Origin: Dudresnaya verticillata | Lineage: Eukaryota | Length of the DNA: 64,000 bases | Assembly: GCA_977862235.1 (NCBI GenBank) | Contig: OZ374561.1 | Location: forward strand, 1,426,001 to 1,490,000 | Reading direction: 5' to 3' | Part shown: one piece after another, positions 1-64,000 of the stretch | How positions within the stretch are numbered: position 1 is the first letter of the stretch | How the letters are laid out: each line of letters opens with the position of its first letter | Position numbers and translations under genes: made by a program | The notes under the pieces: generated by a model | What the model was told of the DNA's origin: nothing | What the model saw: only the letters and a program-made list of their open reading frames with translations | Databases searched by the model: none

Positions 1-3000
1 AGAATTGGAAAGTTGTGCAATCTCCTGGCAAACGGTAGAATATTCTTTTCTTGAACATGGCGGTGCCACCAACCAGTTCAGCGTTGTTTTGCTAGTGATT
101 TCCCCCAACGACGACACAATGTGCCCAAAAGGGAGAAGACGACTGTCTACTAGGCATCATGATGATAAAATTTGCTCTGAAATTTGTGAAATTTGCCTCT
201 TCTTCTTTGTCTCCCAACGACTTGTCCGGGAGCTTTCTGAGCAACGTGCAAACACACACAAAAGATTCTCAACGCCTTCCAAGTAAGCGGTTGCTCTGTT
301 ACGCTCTATTTGAAATGCCCAGTTGTCTTGAGACTAGTTGCTTCCGACAAGGTTTCTGAGCACTCTCGGATTGTTGGCCTACTTTTGTGAATGTTGAAGA
401 GGGAAGTCAGTGGCTTCGAAGGCATTATGAATACCGCTACGCAAGGAAACTCTTCTTTCGAGCCGGTAGGACATATCATGGCGTGAGTGGAGAACTGCCC
501 CTTCTGTAATCAATCATTCACAGTCGTTTCGCCTGGTCTACGACTAGCGATATTTTTTTGCTTGTCATATTCACAGATAGGTTGTGGGAGTACATAACCT
601 GAAAGCACAGCAGTTAGTTTCATGACAAGCGGATCCCCACAGCAGATTTGGGTCTATGAACGAAGCTCACAGAAGCCGTGTACTGTACTTTTGCGCTCAG
701 ATGTAGACGGAGAACCCTGTCTAAGAACAGACTTTACGGCGACAAGCTCAATGCAGTATGAAATATGAACGCAACTGAGCGTTCGGAGTACTGCACCATT
801 GCACGCATAAAGACAGCGTCACTGTGGATTCGCAGTGTTCTGTGTTGTCTGGAGAGCATTGTGTCTGGTCACAGACTGCAAAGAAAACGAGAACCGCAAT
901 AGCATTCGGTTATTGATCAGTTATGGTCTTTCTTGACGTGACATGGCAGTCGCCGCGTCACTGGGCCAGAAGAAATGCTTTAGGGACACGTCCCTCTAAA
1001 AACGCGCTGGGTGACTTTTCTATCCAAGGCAGCCCAAAGGCTGTGGCCATGCTGAACGACAACTTTCCAGACGCAGTGAGCGTCAAGTGGAGTGTTGCCC
1101 TTTGTGTGTGGCCATATTGGGGAATAGGTGGAGCTGGGTGTGTCCCATGGATGCGCAGCATCTGACCACCCAGACGTAGTGGTCATTCTTGAGTGGCTGA
1201 CGCTGCGGGCAAACGAGACAAGGCGGTGTGTGGGACAATTCCTTTTGGAAGGGGGGTGAGCACAACAGCTCGGCAACGCATGCAACATACCTGTTCATCA
1301 GGGTAGGACTTCCGTAATGTGCAGGGCGTCGGCCACGCATCGTACCCAAGGCGGTAGAAGAGGAAGTGAGAAGTGTGCAGAGTTGCGCAATCGGATATGA
1401 ATTGCTCGTGTTTGACGTGTCACACAGACTGATTGCCTAGTGGCAAAAGAAGGGGAAGTGATGGTCCGGCAGACCTTCCCTCGGGCACAGAGTATCGGGC
1501 AGTTCTGAGTGGTATGTAATATTGCGTTGACAGCAACGGCGATGTCCCGGCGGACGTGGCCGTGAGAAGTACCTACGCGTTCGTTACCGAACTTGCGGAA
1601 GCCTGCCCGGAGCCGTAAGTAAATTTATGTTGCGACCCAAAAATTGATGTGGTGCCTCGGGCTGGCTGTCAGCATCTGACAGAATCAGCCTGAAACAGTC
1701 AGGATGGAGTGAATGGGCAACTTATGGCGATGATTGTCTGGTGCCCACAGGGGTGTTGGAACAAGGGGCACTGGGTTACAACTGGTGGTTGCTATCCATG
1801 CCCCGGTAGTCGGTCTAGCGGCCTCTGTCAGCGAGGCATAGCGCTGAGCTGAGCTCATTGATGCGGCTCAAGGAGGGTTGCGGAGTTTGTCGGGCCTCCC
1901 ATGACAGGTCGTGTGCTGCTACCGGGGCTCGTCGGAGAGCTGCGAAACGTAGTGGCGCAAGCGGAGCACTCAAGACAAGCAGCTTGACCCGTGGCGGCGG
2001 GCGGAAATGCGGGGCGCGATGCGCTTGACTTGGATGGGATGTTGAACTTCGCGCACAGCGACGTTGCGGGACCGGCGAGTGCTGGTTGGAAGCGGGTTTT
2101 CGGCTCTGCAACGGCTTGTGATGCGGATGTGGTTGGCTGCAACGGGCGGTTTGGTTTGAAGGGTGGCGCAAGCGCAGGCGCGGGGCCCGAGCGGCAGGAG
2201 GGGCTAAGGAAAGACAGCGTCGTGGTGGTTTTTATGGGGCGGTCACGGGCGTCACGGCGGGATCACGCATGCAGTGCTCCGTGCGCGCCGTGGGCGTGCG
2301 CCGTGACGTGGGGAGGGGTCTTTTTTGCGCAGTACAAGAGGATGGGAAATGGCATGGCTTGCACTGCGGAATGGAATTGCGCCTCAAAGTTTTGAATTTC
2401 AAGGAAACAAGAGACGTGATTCGTTGTAATCGAGAAGGCGGGAGCGTTGATTGGTGGCGGCCGGATATACTGGACGTGCTTGAACGAGTTGTTGAACGGC
2501 ACGGCGCGCCGTGGCAAAGGTGCATATATATATATTTATAAATATATATATAAATAAATATATACCAATTGATTGCGGGCGGGACATGTGCTCACTCTAA
2601 GAGGGTACAAGGGGCTTCTACTCGCCCTGACTGTGCAGCACTTTCGCGTATTCTGTGTGCGCCACTAGCGATACTACACGCATCGCAGTGTATCGGCACT
2701 TCAGCCACAATCACCACCACCAACTGCTTGGCCGCCATCCGATCTCACCCTCCCCACACGCGCGCAAAAACCCGTACTCGCATCGCCGTTGCACAACGCC
2801 CCACCCCGCACAAACTGCTTTCCCCGACGACACGGCCTCTCCACAGCACGCACCAGCGATCAGTAGCACCACAAATTAACCCCGTTTTTCTGTACCTCAA
2901 GTCATTCTTGTCAGCGCTCGAGCACTAAAGTAGCGTCCTGCAAATACAACCCGCGCCCCCGTTGATGCGCCACCTTCCACGTCGTGCCCTTCGTGCTTCA

Positions 3001-3363
3001 ATTACTACGCTCTCGTTTTAATAATAATGCTTCTCTCCACTTCCCGTTTGAAACAACCACAGCGCTTTGATACCCCGACCGATTTTAGACTCACACATCA
3101 AACACTTCTTGCACACACGCCCCAACTACAGGAACAAAAATCCCGCCAATCCACCCTGCCCTTCCTCCAGGCCGCCCCCACCCCCCTCGCAGTGACATCT
3201 CCCTGCTTGCCCCGATTCAACAGCAGTACTGTGTACCTACATGCAGCTGGCCCGTCACTCATACATGCCTTTGATTATGAGTGTCTGAGCATCTCGCCAC
3301 CGCACCCCCGACTCTCTTGTCAGAATCGCTTTAATCTGGTCTCGACCTTTTGCACCTCCCCAG

Positions 3364-3375
3364 TATAAATATAAA
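3364..3375 (+). promoter_or_regulatory. Putative TATA box of the DUR3 gene
   Basis: TATAAATATAAA about 150 bp upstream of the ATG at 3522, followed by a pyrimidine-rich leader. Confidence 0.55.
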
Positions 3376-3521
3376 GTACCAGCACTCCGTCTCACAACCG
3401 AGTCTCTCTTCCCTTACCCTGTAGGTCCTTCCGCATCAGCTAAACACCTTCTCCCGGCAGAGGCCGTGAGGGCGATTCCCGAGGTACCGACGACCGTGCT
3501 TTGCTCTTGCCTTGCTTCATT

Positions 3522-5531
3522 ATGACGGGACCTTTCGGCACCGCGCAGAACAGTACCGAAGCCTTCAACTGCCCTACCGCTGCCTTCCGCAACTTTTTCG
3601 GCTTCGAAGAGTACCGGTGCAAGGCCTCCTTCTTCGGCAATGATGCCCCACTCAGCGCTGCATGGGGCTATGGCATCGTCCTCGCTTTTGGGCTCGTCTT
3701 TGGTCTCTTCACTGTGGCCCTTGTCTATCTTGAGCGTCGTCTCACTGGACAGAAGATGAACTCGGAGTTCTTCAATACCGCCGGGCGTACCATCAAGACA
3801 GGTCTCACCGCTTCTGTGCTTGTTTCCCAGTGGACTTGGGCTGCAACGTTGCTGCAATCCTCAAATGTCGCCTACAAGTTTGGTATTTCGGGACCCTTTT
3901 GGTACGCTTCCGGTGCCACCATCCAAATTCTGCTCTTTTCATCTCTTGCGGTTTTGGTTAAGCGACGTGCCCCGACCTGCCATACCTTCTTGGAAATTAT
4001 TCGTGCTCGATGGGGCAGCACGGCACACATTGTCTTCGTCGTCTTTGCGTTCATGACCAACATCATCGTTACCTCCATGCTTATTTTGGGTGGTTCCGCT
4101 ACCGTCAACGCGCTCACTGGTATCAACACCGACCTGGCGTCGTTCCTAATCCCGCTTGGTGTTATTATTTACACTCTCGCTGGTGGACTTAAGGCGACCT
4201 TCATTGCTTCCTACTTCAACACGGCCGTCATCCTTATCTCCCTGTGCATCTTTATCTTCCAGGTGTACGTCACCCATGAGGATCTTGGATCTCCCGGTGT
4301 TGTGTGGGAGAACCTTCGCCAGGTTATTAAGATCGACGGAGGTGTCGATGGCAACAAGGGTGGGTCCTACCTGACTATGTTTTCAAGGAACGGCCTCTTC
4401 TTCGGGCTCACCAACATCGTTGGTAATTTCGGAACTGTCTTCGTGGATCAGTCGTATTGGCAATCTGCCATTGCAGCCACTCCGACCGCTTCCTGGAAGG
4501 GTTACCTGCTAGGTGGTCTGTGCTGGTTTGCCATTCCATTCTCGCTGGCTACGTCGCTCGGCCTAGCTTCCGTTGCGCTCTCCTTGCCGATTACGGCCGA
4601 CGAGGCTGGGTCGGGACTTGTCCCCCCGGCTGTCGCTACGCACTTGCTCGGGAATGGCGGTGCTGTACTGATTTTGATCATGCTCTTCATGGCTGTGACT
4701 TCGACAGGTGCCGCTGAGCAGATTGCAGTCTCTTCGCTGGTCGCCTACGATATTTACCGTGCCTACATCAACCCGAATGCAACTGGTAAGCAGATCATCA
4801 TTCTGTCTCGCATCGTTATTGCTGGTTTCGGTTTGTTGATGGGTGTATTCGGTATTGCCTTGAACAAGATTGGCATTGGATTGGGATGGCTCTATCTGTT
4901 CATGGGTGTCGTCATTGGTTCTGCTGTTATCCCGGTCGCCTACGCTATCTCCTGGAGCAAGGCTTCAGGACTTGGGGCCATCTGTGGCGCTATTGGCGGG
5001 GCCGTTTTGGGCATCGTCTCGTGGCTTATCTACGCTTCTACGTTTGACGGTGGAGTCACTGTAGATAACACTGGAAAGGACGAAGTTATGCTCCTGGGAA
5101 ACCTAGTGGCGATTCTGAGCTCTGGGGTAATCTGTACTGTCATCTCTCTCGTCCGTCCGGACGATTGTGACTGGACAGCCACGAAGTCCATTTCTCTCAT
5201 CGAGGATGACAAGAACGCAATTGTTTCCGAGGAGACTGACGCTGAGCTGGCTCGTGCCATGAAGATTATTGGGACAGTGGGCGTTATCCTGACTTTCGTT
5301 CTAGTGATCGCTTGGCCGTTGTTAACTCTTCCTGTCGGCGTGTTCCCGAAGGGCTATTTTACTTTCTGGGTGGTGATCTCCTTCATTTGGGGTCTCCTCG
5401 CAACGGCGGCTATGGTCATTCTACCGGTCTGGGAAAGCAGAGGTGTGATCACAAAGCTCTTCAAGAAGGAAAGCAGCCCAGTCGAAGAGCCGGAGAGCCC
5501 TGTGGGAGATGAGGTGAAGACGGTCTCGTAA
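3522..5531 (+). CDS. DUR3: High-affinity urea/H+ (Na+) symporter, sodium:solute symporter family
   Basis: Intronless ~669 aa, many TM helices; DUR3 signatures NSEFFNTAGR, SQWTWAATLLQSS, GPFWYASGATIQ, GNFGTVFVDQSYWQSAIAA, GYLLGGLCWFAIPF; first ATG at 3522. Confidence 0.96.
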   Translation: MTGPFGTAQNSTEAFNCPTAAFRNFFGFEEYRCKASFFGNDAPLSAAWGYGIVLAFGLVFGLFTVALVYLERRLTGQKMNSEFFNTAGRTIKTGLTASVLVSQWTWAATLLQSSNVAYKFGISGPFWYASGATIQILLFSSLAVLVKRRAPTCHTFLEIIRARWGSTAHIVFVVFAFMTNIIVTSMLILGGSATVNALTGINTDLASFLIPLGVIIYTLAGGLKATFIASYFNTAVILISLCIFIFQVYVTHEDLGSPGVVWENLRQVIKIDGGVDGNKGGSYLTMFSRNGLFFGLTNIVGNFGTVFVDQSYWQSAIAATPTASWKGYLLGGLCWFAIPFSLATSLGLASVALSLPITADEAGSGLVPPAVATHLLGNGGAVLILIMLFMAVTSTGAAEQIAVSSLVAYDIYRAYINPNATGKQIIILSRIVIAGFGLLMGVFGIALNKIGIGLGWLYLFMGVVIGSAVIPVAYAISWSKASGLGAICGAIGGAVLGIVSWLIYASTFDGGVTVDNTGKDEVMLLGNLVAILSSGVICTVISLVRPDDCDWTATKSISLIEDDKNAIVSEETDAELARAMKIIGTVGVILTFVLVIAWPLLTLPVGVFPKGYFTFWVVISFIWGLLATAAMVILPVWESRGVITKLFKKESSPVEEPESPVGDEVKTVS

Positions 5532-8448
5532 GTGTACGAGGCTTGCGTGGCTCGTGTGGTGTGTGTTTGTGTATGTGAATATGTATGGCGGCTTGGTCGG
5601 GCCAGGACGCACTGCGGCCAACCCGCCCGGACCGTTTTCGTGGTTTCCGTGTGCGCCCGTTGCGTGGGTGCGTGGCTCCAAACGAGTCGCTCTTTCCTTC
5701 CGAGAGACCTTTTTCCCTGTGTTCCCAAGCTGCCGGTGGCGGTTAATCTTTAATTTTGTATGTGGTCTTGCTATCTGCTATGGTTGAGCGGCGCCAAAGA
5801 CTCTTCTGTACAAGCCAAGAGCTCTGCGAGTCCGGATGCTGCGACTAGTGCGAGCGTTGTGTCCATTGTAAAACGAGGACTATATCCCCCTAGCTTCTCG
5901 ACCTTATTGCATGCATTCAGCGCAGCGTGCGAAAAGAGGCGCACGGTTATCGACGCGAAAGTTGGTATTCGCAGAGTGCGCCTATCACTGCAACTCCTAA
6001 ACCCCTAAACCCTACAACAGTCCTCGAAAAACCCCAGGCGGCTGCACAGCGCCGCTACCCCCGCGCGCTGCGCGATGCGCGCTGCGCGCTGGGAGTGCGG
6101 GCTGCGTGTCTGTCACGTGCGGGCAAGGCACACGCGGCTTGGAGCACACACAGGGTGGTGGAACATGATGACGGAGACCCAAATATACGTCATGTACGCA
6201 CGGGTGGAGCTTGTCGGACACGGTGTACCCTTCCAGGGCGCCTTGAGAGCGGGGACCTGGGTTGGAGCGTTGGAACTGACGCGCGAGTGTCAAGGGAGGC
6301 GGGAGGCCGACGGTGATAGGCGGTTCATGACTTGAACACTTTGACGGCGGCGGCGGCGTACGGAGAGCCGCGCCCGGCGCGCCGTGCGCGAAAATAACAG
6401 TCGTCGGCGTCTCGCCGGTGGTGTTGCGCTTGTGCGCTCACTCCCCGTGCTGTCCTCGACGACTCGCTGACCACAAACGCTCCCGCCCAACGCGCGCCCC
6501 GCACTGTGATATCTGCTATCCCCGCCGCCCCCGCCGCTCGGTCATTCTTGCGCGTGCTCGGCCAGCTGGCGGGCCCCCACGGACTTGCAGTTCCCGCTTC
6601 CACCCGTACTGCACACGCAAGCCGCCACTAGCGAAGGGCACGGAATGGGAGGTCGCGCACAACACACTCTTAACACCCTCTGTCTCCCTCTCCCATTGAC
6701 CCATTAAGCCTCCGGCGTCATTGTGGACTCCCGCACACAAACCTCTTGGAGGAGTGCCGCTCTACGGCTTTACGTGCCCTTCGCGATGCTTAGGCGTCGC
6801 CAGGCATAGCCTCCCCCACCACGCGTGAGCAAAGGCGCGAGCGAGTAGCGTTTATGACTATTCACGGACATCGAGTTTGAAAATTGAGGAAAGTGAGCAC
6901 CTGCGTGGTACTTGCGTGTGGCGACAACTGGACATGGGCTTGACTACCCAGTCTGGGCAGCGCAAGCGTCGATCACACATCGTAGTAGTCGCAGAAACGC
7001 TTGTTGTTGACACACGGAATTCAATCGCGATGAAGTTGTAACAATCTTACTGCTCGATGCCTTGTGCGCATACTGCTCATTGTGCTTGGCCTTCCCAGTT
7101 TACTATTGTGAAGGCTTTTGTGTATTTATCCCTTCTTACATAATCCTTTGTATGTGCAACAGGGCGGTATGAATAGAACCCAGGGGCATCGCATGCCTAT
7201 TAGAATGAATGTCGGGGAGAGGCTAAGGGGTATCGCCTTGGAAAAGTATTCTTCGGGCACCCGTGGAAGGACAACTTCCACGCGCACGTCAGGTCTGGGG
7301 AGCAGCATCACCAGACAAACCTAAACGACCTTGAATGGCATTGGATGTGCCGCGTTCAGGCCGTATCACATTGCAAGCAGCAGATTTGTATGCGAAATGC
7401 TGCCCTGTGGAAAAGCGGTCTGTTTTCTTCTCTAGAGCAGCGGCAAACGAGAAACGACTAGGAAACAGGCTGCCCTTAGCCCTAAGCTTTCTCGGCTCTG
7501 AGGAAGAAGCGCTCAAAAAGCGTGTAGAATGCCTTTACTGTTGTAGACACTGGTTGGCTGCGATGCCATGGAAGGGGCAGACCGTTGTTGGGTGCGTGTT
7601 CTGAAGACAGATGACATTACGACGACGAGAAACGATGGCAAGGTGACATCAAGCTCTACTCGCTACTCGGACTTGAGATTTTTGAGCAGGATAGTAGTGT
7701 ATCCAGATAACGGTGGTGCCGCGGCTCTTGGCGATTGACAGTCGGTGTTTCTGTGCAGTTTCGCACTTGTTCTTGCTACTCCTCCTCCTCCTCCCGTTCC
7801 GAAGACGGGGACCGTACGCAGGACGAGTTGTTGCGGTTGCTGTTTTTGCTGTTTTTGATCCAGTTTTCGCAGTTGTGTGTCTGCTGAGCCCGCAAGGGCG
7901 GACAGTCCGGGTGTTGTTGCGACGGTGGGTGCGACGGTGGAAATTACTCTCATGCGAGAATTGATGTTGGATGTACACGGGAGTAATGGTACAAGGACTG
8001 GTGATGCATGCAACAGCAGTTGCAGTGTTCCGTACACCTACACAAGTCGGGGAAAATTGTGGTTCGACACGTCAGCAGCCTCTCGAAACGCCTCAAGACC
8101 GGTTAGGTGCTAAGACTCGGCGGTCGGGGTTGTTCACACGCTCGCAATCACAAGCGGATTCTCGTGGCGGTGCCGCATGACGGACACACATGCGTGGTGA
8201 GTGGTGCGTGTAGTGATCCACGTTACCGAGAGGTCGAGCGAGAATTCACCCCCAATGGGGGTGACTGTGACTGGGCAGAAAGGGCTGTGTGTGATGGTTG
8301 CGGTGGAGGGCAGCAAAAGTTTGTATTAACAGGCAGGAAAGGTGGGTGGTGCATTTCCATGTAGCGGTGGTGGTTGTGTCACTACAGCGTAGCGTAGTAC
8401 GATGGTACAGTAGTTTGTGACGTGTGTTGGGCGGTGTTTGTTGTCGGG

Positions 8449-8487
8449 GTTGTTGTTATTGCTGTTGTTGTTGTTGTTTTTGTTGTT
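8449..8487. repeat. Imperfect (GTT)n microsatellite
   Basis: gttgttgttattgctgttgttgttgttgtttttgttgtt. Confidence 0.8.
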
Positions 8488-9770
8488 GGTTGAGTAGAAG
8501 AGTGTATCGGAATGTTGGTGTTGCTTACAAAGAGCAGCAAGGCTGAAGATTTCGGTAAATGATTTGGTCGTTCAGTTTCGACTTGGAACGATGGTGCGAC
8601 ATAAGTAAAGCATAAGGACAAAGAGGCGGGATTGATTGCAGGACGTTGAGGGTAAAAAGGTAAGGTTGCGTGAAAAAATAGATTGTACTACGGTACGACA
8701 GTAGTGAATAATGGAGCAGGATGCAAGGTTGGACTGTTGGGGTGTATAAAAAGAGAAGGCGTTAAGGCGTTTGAGAGCGTGAGGTTCTTGGAAGGACAGG
8801 GGGCATTTGCGTGTTGCACATGGGGCGTCTCTGTCCGTGTTCGGAAGTGCTCGGCGCAGTTGCACGAAAGGTGCAGGCAAAGTATAGAGCGTCGTCTGCG
8901 ATAAAAAGATGAGGGCGCGGAGTGTGGAGTGACTGCCTGTAACAGTACCCTTTTGGGAAAATGTCCACTGCCTAAACTACTGCGACCAAAGCTGGACCGA
9001 GATCGGGCGACCGGAGCGTGGCGCTAACGCTAATGGCAATGGCGCGGCGCGTGCGCGTGATCGCAAACTAATAAACATTGGCGGCTTTGACGTGGCGGCG
9101 TATCGAAGCTACAGGTGGCGAGAAGATACCATTAGCAAACTCAGGACGCCCGGCGATGCATCTGCCTCAGCAGCCTTCGTCGAACGCCGCGCCGCGCGCG
9201 CCGCGCGCCGGTAACGGTGCGTCACCGTCACCCGCGCCGCGCGACGCGCAGAAGCACGCGCACGCAATAAAGGCGTGCGTGCCCCGTGCGCCGTGCACCG
9301 TGCGCCGGCAGAGGCGGCGGCGGCCGCGTTGGACCCGACTCGAACGGCGCGGGTCCGCGAGCGTCGGGCGTCTAGTGATGACGCGCACGGCTTGTGTGCG
9401 CGCTGCGCGCTGCTGTCGCAAGATCAGGGCGTGCAGATGCGGCCACCGGTGGCGGTGAAAAGGGCGTTTTGCTGCGCGCGCGCGCAAGTCGCGCGTTGTC
9501 CGGGGGGTGGGCGTGCTTTCTGTCTCGGAGGGGAGAGAGAGAGAGAGAGAGCTGGCGAGGTCGCGGTCGGGCGGCGGGACTAAAGCTACTGACTGCTGCT
9601 GTTGACAAACAGTAGTTTGTGTTGCCAAACACGGACTTTGGATTAAAGAAGGGCGTGGCGCTTATCGTGTTTCTGTTGTTTTTGGTAATAAACACAATAA
9701 AGCGATGAGCTCTCGTAACAATGCTATGCGCGTACAATATCTCCGCCTGCACCAGCGCCGCCACCGCCGC

Positions 9771-9800
9771 CGCCACCAACGCCACCAACGCCACCAACGC
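9771..9800. repeat. 9-bp tandem repeat (CGCCACCAA)x3
   Basis: cgccaccaa cgccaccaa cgccaccaa cgc, preceded by degenerate GCC-rich copies. Confidence 0.8.
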
Positions 9801-12583
9801 ATGTTCGCTGCCCTTCTTCCGCCTGCCTTCTTCCCACTTGTGCACACTCCCCCGCCGTTCCCAAATTCAGCAGGTGCCTGCGCGCGGTCCACCCATTATA
9901 CAGAAAGCCGCACGCAAGCTGTGTACCACGGCTTGTCCTTTTTCGTTGTACAACTTGTATCTATGTCACTGCGCCGCGGCGGGATGGATGTGTATGTTGC
10001 AAAAGCCGCAAACGATCCTTTATTGCTGTGACCTGTATACACTGCGGTCCACTGCGACGCGGTCCACCGCGTCGCAGTGTACATGGCACAACCGCTATTG
10101 CTAAAGGTCGCAGCCTAAGAGGCGGCAAATGCGCCATACCCCATTACCTCCATCATTAATGCCAACGATTAATAGTATTGATGTGGCATGTTTTACCATT
10201 GCCAGGAGCCAAACATCTTCCCCAAACCTTATTAGAAAGAGAAAGGTAGAAACCCTGTCACGGTCATTCGCCGCCGAGATCCACCCCACGCTTTTGCATT
10301 CTCCTACTTCCAGCTCTGCATGTGTAACACACCGTCCAGACTGCACAGTATATTGCATTGCATCGCCTTTCACCGCAGCCTTCGGACTCGCTCGCACACC
10401 TGCACCAGTGCACCACCCAACCCCCCCACCCCCTCCCACACAGTCCTATTACCTCTCTGTGAACTTCCATTTTGAGCGGAGAACGGACATCCCCACTTCT
10501 CCCAACCTCACCCTCGACAAAGCAATCCACACTTCTTCCATCTCCCAGCCGTCGTACCACCTTTCTACCCTAGTGCTGCACTAATCTCGCCTTCTCTCAA
10601 ACGTCGGTATCAATCCACCTCTAAACCCTCCCATTTCACGCATTGCCACATCACTCCGTGTAATCATTCCACCTTTCCACACCGTCTCGCACTCACTCTT
10701 ACCTTTTGAGAGCGAAAAAAAGAAAAATCAAAACCACACAATACCATCCATGATCCTCGCCCTCACCACAATCCAACGCAATACTCTCCGACTGCGCACT
10801 GCGCACTGCACACTAAACCCCGCATGTGTAAACAACCGCTGCACGAAACACGCTTTCATAAATCCCCGCTACATTAGTCGTCATGAAGCACGTGTGTGAG
10901 AGCAACATGTATGTCAAAGATTAACATTGAACGGTCCCATCAGTTTTCACGTCTTCGACGCCAGATGAAAACCAAATGCCGCTCCCAACTGCCCTATTTG
11001 CCACTGCAATTAGGAAGAAGGGTTGAGACAAGGAGGTCTCAATCACTACTGCTTGCAGTTTGTAATAATACTGCAATCGAATACGTCAAGTCATGAATTT
11101 TACATTTCCCACGCAGATAGAAACGAAGAAGAGAATTCAGCTATAACTCTTTTCCAGAACTTATGGAACACAAGGCGACCCTCCCGAAGGCTGCGGACCG
11201 TCACATGACGCCTGTATTTTCACTCCTCTTGTGCATGGCGATGTACCCTCGTCGCATATTCATTCTGGACGAGCCTCCATGCGGTAGCAACCTTATCTTG
11301 TCAGTTTGTATCCGACAAACATTTCATTTTTCAAACCACTCATTAATGGTGAGGACTGCGTGTGACTAGTGTCGCGCTTGTTCCGGTCGGAGACGGACGG
11401 GAAGAAGATCAGTTTTACTCTGTTATTATGTAAGCAGCTAGAGAGCAACTCAAAACAACAATCATGTTGTCCTGTATTGTACACCACAGTTGCAAAGCCA
11501 GTACCAGTACTTTTATGTTACCAATAATGCGGAACGCAGGAAAGTGGTCAAGCATCAACTTGGAGCAATCTAACAGAAGCGCATAAAATGCAGACGGTGG
11601 AACTGGTACATTCCAAGCCTTTCTTTCTACTGAGATGCTTCCTGGAAAAGCCTTCTTATAAAAATAGTGCCTTGATGAGGAACAAGGTTTGTAAATCCAC
11701 AGGGAGCTAGGCATGTGGTCTTCGTAACACCCAGTCCTTCTATTTCAAAAGGCGAATCAAATTTCCCTCAGTCCGTATGGGCACTTTTGTGCTTGCAGTA
11801 CGAATGCATTTTAGTCTAGTCAATAACACACGCTGGAGAATAGCTCTTCGGACCAGCACTTAAGTGCGGGTGGAAATGGGCAAGTACGGATTCTAGTTGA
11901 TGCAACGAGTAAAACAGGAAGGACTCTGCAACTGCGTGCAGCATTGCACTATGAGTACACGTACAGCAGTACAATATGTTCAGGGCAACTTATTGGTTGG
12001 CAGCACAATGTATGCGGTTTCCGAGTTCTTTCCCACGTTGAGAAAGCGCGGAATGTTGTGCCAACGAATAAGGTATCCACTTGCCCAAAGCACAGCGGAC
12101 CACATTCAGCAATGTCGTAACATTGACTTGTTTTCCACTCGCTGTCACAGATATGCCATCCTCTGGAAAATGTCCTTGGACTTGCGGCGTCGGCATGACG
12201 GAGGAAACTAAACGGGTTTATTTTTAATACATGGAGCATTACGACTTACGATATGTGCTTTAACAAAAGCTGCAATCTCACGGATGAGATATGTACGGGT
12301 CATCGTCATCATTAGAAGTGTAAACATATGTGTAGCACATCTGCTCAAGCGTGTGCTCAGCATACCATGACATCGCATTGACCCCGATTTATGGCAGCTG
12401 AGCTGAATAGAACCACAATCACATTGAGTCCTTTGAGATGCAGATCGACCACAACTCGCAATGCAAGCAACAACCCACCGCATATTTTGACTTCTTTTGA
12501 GGATAGATGAGGTCGTTCCAAGCGGTGTCAGCTACACAGCCTTTGCGGGGTGACCTAGCACCCACTCGCTCTTTTGAATAAGT

Positions 12584-12585
<2 letters not shown>

Positions 12586-12625
<40 letters not shown>
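12586..12625. repeat. (CT)20 microsatellite
   Basis: Perfect CT dinucleotide run. Confidence 0.95.
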
Positions 12626-12631
<6 letters not shown>

Positions 12632-15600
12632 CTGATATCCTAAAAGCGTGTCACGGCCATGCATTTCTCTCCCGTACGGTTCTAGGATGTCTGAGGGCTC
12701 CCTCGAATAGAAAAGCACGGCAACGTTCTTCAGACGCTAAAGTTCAAAGAAGGCGCCGGCATAGTAGACCTGCCAGTCCAATCTGTGCGACTGAGTAAAT
12801 CACCTCAAAACAAGCCTTTAGAAAAACATCAAAATTGTACAAATTTTTATGTCTGCGCAAGAACGCCTTCCCCAACATCTCAACATCTGCGTCGCAATCA
12901 AAACAAACGCCTGAAGGAACGGGCGCAGCTGCTCATGGCTCACCCAAGAACACCCCCATCATGAACGCCTTCTCGTGTTTCTCGATCGATACGGCACAAA
13001 GAGGGCACGCCGCTGTAAACACCGCCAGCACGGCAATGGTGAGTGCGCTGACGAAAAGAAGACGCGCTCAAAGGCTGCTGAGGCCGAAGGAAAGATCCTT
13101 GCTGTGTCCGAGACTCACCGCAACGTAGCGAACGCTAATGTTCATCGCCTCGACCAAGATCAGAAACCCATCGGGCTGAGCGTGAACATATTCACGTGCG
13201 CTGCTTGAGCCGTACCGCAACCCAACTCGAAATGGGACGTGAATTCCACGTCCACGTCCCGTGCAAGCGTGCCGCGTGGCTCTCGCTGAGCCACTCAAAG
13301 AGCTTCTATGCGATTGACTGCTGATCCTAGAACCACAAGCACACAGGGGTTTACTGTTACTCATGCATACCCGTGCTTGGTGCAGGATGAGTGGCACTTC
13401 ATCTCTGACAAGCAACGTCTGGACCGATCAAAGAACGATCGGAAAAGAGCGGTCGCCTTTCACCCCGCGCTTTTGCAAAACACTTGTGCCACCCACAGTG
13501 TGCTTTCAATTCCTTGAACTGCGTACCCTGCTGTTCCTTCGACGGTATTCGACTGGCAAGAAGGCATAGAAGATGCTTAGATGTGCGTCAGTATGCGATG
13601 GGCACCGACGAAGAAGGTGATAGTCATGCCGTGGGCCATCTCGAGATGCCGTGTTGAGAGGTTTGTTTGCCATTTCGCCTGGCGCCCTTGTTCGGGAATA
13701 GAGCTGTCTTCGCTATTACGTACTACAAAGAGAGCCACCCGGGATCTGTGCAGTGCGATCAAAGGGTATGGAGCTCTCAGATTCAGAGCGGTTCGGCTTA
13801 AATCCCTTTGGAGAAAGAGTGGGGTAGACTTCTGTGCAGAGCGAGTTTGCTTGGTGACCGCGCAGTAGCCGTTTCCTGGGTCTTAGCTGCGTTTACTTAA
13901 GTTACATCGCAGTTCTAAGGTAAGCTGGCAGAGACCGAACAACACTTTCCTGGAGCTTGCACTGAGGCAACTTTGAGATCTGGACAAGAACGGGCTTCTG
14001 TTAGGTGTGAGCGAGCATCAAGGACTATTTGCAATTTGGCCGTCTCCGTCAAGCGAGCGGGATATAGTCACAGCGGCAACAACGAAGACACGGGCGGCGA
14101 TCCTCAGGTTCATCGTTTGTAGCAATTGCTCGCAATTGCGCCTGGCTTCTCCAGCTTGGGTTGGAGCCTGACGAATACATCCGCGATGGAGGCTGTTTGA
14201 CTCAAATATCTGGCGCTGTTCTGGGCCTTATTATGATGATCAACTTGGTTACCGTACTAGAAGAATGCGGAGTGTTGCACAGGCATCGAAATTGATACAC
14301 ATGCGCCTGCAGGCAGCCGCGGTGCTGATTTTCCAGTGGGGCTTCAGCAGCTTGCTCGCGCTATTCACAATGCATATGACGATCTGTTTGCGTTCGATGT
14401 TTGGTGATTGCCATGTACATAATGCTTTCATGGTAGCTTCAAGGAACGTCGCGTGTCTGGTGCTGTCGTTGGGATTCTTCAAGCCCTCGGGGAACGTTTG
14501 AGAGATGTCGTGCGAATTGTCTAGTGAATATAGGCGTCTACGAGGCCTCCGAGGTCTTTCCCAAGGTTGCTGGCCAACATGTCAGAAAGCAATATTGTTA
14601 TGCAACCGTTTATTTTGTCGTTTTAGACTGGATTCTTGCTTGCTACGGATGGCGGAATTATTGTCTAACGGGGTGTCGGTGGATAGTCTGCATCAGAATA
14701 TCAAGAACGTTTGTGGAAAGCATTGGATAATGCATTCCGTTGACGATATAGCAGTTCAAAACGTTAAGATCAAAGGGCTGAGATTGATAGCACCTTTCAA
14801 GTTTAGCCTCATTGGAAGGGGCAAACACCGCAACACTGTTGATATGAAGAAACACCACTCCCTTCGTCGCTGGCCTCGAACCGTCACTTGAATTGTACGA
14901 TGGCGCATAAGTTTCGGGTTGCACGGTTGTACAAGTCCATACTGGCCCACAACGCGGCCGGGCGAGGAATCGCACAGGCGTTCTGGAACCATGTGTGGGT
15001 TCATCACCTAGATAGTGAATTCAACTTCGTAACTGGACGGATCACAGAACTTGGTGATTGAAAGCCACATCAAGGGCCCTCCGCTGAAGTTTGGGGCTAG
15101 GCAATATTCTGATGTGAATGCCTTTAGTCCCCGGAAACCAGTGAGTGAATACGACGACATGCAGCAGATGGCAGAGGTGGATGATGTGTTGACAGTGGTT
15201 TACAACAATCTGCAGGTGCAGGTGACCCGCGTCGGCTTTGCCAAGTGGGACAGTTACACGATGCAGCCCGACGCACTAACGATCACATGATGAGTGCTAC
15301 TGAGCTCACGCAGGAGCGATTCCATTCGACACTAAACTGAGTCACTTCAGTGCAGCCTTTGCCACGTCTTGCGTAGTTCAAATCTCTTCTGCTACCCTCG
15401 CTGCCATCGACAAATCCCCATGGCATCGAAAGTCTAGACAGAATGCGGTCGCAACAATCACCGCATGCGTTCTTTATAGAGGAAGCAGGTTGGCTCGTGA
15501 CAAAGGACATGTTTGGGAATCCGGTGCCAGTGGATGATGGCAACAACAATATTGTGCAACGGCACGCTTGTGTCGTTGTGGCAGGGAGCACAGAGCAAGG

Positions 15601-15889
15601 GCTCTCTGCCCAACATGAAGGGACCTTTTAATACCGGGATTTGTCCGGGCAGCTTGGGCCTTCTTTTAAATGAAAATGCGTCAAACAGCAAAAGTGCAAA
15701 CAATGAGGCATGCATTTGGTCGAGCATATCATCTTTCTCAGCTTGCAGTTACCTCTGCTGAGCAGCAACAAATCGCCCCGTCCATGCGAATCCGTTCAAT
15801 AGGAGCTGGACGAAACTATGTATCTCTGAAGTTGCTCATGCACTGATATCTTTTTGGGCTCCTTCATACCTGGCTCTGCTCAGTCTGAA

Positions 15890-17224
15890 ATGTCTTTAAA
15901 CGCTGATACTGAAGAACCAGTGAAACGTCCCGGTCTTTCTCTTCCACAAGCGGCTTTGGTATCTGAGGATGAGTATGAAGGCCTTAGTATCATCGAGGTT
16001 ACGCCTCGCAACGACGAGGAAATCCCAATGCGTACGATGACATCTAGAGCATTGGATTCGGAAGAAGAGGATGGTCGCCCCCCGCATCTTAACAGATCGT
16101 GCTCAGGGTCCTCGCTTGCGTTCTCAACGGCGTCAGGGCAAGACAGGCCGAGGGCAGAATCGAAAAAGGATTCAATCCCGCGCTCCATGGGGTCATTTCT
16201 ATCGAACTTGACCAGAGGGTGGAGCAGATCTGCTGCTGGAGATTCAAAACCTGCTGATGATGTAGAGACAGATTCTCCTTCTTCCATCATGGCTGGAAAG
16301 AGTCCGAAAAGAAGACTCAAGTCGACCCGTCTCACAGAAGCAGAGGAGAAGGAGTTGCTGAAAAGACCGATCTTTAGCTCCATCGATGGCCCGGACGCGC
16401 AGGAGTTTCAAGAATATATTAAGGAGGACGGTGGTGACAGTCATCGAATACCTGTGCTGTGTCTTGTTGACTATGGTGGACGTGACGCCTACGCATCTGA
16501 CATCTTTGTACTAATGCACAACACAATCCGGCGCGAGCTTTTCGACGTGTTTGAGATTGTGAAAGTAATTCGCCAGGATTACCTCTCCATGGTGCTGAAC
16601 GATGTTTACAACTTGAGGAAGTGGTGGAGGTTTTTCGTAATCCTTTGGAAGGAGTTTGTTGGTTTTGAGAAGGCGCTTCTAAACCCGATGATTCAGAAAA
16701 TTTGCTTAGTCGATGGGCGCAGCGATGTGCTCTGCAAGAGACTAGGGCCGTTGCGAGAAATGAGCGAATGGCTGGACCTCAAAATGGAAGAGATCACAAG
16801 TTACATCGAAGAATTCGAGAGGCTGCCAGCAGGGAGAGCTTTAGTACTGTTTTGCAGGACTGTCGATGCATTTGCGGATCGGGCAATGCTATACTTCGCT
16901 GGACAAGAACGCGTACTACCACCGTTTGTTGAAAACTATCATGGCGAAGAGGTGAAGCTTTTGGTGGAACGACAGTTGCTGGATAGGCTGCGAAAAAACA
17001 CCCATTTTCCTGAGCTTGCTGTCTCCATTGTGCGATGGATGGGAACCGTACAAGGGTATTCTAGCCCGAGGACGCAGACACGAGAGAGAGAAAAGTGGTT
17101 GAATTCACACTTGTTTTGGGCAGAGCGGCAGAACTTGTCCAGATATTACCAAAGGTATGAAGCATCACATGGAAGCGCGCTGTCACATTTCCGAACTCGA
17201 TTGCAAAACTCTGACTCGTTATAG
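15890..17224 (+). CDS. Hypothetical protein with disordered N-terminus and degenerate hemerythrin(HHE)-like helical domain
   Basis: 444-aa ORF from ATG 15890; motifs LMHNTIRRELFD, FEKALLNP, YFAGQERVLPP resemble HHE repeats. The coding call is solid, the domain call tentative. Confidence 0.75.
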   Translation: MSLNADTEEPVKRPGLSLPQAALVSEDEYEGLSIIEVTPRNDEEIPMRTMTSRALDSEEEDGRPPHLNRSCSGSSLAFSTASGQDRPRAESKKDSIPRSMGSFLSNLTRGWSRSAAGDSKPADDVETDSPSSIMAGKSPKRRLKSTRLTEAEEKELLKRPIFSSIDGPDAQEFQEYIKEDGGDSHRIPVLCLVDYGGRDAYASDIFVLMHNTIRRELFDVFEIVKVIRQDYLSMVLNDVYNLRKWWRFFVILWKEFVGFEKALLNPMIQKICLVDGRSDVLCKRLGPLREMSEWLDLKMEEITSYIEEFERLPAGRALVLFCRTVDAFADRAMLYFAGQERVLPPFVENYHGEEVKLLVERQLLDRLRKNTHFPELAVSIVRWMGTVQGYSSPRTQTREREKWLNSHLFWAERQNLSRYYQRYEASHGSALSHFRTRLQNSDSL

Positions 17225-17667
17225 AGAGATACCCCCTTCGATATAAAGAGGACAGTACTGCACGACATATTATCAACTCTGGAGTACGCAACTCACTTTC
17301 AGCTTGCTTCAAACCCCAGCTCGTCTCCGTCCAAACCGATACCTGTGACGTTTCCACAACCATATCGATTCACATATGAAAAACTGAAGCAGTGACTCCG
17401 ACCGGCAGCACGTGAACCAAGGACTGCTAATAGCATGCTCTTCTGATACAATACTCGAAGGCCCGTTTCGGAGTCTGTCTCAATAGGGGTAACATTCTGG
17501 CCTTTGGAGTATATGGTGTTCTCACCTTGTTTGGCACGAGGATGTGTCAATCGAGCTTTGTATGATGGCACAGGCAAAAGAATGCTTAAAGCACTAGCAG
17601 CTCATGTGGACGGCTCGGTGCTCGACCAATGCCTCACCGCAAGCTGGGCTGCGCAGAATGGCACTTG

Positions 17668-19680
17668 TCATGTAACAGGCGCAGCTCTTGAGCCAGTAGA
17701 AGCCCTGGCTTTCCTCGAACCGCTTCTCCTATTCTGCCGTCGATCTCCTTCAGGAAGAGACCCCGCCCGCGCAGTGGTGATGCCTTTCTTCAGGGATTCG
17801 CTAACGGAGAACCCTGGGCTAACACTTGAAAAGCCAAATCCATACGCCAAACAGGCATCTACATTTTCTCCGGCTAGGCGCTCACCTCTCGCACCTTTCC
17901 CTGCAGCGTCGGCTTCCTTCTTCGAGCTGGGATGCGTGAGAGTGTCAGTATGAGTGGAAGAGCATGACCCGATCTCATTGGAGCCCTTGCTGTCCCTGAA
18001 GAACAATCTGTTCAGTTTTCCCCGTTTGCTATCACGCCTGGAGAGGCCCTCGGGCAAAACTGGTACAGAAAAGGTCTGTCGAATGTCCTGCTCGCTGAGG
18101 TCGAGCAATTCCACAGCCTTCTGCTTTCCAATCTTGAGGGCTGCTGGTCCTTCGCGACGCTCTAGTTCATACCAGTTGATATGTGCCAGCCAAGGGTGCT
18201 TGCGGACTTCAGCGAGTCCTAGAGAGCCGCACCCAAGACGTGATGACACATCGCGCTTCAAAAGCTGGGCGACAAAATCTCTTGCATCCGTGTCTTCGAT
18301 CTCCGAGGACTCGCCCAGAACATGTGTCGAAAAGTTAATTGAGCTGTCATCGTCACCACTTGCCGGTTCGTGGGAGGCTATCTGTTCTGTTTCGAAGGGA
18401 AAGTTGCCAGTGAGCAGAAAGTAAGAAAGCACTCCCAATCCCCACATATCTATGGACACGTCTGACAAACTCGGGTGTGCTGGTTCCTTTTCTTCGTCTT
18501 GCATGGGCTTCTCCCCTTCCCCGAATAGCGCCCCCGTGTCTGTGTCGTGATCTTGTCCATCAGCGGATATAGCCACATCGCCATCCTTCACCTTCACGGC
18601 GTTCTCAGTCGAGCTCTTCAGAGATGCGCTGGACCCAACATCCGCCTCCCCGGCCACCTCCCTGCTGCTGTCGCCCGCACTCTGGACGCAAGCCTTCTCC
18701 TCGCCCTCAGACAGAATACCTCCCCTTTGCGGACTCTCGCCTCGCTCCAGACCCCTGCTCCGGAAGGTCACAGCATCGCGCACAAGACGTGTGTCCAGCA
18801 CCGGTGCAGGACCAAAAGAAGCAAGCCTAACCCAGCCACAACCATCCACGAGTACATTCTCCGGCCTCAGTCCTGTCCCTGGTCCATTATTCGCACAAGC
18901 GCCCATAGCGTACAACCGCTGCACAGCGGACAATACCTGCGCGACTACCGCGGCCGCCTCAGCGATAGCGAGTGGCTTTCCGCGGCCGCGGACAAGGTTG
19001 AATAGATCACCGCCAGTGCAGTGCTCCAGCAGCAGAGCGGCTGCGTCCGACGTGACGATGGCATGGCGCAGATCGGGCAAGAAGGGATGACCGCGCGCGC
19101 GAGTGAGCAGAGCGCGGTCGGAGATGACGCGTCTTGTCCAGTGGACTATATCTGCATCATCTCTAGGTCGTGGTAAGAGCTTTAAGGCTAGCGACTCACC
19201 AGTGGTGGTGTCACGCACTAGGAAGACCTTTGAGCGGGTGCCAGAGGCTAGCGTGCGGAGGATGGTAAAGCGCGAAAGGGCCGGTGTCGGCGGGAGCGTG
19301 GCACGCGTGAGAGCCGAAGCGATGGCAGAGAACGTGGCCGGAGGCGCTGTGAGTAGCACGCCAGGGAGGGCCAGTACACCGCGGCGGAGGAGGGTTGGTC
19401 TGCGGAGCGGTAGTATGCCGAGGGTGGGCGGAGAAGGCGGCGGGACGCGGATGAGCAGAGTGTTGTGGCCAAGCTGAAGCAGCGCCTTGTACGTGACGAT
19501 TGCAGGGGAGGATTCCGTGTGCGGCGCGATGCGAGCCGTGAACGGCGGGGAAGTTGGCAACTGGGAGAGCAGAGAGAGCGATAGCTCCGGGTTGGGAAGA
19601 GTGTCCGACCAGATTACTGGAGTGTCGCGCAGAGCGAGGACCAGGCGCTTGTGTGGGGTAAGGCGGCGAGGAGAAGACAT
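17668..19680 (-). CDS. AGC-like Ser/Thr protein kinase fold, probable pseudokinase
   Basis: 670 aa; FTILRTLASGTRSKVFLV, ALK, HPFL, LEHCTGGDLF, LRPENVLVD, DMWGLGV, RLGCG..EVRKHPWLAHINW; HRD, DFG and Gly-loop are degenerate. Confidence 0.9.
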   Translation of the reverse strand: MSSPRRLTPHKRLVLALRDTPVIWSDTLPNPELSLSLLSQLPTSPPFTARIAPHTESSPAIVTYKALLQLGHNTLLIRVPPPSPPTLGILPLRRPTLLRRGVLALPGVLLTAPPATFSAIASALTRATLPPTPALSRFTILRTLASGTRSKVFLVRDTTTGESLALKLLPRPRDDADIVHWTRRVISDRALLTRARGHPFLPDLRHAIVTSDAAALLLEHCTGGDLFNLVRGRGKPLAIAEAAAVVAQVLSAVQRLYAMGACANNGPGTGLRPENVLVDGCGWVRLASFGPAPVLDTRLVRDAVTFRSRGLERGESPQRGGILSEGEEKACVQSAGDSSREVAGEADVGSSASLKSSTENAVKVKDGDVAISADGQDHDTDTGALFGEGEKPMQDEEKEPAHPSLSDVSIDMWGLGVLSYFLLTGNFPFETEQIASHEPASGDDDSSINFSTHVLGESSEIEDTDARDFVAQLLKRDVSSRLGCGSLGLAEVRKHPWLAHINWYELERREGPAALKIGKQKAVELLDLSEQDIRQTFSVPVLPEGLSRRDSKRGKLNRLFFRDSKGSNEIGSCSSTHTDTLTHPSSKKEADAAGKGARGERLAGENVDACLAYGFGFSSVSPGFSVSESLKKGITTARAGSLPEGDRRQNRRSGSRKARASTGSRAAPVT

Positions 19681-19960
19681 TTCGAGCAGGTAGGGGCGTG
19701 GTTATCTTCGCGTGAGGTGCCGCTGCGAGGCGAGTGCAGTGGTCCGAGTGCACCCAAGTCGGTTAATATCACGGGAGCTTGGAGCAGAATAATAGTTTCT
19801 GCCGCAGGTGAGTACCGTCTGCACTCCACCTTTAACCCGTAAAACCCGAGAGGGCAACTGCCCGACTGCGCGCCACGCGGCTTCCAGCCGTGCAGGGCGA
19901 GAGGCAGCCTGCGGCTTTCTTACCCAAAGGTGCCTCAGTGGTGGCCCTTACACTCGAAAA

Positions 19961-21697
19961 TCACTGCCCCAAATCACCTCGCTCGACAGGCGGGATCACA
20001 CGCACCACGCGCTCGAGAGTTGCGCGCAGCCCCTTCTTGTCCACCGTCCGCTCAAAAACGCGATTAACTGGTTCGTCGCCTTGCACCTGTGCTTCTCCGT
20101 CGCCATCCGCACGGCGCACCAGCCACCGCCATACCGTGTCTACAGCGCGATCGATCACATACGCCCGGTCTCCCGCCACCGAGTCACCCGCCGCGAGATG
20201 CCCCAGGCAAAAGTCTAGCGCCTTTCCCCGTCGCCCCACTTGTTCGTAGCTCAACACTGCCAAAACGAGTCTCACATCCACTCCACGCCCATCTGCGTCT
20301 GCCACACGCCGGTCGATCCATTCTATAGCGTCCTCCAATTTTCCAGCCGCGCACCACCGATGTAGCACGGCCGCTTGTTCCCGTGGCTCGTCGCCGCCCA
20401 GCGCCAGCTTATCCGCCTCGGTATCATCCACCCATCGCAGCGCGTTGCGTCGCCATCGTGCAATCTCTGCTTCGCTAAATTCGCTCTCGAGCCTTGCACG
20501 TAGCGTCCTATGAGCCGCCAAGGCACCCCAAAGCGCGCCAGCCGCCGTCCCATCCGGCTTTCCAAACCACGCACGGCGGAGCTCTCTCCACGCGCGCAGC
20601 GCGGCATCGACTCGGCCCTCCCTCGCGCAGATCATGACAAGCGCATGCAGGCCGGCGCGCGACACGCCTACGCCGCGGCGGTAGAACCAGTCGAGCGTAT
20701 CGAATGCGCGCATCACCCCTTCATCTCTGCCGCCAACTCGCAGAAATGCCTGCACGAACTGTGAGCCAACGTGCGCCGAGAGTCGCACGCGCGATGACTC
20801 GCCCTGGACCAGGCGCAGCACCGCGGCCACACTATCCACACACGGCGCCTGCGCGAGCAGAATGTCGAGCGTGTCAGCGTTGACGCGAACGCCGCGTACA
20901 GCCATGTCGGACAGGACTCCGCGCGCGCGCACGCCATCACCCGCAGCGAAGCACTGGCGCAGGACGGCGTGCAACATGGGGCGGTTCGGCTCGACGCCAA
21001 CGGCGACTGCGCGGTGCAGCAAGCCCAGAGCGAGCTCGAGCGAGTCGCAGCGCTCGATAAGCAGAGAATAAGTCCCACGACGCAGCCGTGTCTCCAGCAA
21101 GCGCGAGAGCAATTCTCCGCGGAAGGCGGCCGCGTTCTCACCGCGAGCCAGCATGCCACGCACGAGCACATCCAGAACCATACCGACGTCATTGCTGCGC
21201 AGGCGATGCAGAGCCTCCTCTTCGGTCAGACAGGCCATGACGGCGTCGAGCAATGCGGCGTCACGAGCAGCCACAGCCTGCACGGCGGAAACAGCGACGG
21301 CGCGGAGGCAGACGTCGGGGTCGACGGTGGGCGGGGCGTTGACGGTATCGCGCAGGACGGCGGCGAGGCGATCGCGGTCTGCGTAGCGGGCGTGGCGCGC
21401 GGCTTGCGCGGCGAGGCGGGCCGTGTACGCCTTAGCGACCGGGGCCGGGCGCGTGCGCGTGCGCGTGCTGCGGGTGGGGGCGTCCGAGTGGGGCGGCGGC
21501 GGAGGGGATGCGACCGACTTGAGCAGCAGGTCGCGGTACGGCAGGACCGGGCGCATGTCGGCCTCCGGCGCGTGCACGCGGCCCACCTGCGCGAGACGCG
21601 GCAACGCCGAGCGGCGATGCGCGCGGTTGCGACGGCGCGCCGCGGTTTGGGAGACGGAGGAAAGTGCCCGCCATGCAGAGAGCGGCGGCTTGGGCAT
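19961..21697 (-). CDS. Pentatricopeptide(PPR)-like helical-repeat protein, possibly organelle-targeted
   Basis: ATG 21697; Arg/Ser/Ala-rich N-terminus; ~35-aa repeats such as TYSLLIERC..ALGLLHRAVAVGVEPN, MLHAVLRQCFAAGDGVRARGVLSDMAVRGVRVN, LHALVMICAREGRVDAALRAWREL. Confidence 0.8.
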   Translation of the reverse strand: MPKPPLSAWRALSSVSQTAARRRNRAHRRSALPRLAQVGRVHAPEADMRPVLPYRDLLLKSVASPPPPPHSDAPTRSTRTRTRPAPVAKAYTARLAAQAARHARYADRDRLAAVLRDTVNAPPTVDPDVCLRAVAVSAVQAVAARDAALLDAVMACLTEEEALHRLRSNDVGMVLDVLVRGMLARGENAAAFRGELLSRLLETRLRRGTYSLLIERCDSLELALGLLHRAVAVGVEPNRPMLHAVLRQCFAAGDGVRARGVLSDMAVRGVRVNADTLDILLAQAPCVDSVAAVLRLVQGESSRVRLSAHVGSQFVQAFLRVGGRDEGVMRAFDTLDWFYRRGVGVSRAGLHALVMICAREGRVDAALRAWRELRRAWFGKPDGTAAGALWGALAAHRTLRARLESEFSEAEIARWRRNALRWVDDTEADKLALGGDEPREQAAVLHRWCAAGKLEDAIEWIDRRVADADGRGVDVRLVLAVLSYEQVGRRGKALDFCLGHLAAGDSVAGDRAYVIDRAVDTVWRWLVRRADGDGEAQVQGDEPVNRVFERTVDKKGLRATLERVVRVIPPVERGDLGQ

Positions 21698-21882
21698 GTC
21701 GGCGGGTGGGACGGGGGTGCTGATGCAACCACGGTTGAGATGGGGCGTGTGGTGGTTTGAAGTAGGGACGTTTTCGTCCTCTTCCGGAAACGAAATTCGC
21801 CACTTTCCGTAGGTGGCTTTTTCAAGAGCGAGGAGAGACGGCACAACCGACTGCCTTTAATGTACTATCTACTACTGCAATG

Positions 21883-21959
21883 CACTCATCAAGGGTACCC
21901 TTGAGGGTCCCTTGAGGGTACCCTTGATGAGTGTTACTTTAAGGTACCCTTAAGGGTAC
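21883..21959. repeat. Inverted repeat built from tandem palindromic AGGGTACCCT units
   Basis: cactcatcaagggtaccct (21883-21901) is the exact reverse complement of agggtacccttgatgagtg (21915-21933); further copies at 21904 and 21941-21959. Confidence 0.9.
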
Positions 21960-22675
21960 AACCCGCGACATGCAATGCTTTGTAGGGAAAAGCAACTTTC
22001 ATCTACACAAGATGTATCTCTATCACTCCATTCACAAAGCATTCCATCTGTCACGTATTATTCACAAGTCTCCCTTTGAGCTCGGTAACGTCTTTTAGAG
22101 TGCCTTCCTAGTAGCAACAGTACAAAAGCATAAACACAACGATCAGAAATTGCACCAGTCTGAATTACATTCTCGTCTCAGTTCGGTGTGAGAACAGATA
22201 CTACAGAACGCTGTGTATCCCGTTTTCTTCTCACCTCTGTGGGCACACTTCAAAGAATAATTACAAGCAATTCCTTTCCATGTTCGCTCTATGGAGCAGC
22301 AACCTAATAATTCGATTATCTTCGGCAGTGAGATCCACAGATGAGCAGCAGATGGTCCTACGGAGGGGTCTTCTTTGAATTATTGACCTCATTGCCCCTG
22401 AACTAGGGGAATAGATGGAGAGCATCATTGCACTCGGGGGCCGCCTGTTCTAGCTCAACGAGAGGTATAAAAGAAGCCATCATTTCCCACAAGGCACCCT
22501 TCCTCTCCCCCCATCGAAGAATAAAGAAAGCAAGTCGCACCAAAGAACATTACTTTCTTTATCCTTTGCTGCCCATTTCCTTCTCACTGCTGTGTAGCTG
22601 CTCATTGTCCCACACGGACAAGTCACGTCAAGTTCTTGCTTATCCTCTTGCTCGTGTTACGCGCTACAGGTGCAA

Positions 22676-23752
22676 ATGTCGCGTCTAAACAGGAATTTCT
22701 GTGGGCCCCTGTCCGCAAGGGAGCTAAAGATGGCCTACAACGAGCTCAGCAAAGAACTACAAGCGGAGCGCAAAAAGTTTGCCAATGAACGACACATTCG
22801 AAACGCGCTTGAAGGCTTGCTTTCTGTGTCGAAAGAGGATGCAGGCCAGCAGTGCCAGGCTGTGCAGTACCAGAGAAAGCTGCGGTACGGTGTTGAGAAC
22901 GAGCTGCGATCCCTACGCGTACAGCTGCGAGAAAGAGAGCTCGACATTGAAGCACTCTACGACGACCTCGACGACCGAGAGTTTCAAATAAATATTTTGG
23001 AAGGACGATTCCGGAGCTGCAGCTGCTCAGGAACAGTCCCTCCAGAAGTCGTATCCAACGAATCCCCAGAGTCGACGGGTCCTTGTGCTGAGCATTTGCC
23101 CATTCCAAGGTCGACCAGCTGGGATGGCAAGACAACCTCACTTTCCGGCTATTCCGAACACGTGAGCGTGTTTGACGCTTCAAGGGGTGTGTTCGAAGGT
23201 GGTTCGAGTGGTCATGAGTTGCTCGACGCAGGCCGCGATAGCAATGGAAGCAGCTCTACGGATAACAACCACCAGACAGCATTTGAAAACTACGTGGGCC
23301 AGGCGGATGTGAGAGCTGGAACGGACAATCAGGGAGGATATGAGGGTTTGGATGATGGGAAAGGTGAGAGCAGCGCTGTCGGCGCTGTGCAGACAACGAT
23401 TGCGCCCCAGGCAACTCCGGCCGAAAACTGCGGCCAAATCGAGTGGCGGGCAGCGGCTATACCGGCGGCATCTGCGCAGGCGACGATTACCCACCGAGCA
23501 GCTTCAGCCGGAAACCGTGTCCGAGACGGACGGCGGGCAGGAGCGGTAACGGTGGTAGCTACGCTGGCGACAGGTGGGGGTAGGCGCGGACGGCGTCGCC
23601 AGAATTGGCGTGGGGGAAATGGAGGTATTTGGCGAGGCCTACGACGAGGCATTAAATGGACGTGGCGCAGAGTTTGCCGTTTTGTGCGCGGGCTTTTCAG
23701 TCGCGACGACGGCGCGCAGTGGCGGTACCCATCAACTGCCCACACACAGTGA
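22676..23752 (+). CDS. Hypothetical coiled-coil protein
   Basis: 358-aa ORF from ATG 22676; heptad-rich N-terminal third, low-complexity middle, basic amphipathic C-terminus; TATAAAAG at ~22466. Confidence 0.7.
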   Translation: MSRLNRNFCGPLSARELKMAYNELSKELQAERKKFANERHIRNALEGLLSVSKEDAGQQCQAVQYQRKLRYGVENELRSLRVQLRERELDIEALYDDLDDREFQINILEGRFRSCSCSGTVPPEVVSNESPESTGPCAEHLPIPRSTSWDGKTTSLSGYSEHVSVFDASRGVFEGGSSGHELLDAGRDSNGSSSTDNNHQTAFENYVGQADVRAGTDNQGGYEGLDDGKGESSAVGAVQTTIAPQATPAENCGQIEWRAAAIPAASAQATITHRAASAGNRVRDGRRAGAVTVVATLATGGGRRGRRRQNWRGGNGGIWRGLRRGIKWTWRRVCRFVRGLFSRDDGAQWRYPSTAHTQ

Positions 23753-24305
23753 GGTCGGGCGCAGCAGCCGGCGCAGGCCTGAGAACCCTTGGGCAATTCC
23801 CACGGTTTGACCGGACAGGCTTTGTGAAGGGGAAAAGGATTGGTGCTAACGCGGTGCGGGTTTCTCCGCAGGGCGGGGAGAGGGGGTTTTGGAGCTGGGA
23901 AAGAATGGATATATGTCGTTTTTGAGAATGTTTTTGTTGTTATCGTGTGCTTGCACGAGTGCTTAATGAAATAAAGCCGTGGAAGTCTACACAAGAAGAA
24001 AGAAGAACACGAGTGTTCTAGAGATAGAGAGAGAGCGCGCCATCTTCCGCACCAGTTGCACACGGTAGGCGCAGAATGGTGGCCGGACGAACTTCGTCAT
24101 CGTCGCCGCGCTTGAAGCTCAAAGTGTCGAAGCTCCATGGAAGCTCAATGCGCATGAGCACCGCCCGACTGTTTTTTTGCTGTTTTTTTTTTGAACCAAA
24201 TTCAGGAGGCTCGGCGCGGCCCAAACTACAGCACACACAGCAAGACGACGCAGCCCGCGTTCTCCCTTCCCGAACAAACCGCAAAGCGATCCTCATCACC
24301 ACGAA

Positions 24306-27300
24306 ATGGTGATAACGGGCAGCACGACGCGCCGCCGCAGCGTCACAACAGGCGCGCAAGCCCCGCCCTCGCGGGGGAGCGGCGGCGCCAACAGCGGCGG
24401 CGCCAGCAGCGGTGGCGGAACACCTGCGAAACGCAAGCGCGGCGGCGGCCCAGGCCGGCCGGGGCGCACGGCTGCGAACGTGTCGCTGCACGCGAAGGAG
24501 CAGCATGACCTGGAGGCGGCGGCCGTGTCGGATGGGCTGGACCAGCTGGACAAGATCGTAGCTGCGCTCCAGCGCCTGCGCGATGGCGGGCCGCTGCCGG
24601 ATGCGCCGGGGCTGCCACGCGAGTGGAACTCGCCGGAGACCCTGTTCGCCATGACCGAGGTCATCGACGAGAACCCCCGCCCCACCCTCGAGTACGTGCT
24701 CGGCGTGCTCGGCGCAACCGCCGTTCCCAAGCGCCTGGCCGAGCGCCAGCGCTCGCAGGGCGCGCGCGCCTTCACGGCGCACCTCCGCAATCGCGCCATT
24801 CGACGGAAGCGCGAGGCTATGGAGGAGCGGACCCGCAAGGCGAAGGAGGCGCGCGAGGCGGAGGCGAAGTCCGCACTGGAAAAGCAGCAGGATGCGAAGG
24901 GTGCCAAAGCGGAGCAGCATGTGGAACCGGTGGAGGAGAAGCGCAGCGCCAGCGACCCGAAGCACGAAGGCGTCGAACCGCAAAAGACGGCACCTGCTCC
25001 TAGTACGGGTGCTGACGCGTCGCCTGCGGCTAGTTCTCCACCGCCTACAGGTGCGGCTGCAGACAGACAGCATGAGCACGAGAAACCTGCCGCGGAGGTC
25101 GCTACCGAGACCAAAAAGACCATCAGCGCTGCGCCGGAGCCTGCCACGCAGGAGGAAGTCGGAGCCAATTTGCCGGCTTTGGAAGCGCGCAGCCCGCCTT
25201 CGTCTACGATAGCTGTTAAGAAGGAGATGCTCGCTACATCTGCAAAGGCTGATCGCACACCGGCTTCCGCTCCAGAGCAGCCTGAAGTTGCAGCGGAACA
25301 CCAAGCGTCTAGTGATGATGAACATGCAAGTCTTGTCAAGGCAATGCAAGACGCCACCAATATAGCAGGCCAGAGTTTGTTGGCGGAGAAGCGGGCTTTG
25401 GATGCGGGCCAACCTGTGCCCATGGATGTTGATGCTGTGGAGGAGGAACAAACAGATGCCAATATGCAAGCAGCAGAAAGCCAGCCTCCTGTTGATAAGG
25501 TTGCGCTGAGCGGTGCATCTGAGGATGTTACGGAGCACGAGCCTGAGCCGGTGTCTGCGACTGAAGTAAGAGAGCAAGATGTCCCAATGAAGGGAGTTGA
25601 CAAGGTCGCAGCACCCACTGATTCCGGCTCCAAGCCATCACAGAACGTGGAGGTAGATGGTTTGACTGTCGATGCCACGGCGGTGAAGACAACAGAAGAG
25701 CCAGGGATCGGCCGAGGTTCAGGTGGTTCTGGAACCAAACGCGGCGTGACAATCGCTGATGGTGCATCAGAGGCAGTTTCAGAGGCAGTTTCAGAGCACT
25801 CGAGAGGGTCTGACGAGAATAAGACAAATTCAGAAAAGCAGGAGTTGAATGTTTTAGCCCCAGAGACGAAACAGACTGCTGTGAGCACTCCAGAATCTCA
25901 CCCCCCTCCGACACCTCAACAGGATTCACAGCAGATCGAGTTGTCAAAGTCCGGTGACGAAGATACAAAGAAATTGGAGGAAGTTCAAGCGGCCGAAACC
26001 AAAGAGTCCCCACGGAAGGCCGGGAAAACGCCTGAAGAGCCGGCAGAGTCTGCTCAAACATCTGCAGCCAAGTCTACTGCTGTGGATGCCGAAGCCTTGG
26101 AAAAGAAACCCGCAGCAGTTGACACAAGTGCCAAGGGTGGAAACGGACAGGACAGGCCAGATAAAGAACAAACAAACATGTTGAAGAACGCAGGTAATCC
26201 ATCAACAGAGGCTCGACCGCCGGCTGATACGCAGAAGCTAACAGTTCCACCACGGAAGGCAATTTCCCCACGCAGTTTACGCGACAAAGGAGATAAAGAG
26301 GCCAAATTGGATGTGCAACCTGCTAATACTGAACCGGTCAAATCAGACACAATCGTCCCTATTTCGAAGAAGGCAGAGGATAAGCAAGACGAGCCGAAGG
26401 AAGCTCCCAGCAAAGCGAATGAGGACGTGAAACCTGTTGTAAAGTCAGAGCCAGGCTCTGTCAAGCAGAAGACCATCAAGAAGACTGAGCACCGAGCTCC
26501 GAAGAAAAGGTTCCAAGAAAGGAAGGAAGATCATGAAGAGGTTGATCGAGATGCGACAGAAGCACCCAGCAAGGAGATAGCCAGTGCTCCAAAGCTGAAG
26601 AGCAAGGAGAGTCGTGATGGGCCGAAAGTGCGCAAGTCGAAGGAGAAGGAGAAGGTCCCGGAAAGACGAGTGGGATCTCGCAGGCTGTCATACTTTAGGG
26701 AAGATCTTGTTCATCCTCATGCACCGAAAACTAGGTTACGACGTGAATCTTCTCATCTCCGTGATCCTTCATCCCTTCCCGCAGATACAGACCCGTTTAT
26801 TGTTGATTGTTTTCATATATGGAAGACCATTAACCAGGACAAGATTACGATTCCTTTCCGGAAGCCTGTGACGGTCAAAGATGCTCCAAATTACTTTGAT
26901 GTAGTTAAGAATCCTATGGATCTGTCCACTGTGCGCAAGCAGCTGGAAGATAAGACGATCAAAACACCAGAAGACTTCTATGCCAAGATGCTGTTGATAT
27001 GCAGCAATGCCACCTTGTTCAATGACGCTGATTCTGATCTATACGAACTTGCCCAAGAGTTGCGTCAGAAGATAAAGAAAGCGGTCAAGCCTGTATTGAA
27101 GGACTGGCGGGCATCGGTAGCAGCTGCGAAGAAGGAAAGTGGCTCTAACAAGGTTAGTGCTGCGGCTTCCAATGCCAGTGCTGGTACGGCACAAGTTCGC
27201 AAGCTGTCGGAGTCATCCTCCGATTCGAGGCAAAGCTCTGAGAGCGAGGCCGAGGCAAGTGTGGGACGGGGAACGGCGCGCTATCCTCCAAGACGAGGGA

Positions 27301-27653
27301 GTGGAAGCGCGGGGGGGAGCGGTCATACTGCAAGTGGTCGACCGACCAGTACACGAGGCCGGAAGAAGTACACACGTGGTCGTGGAAAGGCGACAACACG
27401 GGGAGGCCACTCACGTAGAATGCAGGACTGGAGCGATGACGATGATGACGATGTCGTCACTATTCCACCACCTCGTGGGAGGAGAGGAAGTCGCGGTGGC
27501 CGTGGTGGTGCCGGGCGACGTGGCGGTGCCGCTAGAGATGCGTTGAGTTCTGCGCGAAAAGGGAAAAGAGGAAGACCTCCTGTCGAAGAGGAACCCGAGG
27601 AAGGGCGGAAGAAGAGAAGAATATCTGTCAGGAAACGAAGGGAAGACGACTGA
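24306..27653 (+). CDS. Bromodomain-containing nuclear protein
   Basis: 1115 aa; bromodomain IPFRKPV..DAPNYFDVVKNPMDLSTV..LICSNATLFN (acetyl-Lys Asn retained); long disordered region; RG-rich tail with AT-hook-like KRGRPP and basic NLS. Confidence 0.93.
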   Translation: MVITGSTTRRRSVTTGAQAPPSRGSGGANSGGASSGGGTPAKRKRGGGPGRPGRTAANVSLHAKEQHDLEAAAVSDGLDQLDKIVAALQRLRDGGPLPDAPGLPREWNSPETLFAMTEVIDENPRPTLEYVLGVLGATAVPKRLAERQRSQGARAFTAHLRNRAIRRKREAMEERTRKAKEAREAEAKSALEKQQDAKGAKAEQHVEPVEEKRSASDPKHEGVEPQKTAPAPSTGADASPAASSPPPTGAAADRQHEHEKPAAEVATETKKTISAAPEPATQEEVGANLPALEARSPPSSTIAVKKEMLATSAKADRTPASAPEQPEVAAEHQASSDDEHASLVKAMQDATNIAGQSLLAEKRALDAGQPVPMDVDAVEEEQTDANMQAAESQPPVDKVALSGASEDVTEHEPEPVSATEVREQDVPMKGVDKVAAPTDSGSKPSQNVEVDGLTVDATAVKTTEEPGIGRGSGGSGTKRGVTIADGASEAVSEAVSEHSRGSDENKTNSEKQELNVLAPETKQTAVSTPESHPPPTPQQDSQQIELSKSGDEDTKKLEEVQAAETKESPRKAGKTPEEPAESAQTSAAKSTAVDAEALEKKPAAVDTSAKGGNGQDRPDKEQTNMLKNAGNPSTEARPPADTQKLTVPPRKAISPRSLRDKGDKEAKLDVQPANTEPVKSDTIVPISKKAEDKQDEPKEAPSKANEDVKPVVKSEPGSVKQKTIKKTEHRAPKKRFQERKEDHEEVDRDATEAPSKEIASAPKLKSKESRDGPKVRKSKEKEKVPERRVGSRRLSYFREDLVHPHAPKTRLRRESSHLRDPSSLPADTDPFIVDCFHIWKTINQDKITIPFRKPVTVKDAPNYFDVVKNPMDLSTVRKQLEDKTIKTPEDFYAKMLLICSNATLFNDADSDLYELAQELRQKIKKAVKPVLKDWRASVAAAKKESGSNKVSAAASNASAGTAQVRKLSESSSDSRQSSESEAEASVGRGTARYPPRRGSGSAGGSGHTASGRPTSTRGRKKYTRGRGKATTRGGHSRRMQDWSDDDDDDVVTIPPPRGRRGSRGGRGGAGRRGGAARDALSSARKGKRGRPPVEEEPEEGRKKRRISVRKRREDD

Positions 27654-27866
27654 TCGCATTGTAAGAGATATGAGACTCGTTTCCGTGAGGGTGTCTGTTT
27701 GTATTATTATAACGCCTATCTCCCTAGCATCGATGCACATAGCCATGCAGCTCTTTGGCCATACTATAGGGAGTCTCTTGCCGTTTTCCTTCAATCTGCG
27801 AACTGCAATTAGCGTTCGCGTGCTGCACGGTGTTACTCCATTCAAAGCATGCTAGCGGAAGCAGTC

Positions 27867-29489
27867 TTATTCAGCTCCGTATCTATCTTCACCGTTGACT
27901 TCACCATCAACTTCTTGAAAGAAGGCCTGATCCTCGGATCCTGTTGCATTGCCAATATCAACACCGTGGCGTCTCAAAGTATTGTCCCTGAATTCAATTC
28001 TCTTCCTTCTCGTCACATGTTCCTTCTCCAAAACCTTCAACTGTAACGCCGTGATTCCGTCATATGAAGCAACACTGCTCTCTGCTACCTCCTTCACACA
28101 GAACTTGAACATCTGTTCGGAGCGTTCCATTCTCTCCGGGTTGACTTGCCCGTCCTCACTCAGCTCTGTTGCCCAAGCAATCACATCATTACTAGCAACC
28201 AGTCTCAATTCCTCACTGAGCCCTTTCTCGCTCAACAGCTCTATAACAGGTCCAAACAGAGCGTCCTGGGCGGCAGCAGCAAAACGGTTCACCTGTTCCC
28301 TCACAAGACTGGTAACAGGGTCCTCTCCTGCATCCTCTGTTGCCTCGGCAACACCCTCCCCCAGCGGCAAAAACTTCCTCAACTCCGGCGTGAACTCGGC
28401 AGCCACTCGGATGGCTGTCTGCAAAAGCTCTCTCCACGTCGATTCGTACCCCGCATGTCCCGGTTCGTCTCGCAGCGGCTCATCAAGAGGGTTGTCCCCA
28501 CCCGGAACGCGAAATGCCCGTACAGCCGCCATAATACCGGCATCCAGAGTGTGCCAGTGCGTCTCAATGCCAAAGACGACATGCAGTGACATGCTCTCCG
28601 CAGTGCGTGCGTCCAGACCACACCCGCGCGGAATGTAGAGCACGTCCCCCTCCTGCAATGTGAATGTCTTAGCCACGATCTCTTGCATAGCATCACCCGC
28701 GGCTCGCAGAACATCCTCACTGGCCAGGTGGCGTGGGGCAGGGTACGGGAACATCTCCACGTATAACCTCGCGTCGAGGGTTCCCTCGAGCTGGATGAGA
28801 AAGACGTCATCTGCAAACATGTCCGCGACTCGAGCTTGCGTGACGGCACGTGTCTCTGGCGGGACAAAGTGTAGATTCACCCGCACAGGTTCGGCAAAGT
28901 AGCTGCGCAGCGCGTCGGCGAGGGTTGCAGCGGCGTGGGTGCGGAGGTGGAGGTTGCGTAGGACGAGCTCAAAGCCATCACGGAACGACTGCTGCACGGC
29001 GCGCAGGTCAACGGCGTGGCGGGCCGCGCCCGGCATGGACGGATAGAACGAGGCTATGGCGGCACGGCGCGGCTCAGATGACGAGAGGCGGCGCAGGACG
29101 ACGTCTTCATGCATCGACAGCGTGGCGCCCGGCGAGGCGGCCGACGCATTGCGAGAGAGTAGCGCGTCGACGTCATTGTGCGGGACCAGACGGCGGTAGT
29201 GCTCCAGCCACGCGCGGCGGTTCGGCCGCGTGGCGTGGCGGATATGGTGTGGCCGACGCTCGAAGGACTCCTGGAAGAAGGCCTCTGTCGCATCAGACGA
29301 GCCTAGCAGCAGATGCAGCGGGTCGAATGTGGGTGGGGGAGGCGGCGGTGATGGCGGTGGCGGTGGCGACGGGCGCGCAGGGCACTTGGGCGGCGGGGCT
29401 GAACCGTACACAACGCCAAGCAGCAGCGGAAGCAGCAGCAGCAGCAGCAGCAGGAATGGGTGCGTGAGAGCGCTTGGGGTCGCGGTCAT
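27867..29489 (-). CDS. JmjC/cupin ribosomal-oxygenase (NO66/MINA53/YcfD)-like protein with N-terminal signal peptide
   Basis: ATG 29489; hydrophobic FLLLLLLLLPLLLGVVYG; FFQESFERRPHHI, DVFLIQLEG, LQEGDVLYIPRG, SLHVVFG match ROX-family JmjC; metal ligands appear lost. Confidence 0.85.
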   Translation of the reverse strand: MTATPSALTHPFLLLLLLLLPLLLGVVYGSAPPPKCPARPSPPPPPSPPPPPPTFDPLHLLLGSSDATEAFFQESFERRPHHIRHATRPNRRAWLEHYRRLVPHNDVDALLSRNASAASPGATLSMHEDVVLRRLSSSEPRRAAIASFYPSMPGAARHAVDLRAVQQSFRDGFELVLRNLHLRTHAAATLADALRSYFAEPVRVNLHFVPPETRAVTQARVADMFADDVFLIQLEGTLDARLYVEMFPYPAPRHLASEDVLRAAGDAMQEIVAKTFTLQEGDVLYIPRGCGLDARTAESMSLHVVFGIETHWHTLDAGIMAAVRAFRVPGGDNPLDEPLRDEPGHAGYESTWRELLQTAIRVAAEFTPELRKFLPLGEGVAEATEDAGEDPVTSLVREQVNRFAAAAQDALFGPVIELLSEKGLSEELRLVASNDVIAWATELSEDGQVNPERMERSEQMFKFCVKEVAESSVASYDGITALQLKVLEKEHVTRRKRIEFRDNTLRRHGVDIGNATGSEDQAFFQEVDGEVNGEDRYGAE

Positions 29490-29836
29490 GGTGGCGCGGT
29501 GAGGAGCTGGTGAAGATGGCGTTGAGTGCGATGCGCGCGGCGCGCGGCAAGGGAGGGCGATGGAGACATGGTGATGGTGACCGCGCGCGGAGACAGCGGG
29601 CGGAAGGCAGAACGGGTCGCCGAAGGGGCGGGGCCGGCGCGGCGTCAGATCCGACACGTTGGCCTCTCGCGCTGTACCGAAAAACTGTAGCACGACGGAA
29701 ACTGCTGTTACGCTCAATACTGAATGTGCGTCTTCCAGCGGGCTGGCACCGGCACATCCCGACGCATCACCGCCTCGCAGACCCTGCCGCCCACCCGTCC
29801 CCGCCCCGCCCCGCCCGTCCCCAACCGACTGTCTCC

Positions 29837-30469
29837 ATGGCGATGCAGCCCTCTACCGAAACCGTCTTCGTCTGCCCTACCTGCTCCGAGGAGGTGCCGG
29901 AGCAGAACCGCACGCCGCATGCGCTGTCGTGCCAACGCCGCCAGCGGCTCGCTAGAGCATCCGCGCGGAGATGGCCACAGCCGAACCCATCGCCGCCGTC
30001 GCTGCTTCTGCAGCCGGCGCCCCCGTCAGCGGAACTCGGCACAGCGTCGTCCAAATCCCCGCCATCCGCGCCGCGCACCGCGTCGACGGCAACCCCGACG
30101 CCGCCCCCGCCGCGGCTGCAGCAGCCATGCCCGTACTGCGCGCTTCCGCTGTCGCAGCCAGCCTTCCGGGCGCATCTGCTTGAGTGCGGCGCGCGGACCG
30201 ACACATGTGAACGGTGCCAGCGGCGTGTGCGGCGGCGCGACGGCGCGCTGCACGAGCAGACGCGGTGCGCGCAGGGCGCCACGTCCGGCGCGCAGGTCCA
30301 GCGCCAGCCGCTGGTGCAGCGCGACAACCGGCGCAGACGGGCCGTGCCAGCCGCTGCGAGCACGCGTGACGAGTCGTGGGCCGGCACGGCCGTCGTCGCC
30401 GCCGCTGCTACGGCTGCCGTCGCCGCCCTTGCCGTCGGTGTGTTCTCGGGTCGCAGGAGGCGGCGGTAG
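29837..30469 (+). CDS. TRAF-type/XAF1-like zinc-finger protein with C-terminal membrane anchor
   Basis: ATG 29837; CPTC..HALSC, CPYC..HLLECGARTDTCERC..HEQTRC; hydrophobic tail followed by RRRRR. Confidence 0.8.
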   Translation: MAMQPSTETVFVCPTCSEEVPEQNRTPHALSCQRRQRLARASARRWPQPNPSPPSLLLQPAPPSAELGTASSKSPPSAPRTASTATPTPPPPRLQQPCPYCALPLSQPAFRAHLLECGARTDTCERCQRRVRRRDGALHEQTRCAQGATSGAQVQRQPLVQRDNRRRRAVPAAASTRDESWAGTAVVAAAATAAVAALAVGVFSGRRRRR

Positions 30470-30910
30470 GGGGACGGCTTTGCTTCGTTTCAGGCTCTTT
30501 TCGACTTGCAGTACTTTCGCTTTGGCGGCCTTCGCTTGACCGCGTCAGAGCATCGTCTTTCTGTGCTTAGTTTACTTTCGATACCATTAGACAAACATGT
30601 CGCGACGCCGTATGTCCACCTACGACACATTCTGCAAACTAAACTTATTTGCGCCCAGACGCGTTTTAAGACCGACCGTCCCATCTCCTGCCCTTCTCCA
30701 CGCGTCGCCGTCTCGCCTCACTACCCGCGACCCGACTGCCGCGCAACAACTGCCCCGTCCCGCTCTTCGCGTCGCACAAAAAATAAAACACTCCCCAAAA
30801 CGGTGGGTCGCCAAGTCGTCTTCAAGGTCATCTTCCACCGTGCCACAAACCGCACTCCGCAACACACAAACACGCAAGCTGCGCGCAACGCCGCGGTGGC
30901 AGTCGTTGAG

Positions 30911-31953
30911 TTAGTAGCAGTTATGCGCTTGGACGGGGGCGGGGTATCCAAGCTTCGGCGCCGCGTGGCTCATCATAGAAGTGCCAGCGACAGGGCGGAA
31001 CACAATGCGCGGCTGTGCGGGGCGGCTCCACGTGGGATGGCAGAAGGCATTACACACGTGCTGGCTGAAGAACGACACTATGCCCTCCGGGCCAAGATCC
31101 GTCACGCCAAACCGCTTGCCCAGCGACAGCACCACCGGGTCCGTCAACACCGCGCTGTTCGAGTAGATTCCGCCTTGCAGGTCGCACAACACATACTGTC
31201 CACCCGAGATGTGGTAGCTGAAGTGTGATAGTGCTTGCATCACTTGTGGCCATGGCGTTGAGTTGTCATTCCAGCCCTGTTTTGGAAACGGCCGTCAGAA
31301 CGTTGGGAGAGTTACACACCGTTAGCAGGTTAGCGAGTTGCAGTTGAGTACGCGAGATGCAAAAGTGTGCCTGGACGCGGTTATCGTACCGTGTTGGAGT
31401 TGAACTTTTGGTAGTTCTTGATGTACGGCTCCTGCAAGATCATGGACCCAGCCCAGGGCCCGCTGCCATCAGTGAACTTCCAGATCTCGGGTATGTTGAC
31501 GCGCACGACCATATCGACCAAGCCGGCGGCATTGAACTTGGTGACTATCTCAAGAGCCTTGTCGACAGCCTTGATATCATGGCGAAAGAACTCCTCGGAG
31601 AAGACGGTGCCGCTCTTGAACCACTTGCCCACGCACGGCTCGCCGGCTCGCGGCCCAGCCGTGTATTTCCCCTTGGCAACCCAACGGAACGAGCCCTGCG
31701 CGAACGGCGCCATCAGCGCGTCGGTCGAGAACTCGGCCGAGTGTGCGTTGATACGCCGCGCGTACTCGCCACGCGCGTCGCCCGCCGGGGCGGGTCGCAG
31801 CGCGGCCGTGCGCGCCACTCGCTCGCACGCCAGACACACGGGGGCCCCGCCGACATTCCCGCCACCTCCCACGCCGCCCGCGGCCGCCCACTGCGCCGGA
31901 GAGAACAACTGCCCCGGCAGCGCGCGCTGACAGCTCGAGCAGTGCCGTGACAT
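30911..31953 (-). CDS. Alpha-kinase (eEF2K/MHCK family), 2 exons: 31953-31390 and 31276-30911 (~309 aa)
   Basis: FAQGSFR, CVGKWFK, EPYIKNYQKFNSNT|GW joined across a 113-nt phase-0 GT..CAG intron (31389-31277) with CTGAC/GCTAAC branch-like sites; QALSHFSY, CDLQG, LTDP, DLGPEG, HVCNAFC. Confidence 0.93.
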
Positions 31954-32249
31954 CGCGCGCGAGCGCGCCCCGGCCAGCCGCGCGCGCCCGCCGCGGCCGC
32001 GCAAACTCGGTCGCCGCGCCGCGTGCGTGCACGCGTGGCTGTGTTCCTGTCTGCCTGCGCGACTGTGCGCACGCTCGTCAAGTCTGTGACCCACGGCACC
32101 GCCTTCCTCGCGCCCCGCCGGGTGGAAGTTGCGTCAAGCCCCATTTCAGCAATGCCGTTCAGTGGGCTCCGCGAGCCCAAATTTTATTCGCCGACGGCCG
32201 ATGCGGCATGGCATCCTCGCGTTGCGCGCAGCCGCCGCCGCCGCTGTCC

Positions 32250-32876
32250 TCACGCAACGGCATCCCGAAGGAGCCTCGCCACGAGGTCAACGGGCAGTCC
32301 CATGATGCTGTCAAGGGAGCCCTCGCGGCGGCCGAGAAACGGACTTAGCAGCGGGTCCTCAACGGTGATGCCACCGGCGCAGTGCAACACGTCCCCCTTG
32401 GCCACCAGTGCGTCGATCACGTCCTCGGGCAGCGGCCTCAGCTCCTGCGTCGCCACGTCCACGCCCTCCACCCGCCGGCCCGCACCCGTCGTCACCACCA
32501 CTGCCGTCACTGTTACCACCGGGGCTCGCGCATACCCGCGCAGGTAGTCCCTGCACTCGTCTGCGCTTCCCGGCTTCTCGCGGATCCGGCCGTCGAACGA
32601 CAGCACCTGATCCGATGTTAGCAGCACGCCGTCCGGTTCCAGCTGCGCCTGCAGCGCCGTTGCCTTTGCATTCGCCAGCGCTAGAGTCAGCGCGCTGGGA
32701 TCCGCTGTCGATCGGTCTGCATACCCCGCCGTGATGGCCCGCTCGTCGATGTCCGCCGAGAGTGACGTGAACGAAATCCACGGGAAATGCTGGCGGAACA
32801 GTGCGTGCCGGTACTTGGACGCCGTCCCTAGCAAGACATTGCGCGACTCCAGCTTCTCCAGGTCCTCCCGGCGCAT
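32250..32876 (-). CDS. maf: Maf/YceF-family nucleoside-triphosphate pyrophosphatase
   Basis: LGTASKYR, DIDER, ANAKA, LLTSDQV..REKP, HCAGG, SIMGLP; ATG 32876. Confidence 0.92.
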   Translation of the reverse strand: MRREDLEKLESRNVLLGTASKYRHALFRQHFPWISFTSLSADIDERAITAGYADRSTADPSALTLALANAKATALQAQLEPDGVLLTSDQVLSFDGRIREKPGSADECRDYLRGYARAPVVTVTAVVVTTGAGRRVEGVDVATQELRPLPEDVIDALVAKGDVLHCAGGITVEDPLLSPFLGRREGSLDSIMGLPVDLVARLLRDAVA

Positions 32877-35561
32877 CTTCTCCTGTCCTTCTGCCACTTC
32901 CTTGGCCAGACGCCTCGAATGCCACGCGAATAGTCCGGATCCGCCGTGCGGTGACGAAGCCTATAAAAGCAAATATTCCGGTAGTAGAAAAATGGCAAAG
33001 CGCTTTGCAGTGCCTCGATTCACTATGGAGAGACGAAAGCAAACATCTCAAAAGACTTTCTTTGTCATCAAAGCTGCTCCCCCCCTAGCACGGCTCCAGA
33101 CAGCCTTTGCCGAGGAAGGCTGCATTGCCCAGCAACTCTTCCCAAAAGCCCAAGGCCTGATGCCTCCCAAATGCCCCCCAAGCTGCTGCGCAAAGCTGCC
33201 GCGATGCCACGACTCGTAGCGCGACGCCGACTGCTCTCTGCTTTGATAGTTCTCTATTTTCTAAAAGCAGCTTGCAGCTCGCAATGGCTTTGCGGCACGG
33301 TCTCAAACTATACTACCAGAGTGGGTTGCAGACTGAAGCAAAATTGATGGGCATCACCGTAGTGCGTACAGAACTGCATTGCAAGCTTGAGCGTTGCAAG
33401 CAAAATTGCACAGCGTTAGTAAACCATTCAAATGCAAAGTTTACTATCTGAATATGCTGGCAACTACTTGATATCCAAGACGAGGTGCCCCTCCCCTACA
33501 TCTGCTCCATTTCTGGATACAGAAATGCTTCCAAGGCGCCCGTCCTTGGAAGCACCCCCCGTCCCCTGAAGATAACCTACAATAATAAAACACCACAAAT
33601 ACGACACAACCGACTCTTCAGCACGGCGTAGAGATTCAACAGACACAACGGAAGTTCCTGAAGAGTGCAAAAAACCTTGTTCTGTTGCTCCAGATTCACC
33701 AAGAGATTGACGCAAAGAAATGTCAGAATGTTTGCAGCTCTCAACAAAATAGAAGGCAGACCATATGCGGTACCGGACGCGTTGCTTACCGTTGTTTGCA
33801 CACCTGCGAAGAACACATCTTAACACCAACACCACAGCTCTTCAGCACCATCTCGGGTGATGAGGGTGCTGTGGTGTTCGTATTGAGAATGCCGGAAGTC
33901 GACGAGGGTGTTGATGAGCAGGCTGGTAGTCCTTAAATAGAAAAAAAAGACAATACCACCGCAAGGTGAATCGATTACAATGCTTGCACTTGTGCTACAA
34001 TTCCGTGCTGCGTTCCAGCATACAGCAAAACTGTCTGCAGCATGGAGTTTGGATGTTCTAATTGATCTGTCAGCGTGGTTTGTCTTCGGTGCCTCGTGTC
34101 GTGAGTAGGTAGTGGACGTGGCAGATGCGGTCCCATCATTACCGATGGGTGACGACCTTGAAGATAACTTGAAATGCGCTGGTGTCGCCAGGTATTGTGC
34201 GAACAGGCCGCTCTGCAACTTGCAATTGATCCCGGCGTGAATAAATTTGAAGCAATACCTCTCTGCGTGTTCTTTGACGGCGGTTGAAGCTCAGATCTCC
34301 TAAGGCCATTCGCAGACGGGCATGTGGCAAGCGTGCCAGGACACCACGTTCACCATGGTCTAATTTGTCTTCGCAGTGGAGAGGTTGAACTCCCCCTTCT
34401 TTGCTCTAATTTTTCATGCGGACTTGTTAGCCAAATCACGGTTCCCACTGTACCGTGGAAAAGCTCTCCATAGGTCTTCGAATCTAACGCTTCACCTCTA
34501 AACTTGCCAGCAAACTTCTTTTCAGAGATATCGCGATGACTTTCTTGCGCCCAGCACAAAGCTTGGAACAAGAAAAAGAAGTAAGCTTGAACTAGGCGCG
34601 CAAGACAATCATCACTATCATCAGCTTAGAGCAAAACAGTATTTGACATAAGTGTTCTCGTCGCACTGTGGGGCAAGCGGAAATCCGAAATCCGGAACAT
34701 ATCAGCGCCGCAGTGCAACCTTTGATATCACAAGCTTTTTGAATGCTTTACCTGTCTCTGCGCAGAGTGGTCAGGGCCGACCGGTCCATCTGCATTTGTC
34801 GGATTGCCGCAACCTGCAGTCGTGCGACAAGCAAGTTGTCGTCGTGTCCTACTCGGTCCATTATCGCGCCCATCGGACAAGGTCGACAAGTTGTACGTAT
34901 CGATGTGTACAGACACTTCCCTCTCAGAACATGCCTCTGTGGTCCACCAGAGATAAACAATTCGCAGCCCTTACTAAGTTCCCATGCCGTGCGCAAAGTA
35001 TCTACATCGTGTTATGGAACAATTCTGTTAGCGGCAATCTTTGATCACTACTGCACCGAACAGCCAGACCAAAAGTGTACCATACATCGCACCGGATCAC
35101 ACATACAGCATCACCATCCTGCCTTGAGATATGCAAGTGCTTTCAGGTATTGCCCTCAAAGAAGCGCTTGACAGTCAGGATCAAAAATGTCCCGGCAAAG
35201 TTGAGACCGAGGTATCGACGCCACCTTGGCTCTGAATGGCATCGGCGCCAACATGCGCCGAATTATTTCGTGGTGCCTACTTCGAGCAGATGCTGTATCA
35301 CCCGTCCAGAAGCCACCTCCAAAGGTCGCCCCAACGCACACTCATTGACCTCACCGCGATTGCGCTCACGGCCCCCTTCTCTCTTTCTGGCGACATGCAG
35401 AGACTAGTTACATTCTCCACCTACTCTGTACAAGTTGATCCGCGATAATTGAATACTGTACTCGATAATTGTATAATTCCGGTACTTGCATGATAGATCC
35501 GTCTCCCACCACGGGAGCCTTCAACATTTAACCACAAATCAGTCTCTATTCAAACTCGCTA

Positions 35562-36073
35562 CAGTCATCTCTCGATAAGAGGAACCAGTCCGTGGACCCA
35601 AGTTGGTTCCTCTAATAAGGGGGTTTCACTTAGGAAAAGGTAGAAAACATTTTAATATCAACCTGAAGAGAGTAAACAACCCTCATACCGCACAGTACTT
35701 AAAAAATCTACTGGAAGTAGTTCTCTATCCTAGTCTGCCTGGCAGATGTGCATGACTCCGCCTTGACAGCCCGCAGAGTCTGCGCAATACAACGTCTAAA
35801 GGGCGGCGTGTCCTCCCCATATCTCTCCGCAATTCGCTTTGCCAGCAGTAGTATCCGTAACTGCTCATCCCTCGACGGAAAATCAGCAAGGATATCTTCA
35901 TGGTCCTCTGGTTCTTCTGCCACATTCCTGCTTTCTAAAATAGATTCCAATAAAGCTCCTTCGGTGAATTCTTGAACGACTTCGTCTTCCCCAACTGGAT
36001 TCAGTAAATCAGGGATTCTTATATTCGAACGTGCAGGAGGTAAATTCCTCAGTACCCCTTGCAACTCGTCCCT
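35562..36073 (-). mobile_element. 3' end of a pogo/Tigger-like (Tc1/mariner superfamily) DNA transposon
   Basis: TA|CAGTCATCTCTCGATAAG terminus, subterminal inverted repeat AGAGGAACCA..TGGTTCCTCT; ORF remnant (36073-35708) with acidic stretch ending QTRIENYFQ*, the C-terminal PIP-box typical of pogo transposases. Confidence 0.75.
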
Positions 36074-38157
36074 CCTTAGGCGACGACTCTTTGTCAACCG
36101 CCACAGGCGCAAGAGTTAGAATCAATATCCGCCTTAGACGCTACACAAGGAAGCTCGCTCGCCTTTGGAGGTGGAGCATCCTCAACCGCCTTGGGCGAAG
36201 TAGGGGACCCCATTAACCGCCAAAGGCGTTGAACGATCAACATCCCTCAAGGACGAAGAGGCTACTGGAGCCTGCAGAACTGCCGTAGGCGCTGTCACCG
36301 CACTCGCCTTTGGCGGACTTTTGTTAACAACGTCAGTAGACGCAATGGCGGACGAACCCACACCACCCGCCTTAGGCGAAAAAGGCTTTTTCGCCACTCC
36401 GTCATTAGACGCCGCACCTTCGTCTTTAGACGGCACAGTCGCGACGACGCCCGACGCCGGCATCGCAGCAGCTCTGGGCTGCAGAGCAGCCAGCAGCGAG
36501 TGCCCGAGGGGCGTCGTCGATGATCCGCCCGACCCGTCAGTGGGGACACCGGTGGCTCGCAAGAATGCGAGCACCGTGCGGCGCTGCTCCTCAGTCCATA
36601 CGGGCATTGCAGAAGAGCCATGCGCGCCGTCAGCGACATTAGACAAGCCGCCTGGAGGCGTAACTGCAGCCGCAGAGTTCTCTACTGGCGCAGCCATAAT
36701 GGCATCACCATCATCTTCATTGATGGGTGCCGAGAGATCCAACGGCGCAACCGACGGCAAGCCAACAGGCACAACAACCGCCGGTCCTACCGCCCCTGGC
36801 GAAGTCGTCGCAGGGGCTGTTGCCCCCGCAGTAAGCTTAACCGCCAGTGGCGAAATGACATTCGTCCCGGACGGGTTAACCGGTCCGCTGTTAGCGTGGA
36901 ACGCATCCTCCGCCACCAAGGCGCTCAAGTGCGGCGGGAAATCACCCGCGAAGTTGCAATTCTTGCGCAACCCGCGTGGGTGGTTCGCTGGCGTGAAGCG
37001 GTCCGTACGACGATGGCTCTCAGCGATGTTCTCCGTCGTAAGACGTTCGTAAGACATTTGGTCGACGGGTTGTACCACGCCCAACCGCCAACGGCGGAAT
37101 GGCTTCTACTCATCGCGTAACGCGGACGGTTTGCCTTACGGCGACTGTTCCTCGGCGGCACTACAGTTGGATCGTCCCAGTTGACGCTATCCGCCACATG
37201 GCGTAGATCCCAAAACCCTTGGCAATTCTTGGCACCACCCAGCACTTCGGTCAAGTCGAGCCCACCGAGGAGGCTGACCACCCGTGGCGGTATGTAATAG
37301 AGGCGGAAGGTGTCATACACCTCCCACATCCATGCGTAGGTCACATTAATGACCCACTCGGTGAAGAATACGATCCAACTTCGGGAGTACGGATCCGTCC
37401 GCAACTCGGAGCCGATATACGTGACACACGGAGGCACTTCAGCCGCAAAGCCCTCGCAGAATTCAAAGTCCCGCCACAACGGCGGGACACGAATGAACCA
37501 GTGCGGCAACTTTTCACGCTCAATGCGATCCACCTGCGTATCTTGATACGGCACGAAAACGCCTTTGCGGCGGCGCGTTTTGCACTCCCAACGGACGCAG
37601 CGCTCCCAATAGAAGGTGCCCGTCCTATGGAGGTATCGGAAATCCGCTTTCAAGCGTACCCCAAGGAGATTAGCCTCCTGAAGCACCCGCGGCTCAGCCG
37701 AAACAGCCACATGGCTCAGTGACAACGCCCCAAGACGGTCCCCATACCCAACCTCATCATTGGTGCGGCACTGCCCTGCGTCTAATGCAAAGATGGCGGG
37801 CGTCAATACCGACCCCGGGTAGCGGGTAAACCGCCGATACACGTCAACGACGAAACGCGCATGTGCATCTGCACGCGTCTGGCCGGCGGCAATACGCAGC
37901 CAGCCCCTCGGAATATCGCACCGATGGCGCCATTCGTTCGTCCACACGACGGCCAGGGGCAACTCCCCTGGCAAAAATCCGCTCACAGCGTAATGGGTGA
38001 TGAGATCCTCATGTCGCAGGGCCTCCTGGTCGAACCAGGGGGCCCGCGAGAATAAGCGCGCATCGTTGCGGGGAGTCCTCCCGACAAAGTCGAATGGTGA
38101 CGGATACACCGGCGCCGCCGAAGGCGTAGCCACTTGCAGGCCGTTGAATGGCGCCAT
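36074..38157 (-). pseudogene. Disrupted copy of the antisense accessory ORF (ORF-X) in A'
   Basis: Near-identical protein to 39818-42124; frameshifted by an 11-bp tandem duplication (37036-37057) and a deletion near 36200; truncated at 36074. Confidence 0.88.
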
Positions 38158-38445
38158 TACTTCTGAGACGCTCAACAATCACACGCCGCTGGCGGAGTTC
38201 GTACGATACTTCAACAACGGTCTTGACTCCGACATTGAGTCAATTACGCCAAAGGTGGAAACAAACAAACACACGTCAACGACGTTGGACCAAACGACGC
38301 CAAGGGCGGAACTCAAAGACACGCCCTAGGCGGTGGGTACACGAACGCGTGCACAGAAACGACGTAAAAGACGGGGTTTTATGCACGTCACTGGCGAAGT
38401 TAGTCAACTGTACGTCTTCGACGGGAACCGTTTTTACGCCAAAGG
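36074..38445 (+). mobile_element. Relic fragment A' of an A-family Gypsy element (antisense-ORF region and leader only)
   Basis: Reverse complement aligns with ~39527-41915 of element A; no gag, pol or LTR of its own remains here. Confidence 0.9.
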
Positions 38446-39356
38446 TGTAGTGCAAACGTCGATGACGGGCACCGCCGAGCAGTTCGGGGCTCGGTGGGTA
38501 GCGACGCCTGCGGCGATGAGTGGCCTCGCCGTGGGCGTCTGGTGGTAGAGCGGTTAACTCGCCTTGGGCGGACTGTAAACGCCCTTGGCGGAAAAGAAGA
38601 ACAAAAGGAAACAGAAAGGGAACACGTCGAGGATGGGTAGAGAGGTGGAAGCACGGAGGTAGACGCTTAGCCGTAGGCAGCGGTAAGGTACGCGCGTGCT
38701 GAACGGGGAAGTCTGGACCAAGGCCGGCTTGCTGGGGTTTACTGTGACGTCTCAGACGGATCAACTAAGTACAGGATTACCTAGCGCGGCGACGCGTGCG
38801 TAGGCGCCGCGCGGGAACTTGGGACACGTGTTGTCCCGAGGCGCGTCTGACAGATCCGTACGTCATGCAGCCGCGCTCCTGACGGATCACGCGTAGCGTC
38901 CCCGTTCGAGTCCTTACACCTACACGTGGACTATTTCCTTACAGCCGCATGCGCCTCAGGGCGCGTGCGATCTTGATTCACGCCAATCCCGATCCAGTCC
39001 GGATTCGGGCCAGCCATGCGAGTGTGCCAAACTTACAGGCGCGGGCCTTACACTTCGTAATCCCGATGTCGGATCCCGATGTGGGATCCCGATTGGATCC
39101 GGATTCGGGCCACGCTTACAGCGAACGTTCCTGCCACTGCGCCACGCGCGCACGCGTGGCGCCGTACAGTACCCCGGGTTCAGGCGTGCGGTCTGCACGC
39201 CAAGCGAGCCGTTCTGGCCCGAGTGGCCAGCGGCATGCGTCGGTGACGTGTTTGCGCCGCGGGCGGGTTGAGCGCGCCGTTGGCGGTCGTCCGTCGGTAG
39301 ACGCTTCATATCAAACCGCTTGAAAGCGAAAATGGGGGAACCCCCCCGGCACTACA
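38446..39356 (-). repeat. Inferred 3' LTR of element A (911 bp)
   Basis: Perfect 8-bp terminal inverted repeat TGTAGTGC...GCACTACA; preceded on the minus strand by PPT GGAGGGGG (39367-39360); left edge coincides with loss of A/A' homology; partner LTR not in window. Confidence 0.78.
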
Positions 39357-39817
39357 CGACCCCCTCCGAAAACGCGAACACCTCAACCTGCTTCAACCTG
39401 CCAGCTTCCCCGCGCCTGCGTCTCTTCCAGTGCCGATCGTGCTTGTCACCCGCGTCTTCGCGCCTGCGTTTGCCCGCCCTTGGCGTTGGTTGAGCCCCGT
39501 CAAAGACGCACGCGCAGTTTCCCCCGCCCTTGGCGTAGGAACATTTCCCGTCGAAGACGTGTCGTTGACTAACTTCGCTAGTGGCGTGCGTGAAACCCCG
39601 TCGTTGACGTCGTATCGGTGCACGCGTGTGTACGCTTATCGCCTAGGGCGTTTCTTTGAGGTCCGCCTTCGGCGTCGTTCAGTCTAACGTCGTTGACGTG
39701 TGTTGTGCGTGCTTCCGCCTTTGGCGTAGTGGGCTTGACTTCGAAGTCCCAGAACCGTCATTGACGTATCGTGTGAACTCCGCCCGTGGCGTGTGATTAC
39801 TCAACGTCTTGGACGCA

Positions 39818-42124
39818 ATGGCACAGTTCAATGGCCTACGAGTGGCTGCGCCTTCGGCGGCGCCGGTGTATCCGTCACCATTCGACTTCGTCGGGAGGAC
39901 TCCCCGCAACGATGCGAGCTTATTCTCGCGGGCACCCTGGTTCGACCAGGAGGCCCTGCGACATGAGGACCTCATCACCCATTACGCTGTGAGCGGGTTT
40001 TTGCCAGGGGAGTTGCCCCTGGCCGTCGTGTGGACGAACGAATGGCGCCATCGGTGCGCCATTCCGCGGGTTTGGCTGCGTATTGCCGCCGGCCAGACGC
40101 GTGCAGATGCACATGCGCGTTTCGTCGTTGACGTGTATCGGCGGTTTACCCGCTATCCTGGGTGGGTATTGACGCCCACCGTCTTTGCATTTGACGCAGG
40201 GCAGTACCGCACTAATGGCGAGGTTGGGTATGGGGACCGTCTTGGAGCGTTGTCATTAAGCCATGTGGCTGTTTCGGCTGAGCCGCGGGTGCTTCAGGAG
40301 GCTAACCTCCTTGGGGTACGCTTGAAAGCGGATTTCCGGTACTTACATAGGACAGGCACCTTCTATTGGGAGCGCTGCGTCCGTTGGGAGTGCGAAACGC
40401 GCCGCCGCAAAGGCGTTTTTGTGCCGTATCAAGATACGCAGGTTGATCGCATTGAGCGGGAAAAGTTGCCGCACTGGTTCATTCGTGTCCCGCCGTTGTG
40501 GCGGGACTTTGAATTCTGCGAGGGCTTTGCGGCTGAAGTGCCTCCGTGTGTCACGTATATCGGCTCCGAGTTGCGTACGGATCCGTACTCCCGAAGTTGG
40601 ATCGTATTCTTCACCGAGTGGGTCATTAATGTGACCTACGCATGGATGTGGGATGTGTATGACACCTTCCGGCTCTATTATGTGCCGCCACGCGTAGTCA
40701 GCCTCCTTGGCGGGCTTGACTTGACCGAAGTGCTGGGCGGTGCCAGGAACTGCCAAGAGTTCTGGGATTTACGCCATGTGGCGGATAACGTCAACTGGGA
40801 CGACCCGGCAGCTGTGCCGCCGGGAAACCGGCGCCGTAATGCAAACCGTGCGCGTTACGCGATGAGTAGAAATCATTCCGCCTGTGGCGATTGGGTATGG
40901 TACAACCCTTGGACCAAACGTCTTACGACGGAGAATATCGCTGAGAGCCACCGTCGTACGGATCGCTTCACGCCAGCGAATCACCCACGTGGGTTGCGCA
41001 AGAATTGCGACTTTGCGGGGGATTTCCCACCCCACTTGAGCGCCTTGATGGCGGAGGAGGATGCGTTCCACGCGAACAGCGGACCGGTTAACTCGTCTGG
41101 GACGGACATCGTTACGCCTATGGCGGTTGAACTTTCTGCGGGAGCGACAGCCCCCGCGACGATTTCGCCAGCGGCGGTAGGACCGTCGGCTGTTGTGCCT
41201 GTTGGCTTGCCGTCGGTTGCGCCATTGGATCTCTCGGCGCCCGTCAACGACGGTGATGGTGATGCCATCATGGCTGCGCCCGTGGCGAGTCCTGCGTCTG
41301 CAGTTCCGCCTCAAGGCGGAGTGTCTAACGTTGCCGACGGTGCGCATCGCCCTTCTGCAGTGCCCGCATGGACTGAGGAGCAGCGCCGCACGGTGCTCGC
41401 ATTCTTGCGAGCCACCGGTGTCGTCACTGACGGGTCGGGCGGGTCCTCCACGACGCCCCTCGGGCACTCGCTGTTGGCTGCTCTGCACCCCAGCGTTGCT
41501 GCGGTGCCGGCGTCGACCGTCGTTGCGAATGTGCCGTCTAACGACGAAGGTACAGCGTCTAATGACGAAGTGGCGCAGAAGCCGTTGTCGCCTAAGGCGG
41601 GTGGTGCGGGTTCGTCCGCCATTGCGTCTGCTGACGTTGTTAGCAAAAGTCCGCCAAAGGCGAGTGCGGTGGCAGCGCCTACGGCGGCTCGGCAGGCTCC
41701 GGTAGCCTCTTCGTCGGTGACGGATGTTGATCGTTCAACGCCTTTGGCGGTTAATGCGGTCCCGTCACCGGAGGTGCCGGGGCCGTCGACTTCGCCCAAG
41801 GCGGTTGAGGATGCTCCACCGCCAAAGGCGAGTGAGCTTCCTAGTGTAGCGCCTAAGGCGGATAACGACTCTAACGTTGCGCCTATGGCGGTTGACAAGC
41901 AGTCGTCGCCTAAGGCGGATTGTGAGACAGGTGCGTCGCCAGCGGCGGATGTCGCGACTTCGACAGCGGTGGTTGTGGCGGGTCCCTTGCGGTCCGTTCC
42001 TGCCCCTGCTGCGAGCGCACCGTCGGTGACGGAAGACGATCTCTACGAAGAGGCGTTAAGGGAATCCGCCAATGGCGTTGGGGATGATGCCCCATCTGAG
42101 CCGTCTGCGACGAAGAAGCCGTAA
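39818..42124 (+). CDS. Antisense accessory ORF-X of element A (768 aa; Trp-rich domain of unknown family plus Ala/Pro/Ser tail)
   Basis: Uninterrupted ORF opposite to pol, starting ~460 bp from the 3' LTR; homologous to 57555-59237 over ~390 aa. Confidence 0.88.
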   Translation: MAQFNGLRVAAPSAAPVYPSPFDFVGRTPRNDASLFSRAPWFDQEALRHEDLITHYAVSGFLPGELPLAVVWTNEWRHRCAIPRVWLRIAAGQTRADAHARFVVDVYRRFTRYPGWVLTPTVFAFDAGQYRTNGEVGYGDRLGALSLSHVAVSAEPRVLQEANLLGVRLKADFRYLHRTGTFYWERCVRWECETRRRKGVFVPYQDTQVDRIEREKLPHWFIRVPPLWRDFEFCEGFAAEVPPCVTYIGSELRTDPYSRSWIVFFTEWVINVTYAWMWDVYDTFRLYYVPPRVVSLLGGLDLTEVLGGARNCQEFWDLRHVADNVNWDDPAAVPPGNRRRNANRARYAMSRNHSACGDWVWYNPWTKRLTTENIAESHRRTDRFTPANHPRGLRKNCDFAGDFPPHLSALMAEEDAFHANSGPVNSSGTDIVTPMAVELSAGATAPATISPAAVGPSAVVPVGLPSVAPLDLSAPVNDGDGDAIMAAPVASPASAVPPQGGVSNVADGAHRPSAVPAWTEEQRRTVLAFLRATGVVTDGSGGSSTTPLGHSLLAALHPSVAAVPASTVVANVPSNDEGTASNDEVAQKPLSPKAGGAGSSAIASADVVSKSPPKASAVAAPTAARQAPVASSSVTDVDRSTPLAVNAVPSPEVPGPSTSPKAVEDAPPPKASELPSVAPKADNDSNVAPMAVDKQSSPKADCETGASPAADVATSTAVVVAGPLRSVPAPAASAPSVTEDDLYEEALRESANGVGDDAPSEPSATKKP

Positions 42125-43335
42125 CGTTGTTGGATCGTTAAGCACGGTTAGCAAACGCGAGAGCGCGTGTGGTGTCGCTTTGCCTGCCCCGTGGTGGGGC
42201 GGCAAGCGAGGGATTCATACGTCATAGACGGTTAGTGTCGCGTCTCACGACGTAGGTCGTAGTGGAAGGTCATGTGGGCACGGGGGTTACCCTCGTTTGT
42301 GAAGCCCGAATAAACTTGACCGTTGTTAACACGTAGTTGCTTGTGTGTTCGCTTGATGTAGAGCGCTGCGATAGCGAATAGTATGTAGCCGACGGGTCGC
42401 GTTCGTATAGACGTTGTTGTTTTCTGTCCGCTGTAGTAGCGTTTGCGTAGAAGCTTGGGGCGGTGCCGCCTTGGTGGCGTTTTTCTCCCTTCTTGATGCC
42501 GCTACAGTAGCGTAACCCCTTTCTGGGAGGGTCCATTTTCTCATGCCGACTTAGTCGTTTTGTTGCTCAAATTGTTTTTCCGCTTGTTGAGCGAATGTGT
42601 AGTTGGGGGAGCCGTTTGTCGGTAGGCTTTTCGTCTTTGACGTAGGGCATGTTGGGTTAGCGTCGGGGACGGTTAGCTTGGCGATGCGCCGCGCGTGGGG
42701 CGCGTTTCTTGCGACTCCTGGGCGTGGCTGCCGCGCCCAGCGGCGGAGTCATTTTTGCGACTAGCGCGTCGTGCACGAAACGTAGCCCAACTCCATCTTC
42801 GACGACTGTTTCTCCTCTCGTGTTTGCGGCGACCCGTTTTTCGGCTTGAGACACGTCGTTGATGTTCGCGGGCGTCACCCTCGAGGTGGTTGCGTGTGCC
42901 GCCCGTAAGGGTGGCGGGTTTCGGACTTGGTCGCGTGGGTGGCGCGCCTGGGCGAGGACGTCGGAGACGGTCGATCGCGTCCGGGCTTGGTTGCCTCGTG
43001 GGCATTCGTAGTGCTGGGCACACACACACTTGTCAGGTTCTCGTTTGTTGGGCGCCGCCGCCTGGCTGGTGCCCGCGTTATTATTTTCGCATTAAACTTT
43101 TTCCTGTCGTTGCTGCCCGATTTCGTGTGGTGCGTGCGCCCTCCACGCCTTCTGATTACTGTCAGCCGTTCTGTCCTTACGGACCCCCTCCGAAGAGGGT
43201 TGCCTATTCGCGTGTCGCCAACCCAATCGTCCTTGATCCGGTTGATTACAGCCCCCGTCGTCCGTAACGAGTGCACGTCCGTCTCAATCCGTATGTGGCG
43301 GGTGTTTTCGCTTCCAGCGTCCACCCTGACTAGGG

Positions 43336-46300
43336 TTACCCGCGTTGCGCGTCGTCGATGTTTGGCGGCAGGCGCGTGTGCTTCTGACGGTGATACCGCA
43401 CAACGTGCGATCGCGGTAGACTGGACACTGGTTCCCAAGTATTCGCTGAAGCGGGGTATCCAAACCACTTGACGCGGTAGAGGATCTCGCCGTCTTCTGC
43501 GTGTGCGTGCGACTCAACCCGTTCGATAACGTACTCCTCCGCGCTTGGAGCGGTCGACGTAGGCTCCTGCCGTTCTAGCGCCTTGAGCGGCTCACTTCGT
43601 TGCGTGATGGGCGTCTGCACCGGTTCGGCAAACCGTACTCGACGAGTCGATCACCTGAGGCGCTGGGTCGGTGCCCCGAGGGCTTGCGTAGCGGGTTGTG
43701 GTTCGTCGCTTTTGCGTACTGGTTCCTCGCTTCTAGCGGCATCTTTCGCGTTAGCGCGGTCGTCCTCATCGGCAGTCGATGCGCTCGAAGCGGGACCTAC
43801 CTTGGTAGCCGGCGAAGCCGAGGTTGCGTGTCCCATTCGCGTACGGATGCCGGGACCCTCCTCCTCGTCGGAGACGGATTGCGAGACACCGTCGTCGGGG
43901 TTAGCAGCAAAGGGCGAGAGCTCTGCTAACCCGCGGCTTCGTGGTCGTTGCATTCATTCGCTCCTGCGAGTCGTTCGTGCGGCGCGGCGTCCCTGTGCCT
44001 CCTGCCGGGTCCGCCTGCGGCGTGTCTGGGGTTCCTGCTCCTTCGTCGGTTGACGTGGGGGCCGGTGGTCCCGATACGTCAGGTGATCCCGGTGGTTGCA
44101 CGGTTGCGGGGGCGTTGTGCCCTGGTGGGGTTGGCGCCCATACCACGCGGTCTCGGGATAAGCATTCGCGTTCGCCACGTCCCTTGTCGACGGTGACTGT
44201 CCCGTCGTCGACGTGTGTTACTCGATACGGTCCATCCGCTACAGGTGCGAGCTTGTGCTTGCGCTCTGAGCGATCGGTGCTCCCGCCGCGGGCGAAGTAT
44301 TCTTTCCGCACGAATGCGAAGTCTCCCACAGCGATGTTCTCCTTCGATTTCCTCAGACGAGTATCGAAGTTCCGTTTGTAACGCGCCTGCGTTTTCGCGA
44401 GTGGCGCGTTAGCGGTTCCAATCAATGCGGACAGCCAGGTTCGCCATTTGGTGTAGTACTGTCCGGCAGTGGGCACGCTTTCAAGCGACGGCTCCGCTTC
44501 CAGCGACAATGGCCGCGGGGGCTTAGATAGCACCAACTCGAATGGAGCGAGGTGGGTAGACGAGTGCAGTTGCGTATTGTATGCGAACGTCAGAGCATCG
44601 GTGAACAAATCCCAGTCCCTGGCGTAGTGACGCAGGGAGGCGAGGATGGTTCGATTGAATCGTTCCACTTGGCCGTTACACTGCGGGTGGTATGTAGTGG
44701 TGAAGAGATTCTCCACCCCTAAAATGCGGCAGACGTCCTGGAACAACTTGGCTACAAACTGCGACCCGTTGTCGGACAGCAGATTCTTGGGTGGGCCATA
44801 CACAAACACCCAGTGTCGAACAAACGCCTTAGCGATTTCCAATGCCGTAATCTTACGTAAGGGAACCGTCCGGACCAGCTTTGAGAAGCGGTCCACGATG
44901 ACGAGTAGGAACTTATTCCCCCGCTTAGTGCGTATGAGCTCCCCGAGTATATCGATGGACACAAACTCGAGAGGCTCGGTTGCTGGGAACAGTTTCATCT
45001 CCTTCACGTTCTTTCGCATCAGTACCCGGTTCTTCGCGCAAGTAACGCAATTGCGGACGGTCGCGTAACAGTCCACCGACATAGACGGCCAATAATACTC
45101 GCGTCGAAGCGTATGGTACAGCTTCCGCCCTCCGGGATGTCCTGCTAATTTAGCATGATGCCGGAGGTGGAGCAATCGAACGCGTAACGCGGATGGTACA
45201 ACGACTTGGGGTCGGGCCTCGACGGTCCGGACCAATAGTCCCTGTTCGTCCGTTTCAAACGGTAGGTTGTCTCCGTCGTCTAGACGTTTCCGAATCTCAG
45301 AACAGTACTGGTCGCTGCCCTGAGCATGCACCAACTCTTCATGCGTCAATTGACGGAGGAGCACTTCATCCGCCGGTGGCGCGCTGGTAACCAACATCTG
45401 GTCAAATTCCTCGAAGTCTCGTTCGGAGAAATCGACTTCGCCCTTGACGTTTGACGTATCGCTTTCTGCGTGAGCGTGTCCTCTGACGAGAGGTCCTCGT
45501 CTTTGACGCAGCTTCCGTGGTAACACGGGATATCATCGTCGATTGGTTCGACCGTTTCGCCGTTCGTCTGTAGACGTGAGAGGGCATCTGCCTGAGTATT
45601 CAGGTACCCCTTTTTATACTTCACGACGAAGTCGAACTCAGAGAGGCGAAGGCCCCATCTCATCAACCGTCCCGAGGGGTCGCTGATTTCCATGAGCCAC
45701 CTCAACGACGAATGGTCCGTATAGACTACGAAGGACTCCATCTGAAGGTACGGTCTCAACGTCGTGATCGACCAGACTACTGCCAAGCATTCCTTTTCGG
45801 ATACCGAGTAGTTACGCTCCGGAGCGATTAACGAGCGTGACCAGAAGCCAAGCGGCTTCCGTTCGCCGTCAGGCTGCGTTTGAAAGAGTGCGCAGCCAAC
45901 TTGGTACTCGCTCGCGTCACAATCGACGGAGTACGGTAGTCCTTGTTGTGGCAGCGCCAGGATGGGCGGGTGAGTCACCGCTTCGACAAGCGTACTGAAT
46001 GCCCGAGCTTGCTCCTCGGTGCACGGTTGTAACCGGAAGTCTTGCTCTTTCCTTAACAATTTGTTGAGGGGAGCGGCGACATGCGCGTATCGCGATACAA
46101 ACCGTCTATAGACGTTGCATAATCCGAGAAAGCTCCGTAATTCCTTCTGGTCCCGCGGATGTTTGGCTTCGCGTAACGCGGCTGTGACCGTACGGTCTAC
46201 TTCCAATCGTCCCGGACATATCACATGGCCGAGATAGTTGACGGTCGGGGTGAAGAAGTCACACTTGGTTAACTTCAATGTCACCCCGGCCCGATGCAAG

Positions 46301-47514
46301 GTCGAAAGGATCTCGTCAACATGACGGAAGTGACTGTCGATATCATTCGAGAAGATGATCACATCGTCAAGGTAGACGAGGCATGAGCGCCACTTGTAAC
46401 CAGCAAGCAGGATATCGAGGGTCCGTTGGAACGTGGCCGGTGCGTTAGTAAGGCCGAAGGGCATACGTTTGTAGCGGAACAATCCGGCATGGCACGTGAA
46501 CGCTGTCTTGTCGCGATCTCGCGGGTTAATGGGCACCTGCCAGTAACCACTATTGCAGTCTAGGGTGGTGAAGATGTTCGCTTCCCCTAGACTGTCAATA
46601 CATTCATCGATTCGCGGGAGAGGGTACGTATCTCGTACCGTTACTGCGTTCAAGCGACGGTAGTCAACGCAGAAGCGGAGTGTACCGTCCTTCTTGGGAG
46701 CGAAGACGACCGGCGACGCCCATGGCGATTGGGCGGGTTCGATAACCCCCTGACGCAACATGCGATCCACCTCCGCTTGAGCGAGTTGCCTTTGCTTTGG
46801 GCCAGCGCGATAAGGCGGGGATGAAATCGGCCTGGAGCCGGGGAGCAAGTCAATATAGTGCTCCGTGGTTGCGATTTCTCCTAATGAACCGTCCCACATC
46901 GACGAGTACCTGCGCAGCATCTCCTTCAGCCGTCCTTGATGTTCGGCTGAGAGATGACTCAGGTCCAACTCGTCCACTGACGGAGGTTTCGCTATGGTTG
47001 CTTCGATCGACTTAGCGAATGTATCCGGCTGTGCCGTTACTCCATCATTCGTTTGAAAACGGAAATCTTGATTCGCCTCTTCCTCCGCTGCCTGCTCCTT
47101 GGTGATACCTAGGACACCGGCCAGACTTATGTGACTGGGGAACACTGCTGTGGGATGTGGCAACGCGGTAGCAACGACTTGTCCCTTGACGAGCGCTTGC
47201 GGACGCGGGGAGAAGTTTGCGACGAGAATCCTGAACACTCTCTGCGGCTCTACTTGAGCGACTCCGTTAGTAACGGCCAAAGCTTGCCGATCATATAACG
47301 TTCCAAACGGTTGGATGGTAATGACCCCTGCTCGCTCGGTCGTTACCGAGATCCACTTTTGCGCCTGCGGCGGGATGATCGTTCGTTCCGCAACGCGTAT
47401 CTTGGGCGACGTTCGTCCTCCGGCCGTGCCGTACTCCTGTTCCGTTGGCAACGGGGGGTACGACGAGGGACGGCGCAGCGGGCGGCGCGTTATAGGGACA
47501 CGGGTCCCGTCGTC
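43336..47514 (-). pseudogene. pol: pol of element A (RT-RNaseH-integrase-chromodomain), frameshifted
   Basis: [51 protein letters not shown], chromodomain YVIERVESH..YRVKWFGYP..TWEP; frame breaks near 45.5 kb and 43.6-44 kb. Confidence 0.93.
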
Positions 47515-48290
47515 TGTGGCGCAAATCGCCTTCGCGCCCTGTTGAAGAATTCTTCTTACTGCCGTCGATCGCGGCTCACGCGACTGCCGGACGACGGACG
47601 CACAGCGACCGTTTCGTGCGGATCAACCGCTGTGCGGGTGATTGAGCTCAGAGCCAATTTCTGTAATGAGCTCTGGCACCACGCGCACGCACCAGCAATG
47701 CTAATGGGGAAATGCCTCTGTAAGGCGCCCGGCCTGACAGTACGCGGCGCCCTCTGCCAGCAAGGATGGCCCCGCAACGCGACAGCGCGTACACGTGCAC
47801 ACGTGCGCCTCCTTGGCGCACACCTTTCAGCCGCACTACCGCTAGGCTGACAGTTGATATTTGTAGATAATTATAGAATTGCGCGCGCCACGTATTGCCA
47901 AGTGGCGCGCCCCCTTCCCTTACTTTAATCCGCCACCAAGGCGCACCCGCCTCCTACATAGTATAATAGGGCCCTGAGGTGCGCCCTCATACAGTAAACG
48001 GCCAAGCTTGGGCCCAGCGAGACGTACCCTCCTACCCTATCGACTCCCTCCTTAGGTTGGACTCCAGTACATCCGCTACCCATCTTCATCGTACAGAATC
48101 CTGTTTTTCTCTTGTTTTTTCCCTGTTTTCTCTTCCCTTCTAGGGTAACCCCCTTTCTCGGTCTTGTAGTGTTTTACAGTCGCACTACGGGGCTATTCCC
48201 CTGCTCTACCGCTACTACCTCACCTGCTACCGCCAGGCCCCCGAACCGCCTGAGGTGCACCCTCAATTCTACCGAGTGGATTGCAGCACG
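47515..48290 (+). repeat. 5' LTR of element B
   Basis: Direct repeat of 59372-60147 (about 4 internal substitutions by eye); ends TTGCAGCACG instead of TTGCACCACA. Confidence 0.95.
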
Positions 48291-50611
48291 TGCGCAGGCA
48301 AGTCCTGCAGTCCAAGCCGCTTTTTCGGCAATACCCAATGAGGCGGTTCCTCGCATTCCCCCTCGGTTGAGGTCTTACCTCCTGCCCCAGCCGGGACTCT
48401 CCCGACTGGGCAAGAGCAAGGCAGGCAGCCGGCACCTCCGCCGCCGCTGCCCAATCCACCGCCGCCGATTTCGGCATCAGTTCCGCCTCCGGTGGAGCCA
48501 CCCACAATCCAAGAGGAAGCACCTCGTGTTGCCTTCATACACGGGACAACTATTCCCCGAAGTGCAATTCAAGAGGTATGCCTCATGGAAGACCAGGCTT
48601 TTGCCGCCCGGCTGTCGCGTCAGATAACGGACAGCTTGGCTTTGGTCAACCAACGTATCGACGAGGTTAGTACTCGACTTGACCTCGTCCTGGAGAATCC
48701 TCCACAGAACCACGCGGACCTCGCCGTCGAGGTCCGCACACTTCGAGGAGACGTTAACCGCCTCCTCGAAACCTACGGGGCTACTCCCGCAAGGGGGCCC
48801 CGTCCGAATCCCCCAAGCCTACCCGCGCAACTTCCGCTCGATGACCGCATTACGCGGATTGCCGACCGCTTGGAGCGCCTAGAGGGCATATGCCTCAACG
48901 AGCGCGAACCGCCCCTGCCTCCCGATGACGGAGGCGCGAACAGAAGACAAGTCGAATTCGACAGTCACGCTCGACATGGGGACACTTACCCCAAGGACAG
49001 TTGCCCTTACGGGTGTACGGACCACCCTCATGATGACGACTACCGTCAAGACCGCCGTGAATCACGAAGTCAAAACCGTCATCATACCTCAACGCGGAAT
49101 ACCCGCAATCGCCGTCACCACCGCCACGGCTACGGAACTTCCTCCCGGTCGGCGTCCGACGACTCGGACTCAGACCGCTCCGACGGAGAAGTTTATGGAA
49201 ATCCCCGTCGCGATGATGGTATACGACGCAAGGGGCCGCGGTATAAGCATCTCAAGGAGCTGAAACCAACGAACCCCTTGCACGACCAATTGCTGTCTTA
49301 CAGGCACTACCGCCTACAGAATACGGAACAATCCCGTACAAGCCGACAGACCGGCAAGATCAAGGACCAGATCAAAAGACTGGAGTTAACCATGAAGGAT
49401 TGTTCCTTTAATGGGGAAGACCCGTGTTGATTTTGGAGTTTCTCTCCCGGTTAGTCGACGAAGCCGACACTCTCGACATGTCGGAAGCCCAGGCGTTCAT
49501 CGCCTTGCCCTACTTCTTACGCGGAAATGCCGCTACTCAATTTCGCTCCGTCAAGACCGCTCCGTCCCGTTCTAATGGAGGAGTGTCCTCATGGCCCGAA
49601 GCTGTGCAGTATCTTCTGCGGACGTACGCGACACCGAGCGCGCTACGTGAGGCAATCCTCGAGCTCCGCGCTCTCCGGCAGAACGCGGGCGAATCGGGAA
49701 CACTCTTCGGGATGCGAGTCTCGAAAGCGTGTAACCGATGTGGCAATGTCCACAAGGAATGGGAGAAGATGACGTACTTCATCGACGGTCTGGACCCGAG
49801 CATCCGCTCGCTGGTCGCCTGGTATCGAGAGGAAACTCCTCGTCACGAATTGTCGTTTGAACGACTAGTGCATTATGCACAAGATGAAGGTGAAGCTCAC
49901 CGTGGAAGAAATCGCGCACCACGCGCTGGACAAGACCAACTCGCGGGCCGCACCGCAACTACAGGAGGACGTCGTCCAGGACGCGGAAATTCCGCTATGA
50001 TGGCTGAGTCTTCTATCGAATTCCGAGACGGAAGTGGAGTTCCACGTAGGCAGGTGGGCGAGCAGGATGCCGAGGTGCACCTTTTGTACCCGGACGCGGC
50101 ACTGCTGTCGTCCGACCCACCTACCGACTCACAAGTAGAATCCTACGGAAGCGAAGATAATGCGCTTCTCATGCGCTCTCGTCAAGTCCCGGCTCCGCGC
50201 ATCCCATACCAGGAGCATTCACCTGGTATGAAACGCACACGGCCGGGCTGTAAAGATAGGTGAAATCCCCAAAGGAACTTCGGTCCCAAGCAGACAATCA
50301 TCTGTCACATTTTCTACAAGCCTGGGCATGTTTCACCCGAATGCTTCTTAGCATGGAAGGACTACCTGAGGATTATCCTCAATTATAAATCGCTCAGTGC
50401 GGTCGACCGCGAGCGTGTGCCGGCTACGTCCTACATGAAGGCGAAAGCACAGGCACAATACGATGAGGGAAGTCCTCAAGGTCGACCCCAGGTACCGCCC
50501 CCTGTGGTACCCCACACTAGCGAACGCCACCCTCAGGCGTTCGCGCCCGTTGGACAGCCCCCTTCGAATGGGCGCGACGGACGAGCGGACACCCGGAATT
50601 CGGAAAACTAG
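48291..50611 (+). pseudogene. gag: gag of element B (disrupted)
   Basis: Pro-rich N-part, FNGEDP/VLILEFL (frameshift ~49422), SWPEAVQYLLRTY, FIDGLDPSIR, in-frame TGA at 50261, degenerate knuckle CHIFYKPGHVSPEC, stop TAG 50609-50611. Confidence 0.85.
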
Positions 50612-53600
50612 TCGGGGTCATACCCCCTTCGACTGGGGAACGTCAAACGGAAACATTTCCGGTCGACATTCAAGGGTCACGACCCGACAAAAAGGAGAAT
50701 ATAACTCCAAAGACTATACTGCAGAACCCTGCAAGGACTAGACGGACCTCGGCCTCGCCACCAACGGCAGGATTACGTAGGCCCTGGCACCAGTACCGTC
50801 CACCGCATGCACAAGGCGAATTGCTGATAGCGGCAAAGCGCAACTTTAAAGTATACGCAGATACGGGTTTACACCCAAGCTACCTATCGCGTAAACTTAC
50901 TGTGCTAGATACCGGTGCCGGTCCCAACTTTATCAGAAAATCTGAACTACCACCTCAAGCGGAGTCCCGCATTCGAGACGGGGACATCCCCACCATCAGC
51001 GACGCCAACAACAGGCCGTTGCAAACATCCGGCGTCATCGCCTTGGTCGTTCGACTGGGCGACCGTATTGTCAAACTTGACTTTATTGTCTGCGAAAGAC
51101 TCGCCGCCCCGGTCATCCTCGGATGTAACTTCTGCGACCGTTTCGTAGAAGCCATCTATCCGAGGACCCGTGAAGTCGAACTCGACAATGGAACTCGCGT
51201 GCCGATTACGCGGCGACCATTGAAGCGACCGCCCACGGCTCCACCACTACCTGCTGATCAGGAGTATGAGCCACTACGAGGCCATACCTCAACGAAAATA
51301 CGCGTAGCGGGACGAACCGTAATCCCAGTCCAAGCGCAAAAGTGGGTTTCAGTAACCACAGAACGCGCGGGGCTGATTTGCCTCCAGCCCTACGACAAGC
51401 CGTATCACCGGCAGGGAATCATCGCAACGAATGGAATAGCCCATGTTGAACCAAAGCGGCCGTTCCGCATTCTAGTCGCGAACTTCACTTCGCACGACCA
51501 AGTTCTTCCGAAGAACCAGGTCGTCGCGACCGCCCTCCCGCACCCCACCGCCGTGGTGCCCAGTCCCATCCGGCTGGCGGACGTGCTTGGGCTGGCTGAC
51601 TTAGCGGACGATACCGCAACAAAAACCCAACGACTGGGAAGACTGTTGAATACGACAAACAAAGGTGACGCTCACGCGAAGACCCTTGAAGCTGAAAACG
51701 AACCTCCACCTTCGGTGGACGACGTGGATTTATCCCACTTGGCCGAGAATCACGCCCGGCGTGTGCGGGATTTACTTGGTAGGTTTTCTACAATGTGGGA
51801 TGGTTCACTAGGTGAAATCACCACTACGGAACATTACATCGATATGATTCCGGGTACGAGGCCGTTCTCGTGCCCACCCTATCGGACGGGTCCGAAGCAA
51901 CGCCAAGTGGAACAAGCGGAAGTTGACCGCATGCTACGAGCTGGTGTTATAGAACCGGCACAATCTCCCTGGGCATCTCCAGTTGTTCTAGTGCCGAAAA
52001 GGACGGTACCTTACGATTCTGTGTCGATTACCGACGTTTAAATGCCGCGACCGTTCGGGATACATACCCGTTACCGCGCATCGATGAATGTATCATTCAC
52101 TCGGCGAAGCAAATGTCTTCACTACGCTCGATTGCAACTCGGGGTATTGGCAAATCCCCATCAACGGTCGCGATCGTGACAAAACCACGTTTACATGCCA
52201 TGCGGGAACCTTCCGCTACAAGAGAATGCCATTTGGCCTTACCAATGCACCCGCTACCTTCCAGCGGACCCTGAATATCCTGCTCTCAGGTTTCAAGTGG
52301 CAGACATGCCTCGTTTACTTGGACGATGTTATCATCTACTCCAAGGACGTGGAAACCCACTTTAAACACGTCGAGCAGATCCTGACTGCATTGGACCAAG
52401 CCGGGGTTACCCTCAAACTGAAGAAATGTGACTTATTCACAAACACCGTCAACTACCTGGGCCATATCATCTGCCCCGGCGAACTGCGGGTTGACCCAAC
52501 GGTTACTGCGGCACTCCGCAAAGCAAAACACCCACGCACACAAACGGAATTGAGGTCTTTCCTCGGATTGTGTGACGTATATAGGAGGTTTGTCCCCCAA
52601 TTACTCTCACGTGGCAGGACCACTGAACCGGCTCCTCAAAAAGGATCACCCGGACAATATTGAGTCGCTCGACGACAAACAAGAGGCCGCGTTCCAGACG
52701 CTGATCAAAGCTGTCACGGAACCACCGGTACTATCTCTGCCAAAACCTGGCTTGCCCTATTCTGTCGATACCGACGCGTCGAACTACCAGGTCGGTTGCG
52801 CCTTATTCCAAACGCACACCGACGGTACGCGGAAACCCCTCGGGTACTGGTCCCGTTCTCTACAAGCCGCCGAAAAGAATTACTCGGTTTCCGAGAAGGA
52901 ATGTTTGTTACTGGTGTGGGCTGTTACCACTTTACGGCCCTACCTCCAAATGGAAAAGTTTACCATACACACCGATCACTCCTCTCTTCGTTGGCTAATG
53001 GAGATTAATGATCCCTCCGGGCGCCTTATGCGCTGGCGCCTACGTATGTCGGAATTCGACTTTGACGTCCGCTACAAAAAGGGACGCATCAACACCCAAG
53101 CGGACGCCCTTTCGCGTCTTCAAACGCTTGGCGAAACGCAAGTCGACATCGACGATGAAATTCCGTGTTTCCACGTTGAGGCGGATGCTCCTTCAACCTG
53201 CGCCGTTTGCGATAATGAGGAATTCCTCGAATTGGACGACGAAGTATCCGACCAACTCCTTCTGGCGAATCCGCCGTCAAACCAACCTGAGCTCTTGCGC
53301 CCAATCACGACGGAAGAGCTTCTTCAAACGCAACTAGCAGATGCTTTCTGCACCTTCCTGCGTTCTCGTCTTAACGGGGGGGAGGGGTTACCGTTCGCGC
53401 TGGACGAGACAGGAGTCCTCATTCGCACACGAGAGGCACTTCCTCAAATTGTAATACCATTTACTCTTCGCGCACGGGTGCTACACTTGGCACACTTCCC
53501 GAAACTATCCGGACATCCCGGTGGGCGCAAGATGTATTACTCACTCCGTAGATCATTCTACTGGCCTTCCATGGCTGTGGACTGTTACGCCACGGTAAGA

Positions 53601-55814
53601 AACTGCACAACGTGTGCACGCAATCGCGTTATGCTACGCCGTAATACCAAGCATATGAAGCTGTTTCCAGCAAAAGCACCCCTGGAGTTTGTCTCCATTG
53701 ACATCTATGGCGAACTGATTCGCACGAAACGAGGCAATCGATTCCTCTTTGTCATCACAGACCGTTTCTCCAAACTCGTTCGGACAGTTCCGATGAAGAA
53801 GATTACGGCTGCGAAAGTTGCCGAAGCGTTCATTACGCATTGGGTCTACGTCTACGGACCTCCGTTGTATCTACTATCAGATAATGGCGGACATTTTGCC
53901 GCAAAGTTGTTTCAGTCGTTATGTGGAACTTTGGGGATCAAAAACCTCTTTACTACAACCTATCACCCCCAATACAATGGGCAGGTTGAGCGGTTCAACC
54001 GCACAATGCGCGCCGCGCTACTGCACTACGTTGCGGACCATCCGCGTGAATGGGATTTATTCTCAGATGCCATCACCTACGCGTACAATACGCAAGTTCA
54101 TTCTACCACGAACCCTGCCCCCTTCCAGCTGGTACTCTCCAGACCTCCACCCGCTCTAAGCGTCGAGGCACATCCCTCACTGGAACCAGTGCCGAGTTCG
54201 GCTACATTCCACGCCAAGTGGCAATCCTGGCTCACAGGACTACTGTCAACGGCCACAAAAGGCGTTGACCAGACACAAGCGCGATACAAACGCAATTTCG
54301 ATAACAGGGTACATCCCTCACGCGACGTCATCGGAGTAGACTCCTACGTCTACGTACGTAAGGAGTACTATGGGAAGGATACCCCAAAACACAAACTGGC
54401 GCCTATCGCCGACGGCCCCTATCGCGTGAATGACGCAAATGATAAGACGGTCACCGTCGAGAAGGACGGGCCTGAATACGAGCGGATTTCCCGCGACAGA
54501 GTCGTGTTGGCGCCCACCCCACCAAGGGACGCGACCAACCAAGCCGACGCCGAAGGGACGGCAGGCCCGACAGATGCGGATTTACCGCCAACAAACGATC
54601 TCAATAACGATCATACTCAAGTACAGTGCCCTGACGGAGCTACTGTGTCTCACGGGGAAAATGCCCCAATTACTTTTCATGCTGTGGCACCAGCCACACA
54701 GCCACGAAATGATCGCGGGTTGGCGGATTTACCACCGCTGACGGTACCCGGACGCACCGCTGGCGTCCGCACGCGGACTACCGCAACTCACTCACCACCC
54801 ACCACACGCGCCGACGCCGCCGCTTCCACTCCAACTCCTGCTCCCGCAAGTTCGGAGCCGGGATCCAGGACAGAGAACGACGCCCGCGCAAATGGGCACC
54901 CCATCGCGGATCAGCCGCACGCTGTCTCAGAAGGCACCAAGGCCGTCAACGGTACAACAGAGGGAATTCCTCATGATACCTCACCAAAGGCACCAGCGAC
55001 ATCGCCCGACGACCCCCACTCGGAGGAAACTCCTCGTCAACGGCAACCCGCGCAGAATACCGGCACAACCGCCTCCCAGGAGAATACTCCACAAGAAGCA
55101 GCAACGCGAGATATACTCCGCAAAGGCTCGCCTATTCGTCGGATAACGGAAGACTTCGAGCCACACCCATCCGGGACACTACACACCCATCGCCTAACAC
55201 CCGCCGCAAAATCGGCTGACATCAATCAGGTGGATGAGCCACGGCCCCTTAGTCAGGCTGAAACCCTACCCGCTGACGGGAAGGACCCCGCTCCTGAAGG
55301 AGAGACACGCGATGTGTCGCCAGACGCGTCTAGAACGCAAGACAACCACAAGGAGAATTCTCCACGCTCACCAAGAAAGAGCGTCACGTTTGACGACACC
55401 ATTAGGGAAATCCCTACGCGGCCTCTCGTGAGCCGGAGCCTCGGATCAGAAGCGGCAGACCGCAATCAAGTCACAACCGCGACCATTGGCACACCAAGCC
55501 CCAGACGGAGTCGCCGTATAGCTACCGCCGTTCCGCGCGTGTCACAATCGGACCCTCGGCCTAATGACACCGTGTCATCACGGCACCGACACCATGCCGA
55601 CATTCCGCAGCGTGACGAGTATGTCATCGAAAAAGTGGTGAACCACAGTTATGATAATACAGAACTGCTGTTTGAAGTCAAATGGTACGGCTATCCGTCT
55701 GCGCAAAATACATGGGAGCCCATACAACATCTACCGCGGAGTCAAGTTATCTCCTATTGCAAGAGGAGACGTCTCGGCGTCCCCTCCACCATCACCAAGG
55801 CCATGGTGGGCTAA
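50602..55814 (+). pseudogene. pol: pol of element B (PR-RT-RNaseH-IN-chromodomain), -1 frame to gag, three frameshifts
   Basis: LDTGAG, YLDD, DTDAS, EKEC, GHPGG..CTTC, IN core, DGPY, chromodomain YVIEKVVNH..FEVKWYGYP..TWEP; shifts near 51997, 52095 and 52597. Confidence 0.95.
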
Positions 55815-57554
55815 CCCCCAAACGCTACCAGGTCCAAATGAAGTGGAGACACCACATTGAAGAGTCCCCGGGAGTCGATTCCACAGTGGTTGCTGCACAC
55901 ACGACGGAGGTACTGTACGCCACGGTATAACACCTGATTGGCCAGACGCTATTTTAATTAACGCCGCACGAATCAGATGCCCGTTATGCTCACCCACTCA
56001 CCTAGCGGTCTACCGCAACTGGTCGCCATCGTCGCTTCCAAAGTCGAATACGACTAAGTTAACGATTCAAGCATACACAAAACGGGATTCCGTAGCGATT
56101 TTTCCTAGCCACCAACGGCTTTGAGCTGCCGTTCCCCCATCCGAAGGGGAACGCCGTGGCGCAGGCTGTACACCAAAAAGCGGAATTCCGCATCGCAGGG
56201 CGTTCGCGTCAACGACAACCCGACGCTCACGACCCCTATGACATGAGGCGCTCCATACCGCCTTTGTGGCGAATCCAAAGGGGAACTCCTCCGCGTGGAC
56301 TGTAGCAGCGTGCAGCCGTACGCTATGGCCGTCTCCAAGCCGTCTGCGGCGGAGCCTACCAAAGCTGCCATCCTTACAACGGAATTCCGTAATCACGGGA
56401 CTGAGCAGTCGATGGCCTTTGGCACCCGCTCCCCCATGGAAAAGTGGATATCTACACCTAAATCGCACCACGATGTGGCGTTCCACGAACTTCTTTTACG
56501 CCCAATAATTGGGGAACACCCCTACAAAGGCCATAACCAACTACTGTAGCCACCTCTCCGTTGCCTACGACAGACTCTCTAACAGCAATTATGCTGAAAC
56601 GGAATTCCGTGAACACTCACCGCGGGCCACGAGCAGACTGGTGTACCCCTGACTCAAAGAGATGGGTGTACCTCCGCCTGCGTGTGCCCATGCGGCACCT
56701 ACCTCCGCAAACGTTCGAGACAAGTGGTATTCCACACAACCGAAAATCCGCGCCCAAGCCCCTCGGCGCTCCTACAGTGGGGAGGCCATTGTTCACGTGG
56801 CATTCCACTTATCTAGACGGACTGGGTCACCCTATCGCCTAACTACCCAGAGAGGCGCGTACGCAACTACGTCCGGCTAGCCGGGTCAGCATGCAACATA
56901 GGCAAACAAGCTCGTTAACAGACTTCTGTACAACCAATTAATCTGGCTAGACCACAGTGCGCGTTTGGGCTACTGCACGTGCCACAGTACAGGACCGGGC
57001 TACTGTACTCCCTTCAGGTTACGTGCCTCAGGCCACTCCATGGATTCCCATTGGGCGATGACGGTGCCAATGTACCCCCGCACCAATCACCTGCCGTGCG
57101 CCTCTACACAGTCCACCCTAGCGGAAAGCCGCAGCTGCCCCTCACCTTCTCCCCCAAGTCGTTCACGACTAAGTGGGAATTGCGAGCCATGCCCAGAACG
57201 GAAATCCGTACCTACTGCTCTAAGCCGCCAACGGCCTTGAACACCCGCACGCCCAGTGGTCGGAGCACACCTACGTGCAAGTCGCTTACGATTTGTGGAC
57301 TTCCACACTACGCGTCGTACGCCTCAATGATGGCATATTGCGACCCCCGCGTTCGCCGACATCTACGTATGCGAATCACTGCGCTGTACTACCGCTCAGG
57401 GAGCTCCCCTAAGAGCGACTCGCCGCATGATGGCAAACAAGAACTCAAACAGGCAAACTTTTAATAAGTCCTGATTATGGCGATGCCCTCCCTACTACGA
57501 CGCATGGGCTAGTCCCACAGGGTCGGTTGCCCCACGCCATATGTCGATGCTCGG

Positions 57555-59237
57555 CTAGATATCAGCAGGCCCGCTTGGGCCTGCTTCCTCCTCGCCATCC
57601 GGGTTATACCCCTTACCCACGGCCACCTCGAGGAGCTCCTCATCGCTGCCACGGATGGCAATCTCGGGAATTCCCGTTCGACGCAAGAAGCCGATTACGG
57701 CAATGCGCTGACTGAAACTCAGTCGCACACGTCGTGCGCGAGGCCGGCTCTCCGGATCAGGCGATGGCGGCCGAATAGCGGGCGGCCGAACGATCGGCAC
57801 GCTCGCAATAGCAACGCCGCCGCCGCTGCTCCCACCCGCGTCAACCGCCGCTTCCGTCGCCGCAACCGGGGCATCAGCGGTAGTCGGCGATGCCACGACT
57901 GGGCAGTCCTCCCCTACAGGTGCATCGACCGTCATGGTATCATCCTCGGGAAGTTCCCCATTGTCATCTGAACCCGAGAAACTCTCCTCGTCGTCCGATT
58001 CTGGCACCCCAACCGCCTCGGGATCCACCAGGTAGCCTCGCGGCTGCCCCGGTGGCATCGAGCGCGGGTGGCTGCGCAACCAAGCGGCACGGTCCGCAGA
58101 AACAAAGGTGCGCGTCCACGGGTCGAACCAAGCCCAATCGCCGCACAAGGGGTGCCGACGCCCAGGCGAAAAGTTCGTAGCCGAGGAACTCCTCTTGTTG
58201 TTACACAACGGGACGCGCTGCTCGTCGCGGTCCCAGTCGATCTGGGAGAAGAACCCCAACAATACGCGGAACTCCGCTTCATTATTAACGCCACCAAGAA
58301 CAACCTTGAAGTCCAACTGGTCAAAGCACCCCAGGACTGTGGGCGACACGTACCACATGCGGTACGTGTCGTAAAGTTCCCACAGCCACTGAGTCGCCGT
58401 CTTCGCCACGAATTCCGTGTAGTAGACGGTCCACAGCCCGGATTGCGGGTAGCCGATGACCGACGACATGGTGTAACTCACCGCAGGGGACAACTCCACG
58501 AGGAATCCCTCACAGCACTCCACCAGTCCCCATTGCGGGACTGGCAGCCGAATATAGCCTCGATCTCGATAATTGCGATGAATGGCGTCGATCTCGACAT
58601 TGGGGTATGGGACCAGGAATCCTAGACGGGAGCGGACGCGCCGCTCCCACCTGATCTTATCCCAATACGCGTTGTTCGCCCGTTTGCGTATGAAGCGGAA
58701 TTCCGCACGAAGTTGTACCCCCATCAGCAGAGCCGACTGACGAACCCACGGCTCCACTCCATCCCACGCGTGCGGGATGGGGAGGTTCTCGAGGGCGTCC
58801 GCATAGGGGATTTCCCCATTGGTGCGATACACACTCAAATCCAACCAGTATCCATGAGGAATAACCTCTCGACCCGGCGTACGCGACAATCGCTGCAGAA
58901 CCAAGCGGACATACCGCAGCCGCGCCTTGCGGACGTCCTCGCCGCCATGGCGACGGATCCACTCCGGCCGAATCGCACCATGGCGACGCCAGTCAGGCGT
59001 ACGGAGGACACGGAGGGGAAGTCCCCCAGGTAGGTAACCATCATCCGAGACATATTGCTCAATCAGGGCATGGTTGCCAAAGTTAGAGTGGAACATCCAC
59101 GGTGCATTCGCAAAGTCGATTAGGTCGTTCCACGGCGTCTTGCCCTCGAAGTTGGCCGGCGTCGGATAACTTGCAGAACTCTGCGGCGCATGCAGTAACA
59201 CGCGGTCAAGTTCCGCAAGCGAAAAGTGGGGAGGCAT
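57555..59237 (-). CDS. Antisense accessory ORF-X of element B (560 aa)
   Basis: Intact ORF from ATG 59237, 135 bp inside the 3' LTR boundary; collinear homology to A ORF-X (YRTNGE, CEGF, W.W..YDT.R, VLGG, CGDW.W..PWT, PRG). Confidence 0.88.
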   Translation of the reverse strand: MPPHFSLAELDRVLLHAPQSSASYPTPANFEGKTPWNDLIDFANAPWMFHSNFGNHALIEQYVSDDGYLPGGLPLRVLRTPDWRRHGAIRPEWIRRHGGEDVRKARLRYVRLVLQRLSRTPGREVIPHGYWLDLSVYRTNGEIPYADALENLPIPHAWDGVEPWVRQSALLMGVQLRAEFRFIRKRANNAYWDKIRWERRVRSRLGFLVPYPNVEIDAIHRNYRDRGYIRLPVPQWGLVECCEGFLVELSPAVSYTMSSVIGYPQSGLWTVYYTEFVAKTATQWLWELYDTYRMWYVSPTVLGCFDQLDFKVVLGGVNNEAEFRVLLGFFSQIDWDRDEQRVPLCNNKRSSSATNFSPGRRHPLCGDWAWFDPWTRTFVSADRAAWLRSHPRSMPPGQPRGYLVDPEAVGVPESDDEESFSGSDDNGELPEDDTMTVDAPVGEDCPVVASPTTADAPVAATEAAVDAGGSSGGGVAIASVPIVRPPAIRPPSPDPESRPRARRVRLSFSQRIAVIGFLRRTGIPEIAIRGSDEELLEVAVGKGYNPDGEEEAGPSGPADI

Positions 59238-59361
59238 CGCAACACGTCCGCTGCACACACGATGAGCGGACCCCCGCAAGCTGAGATGGCGAGGCGTCGT
59301 GCCAACTTGCGCCTGACGCAGAAATATCCCTGTGGGCTCGTGCGGGTACTCGCCGCTTAAC

Positions 59362-59371
59362 GGGGGGGAGA
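59362..59371 (+). other. Polypurine tract of element B
   Basis: GGGGGGGAGA immediately before the TG of the 3' LTR. Confidence 0.9.
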
Positions 59372-60147
59372 TGTGGCGCAAATCGCCTTCGCGCCCTGTT
59401 GAAGAATTCTTCTTACTGCCGTCGCCCGCGGCTCACGCGACTGCCGGACGACGGACGCACAGCGACCGTTTCGTGCGGATCAACCGCTGTGCGGGTGATT
59501 GAGCTCAGAGCCAATTTCTGTAATGAGCTCTGGCACCACGCGCACGCACCAGCAATGCTAATGGGGAAATGCCTCTGTAAGGCGCCCGGCCTGACAGTAC
59601 GCGGCGCCCTCTGCCAGCAAGGATGGCCCCGCAACGCGACAGCGCGTACACGTGCACACGTGCGCCTCCTTGGCGCACACCTTTCAGCCGCACTACCGCT
59701 AGGCTGACAGTTGATATTTGTAGATAATTATAGAATTGCGCGCGCCACGTATTGCCAAGTGGCGCGCCCCCTTCCCTTACTTTAATCCGCCACCAAGGCG
59801 CACCCGCCTCCTACATAGTATAATAGGGCCCTGAGGTGCGCCCTCATACAGTAAACGGCCAAGCTTGGGCCCAGCGAGACGTACCCTCCTACCCTATCGA
59901 CTCCCTCCTTAGGTTGGACTCCAGTACATCCGCTACCCATCTTCATCGCACAGAATCCTGTTTTTCTCTTGTTTTTTCCCTGTTTTCTCTTCCTTTCTAG
60001 GGTAACCCCCTTTCTCGGTCTTGTAGTGTTTTACAGTCGCACTACGGGGCTATTCCCCTGCTCTACCGCTACTACCTCACCTGCTACCGCCAGGCCCCCG
60101 AACCGCCTGAGGTGCACCCTCAATTCTACCGAGTGGATTGCACCACA
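59372..60147 (+). repeat. 3' LTR of element B (776 bp)
   Basis: TGTGGCGCAA...TTGCACCACA imperfect terminal inverted repeats, followed by TSD TCGTC. Confidence 0.96.
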
Positions 60148-60707
60148 TCGTCCAGCTCAATCTCGCGACTCCGCGGATAAATCGCTTCGACAAAGCGGTC
60201 GCAAAAGTCGCAACCGAGTATAACCGGCGCAGCGAGCCGTTCACAGACGATCAACTCCAACTTGACGACTCTTCGTCCGAGACGTACGACTAAGTCGATA
60301 GTGCCCCGGGTCTGAATCGCTTTGTTGTTAGCGTCTGATATGACGGGGAGACTCTTGGATACGATCCGTGACCGCGCTTCTAGCGGAATATCGTCAATAC
60401 GGATGAAATTCGGACCAGCCCCCGTGTCGAGGACAGTGAGTTTACGTGCCAAGGTACCTACAGTTATGCCTAGATCGGCGTATACTTTGTAGTTCCTTTT
60501 GGCCATTACGAACAACTGTACCCGGGCTTCTGGGGGCTGGTACCTACGCCAGGGGCGCTTCAAGGACGTCTGTGACGAGTCTACCCGCCCATCGGCGTGT
60601 TTGTTAACTACGTTCGGGTCCTCCTTCCGTGTCAGCACCCGAGGCGGAAGCCTCTTTGCTTGGTGCGACACCCCAGTGTCAGGAGTTGGTACCCTTATTA
60701 GTTTTTC
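60148..60707 (-). pseudogene. pol: Protease (5') part of element A pol
   Basis: KRNYKVYAD, LTVLDTGAGPNFI, VILGCDFCDRFVEAIYP; continues into 47514 after excising B. Confidence 0.92.
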
Positions 60708-60954
60708 GCCTGCGGCGGTTGTAGCGGCACTGCGTAGCGATTGACCACCGTCGGATGACGTTCTGCTGCGTGCGGCATAGGTCCGCCTCGTGGCGACGGT
60801 GGTCGTGCTGCACGGCGTGCTGCTTCACGCGCAGCGCGTTCCTTGTACCGAGTGTACGCGTCGGCGGGTACCCCCGCCCTCTCGGCGTCTGTTAAGCCTT
60901 CGTAGTTGGCGATCGCTTTCATATACTCGCTCATGCGGAGGAAACAGTCCGGTG
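60698..60954 (-). pseudogene. gag: C-terminal gag fragment of element A
   Basis: TPDCFL..ANYEGLTDAERAGVPADAY..ERHP aligns to B gag SPECFL..LNYKSLSAVDRERVPATSY..ERHP; cut inside the Zn knuckle by C. Confidence 0.8.
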
Positions 60955-61740
60955 TGTAGTATCTCGCACGGCACCACCGCGTACGGCAGCCGGGCGAGAC
61001 CCCAAGAGGACCCAAAAGACCTGTCGGATTTCGTGGTAGAACGGCCGAACGTAGAACGGACCTGCGCACCGGTAGCAAATATGGTAGAGCGGAGTGCGCA
61101 GACGAAGTCGCGGCCAAAAACCTGGATGAGCAGCGGAAAATGGCCGAGTTGGGAAAAAGGTTACAAAACTTTACTCTCAACCTCTGGCGGGACATCTTCG
61201 TACCTATTTTGGCCGAGCCGTGGTTTGTGGCCGTCTAAGTAGGCCCAAAATCGGCCACTAGAGCTAATCTAGAGCTATTCTACATATTCTACAGTTAGTG
61301 GCCGAGGTTACTCCCCGTCGGCCATAATATCTACTTGTGTACCGGTGTCGGGCCAATGTTGTACCCTTACCAGTTTAAACCAAGTACTTGTTCGTTAGTG
61401 GTCGGCCAAGTGAGTTAGATTTTCCCTTGATTTTTCTGCTGTCTTCTGCTTGATTTCATGCGCGGCCAGATCCCATTTCCCTTTCGCACTTGCTTCCAGA
61501 TCCGATCACACCGATCATACGTGTACAGCGAGCCACGTGGTGCGCTTAGGTGTCGTCGGTGGCCACGTGTGACACACGTGTACACTTGTTGGACACGTGT
61601 GCTCCTTGCACGGTGTTCACCGTCGTCCGCTCGGCCGCACTGTCGTCGGTTGGCCAAACGTATCTTTGTGATTGGGCTGCCCGTCCCACTTGGCCCGGCC
61701 GGTTGCGCCCGTTTTGGAGGCCCCTTGGCGTTGCACCACA
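60955..61740 (-). repeat. Inferred 3' LTR of element C (786 bp)
   Basis: TG..CA ends, terminus nearly identical to the B LTR terminus, adjacent PPT, size similar to the B LTR; partner LTR not visible. Confidence 0.7.
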
Positions 61741-61951
61741 GAGCCCCCTTCGCAGCGCGGATCCCCGGCCGCGAGCTCGGATCACGGCTATATCAAGACG
61801 GGTGCCACGTCGTCTGGCACCCTCATCCCCGGCCATCATCCTCAGCACGCGCATCTTCACTGCGCCCACTTGCACCCTACGGCCGACTGCGCTCCTTACT
61901 CTTCACCTTCTTCCACCTTCTTCCGCGCCACTTCTCGGCCGTCGCGTAGCG

Positions 61952-63990
61952 ATGACTACCGGCCCGGCCAAACAGCGCGCGCGTCGCGCTCCCTCTTCCC
62001 GTCGTGCGAAGAAGACCCCGCCCCCGCGCGTGATCTCATCCGACTCTTCGAGCGACGACAACGCGGCCATCTCAGCGCAGAAGAAGCCGTCAATGGCCGA
62101 TTTGCGGAAAGCAGTGGCGTCGTCATCCAAGAGCACGCCGGCAAAAGTCACAGCGCCCTCATCATCCAAACACACGGCCGCGCCTCAAGAGAAGAAAACG
62201 GCCGACGAGCAAGCTAAGGAGTTGGCAAATACAGAAGAATTGCAGAAGGTCCTGGCCAACTACCGCGAACGTCGTGCGGCCGAGGACAAGGAAATCTTGG
62301 AACTGCAGAGTCGTTTGGCCGCGTTGGAAGAAGCGAAGAAGACTACTGCGAAGACGTCGGCCGATGCGGTGTTACTCTCGTCATCATCCCCGACACCCCC
62401 TCCCGTTTCCAAGTCAAGGCCGATGAAGCTGGCCATATCCGCTCTTGCACCGTCGCCGAACGTGGCTGCAGCTTCTGGTATGACCACTCGCAAGAACATT
62501 CCGTCGGTTCCGGCTCTCCCCTTGCCTGTGATGCGCGTAACTCCGGCCGACTCTGCAGCGGTAGCGGGGGCATCGTCTGCCCCAGTTGACACGGCCGCTA
62601 TCAAGCAGGCCAGCAAGAAGGCGACACGCCCTTCTTCGGCCGTTACCGCTATTGTGCCGCCGGCCCCACTTCCAACTTCGGCCAATCAGTCTACCCCGTC
62701 TGCCAGCGTTGGACCCGATGGAAACGCTAAAGCGGCAGAGGCAGCACCTGAGAAGTCGGCTAATGAGAAGAAGGTGGATCGTGCTGAGACGGCCAACCCA
62801 GAAGACTTGGCCATCTTGCGTGAAGCTATGGAAGCAGCGGCCGAACGAGAGAAGGCGCGTGCCTTAGCAGGTATCGCTGTCCCACGTCGGCCGACAGCTG
62901 AGAAGGCCACTGATAATCCGACGGTGCACCGTTTAGCCCCTCGCTTGCGGTCATCTCCTTCGCCATTCATGCCTACTCGTCGATCTGCCCCCGGTCTAAA
63001 GCCTTCTTCATCGCGCAGCCCACCATCGAAGAAGTTGCGAACGGCCGAAGAAGAGAAGACAGCGGCCGTTAAGAAGGTACCTCCTCCTTCGAGGAGCGAG
63101 GTGATCGACGTCGATGCGGACACCCCTGTGCCACCGGCGATGTTGATGAGCGATGGCGACCAGCGGCGCTTCACCAGTCAGTTGCCCGACTTAGAAGACT
63201 TATCTCGGCCGAATAACAAGGGGGAAGTTGCTCCAGCGGCTCCCACTTCGGCTCCTCAGACATCTTCACCGGCCGTTCCAGCTCCAACGCCAGACCCCAG
63301 GGAGTCTGCACTTATTCCGCGTGAAGACGTAGTGGATGCCACGGCCGTTAGTCAAGAAGTTCGTCGGCCGACCTCATCAGCCGCTCGTCCAACTCGTGGC
63401 CATTCTGTGCCGATTTCTACACCGGCCGACTCTTCTCCTCTGCCGCAAGACTCCGCCCCTGCTAGGCACAACCAGACGGCGTCACATCGGCCGGCTCATA
63501 TCCTACCGGGGACCGAAGATCGCGACGGCCCAGAGTTGCGGCTTGACGCAAGCTTGCCCGACATGTCCATATGGCCGAAGTTTCCGAGAGTCGACATCAA
63601 CTACACGGAGTTGGTGGCTACTTCGCCGAAGTTGGATATGGTTCGTCTTCGGAGAGTCCCGATAACTTGGCCGATAATTGGCGCCAGTTCCGTTCTTCGC
63701 GCGCTGGTGGCCACTTGTATTGGGTGCCATGGGAGATTGGATGCGACCGCGCCTTCTTGCTCAACATGGGCGACGTTCTGTTGGTCCACCAAGCTTGGCT
63801 TACGCTCACCGGCCGTTCCTCCGTAATGCTATACATGTTGACTTGGTGGCATGCCTTCCCGCAGTCTTGGATGTTGGACCGTGCAGATCAGGCCGTGGTA
63901 CGTAGTGCGAAATGGGCTAGCACGGACTTGCGCCGCGTGATTGCTCCGACCGACTGGGTTGCTCATCAAACAACCGGTTGCTACATCTAG
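61952..63990 (+). pseudogene. Antisense accessory ORF of element C (basic/Ser-Ala-Pro-rich region with coiled coil, then Trp-rich domain); one frameshift near 63660
   Basis: ATG 61952, open for over 560 codons; protein-like continuation DNLADNWRQF..HLYWVPWEIG..WWHAFPQSW in another frame. Confidence 0.65.
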
Positions 63991-64000
63991 TTGGCCGGTG

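Follow-up and report, generated by a model that had tools for sequence, protein, structure and literature searches.

Family-specific perfect mini-hairpins in a clade of likely red-algal chromoviruses, and an antisense protein as their possible reader

In Arabidopsis, VANDAL elements, which are Mutator-like DNA transposons, carry many short marks per element that differ between families, together with an accessory protein, VANC, in which a conserved domain is joined to a variable part built of tandem peptide motifs; according to the accessible text of PMC5735166, the target of VANC21 is the duplex word YAGTATTAY, which is fixed, non-palindromic, arrayed in a single orientation and located mainly in non-coding tandem repeats. 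The locus described here resembles this system in its family-specific marks and in the layout of its accessory protein, ORF-X. However, the carrier is an LTR retrotransposon, its mark is no oriented duplex word but a self-complementary shape that covaries and also occurs in coding DNA, and the accessory protein, to which Pfam searches assigned no family, is apparently unrelated. Plant elements of the Retand, Grande and RIRE2 type have an antisense ORF with a TRP28 domain between pol and the 3' LTR, for which DNA binding and element regulation have been proposed (PMC11963269, available portion). ORF-X has the same position and orientation, but Retand belongs to a non-chromovirus lineage of flowering plants, while ORF-X lies in chromoviruses with a chromodomain, lacks TRP28 and matches no Pfam family; that portion of PMC11963269 mentions no hairpin code.

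Numerous small stem-loops that share a recognition feature and lie scattered through the genome, also within coding sequence, are known too from ssRNA viruses and HBV, where they serve as dispersed packaging signals. According to the accessible part of PMC6281560, those act on one RNA strand via loop motifs, whereas the present hairpins do not favour G·U and have loops in either orientation. Perfect arms and compensatory double changes are likewise shared with template-switch mutations, although the accessible text of PMC8794818 reports these as sporadic in RNA genes, not as element-wide and family-specific with a fixed stem and unpaired flanks. The literature available to us, with subscription journals, Repbase reports and supplements outside its scope, yielded no description of the hairpin pattern or of ORF-X, and the accessible text of PMC13155455 does not mention Rhodophyta.

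The window, that is the whole stretch of 64,000 nucleotides that was analysed, contains element A, a Ty3/gypsy chromovirus LTR retrotransposon on the minus strand. Its pol (43336–47514, minus strand) matches Pfam RVT_1, RT_RNaseH, Integrase_H2C2 and rve, the order is PR-RT-RH-IN, and LTR and PPT were found; a polypurine-tract-like run beside the LTR (39360–39367, minus strand), together with pol on the minus strand, sets the orientation of the element. A chromodomain at about 43370–43540, in a shifted frame, was identified by eye and has no Pfam match. The original prediction described a motif, CGCC-N3-GGCG, dispersed over LTR, leader and ORF-X of this element, and its coordinates hold; the layout can be refined in that, with the element on the minus strand, the LTR (38446–39356, minus strand, TG...CA ends) is its 3' LTR, and ORF-X (39818–42124, plus strand; 768 aa from the first ATG) is antisense to pol. 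Between them lies a non-coding leader 5' of ORF-X (39357–39817, plus strand), and a non-coding spacer (42125–43100) separates ORF-X from the end of pol. Element A was inserted, in opposite orientation, into the leader of A' (36071–38445, minus strand), a truncated relative that is 88% identical and has a frameshifted ORF-X.

CGCC-N3-GGCG matches exactly at each of the 28 listed coordinates, and the claimed excess over chance is confirmed: the window holds 49 sites, whereas 100 dinucleotide shuffles average 2.86 +/- 1.42 and never exceed 7, and the enrichment persists under 2- to 5-let-preserving shuffles. Indeed, element A from 38446 to 47514 has 33 sites against shuffle means of 0.6–0.9, and 0 of 200 shuffles reach 33 at any order. 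In host DNA, positions 1–33000 contain 2 sites where 1.3–2.2 are expected. GC or CpG composition was rejected as the source. Twelve sites are kept in A', in keeping with the original prediction, and five lie in the pol of A. For the CGCC/GGCG spelling, the 3-nt spacer alone stands out (33 sites versus 0–4 when spacers 0–11 are compared). A tandem-repeat origin is rejected, in line with the earlier statement that the array is not a simple tandem repeat; the ORF-X tail is the sole part with a 27–30-base site spacing. Regular spacing was likewise rejected for A and B, where site spacing is no more regular than random.

CGCC-N3-GGCG is, moreover, merely the commonest spelling of a general pattern, CG-NN-loop(3-5)-N'N'-CG, the code of element A. 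Among CGYY-N3-RRCG matches in A, 74 of 82 are symmetric, whereas 20,000 permutations give an expectation of 27.6 and 44 at most. Both inner pairs are Watson-Crick in 96, 43 and 22 sites at loops of 3, 4 and 5, each enriched over an expectation of about 8, while inner-pair mismatch classes stay at background. The half-sites combine as 35 CGCC/GGCG and 25 CGTC/GACG, with a single mixed CGCC/GACG. Complementarity of the first flanking pair is avoided in A (7/96 versus 26.5 expected), in element B (8/59 versus 17.3) and in the relative L003 (18/192 versus 52.6), so that stem length is fixed. In L003, one flank preference is lopsided (23 versus 10 of 31).

Several observations concern the level at which the pattern exists. 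On the gag-pol strand of short-stem families, wobble is not preferred (G·T 851 versus 801 expected, A·C 950 versus 962). Long-stem families have 111 perfect 8-bp stems versus 4.1 expected, with G·T (28 versus 9.6) and A·C (30 versus 11) raised alike. On the sense strand of B, loops of 4 have a small G·T excess (11 versus 3.6). Reverse-complementing a loop profile leaves it much the same (pooled r 0.84), as in L007, where TGAA occurs nine times and its reverse complement TTCA six times, and this strand symmetry points to DNA rather than RNA. Families also have private loop words; 24 of 25 long-stem loops of L031, for instance, contain CG. In A, fold probability is not raised by real relative to shuffled flanks (RNA median 0.11 versus 0.17; DNA 0.36 versus 0.58), and selection on RNA thermodynamics is rejected as a cause on this ground and for the absent wobble preference.

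The code runs through coding and non-coding DNA alike. For CG-NN-(3-4)-N'N'-CG, density is 10.5/kb in the ORF-X domain, 10.4–11.1/kb in IN and RT, 16.5/kb in the LTR and 24–28/kb in tail and leader, compared with 1.4/kb in host DNA. The LTR has 15 A-code sites including 6 CGCC-N3-GGCG, the leader the densest cluster (13 sites, 28/kb), the spacer 9 sites (0 CGCC-N3-GGCG), A' 34, and IN plus RT 39, above synonymous-codon shuffles. Hence the view that the conserved domain is nearly empty and pol sparse applies to the CGCC spelling only and fails for the general pattern (10.4–11.1/kb there). Synonymous sites of RT are hit as well: A RT has 24 code sites against 3.6 in synonymous shuffles and B pol 30 against 3.5, while 0 of 4 host genes exceed such shuffles. 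A codon or peptide-repeat origin of the code is rejected. Encodable CG-N-C sites are realised in 7 of 8 cases in A RT, as against 1 of 14 in B pol.

Element B, a chromovirus nested in the pol of A (47515–60146, plus strand), has 775-bp LTRs that are 99.4% identical, a 5-bp target duplication and a chromodomain detected by Pfam Chromo. It contains no CGCC-N3-GGCG in 12.6 kb and has its own code, G-NN-G-(4-5)-C-N'N'-C, at 7.5–12/kb in every part. The A code gives way to it at the edge of B and returns in the remainder of A (60147–61040, minus strand; protease motif and gag end) with 14 sites or 15.7/kb. An antisense ORF-X homolog accompanies B (57555–59237, minus strand; 34% identity, E 7e-90). 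The gag of A is split by element C or another insertion (61041–64000, plus strand), which has an unrelated 758-aa ORF, no hairpin excess and 50 YGGCCR words with independent half-sites.

The pattern extends to a clade of chromoviruses that is likely red-algal. All 15 clade sequences have 9–19 excess perfect hairpins/kb, mostly with a family-specific geometry and at near-constant density, and about 16/kb in RT and integrase genes; 13 other integrase- or RT-bearing contigs have −2 to 5 and host DNA 1 to 3. L004 (1.2 kb) was left out, L011 entered one analysis only, and L009, L012–L026 and L047–L049 are sub-stretches of contigs analysed whole. Relatives have dozens of different arm sequences; families keep basal and closing pairs fixed and middle pairs variable (G-NN-G, C-NN-C), and L008, L027, L031 and L033 have perfect arms of 7–15 bp of arbitrary sequence. 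The presence of two CpGs, part of the original motif, stands for family A and does not carry over to its relatives. Between-family double changes are compensatory in 7/12, 7/15 and 7/13 cases, compared with 11/20 in a control set. Pfam Chromo is present in the L003, L005, L006, L007, L027 and L036 contigs. An antisense ORF-X-family gene occurs in all six short-stem elements that reach far enough past pol; four long-stem RT contigs end earlier. In an RT tree without L034 and L011, hairpin trait and ORF-X both map to one clade, so their co-occurrence counts as one event, not many.

ORF-X itself has a conserved domain of about 390 aa (pI 9.3, rich in Arg, Trp, Tyr and Phe), predicted confidently by AF2 (pLDDT 93). 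The tail that follows is acidic and of low complexity, and in-frame translation of the palindromes yields its xP(K/M/L)A repeats. Its family comprises 430 clusters at 50% identity, and those with names are from red algae; metagenome contigs gave 1 ORF-X locus from 165 candidate stretches, and no relatives were found in viral contigs or genome contigs. Pfam (E 0.01) assigned no family to ORF-X or 80 aligned members, with one weak low-complexity match only. For a 411-aa model, Foldseek gave no match in PDB and BFVD at E<=0.001, and VIA-align a best Z of 2.7 among 48,161 chains. The profile had three weak, uninterpretable matches among PDB sequences, and ESM Atlas provided no usable match. As such, the fold is confidently predicted yet unmatched in the searched databases, which does not prove it new, and no motif or fold match in the Pfam, PDB and BFVD searches names an activity. 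Homologs L003, L006 and L010 align with ORF-X at 97.9% (E 4.5e-13) and, by eye, have C-terminal basic NLS-like runs. The tail includes a small two-helix domain (41366–41500, plus strand; the model is that of the L001 copy) common to many A/B-type homologs, for which we take the HeH, LEM, SAP and Rho-N helical domains as a presumed lead. In fold searches it aligns over 40 residues with the Rho N-terminus (Z 4.0, rmsd 3.1) and over 39 with emerin LEM (Z 3.7, rmsd 2.7), scores that dozens of unrelated chains equal. A homodimer prediction scored 0.00, in a run without alignment in which the protein's own fold was uncertain.

We tentatively propose, at somewhat less than even confidence, that ORF-X reads a hairpin or cruciform barcode on the DNA of its own family by a logic like that of VANC; binding is predicted. 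Clade elements are studded with perfect mini-hairpins whose key bases and stem and loop lengths are set per family, and these sites would act as each family's self-recognition barcode. The antisense ORF-X, their predicted reader, would recognise them in DNA by their hairpin or small cruciform form and so let each family mark its own copies and keep them active. Stems of 4 bp are only marginally stable, so ORF-X would need to hold them folded where the DNA is melted or supercoiled; we know of no precedent for a 4-bp cruciform arm in chromatin. Other points against this reading are the fold probabilities in A, the irregular spacing in A and B, the small G·T excess of B, the lopsided flank preference of L003, the low number of compensatory double changes between families and the single origin of trait and gene in one clade. 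The VANC-like regulator module of the original prediction loses its fixed duplex word, yet its logic stays plausible: the mark is family-specific, differing between A and B although their RT cores are 80% identical, no codon artefact accounts for it, an ORF-X-family gene accompanies it, and a comparison of A with A' finds the arms conserved (16/280 differences versus 20/105 in loops; in the leader alone 5/72 versus 41/187, p 0.004). The ORF-X domain differs between these copies in 44 synonymous and 30 nonsynonymous codons. The sites are probably maintained by selection rather than by mutation and, given selection, ORF-X is a likely reader. Should ORF-X be the reader, a purpose in anti-silencing or trans-activation of its own family, by analogy with VANC, has about an even chance, the alternative being the handling of single-stranded cDNA. 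In its widest form, which we consider doubtful, the reading would make the hairpins a structure-based identity barcode running through the whole element, recognised by a new-fold element protein that de-silences its own family only. Shape would then be read through exact stem length, unpaired flanks and few base contacts, and barcode and reader would co-evolve in a VANC-like arms race with hairpins or cruciforms in place of sequence words.

Under the main rival, a mutational signature that is itself on the unlikely side, the sites would have no function and ORF-X would be a bystander: the RT of the clade would fold nascent DNA back by template switching, or single-stranded DNA hairpins would be repaired from one arm, and over many cycles quasi-palindromes would become perfect. 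Perfect stems can arise and become fixed through template switching (PMC8794818, accessible text), and the arbitrary 7–15 bp Watson-Crick arms, absent wobble, strand symmetry and near-constant density all fit it, as do fixed basal and closing pairs around variable middle ones, which resemble quasi-palindrome correction. However, pairing just beyond the stem should then occur at chance (~25%) instead of being avoided, private loop words and different codes from 80%-identical RTs are left unexplained, and unconstrained spacers should be denser than RT, which they mostly are not (non-coding spacer density is at or below pol density in 5 of 6 elements); nor are multi-base A/A' differences enriched in arms (9/31 versus 32% at random).

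Selection could also act through another reader. That Gag, RT or integrase use the hairpins as dispersed packaging or cDNA-handling signals favouring their own genome is rather improbable. Sites do cover the whole element about every 60–100 bases, like the dispersed packaging signals of RNA viruses (PMC6281560, accessible part), and loop words occur, but one-strand RNA signals should accept G·U and have oriented loops, neither of which is observed; a cDNA-level version is less affected. Still less probable is a host structure-specific protein or silencing machinery that selects hairpins, with families diverging to avoid or exploit it; one shared factor would suit the constant density across the clade, but A and B have sharply different codes in one genome, and neither the host genes nor the other retroelements from this source have the pattern. 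The original prediction had favoured a fixed palindrome bound by a dimer in duplex DNA. A homodimer or few paralogous dimers binding CGCC-N3-GGCG could account for one strongly enriched spelling and spacer, and element C shows a plain word with independent half-sites within this very window. Yet arms covary, mixed half-sites, which a dimer on duplex DNA would lead one to expect, stay at background (1 versus 35 + 25), flanks avoid pairing, spacers 3–5 are each enriched and relatives have dozens of arm sequences; the classical site is rejected, and we give this explanation hardly any credence.

Under any mechanism, the pattern is surprising, with ~16 excess perfect hairpins/kb inside RT and integrase genes and a spelling that shifts between close families. 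Were it mutational, a reverse transcriptase would have left an extreme template-switch signature that is tunable by family. With A and B, probes and proteins come in matched sets, so that these readings can be tested directly. If selected, the hairpins would mean that a transposon recognises itself by shape and that programmable hairpin readers form a large family (430 clusters at 50% identity), and would give the long-unexplained antisense ORFs of LTR elements a testable function.

The CGCC-N3-GGCG motif of element A is one spelling of a covarying hairpin pattern. The original prediction had counted about 28 such sites in A and read them as likely dimer-binding sites for ORF-X, a protein gene of the same element, or for a host factor, in a regulatory or anti-silencing role. 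Indeed, every one of the 28 is an exact match, and the enrichment is more extensive than first described: the whole window holds 49 matches versus 2.9 in dinucleotide shuffles, with 33 in A (38446-47514), 12 in its truncated relative A' (36071-38445), 2 in the continuation of A after 60146, 2 in the host DNA (33 kb) and none in element B. The excess persists in 5-let shuffles. The proposed interpretation holds up in part; what falls is a dimer that reads its half-sites independently on duplex DNA, which predicts neither the covariation, nor the absence of wobble pairs, nor the avoidance of paired flanks described below.

Scanning A for spaced palindromes without a preset motif, we found CGCC (35), CGTC (25), CGCT (9) and CGTT (5) at spacer 3, each with its own exact complement; 74 of 82 CGYY-N3-RRCG sites are symmetric, versus 27.6 when half-sites are permuted. 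If the outer CG/CG is kept constant, the sites whose two inner pairs are Watson-Crick number 96, 43, 22 and 16 for loops of 3, 4, 5 and 6, against an expectation of about 8 for each, and 10 for loop 2; each wobble or mismatch class occurs only at background. Furthermore, the first pair outside the stem shuns complementarity in A (7/96 versus 26.5 expected; 0/35 for CGCC sites).

Element A is a Ty3/gypsy retrotransposon with pol on the minus strand. A purine tract lies on the inner side of its LTR (38446-39356), which makes this the 3' LTR, with ORF-X (39818-42124) running antisense to pol. Four nested insertions fill 36071-64000: A lies in the leader of A' (inverted, 88% identical), B (47515-60146; LTRs 99.4% identical, 5-bp target duplication, chromodomain) in the pol of A, and a third insertion, element C, starting near 61040, in the gag of A. 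B has its own antisense ORF-X homolog (34% identity to that of A, E 7e-90). Element C (61041-64000) carries 50 YGGCCR words, or 17/kb compared with 1.6 in host; their half-sites are independent (24/10/9/7) and their spacing is more regular than random (P 0.007). Together with a mini-hairpin deficit, C has a 758-aa ORF unrelated to ORF-X; it is possibly a second, classical sequence-word system. The host genes at 3444-31228 are compact, and their open frames are long (sodium:solute symporter, protein kinase, PPR, bromodomain, JmjC, TRAF-type zinc finger); a 51-bp near-perfect palindrome (21883-21933) lies immediately upstream of the PPR gene.

The hairpin code is specific to each element. That of A, CG-NN-loop(3-5)-N'N'-CG, runs at 9-28/kb (counted with loops of 3-4) across LTR, leader, ORF-X, spacer, IN, RT and protease/gag, falls to 0-2/kb in larger parts of B and resumes beyond it; those parts of B carry G-NN-G-(4-5)-C-N'N'-C at 7.5-12/kb, and the RT cores of the two elements are 80% identical. 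Synonymous-codon shuffles fall short of the real counts (A RT 24 versus 3.6; B pol 30 versus 3.5), and the same test found enrichment in 0 of 4 host genes. Between A and A', arms have changed less than loops (16/280 versus 20/105 positions), and the non-coding leader taken by itself agrees (arms 5/72 versus 41/187). Elsewhere, 9001-10000 holds 8 A-code sites in 1 kb of GC-rich (0.63), otherwise unmarked DNA, which may be the remnant of an A-like element, and B pol (52554-55811) shows a weak A-code excess (10 versus 3.5, p 0.01), possibly an older, shared code.

Relatives were sought by RT search, ranked by HMM score and placed in an RT tree. Many retrotransposon contigs belong to G001, a metagenome-assembled genome (L003-L008, L010, L011, L027-L046) labelled uncultured bacterium, whose 16 RT-bearing contigs are mostly eukaryotic gypsy-type, many with chromodomains; they most likely originate from a eukaryotic host, as probable host contamination. 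The nine RT contigs nearest to A and B form one group (support 85/99), with A and B beside it on an open fork, and four further contigs join through integrase similarity. In all 15 (A, B and the 13 contigs), perfect 4-bp stems with loops of 3-6 exceed expectation by 9.2-18.9/kb, versus -2.2 to 4.8 in 13 other RT- or integrase-bearing contigs and 0.9-3.3 in host DNA. The codes are not the same: L006/L007 use C-NN-C with loop 4, L003/L005 have C-based stems whose loops are 4-6, and L008, L027, L031 and L033 carry perfect 7-15-bp stems; in L035, L038 and L040 the excess follows no clear template. In the long-stem contigs, L036 and L037 included, dozens of perfect 7-15-bp inverted repeats lie within gag-pol, conserved RT motifs included, and in L031 nearly every loop contains CG. 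Each of these clade contigs may represent several copies of a family collapsed in assembly. L001, more closely related to ORF-X, carries 7 stems of at least 6 bp in 1.5 kb but a slight 4-5-bp excess (24 versus 16.7, reached by 6/200 shuffles). Outside the clade, other short palindromes are slightly over-represented in the retroelements L030 (TAC-N-GTA, 8 versus 0.9) and L032 (GAA-N-TTC, 9 versus 1.5).

The hairpins point to DNA rather than a single RNA strand: neither stem class favours G·T over A·C when read on the gag-pol strand, and loop profiles match their own reverse complements (r 0.84; the commonest loops of L007 are TGAA and TTCA). Two observations run counter to this: at loop 4, B has slightly more G·T than expected, and in L003 one flank preference is lopsided. 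Since predicted folding is marginal and gains nothing from the real flanks, the stems would require protein or melted DNA.

ORF-X matched no Pfam family with its domain, which has 430 relatives at 50% clustering. Two named clusters, against 19 without a name among 20 looked up, are from Gracilariopsis chorda and Agarophyton chilense, which suggests a red-algal host. The AlphaFold2 model is confident (pLDDT 93, pTM 0.91). The domain is basic and aromatic-rich, W41, D126, R131, E135, E191, R195, E232, Y247 and W261 are near-invariant, and synonymous changes outnumber nonsynonymous ones between A and A', features compatible with a nucleic-acid binder. Mutually homologous antisense or stand-alone ORFs in L003, L006, L007 and L010 match ORF-X by profile (97.9%, E 4.5e-13), and one end of L005 resembles, by eye, the C-terminus of such an ORF. 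This second subfamily (L003:10134-12692, L006:7213-10233, L007:6695-8119, L010:3-2447) follows the domain with a coiled coil and has basic runs at the C-terminus in place of the two-helix mini-domain.

What maintains the hairpins? Mutation by template switching (PMC8794818) accounts well for perfect, wobble-free, strand-symmetric arms. However, fixed stem length, unpaired flanks and private loop words are better explained by selection for a structure-specific reader, which would also account for the use of 7/8 encodable sites in A RT, for spacers no denser in sites than pol in 5/6 elements and for multi-base changes between A and A' not being concentrated in the arms; we regard a mutational origin, the main rival, as rather unlikely. 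The lead candidate for such a reader would be ORF-X, because it is the only accessory gene found in the clade and has changed much more rapidly than RT (about 36% identity between A and B, against 80%). The co-occurrence of the hairpin trait and ORF-X is, however, one evolutionary event. That ORF-X reads a DNA hairpin barcode is a plausible, still tentative proposal. Reading by Gag, RT or IN appears improbable and a host factor more so, and a classical duplex site, which leaves inner-pair covariation and flank avoidance unpredicted, is very improbable indeed.

The putative system would resemble VANC/VANDAL in logic, pairing a private mark with an accessory protein (here candidate ORF-X), but differs in element class and motif type. 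Retand antisense ORFs share the gene position of ORF-X and viral packaging signals the dispersal of the sites, yet the defining feature of each is absent here. Our literature searches found no description of the hairpin pattern, which we consider new, its mechanism being what we infer.

What the first reader, a model, noticed from the sequence alone, without database searches (positions are those of the whole stretch)
39818..59237. Conserved antisense gene family (ORF-X) carried by divergent chromoviruses
Seen: elements A (39818-42124, +) and B (59237-57555, -) and relic A' each have a long ORF opposite to pol, between the chromodomain and the PPT, with its start facing the 3' LTR. A and B have unrelated LTR sequences, yet the proteins align collinearly for ~390 aa (YP.P..F.G.TP.ND, G.LPG.LPL, YRTNGE..Y.D, GV.L.A.FR, VPY....D.I, E.CEGF..E, W.V..TE, W.W..YDT.R..YV.P, VLGG..N..EF, CGDW.W..PWT, PRG). 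They also share a distal helix QR..V..FLR.TG after a low-complexity linker. In A vs A' the domain is much better conserved than the adjacent non-coding leader, consistent with purifying selection. Known: antisense 3' ORFs occur in plant Tat/Retand/Grande elements, but I recognise neither this domain nor such ORFs in chromoviruses. Inference: a dedicated accessory protein expressed from an antisense promoter in the 3' LTR.
Basis: partly seen in the sequence, partly recalled or inferred. Interest (0 to 1): 0.9.

Follow-up and report, generated by a model that had tools for sequence, protein, structure and literature searches.

The report
Retrotransposon antisense gene with hairpin code
These jumping genes carry a backwards-facing extra gene that selection has preserved, whose protein has over a thousand look-alikes in sequence databases and a predicted shape matching no solved structure, and they are studded with element-specific miniature hairpin motifs that this protein may use to recognise its own element.

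Summary
Real. Two chromodomain Ty3/gypsy elements (A, B) carry an antisense ORF between chromodomain and PPT; relic A' carries a broken copy. Their ~390-aa cores are 37% identical, against 60% for integrase. A/A' dN/dS is 0.17. ATG-free leaders and downstream poly(A)-type hexamers fit a separate transcript, but expression is untested. The family is large: 1,157 clusters at 50% identity. None of 21 clusters looked up has a name, and none of 61 proteins scanned has a real Pfam hit. The one fetched outside locus shows the same layout. The AlphaFold2 model is confident (pLDDT 92.6) and matches nothing in PDB or BFVD (best Z 2.5). The arms covary, avoid a fifth pair and are held at synonymous sites. 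Best reading: a trans-acting accessory protein that recognises these mini stem-loops on its own element's RNA (Rev/CERV-like). That link is inferred only; VANC-like DNA binding or Gag packaging signals are rivals. Antisense 3' ORFs are a known kind; I found no record of this domain or motif code.

The parts
36071..38445 (-). Relic A': leader plus ORF-X copy (start 38157), frame broken near 37050, cut off at 36071
   Evidence: 88% to A over 2,406 nt; one 11-nt indel near the end of the core; ORFs 38157-36925 and 37057-36182
38446..39356 (-). 3' LTR of element A (ends TGTAGTG...CACTACA); 9 copies of the A motif
   Evidence: A's 5' LTR lies outside the window, so identity and TSD are untested
39360..39367 (-). 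Polypurine tract of A
39357..39817 (+). ATG-free leader of ORF-X(A) with 12 CGYC-N3-GRCG motifs in 461 nt, 23-50 nt apart
   Evidence: stems differ from A' at 5 of 72 sites vs 55 of 216 non-stem sites, Fisher p 0.0007
39818..42124 (+). ORF-X of A: core 39818-41002, then low-complexity tail with 20 motif copies (several encode S/P-P-K-A)
42309..42314 (+). AATAAA 185 nt after the ORF-X(A) stop; candidate poly(A) signal
43339..43548 (-). Chromodomain at the end of A pol
   Evidence: PF00385, E 3.8e-10
43901..47514 (-). A pol: RT, RNase H, integrase (frameshifted); its protease continues at 60148-60824
   Evidence: Pfam hits
47515..48289 (+). 5' LTR of B, inserted in A pol; TSD TCGTC at 47510-47514 and 60148-60152
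   Evidence: 99.4% to the 3' LTR over 775 nt
48342..55814 (+). B gag and pol (RT-RH-INT-chromodomain by Pfam; protease by similarity to A; frameshifted), enriched in xyGG-N4/5-CCy'x' motifs at synonymous sites
55815..57554 (.). Non-coding spacer of B with many B motifs (e.g. ACGG-AATT-CCGT, GTGG-TATT-CCAC)
57460..57465 (-). ATTAAA about 90 nt after the ORF-X(B) stop; candidate poly(A) signal
57555..59237 (-). ORF-X of B, 560 aa: core residues ~18-400 (modelled), acidic linker, distal helix-loop-helix
59362..59371 (+). Polypurine tract of B
59372..60147 (+). 3' LTR of B; antisense TATA-like box near 59725-59732 and sense TATA-like box near 59818 (candidate divergent promoters)
   Evidence: consensus match only

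Best explanation
ORF-X is a selected accessory gene carried backwards at the 3' end of chromodomain Ty3/gypsy elements, likely transcribed from its own antisense promoter, and its protein possibly recognises its own element by binding the element-specific 4-bp stem-loop motifs, probably on the RNA. In this model many copies coat the element's transcript at the dispersed motifs and protect or export it, as HIV Rev or Cer1 CERV do; the dense cluster in its own leader would allow self-regulation. Shown: gene, position, selection, family, motifs and their covariation. Predicted: the fold. Inferred: transcript, nucleic-acid binding, the motif as target, RNA rather than DNA, and the outcome. My odds: real element-borne gene about 0.92; binds its own element's nucleic acid about 0.55; the whole chain about 0.35.
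For: Selection: dN/dS 0.17, substitutions by codon position 15/16/52. Family: 1,157 clusters at E<=1e-3, 499 at <=1e-10. Linkage outside the window: L001, 1 of 1 locus fetched, has an ORF-X homologue (E 8.8e-30) convergent on an RH-INT-chromodomain pol. Transcript signs: ATG-free runs among only 4 of 331 and 5 of 340 ATG gaps >=480 nt; AWTAAA within 200 nt of the stop in 3 of 3 elements against about 5% of positions, host genes 2 of 9 within 300 nt (noticed post hoc). Protein: 42-47 Arg in ~400 aa; of 40 columns >=80% conserved, 7 are Arg and 9 aromatic, none Cys or His; hydropathy peak >=1.8 in only 3 of 81 sequences. Motifs: A has 39 of 39 CGYC-N3-GRCG sites complementary in its 3' region (Fisher p 2e-11) and 56 of 57 over 38446-47514; B has 43 of 101 GG-N4-CC sites with both outer pairs complementary vs 8.2 by permutation (host 9 of 113 vs 7.8). 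A fifth pair is avoided: 3 of 56 vs 15.8, and 4 of 43 vs 13.1. Motif geometry exceeds all 60 synonymous shuffles in 7 of 7 element CDS and 0 of 2 host genes. With loops 3-6 pooled, 6 of 9 in-frame element CDS but 0 of 9 host CDS are reached by <=3 of 500 shuffles. No tandem array underlies the motifs. Covarying arms with unpaired flanks point to a single-stranded stem-loop, not independent DNA half-sites (inference). Precedent: CERV (PMC10309623, abstract).
Against: No call links the protein to the motifs. They run through gag and pol too, and no ORF-X-less sister element was available as a control. L001 carries ORF-X yet shows only a diffuse hairpin excess (120 vs 72) with no dominant motif and with 5-bp stems also in excess. 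G-U variants of the 4-bp stems are not clearly enriched on either strand (z up to 2.4), which is awkward for an RNA reading. Equilibrium folding gives the hairpins a mean probability of only 0.22-0.39. Conserved acidic residues (D133, E142, E198, E240, E275, D367) could equally mark a catalytic site. A lacks a TATA-like box. dN/dS rests on one pair. Three of 9 in-frame element CDS were not clearly enriched in the pooled test.
Confidence: 0.35

Rival explanations
1. VANC-like anti-silencing factor: ORF-X binds the motif arrays in double-stranded or locally extruded DNA of its own family and keeps those copies free of silencing.
For: Same overall design as VANC/VANDAL: conserved domain plus variable low-complexity part, and family-specific short motifs at high density in non-coding parts (PMC5735166, passages). 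Motifs also sit in A's LTR (9 copies) and show no clear G-U excess on either strand.
Against: VANC motifs are non-palindromic and grow by tandem repeats; here no tandem arrays were found. A plain DNA-binding dimer would not force the two half-sites to covary or forbid a fifth pair. Spacing of 23-30 nt is not helical phasing. No Pfam hit to any plant TE domain.
Confidence: 0.2
2. The two features are unrelated: the mini-hairpins are dispersed Gag packaging or folding signals, and ORF-X is an accessory enzyme or protein-binding counter-defence factor with another target.
For: Motifs extend through gag and pol. L001 has ORF-X without a dominant motif. Dispersed stem-loop packaging signals are known in RNA viruses (PMC6281560, search listing only). 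Conserved Asp/Glu/Arg/Tyr residues in a compact fold fit an active site.
Against: In A the motif is densest in the ORF-X leader (12 in 461 nt vs 8 in 4,176 nt of pol), far from the 5' end where packaging signals usually lie (general knowledge). No known catalytic fold or motif was found.
Confidence: 0.3
3. Env-like or movement role: ORF-X is a particle or cell-to-cell movement protein occupying the env slot.
For: Same position as env-like ORFs (PMC7264820); a compact conserved fold would suit a structural protein.
Against: Antisense orientation; no hydrophobic segment in 78 of 81 sequences; no match to viral folds in BFVD.
Confidence: 0.08
4. Passenger: a captured host gene, or the gene of a separate element nested at this spot.
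For: Genomic context was seen for only 1 of about 150 stored homologues; the rest could lie in other element classes or in host genes.
Against: Same site and orientation in A, B and L001, whose pols are 49-60% identical; intact frame in B, whose LTRs are 99.4% alike; no terminal repeats or duplications around the ORF; diversity of 1,157 clusters fits a mobile-element gene.
Confidence: 0.07

Closest known systems
Antisense additional ORFs between pol and the 3' LTR (aORF-3R): maize Grande gene23, rice RIRE2, Silene Retand, PvRetro13, Botrytis Boty brtn (PMC7264820, main text read; PMC11963269, passages)
   Same: Position, antisense orientation, conservation across copies, likely own promoter, unknown function with a suspected nucleic-acid-binding regulatory role.
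   Different: No TRP28 (PF04195), Smc or other Pfam domain; a different ~390-aa domain with no fold match; carried by chromodomain elements; accompanied by dispersed covarying inverted repeats rather than tandem arrays. brtn was not compared by sequence.
VANC21/VANC6 of Arabidopsis VANDAL Mutator-like elements (PMC5735166, passages; PMC13547354, passages)
   Same: Element-encoded accessory protein with conserved core and variable low-complexity part; dense, family-specific short motifs in the element.
   Different: DNA transposon vs retrotransposon; VANC motifs are fixed, non-palindromic and tandem-derived; VANC resembles MAIN, while ORF-X shows no Pfam link; binding and anti-silencing are proven for VANC and untested here.
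CERV of C. elegans Cer1 (PMC10309623, abstract and outline) and HIV Rev/RRE (recalled)
   Same: LTR-element accessory protein acting on the element's own RNA; the working model for ORF-X.
   Different: CERV comes from a spliced Cer1 mRNA, not a 3' antisense gene; no sequence or fold link was shown; Rev uses one large RNA element (recalled), here dozens of tiny hairpins.

Membership tests
Chromodomain-bearing Ty3/gypsy (chromovirus) | PR-RT-RH-INT order, LTRs, PPT | tested here: met
   A's 5' LTR is outside the window; protease hits are weak (E 0.006 in A)
Chromodomain-bearing Ty3/gypsy (chromovirus) | Chromodomain after integrase | tested here: met
   PF00385 in A, B, L001
Chromodomain-bearing Ty3/gypsy (chromovirus) | RT tree places it in a named chromovirus clade | not tested
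aORF-3R class | Antisense ORF between pol and 3' LTR, conserved among copies | tested here: met
aORF-3R class | Own antisense transcript | tested here: inconclusive
   sequence signals only; no RNA data laid
Retand TRP28 ORFs | Transposase_28 (PF04195) domain | tested here: not met
   no such Pfam hit in 3 window proteins (E<=0.1) or 58 homologues (E<=0.05)
VANC / MAIN (plant mobile domain) proteins | Sequence match to the family's Pfam domains | tested here: not met
   that these domains are in Pfam is recalled
VANC / MAIN (plant mobile domain) proteins | Shared fold | tested here: inconclusive
   no PDB match, but I could not confirm that VANC21 is in the PDB copy and no AlphaFold DB was on hand
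VANC / MAIN (plant mobile domain) proteins | Binds family-specific motifs and lifts silencing | not testable with these tools
   motif arrays exist; binding needs experiments
env-like ORFs | Sense orientation and transmembrane segment | tested here: not met
   antisense; Kyte-Doolittle peaks 1.59 (A) and 1.14 (B)
HeH/LEM/SAP bihelical domains (distal motif only) | Profile match | tested here: inconclusive
   1 of 24 members hit HeH at E 0.17 and 1 hit Ish1 at E 0.047; no convincing PDB hit

The most novel reading that the evidence does not exclude
These retrotransposons run a self-recognition system: an antisense-encoded protein of a new fold reads a structural barcode, family-specific 4-bp mini-hairpins written into leaders, LTRs and synonymous codon positions along the whole element, and each lineage has evolved its own barcode together with its own protein.
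Probability: 0.3. Interest if true: 0.9.

Novelty: new variant of a known kind. Interest (0 to 1): 0.72.

Why it matters
The function of antisense pol-to-3'LTR ORFs has been an open question since Grande and RIRE2 (PMC7264820). This family supplies a large, alignable, confidently modelled protein and a concrete candidate target, with two natural specificities (A and B) side by side, so a swap binding assay can test the idea directly. The model matches no solved structure, so it is a candidate new fold. The covarying, length-limited mini-hairpins imposed on coding sequence are unexplained whichever protein reads them.

Tried and rejected
No host genome was held, so copy number, multi-copy dN/dS and an ORF-X-less control could not be done. 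No RNA holder was listed; that is no evidence on expression. Word-index protein searches found only 1, 4 and 3 relatives, none named. PDB sequence searches: best E 1.9 and 0.4. Foldseek: no match at E<=1e-3 in PDB or BFVD. VIA-align over 48,161 chains: best Z 2.5 for the whole core (rmsd 5.0, 127 aligned) and 3.8 for residues 175-345 (rmsd 4.6, 88 aligned); the N-terminal half was not folded alone, and a missing match does not prove a new fold. Homodimer prediction returned 'no answer' and is not used either way. The ESM Atlas gave no answer. PHROGs: 1 weak hit in 6 (E 0.039); NCBIfam 0 of 6; Rfam 0 in 35500-64000. Tandem-repeat origin of the motifs was rejected. The ORF at 61952-63826 is not ORF-X (best profile E 0.25). 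The 'A RT-RH' row and the RT comparison were read out of frame and dropped; the in-frame RT-RH row is. The tree was the quick version and was used only to choose queries. Literature searches showed no description of this domain or of such motifs; subscription journals, Repbase reports and supplements were not seen and may hold one.
Full report
Anatomy. Element B is nearly whole: LTRs at 47515-48289 and 59372-60147 (99.4%), TSD TCGTC, gag, and a pol ending in RH-INT-chromodomain. It sits inside the pol of element A, which runs on the minus strand with its chromodomain at 43339-43548, PPT at 39360-39367 and 3' LTR at 38446-39356. A' is an older relative of A (88% over 2.4 kb) of which only the ORF-X region survives. 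Both gag-pol regions carry frameshifts. ORF-X lies antisense between chromodomain and PPT in A (39818-42124) and B (59237-57555). The host was not identified by any search, and no genome was held.

The gene is real. The cores align at 37% while integrase is 60% identical, and the LTRs share nothing. A against A' gives dN/dS 0.171 in the core (0.11-0.26; Fisher p 1e-14) and 0.50 in the tail; leader identity is 79% against 93% for the core. All three antiparallel frames hold stops. Both start codons end unusually long ATG-free runs (485 and 578 nt; shuffle p 0.006 and 0.0003). AATAAA or ATTAAA follows the stop on the ORF-X strand in A, B and L001, against about 5% expected per site and 2 of 9 host genes; this was noticed post hoc. 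B has an antisense TATA-like box in its LTR; A has none. Expression itself is untested.

The family. A profile of four cores found 1,157 clusters at 50% identity (E<=1e-3), 109 at E<=1e-30. All 21 clusters looked up came from ENA, JGI/IMG or Logan assemblies and none had a name. Pfam gave nothing for 3 window proteins and only 4 weak, unrelated hits among 58 homologues. The shared layout is optional low-complexity N-terminus, ~390-aa core, low-complexity linker and, in 35 of 66 long homologues, a distal helix-loop-helix. The one outside locus obtained, L001, has the end of an ORF-X homologue converging on an RH-INT-chromodomain pol 49% identical to B's. Context is therefore known for 1 of about 150 stored homologues.

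The fold. AlphaFold2 on 150 sequences gave mean pLDDT 92.6 and pTM 0.90, mostly helical. It matched nothing in PDB or BFVD by Foldseek and reached Z 2.5 at best over 48,161 chains. The helical half alone (pLDDT 94.2) reached Z 3.8. This is a candidate new fold; AlphaFold DB could not be searched. Conserved columns are rich in Arg, Trp, Tyr, Pro and Glu/Asp, with no Cys or His, and no membrane segment is evident.

The unexpected part. A carries CG-Y-C-NNN-G-R-CG 39 times in its 4-kb 3' region, 12 of them in the 461-nt leader, against 3 in 35.5 kb of host DNA and 1 in all of B. Y and R are complementary in 39 of 39 sites there and 56 of 57 over 38446-47514. B has its own motif, xyGG-N4/5-CCy'x', with many arm types: 43 of 101 sites have both outer pairs complementary against 8.2 by permutation, maximum 19. 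Stems stop at four pairs (3 of 56 vs 15.8; 4 of 43 vs 13.1). The excess survives synonymous-codon shuffling in element genes but not host genes (one out-of-frame row dropped). Leader stems are better conserved between A and A' than their surroundings (5 of 72 vs 55 of 216, sites defined in A); no compensatory change was seen between these two copies. Tandem repeats do not explain the motifs. Against a simple story: no clear G-U excess on either strand, modest equilibrium pairing, motifs all through gag-pol, and only a diffuse excess in L001.

Mechanism. Covarying arms of fixed length with unpaired flanks are what a reader of small single-stranded stem-loops would select (inference). The element encodes one basic, aromatic-rich protein of unknown fold, and in A the motif peaks just upstream of that gene. 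Rivals: motifs read by Gag with ORF-X doing something else, perhaps enzymatic (0.30); VANC-like DNA binding and anti-silencing (0.20); env-like role (0.08); passenger gene (0.07). No call shows binding.

Comparison. Antisense pol-to-3'LTR ORFs are known from Grande, RIRE2, Retand, PvRetro13 and fungal Boty, function unknown (PMC7264820, parts 1-2 of 3 read; brtn also in PMC8365987, passages). Retand's usually carry TRP28 (PMC11963269, passages), which ORF-X lacks. VANC proteins with family-specific motifs (PMC5735166, passages; PMC13547354, passages; PMC12859917, passages) and CERV (PMC10309623, abstract and outline) are working analogies, not memberships. PMC6431247 and PMC2774666 (passages) added nothing on this family. 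Ten searches found no account of the domain or motifs; Repbase, subscription papers and supplements were not seen. An earlier unchecked AI note describes an antisense gene in a fungal element; it was not tested here.

Verdict. Observation confirmed; interpretation partly supported. A new variant of a known kind: the slot is known, while the domain, the candidate fold and the motif code appear not to be. Interest 0.72.

Noticed in passing
window 61201-64000: A further insertion interrupts A's gag. It holds a 624-aa low-complexity ORF (61952-63826, +) with a frameshifted Trp-rich end and no Pfam hit, and 47 YGGCCR sites in 2.8 kb (host 1.5 per kb) whose halves do not covary (23 CG, 9 CA, 8 TG, 7 TA). 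It looks like a third element with a true DNA-type motif array, possibly a large DNA transposon.
   Followed up: partly
window 38441-38452: A's LTR joins A' inside one motif copy (CGCC-AAA-GG then TGTAGTG). Could be chance, since motifs cover about 30% of the leader.
   Followed up: no
window 48285-48310: B's 5' LTR end differs from the 3' LTR end (GCAGCAC vs GCACCACA) and I recognised no tRNA primer site by eye; priming mode is unexplained.
   Followed up: no
window 39060-39108: Four degenerate copies of a 12-13-nt unit (ATCCCGATTCGG) in the middle of A's LTR.
   Followed up: no
window 35710-36070 (-): C-terminal fragment ending ...ARQTRIENYFQ, which by recall resembles the end of a pogo/Tc5-type transposase; A' is cut off where it begins.
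   Followed up: no
stored homologues P0007-P0169: A distal helix-loop-helix (..FLR..G....G....LR) is found in 35 of 66 stored homologues of 480 aa or more (partly by construction); it resembles HeH/LEM/SAP by eye only.
   Followed up: partly
window 1-35500: Compact host genes with long single ORFs: SSF-family transporter, kinase, PPR, bromodomain and JmjC proteins. The style recalls a red seaweed; not confirmed by a call.
   Followed up: partly
L001:1-4062: Diffuse excess of small hairpins, also at synonymous sites of pol (77 vs 48, 0 of 500 shuffles), with no single motif.
   Followed up: yes

What the first reader, a model, noticed from the sequence alone, without database searches (positions are those of the whole stretch)
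41100..41950. Protein tail of ORF-X appears to be dictated by the DNA motif (dual coding)
Seen: the recurring peptides TPMA, SPAA, APVA, SPKA, PPKA, APTA, TPLA, APKA and APMA are all encoded NCG-CCN-NNG-GCG. G is fixed at three wobble positions, exactly spelling CGCC-N3-GGCG. Seven sites from 41739 to 41937 are mostly 27-30 bp apart (~3 helical turns). Inference: selection acts on the DNA motif and the disordered tail tolerates it.
Basis: partly seen in the sequence, partly recalled or inferred. Interest (0 to 1): 0.7.

Follow-up and report, generated by a model that had tools for sequence, protein, structure and literature searches.

The report
Retrotransposon-wide, family-specific mini-hairpin code
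A retrotransposon, likely from a red seaweed, carries about 130 tiny self-complementary DNA stretches from end to end, even inside its genes, in a style that a related element nested within it does not share, and these likely act as a self-tag read by one of the element's own proteins.

Summary
In detail: 13 of 15 [STAP]-P-x-A peptides in the ORF-X tail are spelled CGCC-N3-GGCG (1.8 expected, P about 3e-11). But it is one slice of something larger. ORF-X is an antisense extra gene of a Gypsy chromodomain retrotransposon. The whole element carries perfect mini-inverted repeats CG-XY-N3-Y'X'-CG (88 seen, about 7 expected; 40 more with 4-base loops), also in RT and integrase through synonymous codons. 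The arms co-vary: CGCC/CGCC 31, CGTC/CGTC 22, mixed 1. Stems stop at four pairs, neighbours keep at least about 17 bases apart, and stems differ less than loops between two copies. A related element nested inside it, with an ORF-X homolog, has a different class (G-xy-G, 4-5-base loop). Host genes have neither. A minisatellite and helical phasing are not supported. 'Dictated' overstates: homolog tails are also disordered and Pro/Ala/Ser-rich. Best guess: family-specific hairpin or cruciform tags under selection, read by an element-encoded protein, probably ORF-X (847 relatives, confident model, no fold match).

The parts
39809..42124 (+). ORF-X of element A, 771 aa from TTG (first ATG at 39818); antisense extra ORF downstream of pol
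   Evidence: no Pfam family; 34% identical over 541 columns to the E2 homolog
39860..41008 (+). Conserved N-terminal domain of ORF-X, about 385 aa, mostly helical, no fold match
   Evidence: 847 relatives at E <= 0.001; pLDDT 95.2, pTM 0.92; no match; best Z 2.5
41084..42124 (+). Disordered tail holding 21 CG-XY-N3 and 5 CG-XY-N4 mini-inverted repeats (14 of them CGCC-N3-GGCG)
   Evidence: 21 seen, null 4.5, maximum 12 of 1000 shuffles
41372..41422 (+). Short helix motif (xxFLRxxG) inside the tail, shared with most homolog tails
   Evidence: seen by eye in the printed tails; no Pfam match in 32 homologs
41739..41947 (.). The seven closely spaced CGCC-N3-GGCG sites of the finding
39240..39808 (.). 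Non-coding hairpin array upstream of ORF-X, 13 N3 and 3 N4 sites, 28 per kb
   Evidence: stems 4 of 68 different from copy B against 46 of 187 elsewhere
42125..43335 (.). Non-coding stretch between ORF-X and the chromodomain, 6 N3 and 4 N4 sites, 8 per kb
43336..47514 (-). Element A pol: RT, RNase H, integrase, chromodomain (in more than one frame); 30 N3 and 18 N4 sites
   Evidence: RT-RH 11 against 1.5; integrase 12 against 2.7
60147..60900 (-). Element A protease region on the far side of the nested element; 8 N3 and 6 N4 sites
47515..60146 (+). Nested Gypsy element E2, 775-bp LTRs 99.4% identical, TCGTC target-site duplication; carries its own class G-xy-G-N4/5-C-y'x'-C
57555..59237 (-). 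ORF-X homolog of E2, 560 aa, antisense to its pol; 17 E2-class sites, 1 A-class site
36071..38445 (-). Copy B: truncated, frameshifted, inverted second copy of the ORF-X region, 88% identical to A

Best explanation
The tail motif is part of an element-wide set of perfect 4-bp inverted repeats with 3-4-base loops, specific to this retrotransposon family, which are likely kept by selection as hairpin or cruciform self-tags and are likely read by an element-encoded protein, most likely ORF-X. Shown: element-wide excess, co-varying arms, stems ending at four pairs, spacing rules, a switch of class at the borders of the nested element, lower divergence of stems. Inferred: the arms pair; a protein coats the element at one site per 20-30 bases or more; sites gather where the protein sequence is free (tail, upstream DNA) and enter pol through synonymous codons. 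Guessed by analogy with VANC: ORF-X binds its own family's tags on the integrated DNA and keeps those copies from being silenced; tag and reader diverge together between families.
For: 88 N3 sites against 7.3 expected and 40 N4 against 7.3; order-2 resampling mean 7.4, maximum 18 of 100. Stems not starting with CG at loop 3 are at chance, 39 against about 36. CGCC/CGCC: mixed: CGTC/CGTC = 31:1:22 against 18:26:9 for independent half-sites, P = 2e-12. The pair below the stem is Watson-Crick in 7 of 88 against 24.4 permuted, P = 1e-4. G-T wobble forms are at chance on both strands (7 against 8.2; 5 against 5.4). Neighbour spacing 11-16: 0 against 8.2; 20-30: 37 against 12.4, among 114 sites. Excess over synonymous shuffles in all six A segments tested. 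The class switches at the E2 borders, and the integrase peptide RFNR is an A-class site in A and an E2-class site in E2. Stem CpGs at 4-fold sites differ in 2 of 54 against 28 of 95 other CpGs, P = 8e-5. Both families carry ORF-X, and in A density peaks just upstream of it and in its tail. ORF-X has a conserved domain plus a variable disordered part, as described for VANC (PMC5735166, passages).
Against: No binding, expression or methylation data. No compensatory double change at a homologous site among 46 sites compared between A and B: co-variation is across sites only. E2 shows no density peak at its own ORF-X (13 per kb, as in its gag and pol). A 4-bp-arm cruciform in chromatin is energetically unlikely without a protein (own knowledge), and in naked RNA most A-class stems in pol are not predicted to form (median pairing 0.02-0.04). 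The tail-only wobble test is not significant. The ORF-X model gives no known nucleic-acid-binding fold. CpG is not depleted in host or elements (o/e 1.03-1.29), which weakens an anti-methylation role. E2's second pol ORF has a mild A-class excess (6 against 2.0, P = 0.011). Classes were defined after looking at the data.
Confidence: 0.4

Rival explanations
1. The sites are dispersed RNA stem-loops in the genomic transcript (or hairpins in the single-stranded cDNA) bound by Gag or ORF-X for family-selective packaging, export or protection.
For: Co-varying arms are most simply explained by a single strand. Loop length is tolerant, 3 > 4 > 5 > 6 (88, 40, 22, 16). Sites span gag, pol, 3' region and LTR of E2. 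Footprint-like spacing. CGCC hairpins are stable as RNA, about -5 kcal/mol. Dispersed packaging signals are described in RNA viruses (PMC6281560, passages).
Against: No G-U excess on either strand, and the flank rule is used in both orientations (5' C only 26, 3' G only 34). E2's 4-base loops are two-fold symmetric, A first in 37 of 59 and T last in 28 of 59. The better folding on the sense strand is matched by controls placed at random. Described packaging signals are read mainly in loops and bulges, whereas here loops are free.
Confidence: 0.27
2. The repeats are a family-specific mutational signature: the element's RT or a repair step perfects quasi-palindromes by template switching, with no function.
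For: It explains co-variation, family specificity, element-wide spread and the lack of near-perfect excess (one-mismatch forms 44 against about 41). Repeated correction would also make stems look conserved.
Against: Stem extension is avoided rather than favoured. Spacing rules exist. The non-coding stretch 42125-43335 has the lowest density, 8 per kb, below pol.
Confidence: 0.13
3. The sites are ordinary duplex palindromes bound by several different homodimers (host factors or ORF-X variants), each with its own fixed site.
For: Two-fold symmetry, strong sequence preference among equally stable stems (CGCC 31, CGGC 5, CGGG 0), and many ORF-X relatives exist.
Against: At least seven different arms lie on the diagonal with several loop lengths; one dimer should accept mixed half-sites, as the YGGCCR motif of element E3 does (24:19:7 against 22:22:5); host DNA shows no such class.
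Confidence: 0.12
4. The tail is a recent 27-30-bp minisatellite expansion.
For: Some near flanks recur, and the third base after the stem is T in all 7 core sites; in-frame spacing.
Against: No TRF array at score 30; spacers are not more alike than the null; the class covers RT and integrase. Old short duplications may still have helped locally.
Confidence: 0.03

Closest known systems
VANC anti-silencing proteins and their motifs in Arabidopsis VANDAL transposons (PMC5735166; 12 passages seen)
   Same: Element-encoded accessory protein with conserved and variable regions; short motif dense in its own family and different in related families.
   Different: VANC motifs are fixed, non-palindromic, in one orientation, mainly non-coding, and grow by tandem repeats in a DNA transposon. 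Here the arms co-vary, sites run through pol of an LTR element, no tandem array is found, and binding is untested.
Dispersed packaging signals of RNA viruses such as MS2 (PMC6281560; passages)
   Same: Many short stem-loops along a genome, with spacing that matters.
   Different: Recognition there is described in loop and bulge; here loops are free, the outer stem bases are fixed, and both strands look equivalent.
DNA uptake sequences in bacterial coding regions (PMC2817400; abstract)
   Same: A DNA motif inflates certain short peptides, prefers certain frames and gathers in poorly conserved protein parts.
   Different: Fixed sequence, genome-wide, driven by DNA uptake; not hairpins, not specific to an element family.
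Antisense additional ORFs between pol and 3' LTR (Grande, RIRE2, Retand; PMC7264820; passages)
   Same: Position and orientation of ORF-X; function unknown there too.
   Different: Those are land-plant elements; ORF-X sits in a chromodomain element, has no Pfam match, and no hairpin code appeared in the passages seen.
DGR target hairpin/cruciform (PMC3240598; abstract) and coding palindromes of Nematomorpha mitochondria (PMC6649704; abstract)
   Same: Structure of a DNA stem matters; inverted repeats can lie inside coding sequence.
   Different: DGR: one site, loop sequence read. Nematomorpha: long repeats up to 284 bp. Here over a hundred 11-13-base sites.

Membership tests
Ty3/Gypsy chromodomain LTR retrotransposon | PR-RT-RH-INT order with a C-terminal chromodomain | tested here: met
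   Pfam RVT_1, RT_RNaseH, Integrase_H2C2, rve, Chromo in that order on the minus strand; protease below the curated cut-off (E 0.006)
Ty3/Gypsy chromodomain LTR retrotransposon | Paired LTRs with target-site duplication | tested here: inconclusive
   Met for E2; element A's LTRs and gag could not be delimited in the window
Antisense additional ORF (aORF-3R) | Conserved ORF between pol and 3' LTR, antisense to pol | tested here: met
   Both A and E2; purifying selection on the domain, 0-fold 27 of 720 against 4-fold 33 of 182
VANC/VANDAL system | Family-specific short motif at high density in the cognate element | tested here: met
VANC/VANDAL system | Fixed motif in one orientation, in non-coding tandem repeats | tested here: not met
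   co-varying palindromes, also in coding DNA, no tandem array
VANC/VANDAL system | Protein homologous to VANC, in a Mutator-like DNA transposon | tested here: not met
   The host element is an LTR retrotransposon; no Pfam match for ORF-X or 32 homologs. No direct comparison with a VANC sequence was run
VANC/VANDAL system | Protein binds the motif and removes methylation | not testable with these tools
   needs binding and methylation data
Dispersed packaging signals | Stem-loops on the packaged strand with a shared loop or bulge motif | tested here: inconclusive
   stems present; no shared loop sequence in A and no clear strand preference
Dispersed packaging signals | Capsid or nucleocapsid binding | not testable with these tools
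   needs experiment
Minisatellite | Head-to-tail units alike over their whole length | tested here: not met
SAP/HeH-like module (likeness recalled, by eye) | Profile or fold match of the tail helix motif | tested here: inconclusive
   no Pfam hit in 32 homologs, no Atlas hit; the module was not folded

The most novel reading that the evidence does not exclude
A widespread group of red-algal retrotransposons marks its whole length with a family-specific code of mini-hairpins or cruciforms, read by structure plus a few fixed bases by an element-encoded protein of new fold (ORF-X); code and reader diverge together, giving each family a private self-recognition system written through its genes.
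Probability: 0.35. Interest if true: 0.92.

Novelty: new variant of a known kind. Interest (0 to 1): 0.8.

Why it matters
How transposons tell their own copies from the host and from rival families is known in few cases, and the job of antisense extra ORFs in LTR elements is open. Here a sharp, countable signature marks each family, even in the integrase core, beside an uncharacterised protein family of 847 clusters with a confident model and no fold match. It gives direct tests: mixed-arm, extended-stem and swapped-family oligos against ORF-X or Gag. It also warns that synonymous sites in these elements are not neutral.

Tried and rejected
No genome is held for the window, so family copies were limited to A, B and E2. 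No sequencing run was listed. No related DNA locus was found in metagenome or viral contigs; 125 loci matching a triple-motif pattern gave no tblastn hit to ORF-X, RT or integrase; genome contigs was not scanned. Single-sequence protein searches found nothing; the profile found 2 and then 847 (best 150 listed). The fold from 3 sequences failed (pLDDT 32). PDB sequence searches: nothing significant (best E 0.31). Fold searches: no match, which does not show that the fold is new. Atlas: no usable hit. Rfam: none in 36000-64000. A scan of homolog proteins for peptides compatible with any of 2164 hairpin patterns recovered CGCC-N3 in ORF-X but nothing safe elsewhere. Rejected: helical phasing, minisatellite, one degenerate dimer site, general high folding (non-CG stems at chance), sense-strand folding bias. 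Rows dropped: host5 and A_RT_RH and E2_RT were in wrong frames; host5 was redone, A RT, E2_RT not redone. The 'A sense' set included copy B's upstream DNA, so its flank counts are not relied on. Paper searches listed no description of this pattern; most subscription journals are not in the library, no supplements were read, and red-algal genome papers or their supplements may bear on novelty. Earlier notes of the scan held nothing relevant.

Full report
Setting. The window is eukaryotic, with host genes in 1-35000 and retrotransposons from about 36000. Element A is a Ty3/Gypsy element on the minus strand: RT, RNase H, integrase and chromodomain at 43336-47514, protease region at 60147-60900. 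ORF-X (39809-42124, 771 aa) lies beyond the chromodomain on the opposite strand. Element E2 (47515-60146, LTRs 99.4% identical, TCGTC duplication) is nested in A and has its own antisense ORF-X homolog. Copy B (36071-38445) is a truncated, frameshifted, inverted copy of the ORF-X region, 88% identical. The only named homologs are four Gracilariopsis chorda hypothetical proteins, so a red-algal host is likely but inferred.

The observation. 14 CGCC-N3-GGCG sites lie in the tail, 13 in the phase described. 13 of 15 [STAP]-P-x-A peptides are spelled as the motif against 1.8 expected; synonymous shuffles give 3.5, maximum 8 of 300, against 14. TRF finds no array and the spacers are not more alike than the null. 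Spacings in the tail are multiples of three; upstream, in non-coding DNA, they are mostly 23-28, and there is no helical periodicity.

The motif is one member of a class. Over element A (39240-47514 and 60147-60900) there are 88 perfect repeats CG-XY-N3-Y'X'-CG against 7.3 expected and 40 with a 4-base loop against 7.3; stems that do not start with CG are at chance. An order-2 resampling gives a mean of 7.4 and a maximum of 18 in 100. The commonest arms are CGCC 31, CGTC 22, CGCT 8, CGCG 6, CGGC 5, CGTT 5, CGAC 4. Mixed CGCC/CGTC sites number 1, where independent half-sites predict 26. One-mismatch and G-T forms are at chance. The pair below the stem is Watson-Crick in 7 of 88 against 24.4 (0 of 31 for CGCC): a C before or a G after the stem is common, both together rare. 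Among 114 sites, neighbours 11-16 bases apart are absent (8.2 expected) and 20-30 apart are frequent (37 against 12.4).

It runs through the genes and is family-specific. Against synonymous shuffles: ORF-X domain 9 against 1.2, tail 21 against 4.5, chromodomain 3 against 0.6, protease 7 against 0.7, RT-RH 11 against 1.5, integrase 12 against 2.7. E2 has a different diagonal class, G-xy-G with 4-5-base loops: 10, 10, 12, 30 and 17 sites in five ORFs against 1.8, 1.3, 1.5, 3.8 and 3.1. The E2 class is not enriched in any A segment; the A class is mildly raised in one of five E2 ORFs (P = 0.011). In six host ORFs one test reached P = 0.044 (2 sites) and the rest none. The kilobase map switches class at both E2 borders. 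The integrase peptide RFNR is written CGA TTC AAT CGA in A and, with the preceding Glu, GAG CGG TTC AAC CGC in E2, each a site of its own class. This is dual coding in a conserved enzyme, stronger than the tail case.

Conservation between A and B. Of 46 sites perfect in either copy, 32 are perfect in both, 12 only in A, 2 only in B. Stems differ at 18 of 363 positions, loops at 23 of 146, other positions at 201 of 1854; upstream 4 of 68 against 46 of 187 (P = 6e-4); 4-fold CpG positions 2 of 54 against 28 of 95 (P = 8e-5). Defining sites as perfect in at least one copy biases stems slightly towards identity. For the tail's wobble Gs alone the test is inconclusive, 3 of 36 against 29 of 176. 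No compensatory double change was seen.

Is the tail dictated by the DNA? In part. It is weakly constrained and hairpins touch 59 of 140 codons in its densest part; among 41 tails of 120 residues or more, ORF-X has the highest [STAP]-P-x-A excess, 15 against 4.8. But homolog tails are also disordered and S/T/A/P-rich (median 0.41 against 0.51), share a short helix motif, and 18 of 21 tail sites use the phase that gives Pro, Ala, Ser and Thr. The constraint runs both ways, as described for uptake sequences (PMC2817400, abstract).

The protein. A profile finds 847 clusters at E <= 0.001. With 134 sequences the domain folds at pLDDT 95.2 and matches nothing in PDB or BFVD (best Z 2.5). Many Arg, Trp, Tyr and acidic residues are conserved; no function follows from that.

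Mechanism. Co-variation of arms means that the arms most likely pair (inference). Fixed stem length, avoided extension, spacing rules and a rise in the total of CG-N7-CG sites fit selection for a bound structure better than mutational correction (inference). Symmetry between strands favours DNA; energetics favour a single strand; the data do not settle this. I put 0.40 on ORF-X reading DNA tags for self-recognition and anti-silencing, as VANC does with fixed motifs (PMC5735166, passages), 0.27 on RNA or cDNA signals, 0.13 on mutational drive, 0.12 on several duplex-binding dimers. Against anti-silencing, CpG is not depleted here, although DNA methylation is reported in Gracilariales (PMC9861306, passages).

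Known and new. It works like VANC motifs or dispersed packaging signals but fails the VANC membership tests that could be run and is inconclusive for packaging signals. Antisense extra ORFs are known and unexplained in plant elements (PMC7264820, passages). Six paper searches listed no description of such a code; the library is incomplete and no supplements were read. Verdict: real, larger than reported, function untested; interest 0.8.

Noticed in passing
window 60900-64000: A third element or insertion (E3) with a 758-aa low-complexity ORF at 61550-63826 (+) is rich in YGGCCR (39 in the ORF against 10.8 in synonymous shuffles). Its half-sites combine independently (24:19:7), so it looks like a classical protein or methylase site, unlike the hairpin classes. 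No Pfam match, no likeness to ORF-X.
   Followed up: partly
window 47515-60146: Young nested Gypsy E2: 5 differences in 775 LTR bases, one at the 3' end of the 5' LTR (GCAGCAC against GCACCAC); its pol is in several frames.
   Followed up: partly
window 52554-55814: E2's RH-integrase ORF has a mild excess of A-class sites (6 against 2.0, P = 0.011): a relic or recombination, or chance.
   Followed up: no
window 38446-39526: Unexplained 1.08-kb stretch between the head-to-head upstream regions of copies A and B, with A-class hairpins on both sides and a 13-bp tandem repeat at 39060-39108; may hold an LTR, not resolved.
   Followed up: partly
window 47515-59371: E2 sites also keep apart, with a different preferred spacing (46-80 bases: 32 against 19.2), and often have AATT-like loops.
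   Followed up: partly
P0001-P0161: ORF-X homologs share a small C-terminal helical module (xxFLRxxG...L) inside otherwise unrelated disordered tails; four near-identical copies are annotated as hypothetical proteins in Gracilariopsis chorda.
   Followed up: partly
window 1-35000: Host genes include a sodium:solute symporter (3444-5531), a kinase (17668-19701) and a bromodomain protein (24195-27653).
   Followed up: no

What the first reader, a model, noticed from the sequence alone, without database searches (positions are those of the whole stretch)
60955..64000. Element C has a different antisense ORF and its own palindromic signature, YGGCCR
Seen: about 49 YGGCCR sites in 3.05 kb (e.g. near 61042, 61111, 61141, 61210, 61228, 61252, 61299, 61319, 61403, through 63992). 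They are dense even in the relatively AT-rich LTR; rough expectation is ~6. I saw no comparable CGCC-N3-GGCG array here. The antisense ORF has the inverse layout to ORF-X (disordered N-part, Trp-rich C-part) and no visible homology to it. Inference: a second protein/motif pairing, supporting the idea that each family marks its LTR and accessory gene with a private site.
Basis: partly seen in the sequence, partly recalled or inferred. Interest (0 to 1): 0.8.

Follow-up and report, generated by a model that had tools for sequence, protein, structure and literature searches.

The report
Retrotransposon end studded with YGGCCR palindromes
The last 3 kb of the window, the end of a jumping gene with a backwards-facing extra gene, carries 50 evenly spaced copies of the six-letter palindrome YGGCCR (about nine times the chance number) in both non-coding and coding DNA, which likely serve as docking sites for a paired DNA-binding factor, though nothing here shows what binds them.

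Summary
Window 60955-64000 holds 50 YGGCCR sites (16.4 per kb). The other 60,954 bases hold 80 (1.3 per kb). Dinucleotide shuffles give 5.5 +/- 2.2.

- **Non-coding LTR:** the excess holds there too, 14 sites against 1.2 +/- 1.1.
- **ORF:** 28 sites against 7.3 +/- 2.3 when synonymous codons are shuffled. Ala codon usage therefore does not explain it.
- **Spacing:** sites are never closer than 18 bp, and gaps are more even than random (CV 0.61 against 0.96).
- **Tandem repeats:** none underlies the array.

The stretch reads as the 3' LTR, polypurine tract and antisense accessory ORF of a minus-strand LTR element. That element is inserted into a neighbouring Ty3/gypsy element.

The ORF is an orphan: I found no homologue, no Pfam family and no usable fold. 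It shows no similarity to ORF-X of elements A and B.

The "private palindrome per family" idea holds for A and C. A carries CGYC-N3-GRCG, whose half-sites are conserved between two diverged copies. It holds only weakly for B.

No call tests whether the ORF product binds the motif. My best guess is an array of binding sites for a dimeric factor on duplex DNA (confidence 0.3). No other copy of C could be found, so a partner LTR and site conservation within C are untested.

The parts
60955..61740 (-). 3' LTR of element C (786 bp; outer end could be 60953). On the minus strand it starts TGTGGTGCAA and ends ...CTACA. It holds 14 YGGCCR sites and four CACGTG at 61534-61594.
   Evidence: Termini and comparison with B's LTR ends. 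Motif count against shuffles. A's minus-strand coding sequence stops being recognisable at this boundary.
61741..61753 (-). Likely polypurine tract of C. The plus strand reads GAGCCCCCTTCGC, so the minus strand has GAAGGGGG directly upstream of the LTR.
   Evidence: The same 'CA then C-run' junction is seen at A (39346-39367). In B's own sense strand it appears as AACGGGGGGGAGA before the 3' LTR. No TGG-type primer binding site is present here.
61741..61951 (+). Leader between the LTR and the ATG of the antisense ORF, with 4 YGGCCR sites.
61952..63640 (+). Antisense ORF, first frame (563 codons from the ATG; this frame stays open to 63826). It has a basic N-terminus, a short coiled-coil-like stretch, and a long Ala/Ser/Pro/Thr-rich part. 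It holds 28 YGGCCR sites, 22 of them as NYG-GCC-RNN.
   Evidence: No homologue and no Pfam family.
63659..63682 (+). Imperfect 12/11-nt tandem duplication inside the zone where the reading frame switches (both frames are open over 63571-63826). TGGCCG at 63668 sits on its junction. A 47-nt GT..AG interval (63641-63687) is an alternative way for the frames to connect.
   Evidence: Tandem Repeats Finder, ORF list, sequence.
63688..63990 (+). Antisense ORF, second frame: the Trp-rich C-terminal part (8 Trp in 100 residues) and the stop codon. It holds 2 YGGCCR sites.
   Evidence: 0 hits among 1.84 billion representative proteins. AlphaFold pLDDT 43.
61042..63997 (.). Array of 50 YGGCCR palindromes. 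Spacing is 18-182 bp, mean 60. It is not built from tandem repeats.

Best explanation
The stretch is the 3' LTR, likely polypurine tract and antisense accessory gene of a minus-strand LTR retrotransposon, and its 50 evenly spaced YGGCCR palindromes are likely a selected array of binding sites on double-stranded DNA for a two-fold symmetric (dimeric) factor, possibly the element's own antisense protein.

Shown:
- The excess is present in both non-coding and coding DNA.
- Inside the ORF it is kept up by coordinated synonymous codon choice.
- Sites keep a minimum distance of 18 bp.
- It is private to C.
- In neighbouring family A, the half-sites of that family's own palindrome are conserved while spacers and flanks drift.

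Inferred:
- The sites are read as duplex DNA by a dimer. This rests on the palindromic form, the short length and the footprint-like spacing.
- Recognition would work by density, since a single 6-bp site occurs about 1.4 times per kb in host DNA.
- The outcome would be control of LTR-driven sense and antisense transcription, or marking or tethering of the element's DNA.

None of the binding steps was tested.
For: - Enrichment: 50 against 5.5 +/- 2.2. LTR alone: 14 against 1.2 +/- 1.1.
- Synonymous-codon shuffle: 7.3 +/- 2.3 (maximum 16 of 2000) against 28 observed.
- 22 of 33 GCC Ala codons sit in the YG_R context, against 7 of 59 other Ala codons and 3 of 34 GCC codons in a host ORF.
- A's ORF-X tail is richer in Ala (19.5%) yet has 0 YGGCCR and 20 of A's own motif.
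- Spacing: minimum 18 bp (0 of 20,000 random placements reach that) and CV 0.61 against 0.96 (P = 0.0001). The non-coding part alone shows the same: CV 0.44, P = 0.0002.
- No tandem-repeat origin.
- No flank consensus beyond Y..R, and Y and R vary independently.
- Family A: for sites defined in one copy and checked in the other, core positions differ at 1 of 136 and 18 of 216. Flanks differ at 49 of 272 and 91 of 432.
- Antisense ORFs between pol and the 3' LTR with predicted DNA binding and nuclear location are described in plants (PMC7264820 and PMC11963269, passages read).
Against: - Nothing ties the ORF product to the motif. It has no recognisable DNA-binding domain, and both AlphaFold models are unusable, at pLDDT 43 and 39.
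- This copy's ORF changes frame near 63660, so it may not make the protein at all.
- Only one copy of C is available, so conservation of C's own sites is untested.
- A 6-bp degenerate site carries little information.
- A palindrome is equally self-complementary as RNA.
- B, whose ORF-X is homologous to A's (35% identity), has no dense array. This weakens a general protein-to-array link.
- A's two site classes covary (40 and 25 symmetric, 1 and 1 mixed). A single homodimer does not predict that.
Confidence: 0.3

Rival explanations
1. The palindromes would act in the element's RNA. Self-complementary GC-rich hexamers spread over the 3' part of the genomic RNA (internal region plus U3/R) would let RNAs of the same family pair with each other, giving family-specific dimerisation or co-packaging.
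For: - YGGCCR is self-complementary, and Y opposite R allows C-G, U-A or U-G.
- The whole stretch lies in the transcribed 3' part of the element.
- The motif differs between families.
- The LTR plus leader folds somewhat better than shuffles (z = -2.46; 1 of 20 shuffles as good).
- Six-base GC-rich palindromes start dimerisation in retroviruses (recalled, not from a call).
Against: - The first kb of the ORF region folds no better than shuffles (z = -0.35; 8 of 20).
- Known dimerisation sites are single loops in the 5' leader, not 50 sites at the 3' end (recalled).
- In family A the G-U intermediates are nearly absent (1 and 1 against 65), and pairing is avoided just outside the arms (5 of 67 Watson-Crick). 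That does not look like RNA helices.
Confidence: 0.15
2. The sites would be read by a host factor and not by the element's own protein. This could be a host transcription factor that the element recruits, or a host chromatin or defence protein.
For: - The same DNA-level evidence as for the best explanation.
- The ORF has no recognisable DNA-binding domain.
- The array is present although this copy's ORF is broken.
- The LTR also holds four CACGTG boxes, a common factor site.
Against: - Three neighbouring families in one genome use three different palindromes. That fits element-specific readers better than one host factor.
- An element would not be expected to maintain sites for a host repressor through synonymous codon choice.
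Confidence: 0.2
3. The sites would be targets of a sequence-specific DNA-modifying or DNA-cutting enzyme, for instance a GGCC or YGGCCR cytosine methyltransferase. Density would set the epigenetic state of the element.
For: - YGGCCR is the recognition sequence of the EaeI/CfrI type of bacterial enzymes (recalled).
- The palindromic form and even coverage would suit blanket modification.
Against: - No methyltransferase or nuclease family was found in the 19 ORFs scanned from the window: 17 of the 28 stop-to-stop frames of 250 aa or more, plus two shorter ones.
- CpG and GpC observed/expected values are ordinary in C and in host DNA.
- YGGCCR in host DNA is at the chance level, so there is no sign of avoidance.
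Confidence: 0.08
4. The excess is a by-product of base composition, Ala codon usage or a hidden repeat, and has no function.
For: - 22 of 31 ORF sites use the Ala codon GCC.
- The ORF is 16% Ala.
Against: - The non-coding LTR has 14 against 1.2.
- The synonymous shuffle never exceeds 16 against 28 observed.
- A more Ala-rich neighbouring ORF has 0 sites.
- No tandem or dispersed repeat underlies the sites.
- The spacing is non-random.
Confidence: 0.02

Closest known systems
Antisense additional ORFs between pol and the 3' LTR of plant Ty3/gypsy elements: Grande gene23, RIRE2, Retand with the TRP28 domain (PMC7264820 and PMC11963269, passages read)
   Same: - An ORF facing against gag-pol, next to the 3' LTR, with no clear relatives.
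- Family-specific repeated sequence in the same region.
- A nuclear or DNA-binding regulatory role has been proposed.
   Different: - No TRP28 or other Pfam family is found here.
- The repeated feature is a dispersed 6-bp palindrome, not tandem repeats.
- It runs through the ORF and the LTR.
- The neighbouring elements A and B are Ty3/gypsy, and B has a chromodomain.
- The host has intron-poor genes and is not identified.
HBZ of HTLV-1, an antisense gene driven from the 3' LTR (named in PMC7264820 and PMC11963269; details recalled)
   Same: An accessory protein encoded on the opposite strand at the 3' end. It would be transcribed from the 3' LTR side and acts in the nucleus on LTR-driven transcription.
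   Different: HBZ is a bZIP protein. No bZIP or other domain was detected here. HTLV has no array of private palindromes.
Subterminal motif arrays of DNA transposons bound by their own proteins: Ac/Ds hexamers, En/Spm 12-mers (recalled)
   Same: Many copies of a short family-specific motif packed into the element's end regions and read by an element-encoded protein.
   Different: Those are cut-and-paste elements, the motifs are not palindromes, and they lie in about 200 bp at each end. Here the array spans 3 kb or more of a retroelement, coding DNA included.
Viral genome-tethering or regulatory dimers with palindromic site arrays: EBNA1 at oriP, papillomavirus E2 at ACCN6GGT (recalled)
   Same: A dimeric protein encoded by the element itself reads repeated palindromes on its own DNA.
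   Different: Those sites are longer (12-18 bp), fewer and non-coding. No binding is shown here.
EaeI/CfrI restriction-modification site YGGCCR (recalled)
   Same: The identical degenerate palindrome.
   Different: No enzyme gene is seen, the setting is eukaryotic, and host DNA shows no avoidance of the site.

Membership tests
LTR retrotransposon (3' end), likely Ty3/gypsy | LTR with TG...CA termini and a short terminal inverted repeat | tested here: met
   On the plus strand 60955 reads TGTAG... and 61740 ends ...CCACA. The inner end matches B's LTR end in 10 of 10 bases, or 9 of 10 in the other orientation.
LTR retrotransposon (3' end), likely Ty3/gypsy | Polypurine tract directly upstream of the 3' LTR | tested here: met
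   GAAGGGGG lies on the minus strand at 61741-61753. The same junction is seen at A and B.
LTR retrotransposon (3' end), likely Ty3/gypsy | Second, near-identical LTR and a target-site duplication | not testable with these tools
   The window ends at 64000, no genome is held and no sequencing run was listed.
LTR retrotransposon (3' end), likely Ty3/gypsy | Own gag-pol with RT, RNase H and integrase in Ty3/gypsy order | not testable with these tools
   C's internal region beyond the ORF lies outside the window. Only neighbours A and B show these domains.
Antisense additional ORF between pol and 3' LTR (aORF-3R) | ORF on the strand opposite to gag-pol, next to the 3' LTR | tested here: inconclusive
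   The orientation relative to the LTR and polypurine tract fits. C's pol is not in the window.
Antisense additional ORF between pol and 3' LTR (aORF-3R) | TRP28 (PF04195) domain of the Retand type | tested here: not met
   A Pfam scan at E up to 10 lists no TRP28 for either part of the ORF.
ORF-X family of elements A and B | Sequence similarity to the roughly 400-residue ORF-X domain | tested here: not met
   BLASTP best E-values are 0.36 to 3.9. A-X against B-X gives 2e-83.
[quoted passage not shown] | Head-to-tail copies of one unit | tested here: not met
   Tandem Repeats Finder lists only five 2-copy micro-duplications, and one of them touches a site. No repeat families lie behind the sites.
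Retroviral dimerisation-initiation palindromes | GC-rich 6-base palindrome shown in a hairpin loop of the 5' leader | tested here: inconclusive
   The palindrome is present, but at the 3' end and 50 times over. Fold z-scores are -2.46 and -0.35. The 5' leader of C is not in the window.
Restriction-modification-like system for YGGCCR | A cognate methyltransferase or nuclease gene | tested here: not met
   No such Pfam family in the 19 ORFs scanned, which are 17 of the 28 frames of 250 aa or more plus two shorter ones. The rest of the genome could not be searched.

The most novel reading that the evidence does not exclude
LTR retrotransposon families of this genome each carry a private palindromic address code. 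The code is a dense, evenly spaced array written into the LTR, the leader and even the codons of an antisense accessory gene. That gene's product is a new kind of dimeric DNA-binding protein that recognises only its own family's array. This would give each family self-recognition for regulation, tethering or nuclear import of its DNA.
Probability: 0.2. Interest if true: 0.85.

Novelty: new variant of a known kind. Interest (0 to 1): 0.6.

Why it matters
Antisense extra genes at the 3' end of LTR retrotransposons have been known for decades without a function (PMC7264820, passages read). Here such a gene and its LTR are overlaid with a statistically unmistakable, family-private cis-signal. The signal is strong enough to dictate synonymous codon choice. 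In the neighbouring family the matching signal shows purifying selection.

That turns "what do antisense ORFs do?" into a testable question: does the protein, or some other factor, read the array? If it does, this would be a self-recognition system in retroelements. It would be comparable to transposase-bound subterminal repeats or to viral tethering proteins.

Four literature searches found no description of dispersed family-specific palindromes in LTR elements. The library lacks most subscription journals, so this is not proof that none is in print.

Tried and rejected
**Other copies and relatives of C**
- No whole genome is held.
- No sequencing run was listed, and no RNA holder was listed.
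- The search for homologous proteins with the ORF: 0 of 7,988 scored candidates passed.
- HMMER of the C-terminal 139 residues against 1.84 billion representatives: 0 hits.
- The search for related loci in metagenome and viral contigs with the C ORF found none. The ORF-X alignment found none either.
- The scan's earlier notes held nothing relevant.

**Fold and family of the proteins**
- Pfam at E up to 10: only sub-threshold noise.
- PDB sequence search: best E-values 0.94 and 0.027, both unconvincing.
- AlphaFold: pLDDT 43.4 for the C-terminal part and 38.8 for ORF-X with 4 sequences. No fold search was run on either model.
- ESM Atlas: recognition 2118, below the 2300 mark. The glycosyltransferase-like rows share only about 100 of 256 features, so I rejected them as chance.

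**Other ideas tested and dropped**
- CpG decay as the source of the Y/R degeneracy: CpG observed/expected is about 1.1 everywhere, and Y and R are independent.
- Helical or other periodicity of C's sites: the best period, 23.5 bp, has r = 0.30, below the null median of 0.32.
- Extended palindrome or second motif in C: none beyond (Y)GGCC(R).
- The ORF as a sense gag of a plus-strand element: no similarity to B's gag region, no gag Pfam, and no TGG-type primer binding site after the LTR.
- A's short gag piece against B's gag: no similarity.

**Organism**
An Atlas look-up of the host transporter gave only "eukaryote, fungal-like urea transporter". I did not pursue this further.

One script call returned no answer and was replaced by a lighter one.
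Full report
**What is in the window**

The window is eukaryotic, and no prokaryote-type genome is held for it. Bases 1-35,500 carry long, intron-poor host ORFs: a sodium:solute/urea transporter, a protein kinase, a PPR protein, a bromodomain protein and a JmjC protein.

From about 36 kb onwards it is a nest of LTR retrotransposons.

- **Element B.** B (47515-60147, plus strand) has two 99%-identical LTRs (TGTGG...CCACA), a TCGTC target-site duplication on both sides, and a polypurine tract before its 3' LTR. It carries gag and RNase H-integrase-chromodomain. It also carries an antisense ORF-X at 57555-59432.
- **Element A.** B sits inside A, which is on the minus strand. A has integrase and RT at 43901-47622 and a protease at 60126-60671. 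A's antisense ORF-X (39818-42124, plus strand) is 35% identical to B's over 456 residues.
- **Element C.** C starts at 60955 (or 60953) and cuts off A's upstream part.

**Anatomy of C**

60955-61740 has TG...CA ends. Its inner end (...GTTGCACCACA) matches B's LTR end. It is followed at once by GAGCCCCCTTC, which reads GAAGGGGG on the minus strand.

The same "CA then C-run" junction is found at A (39346-39367) and, in B's own sense, as AACGGGGGGGAGA|TGTGG. No TGG-type primer binding site follows the LTR.

C is therefore read as a minus-strand element of which the window shows the 3' LTR, the polypurine tract and the adjoining internal region. The plus-strand ORF starting at ATG 61952 is antisense to it, in the same place as ORF-X in A and B. 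That C is Ty3/gypsy is inferred from its neighbours, because its pol is outside the window.

**The ORF**

The first frame has 563 codons (61952-63640) and stays open to 63826. A second frame, open from 63571, ends with the stop at 63988-63990.

The switch zone holds an imperfect 12/11-nt tandem duplication (63659-63682). A 47-nt GT..AG interval (63641-63687) would also connect the frames. With one copy and no RNA data I cannot choose between a frameshifted copy and a small intron.

The protein has a basic N-terminus, a short coiled-coil-like stretch, about 400 residues rich in Ala, Ser, Pro and Thr, and a C-terminal 100 residues with 8 Trp. It is an orphan:

- No hit among 7,988 scored candidates.
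- No hit for the C-terminal 139 residues among 1.84 billion representatives.
- No relative in metagenome or viral contigs.
- No Pfam family at E up to 10.
- Nothing credible in the PDB sequences or the ESM Atlas.
- No BLASTP similarity to either ORF-X or to B's gag region.

The AlphaFold models are too poor to compare: the C-terminal part scores pLDDT 43.4 and ORF-X scores 38.8.

**The motif: counts and chance**

YGGCCR occurs 50 times in 60955-64000 and 80 times in the other 60,954 bases. Dinucleotide shuffles expect 5.5 +/- 2.2, with a maximum of 15 in 500. The excess is as strong in the non-coding LTR (14 against 1.2 +/- 1.1) as in the ORF part (32 against 3.6 +/- 1.7).

Of 61 GGCC, 50 have the Y..R flanks. 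The flanking pairs further out are Watson-Crick at the chance rate, 13, 11 and 10 of 49. No other palindrome is enriched in C. The array is not made of tandem or dispersed repeats.

**The motif: codon usage**

Within the ORF, 22 of 31 sites read NYG-GCC-RNN, with GCC coding Ala. One search took the ATG one base too far to the right, so its frame 0 corresponds to this reading.

Codon usage is the consequence of the motif, not its cause:

- Keeping the protein and its codon usage, 2000 synonymous shuffles give 7.3 +/- 2.3 (maximum 16) against 28.
- 22 of 33 GCC codons lie in the YG_R context, against 7 of 59 other Ala codons.
- A host ORF has 3 of 34 GCC codons in that context.
- The tail of A's ORF-X is richer in Ala (19.5%) yet has no YGGCCR. 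It uses GCG for 46 of 72 Ala codons and carries 20 copies of A's own motif.

**The motif: spacing**

Sites are never closer than 18 bp; 0 of 20,000 random placements reach that. Gaps are more even than random (CV 0.61 against 0.96, P = 0.0001). The non-coding part alone shows the same (CV 0.44, P = 0.0002). There is no significant periodicity other than the codon period.

**Is it private to C?**

Yes for A and C. CGCC-N3-GGCG and CGTC-N3-GACG occur 40 and 25 times in 36000-43900 and hardly anywhere else (9 and 6 in the rest of the window). C has none. A and B have background YGGCCR.

B is a weak case. GGAATTCC occurs 7 times in the window, all inside B, and none is in its LTR.

A also offers the one test of selection available here. 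It is present as two diverged inverted partial copies.

| Sites defined in | Ungapped sites examined | Intact in the other copy | Core differences | Flank differences | Spacer differences |
|---|---|---|---|---|---|
| Decayed copy | 17 | 16 | 1 of 136 | 49 of 272 | 10 of 51 |
| The other copy | 27 | 15 | 18 of 216 | 91 of 432 | 22 of 81 |

The half-sites are under purifying selection in that family. By analogy, which is inference, the same is likely for C.

**How it most likely works**

The features are these:

- a short palindrome;
- private to one family;
- spaced at footprint-like minimum distances;
- kept up through codon choice;
- spread over the antisense gene and the LTR upstream of it.

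These fit an array of sites on duplex DNA for a two-fold symmetric reader. Recognition would work through density, since single sites occur about 1.4 times per kb in host DNA.

The element's own antisense protein is the obvious candidate, but no call bears on binding. I put this reading at 0.3.

Points against a simple protein-to-array link:

- B has an ORF-X but no dense array.
- A's two site classes covary almost perfectly (2 mixed of 67). Yet pairing is avoided just outside the arms (5 of 67). That fits neither a single homodimer nor ordinary hairpins.
- This copy of C's ORF is interrupted.

The rivals, with my confidence in each:

- **RNA-level self-pairing for family-specific dimerisation (0.15).** Fold z-scores are -2.46 and -0.35.
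- **A host factor (0.2).**
- **A DNA-modifying enzyme (0.08).** No such gene is seen, and CpG/GpC ratios are ordinary.
- **A compositional by-product (0.02).** This is contradicted.

**Comparison with what is known**

Antisense additional ORFs between pol and the 3' LTR are described in plant Ty3/gypsy elements: Grande gene23, RIRE2 and Retand. Their function is unknown. Nuclear location has been reported for some, and DNA binding is predicted for the TRP28 domain. They often come with family-specific tandem repeats in the same region (PMC7264820 and PMC11963269, passages read).

The present case shares the layout but differs in three ways:

- It has no TRP28 domain.
- It has no tandem repeats.
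- Its signal is a dispersed palindrome that runs through coding DNA and the LTR.

Four literature searches found no description of such arrays. The library lacks most subscription journals, and I opened no supplements.

**Verdict**

I file it as a new variant of the known antisense-ORF-bearing LTR elements, with interest 0.6.

The main limits are the single, truncated copy of C and the lack of any genome, RNA or protein relatives.

Noticed in passing
window 36000-43900: Element A's motif comes in two symmetric classes: CGCC-N3-GGCG (40) and CGTC-N3-GACG (25). There are only 1 and 1 mixed forms, so positions 3 and 9 covary. Yet the pair just outside the arms is Watson-Crick in only 5 of 67. In the roughly 450-bp leader before the ORF-X ATG (39475-39805) the two classes largely alternate at about 24-bp steps.
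   Followed up: partly
window 36115-38221 and 39754-41875: A large inverted duplication (arms 89-92% identical). Two partial A-family copies lie head to head, each with an ORF-X. The left copy has lost about half of the motif sites, 19 against 33.
   Followed up: partly
window 53219-58697: GGAATTCC occurs 7 times in the window, all inside element B (pol, spacer and ORF-X) and none in its LTR. Four of them read CGGAATTCCG.
   Followed up: partly
window 47515-60147: Element B is complete at 12,633 bp, with 99%-identical LTRs and a TCGTC target duplication. It is inserted into A's pol/protease region. C then cuts off A's upstream part at 60953/60955, giving three levels of nesting.
   Followed up: yes
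window 39815-41200; protein P0002: The ORF-X domain (about 400 residues, Trp-rich) has a single relative in 5.8 billion proteins: an 820-residue protein from one ENA contig, at 29% identity. It has no Pfam family.
   Followed up: partly
window 63659-63682: The TGGCCG site at 63668 lies exactly on the junction of the 12/11-nt tandem duplication in the frame-switch zone. This one site was created by the duplication. It is the only one of the 50 sites that lies in a tandem duplication.
   Followed up: partly
window 61534-61594: Four CACGTG boxes lie within 66 bp in C's LTR. This is a likely promoter or enhancer cluster, separate from the YGGCCR array.
   Followed up: no
window 6000-10000 and 19000-32000: Host DNA has local bursts of GCGCGC/CGCGCG, for example 10 and 9 in 9-10 kb. 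I did not examine them.
   Followed up: no
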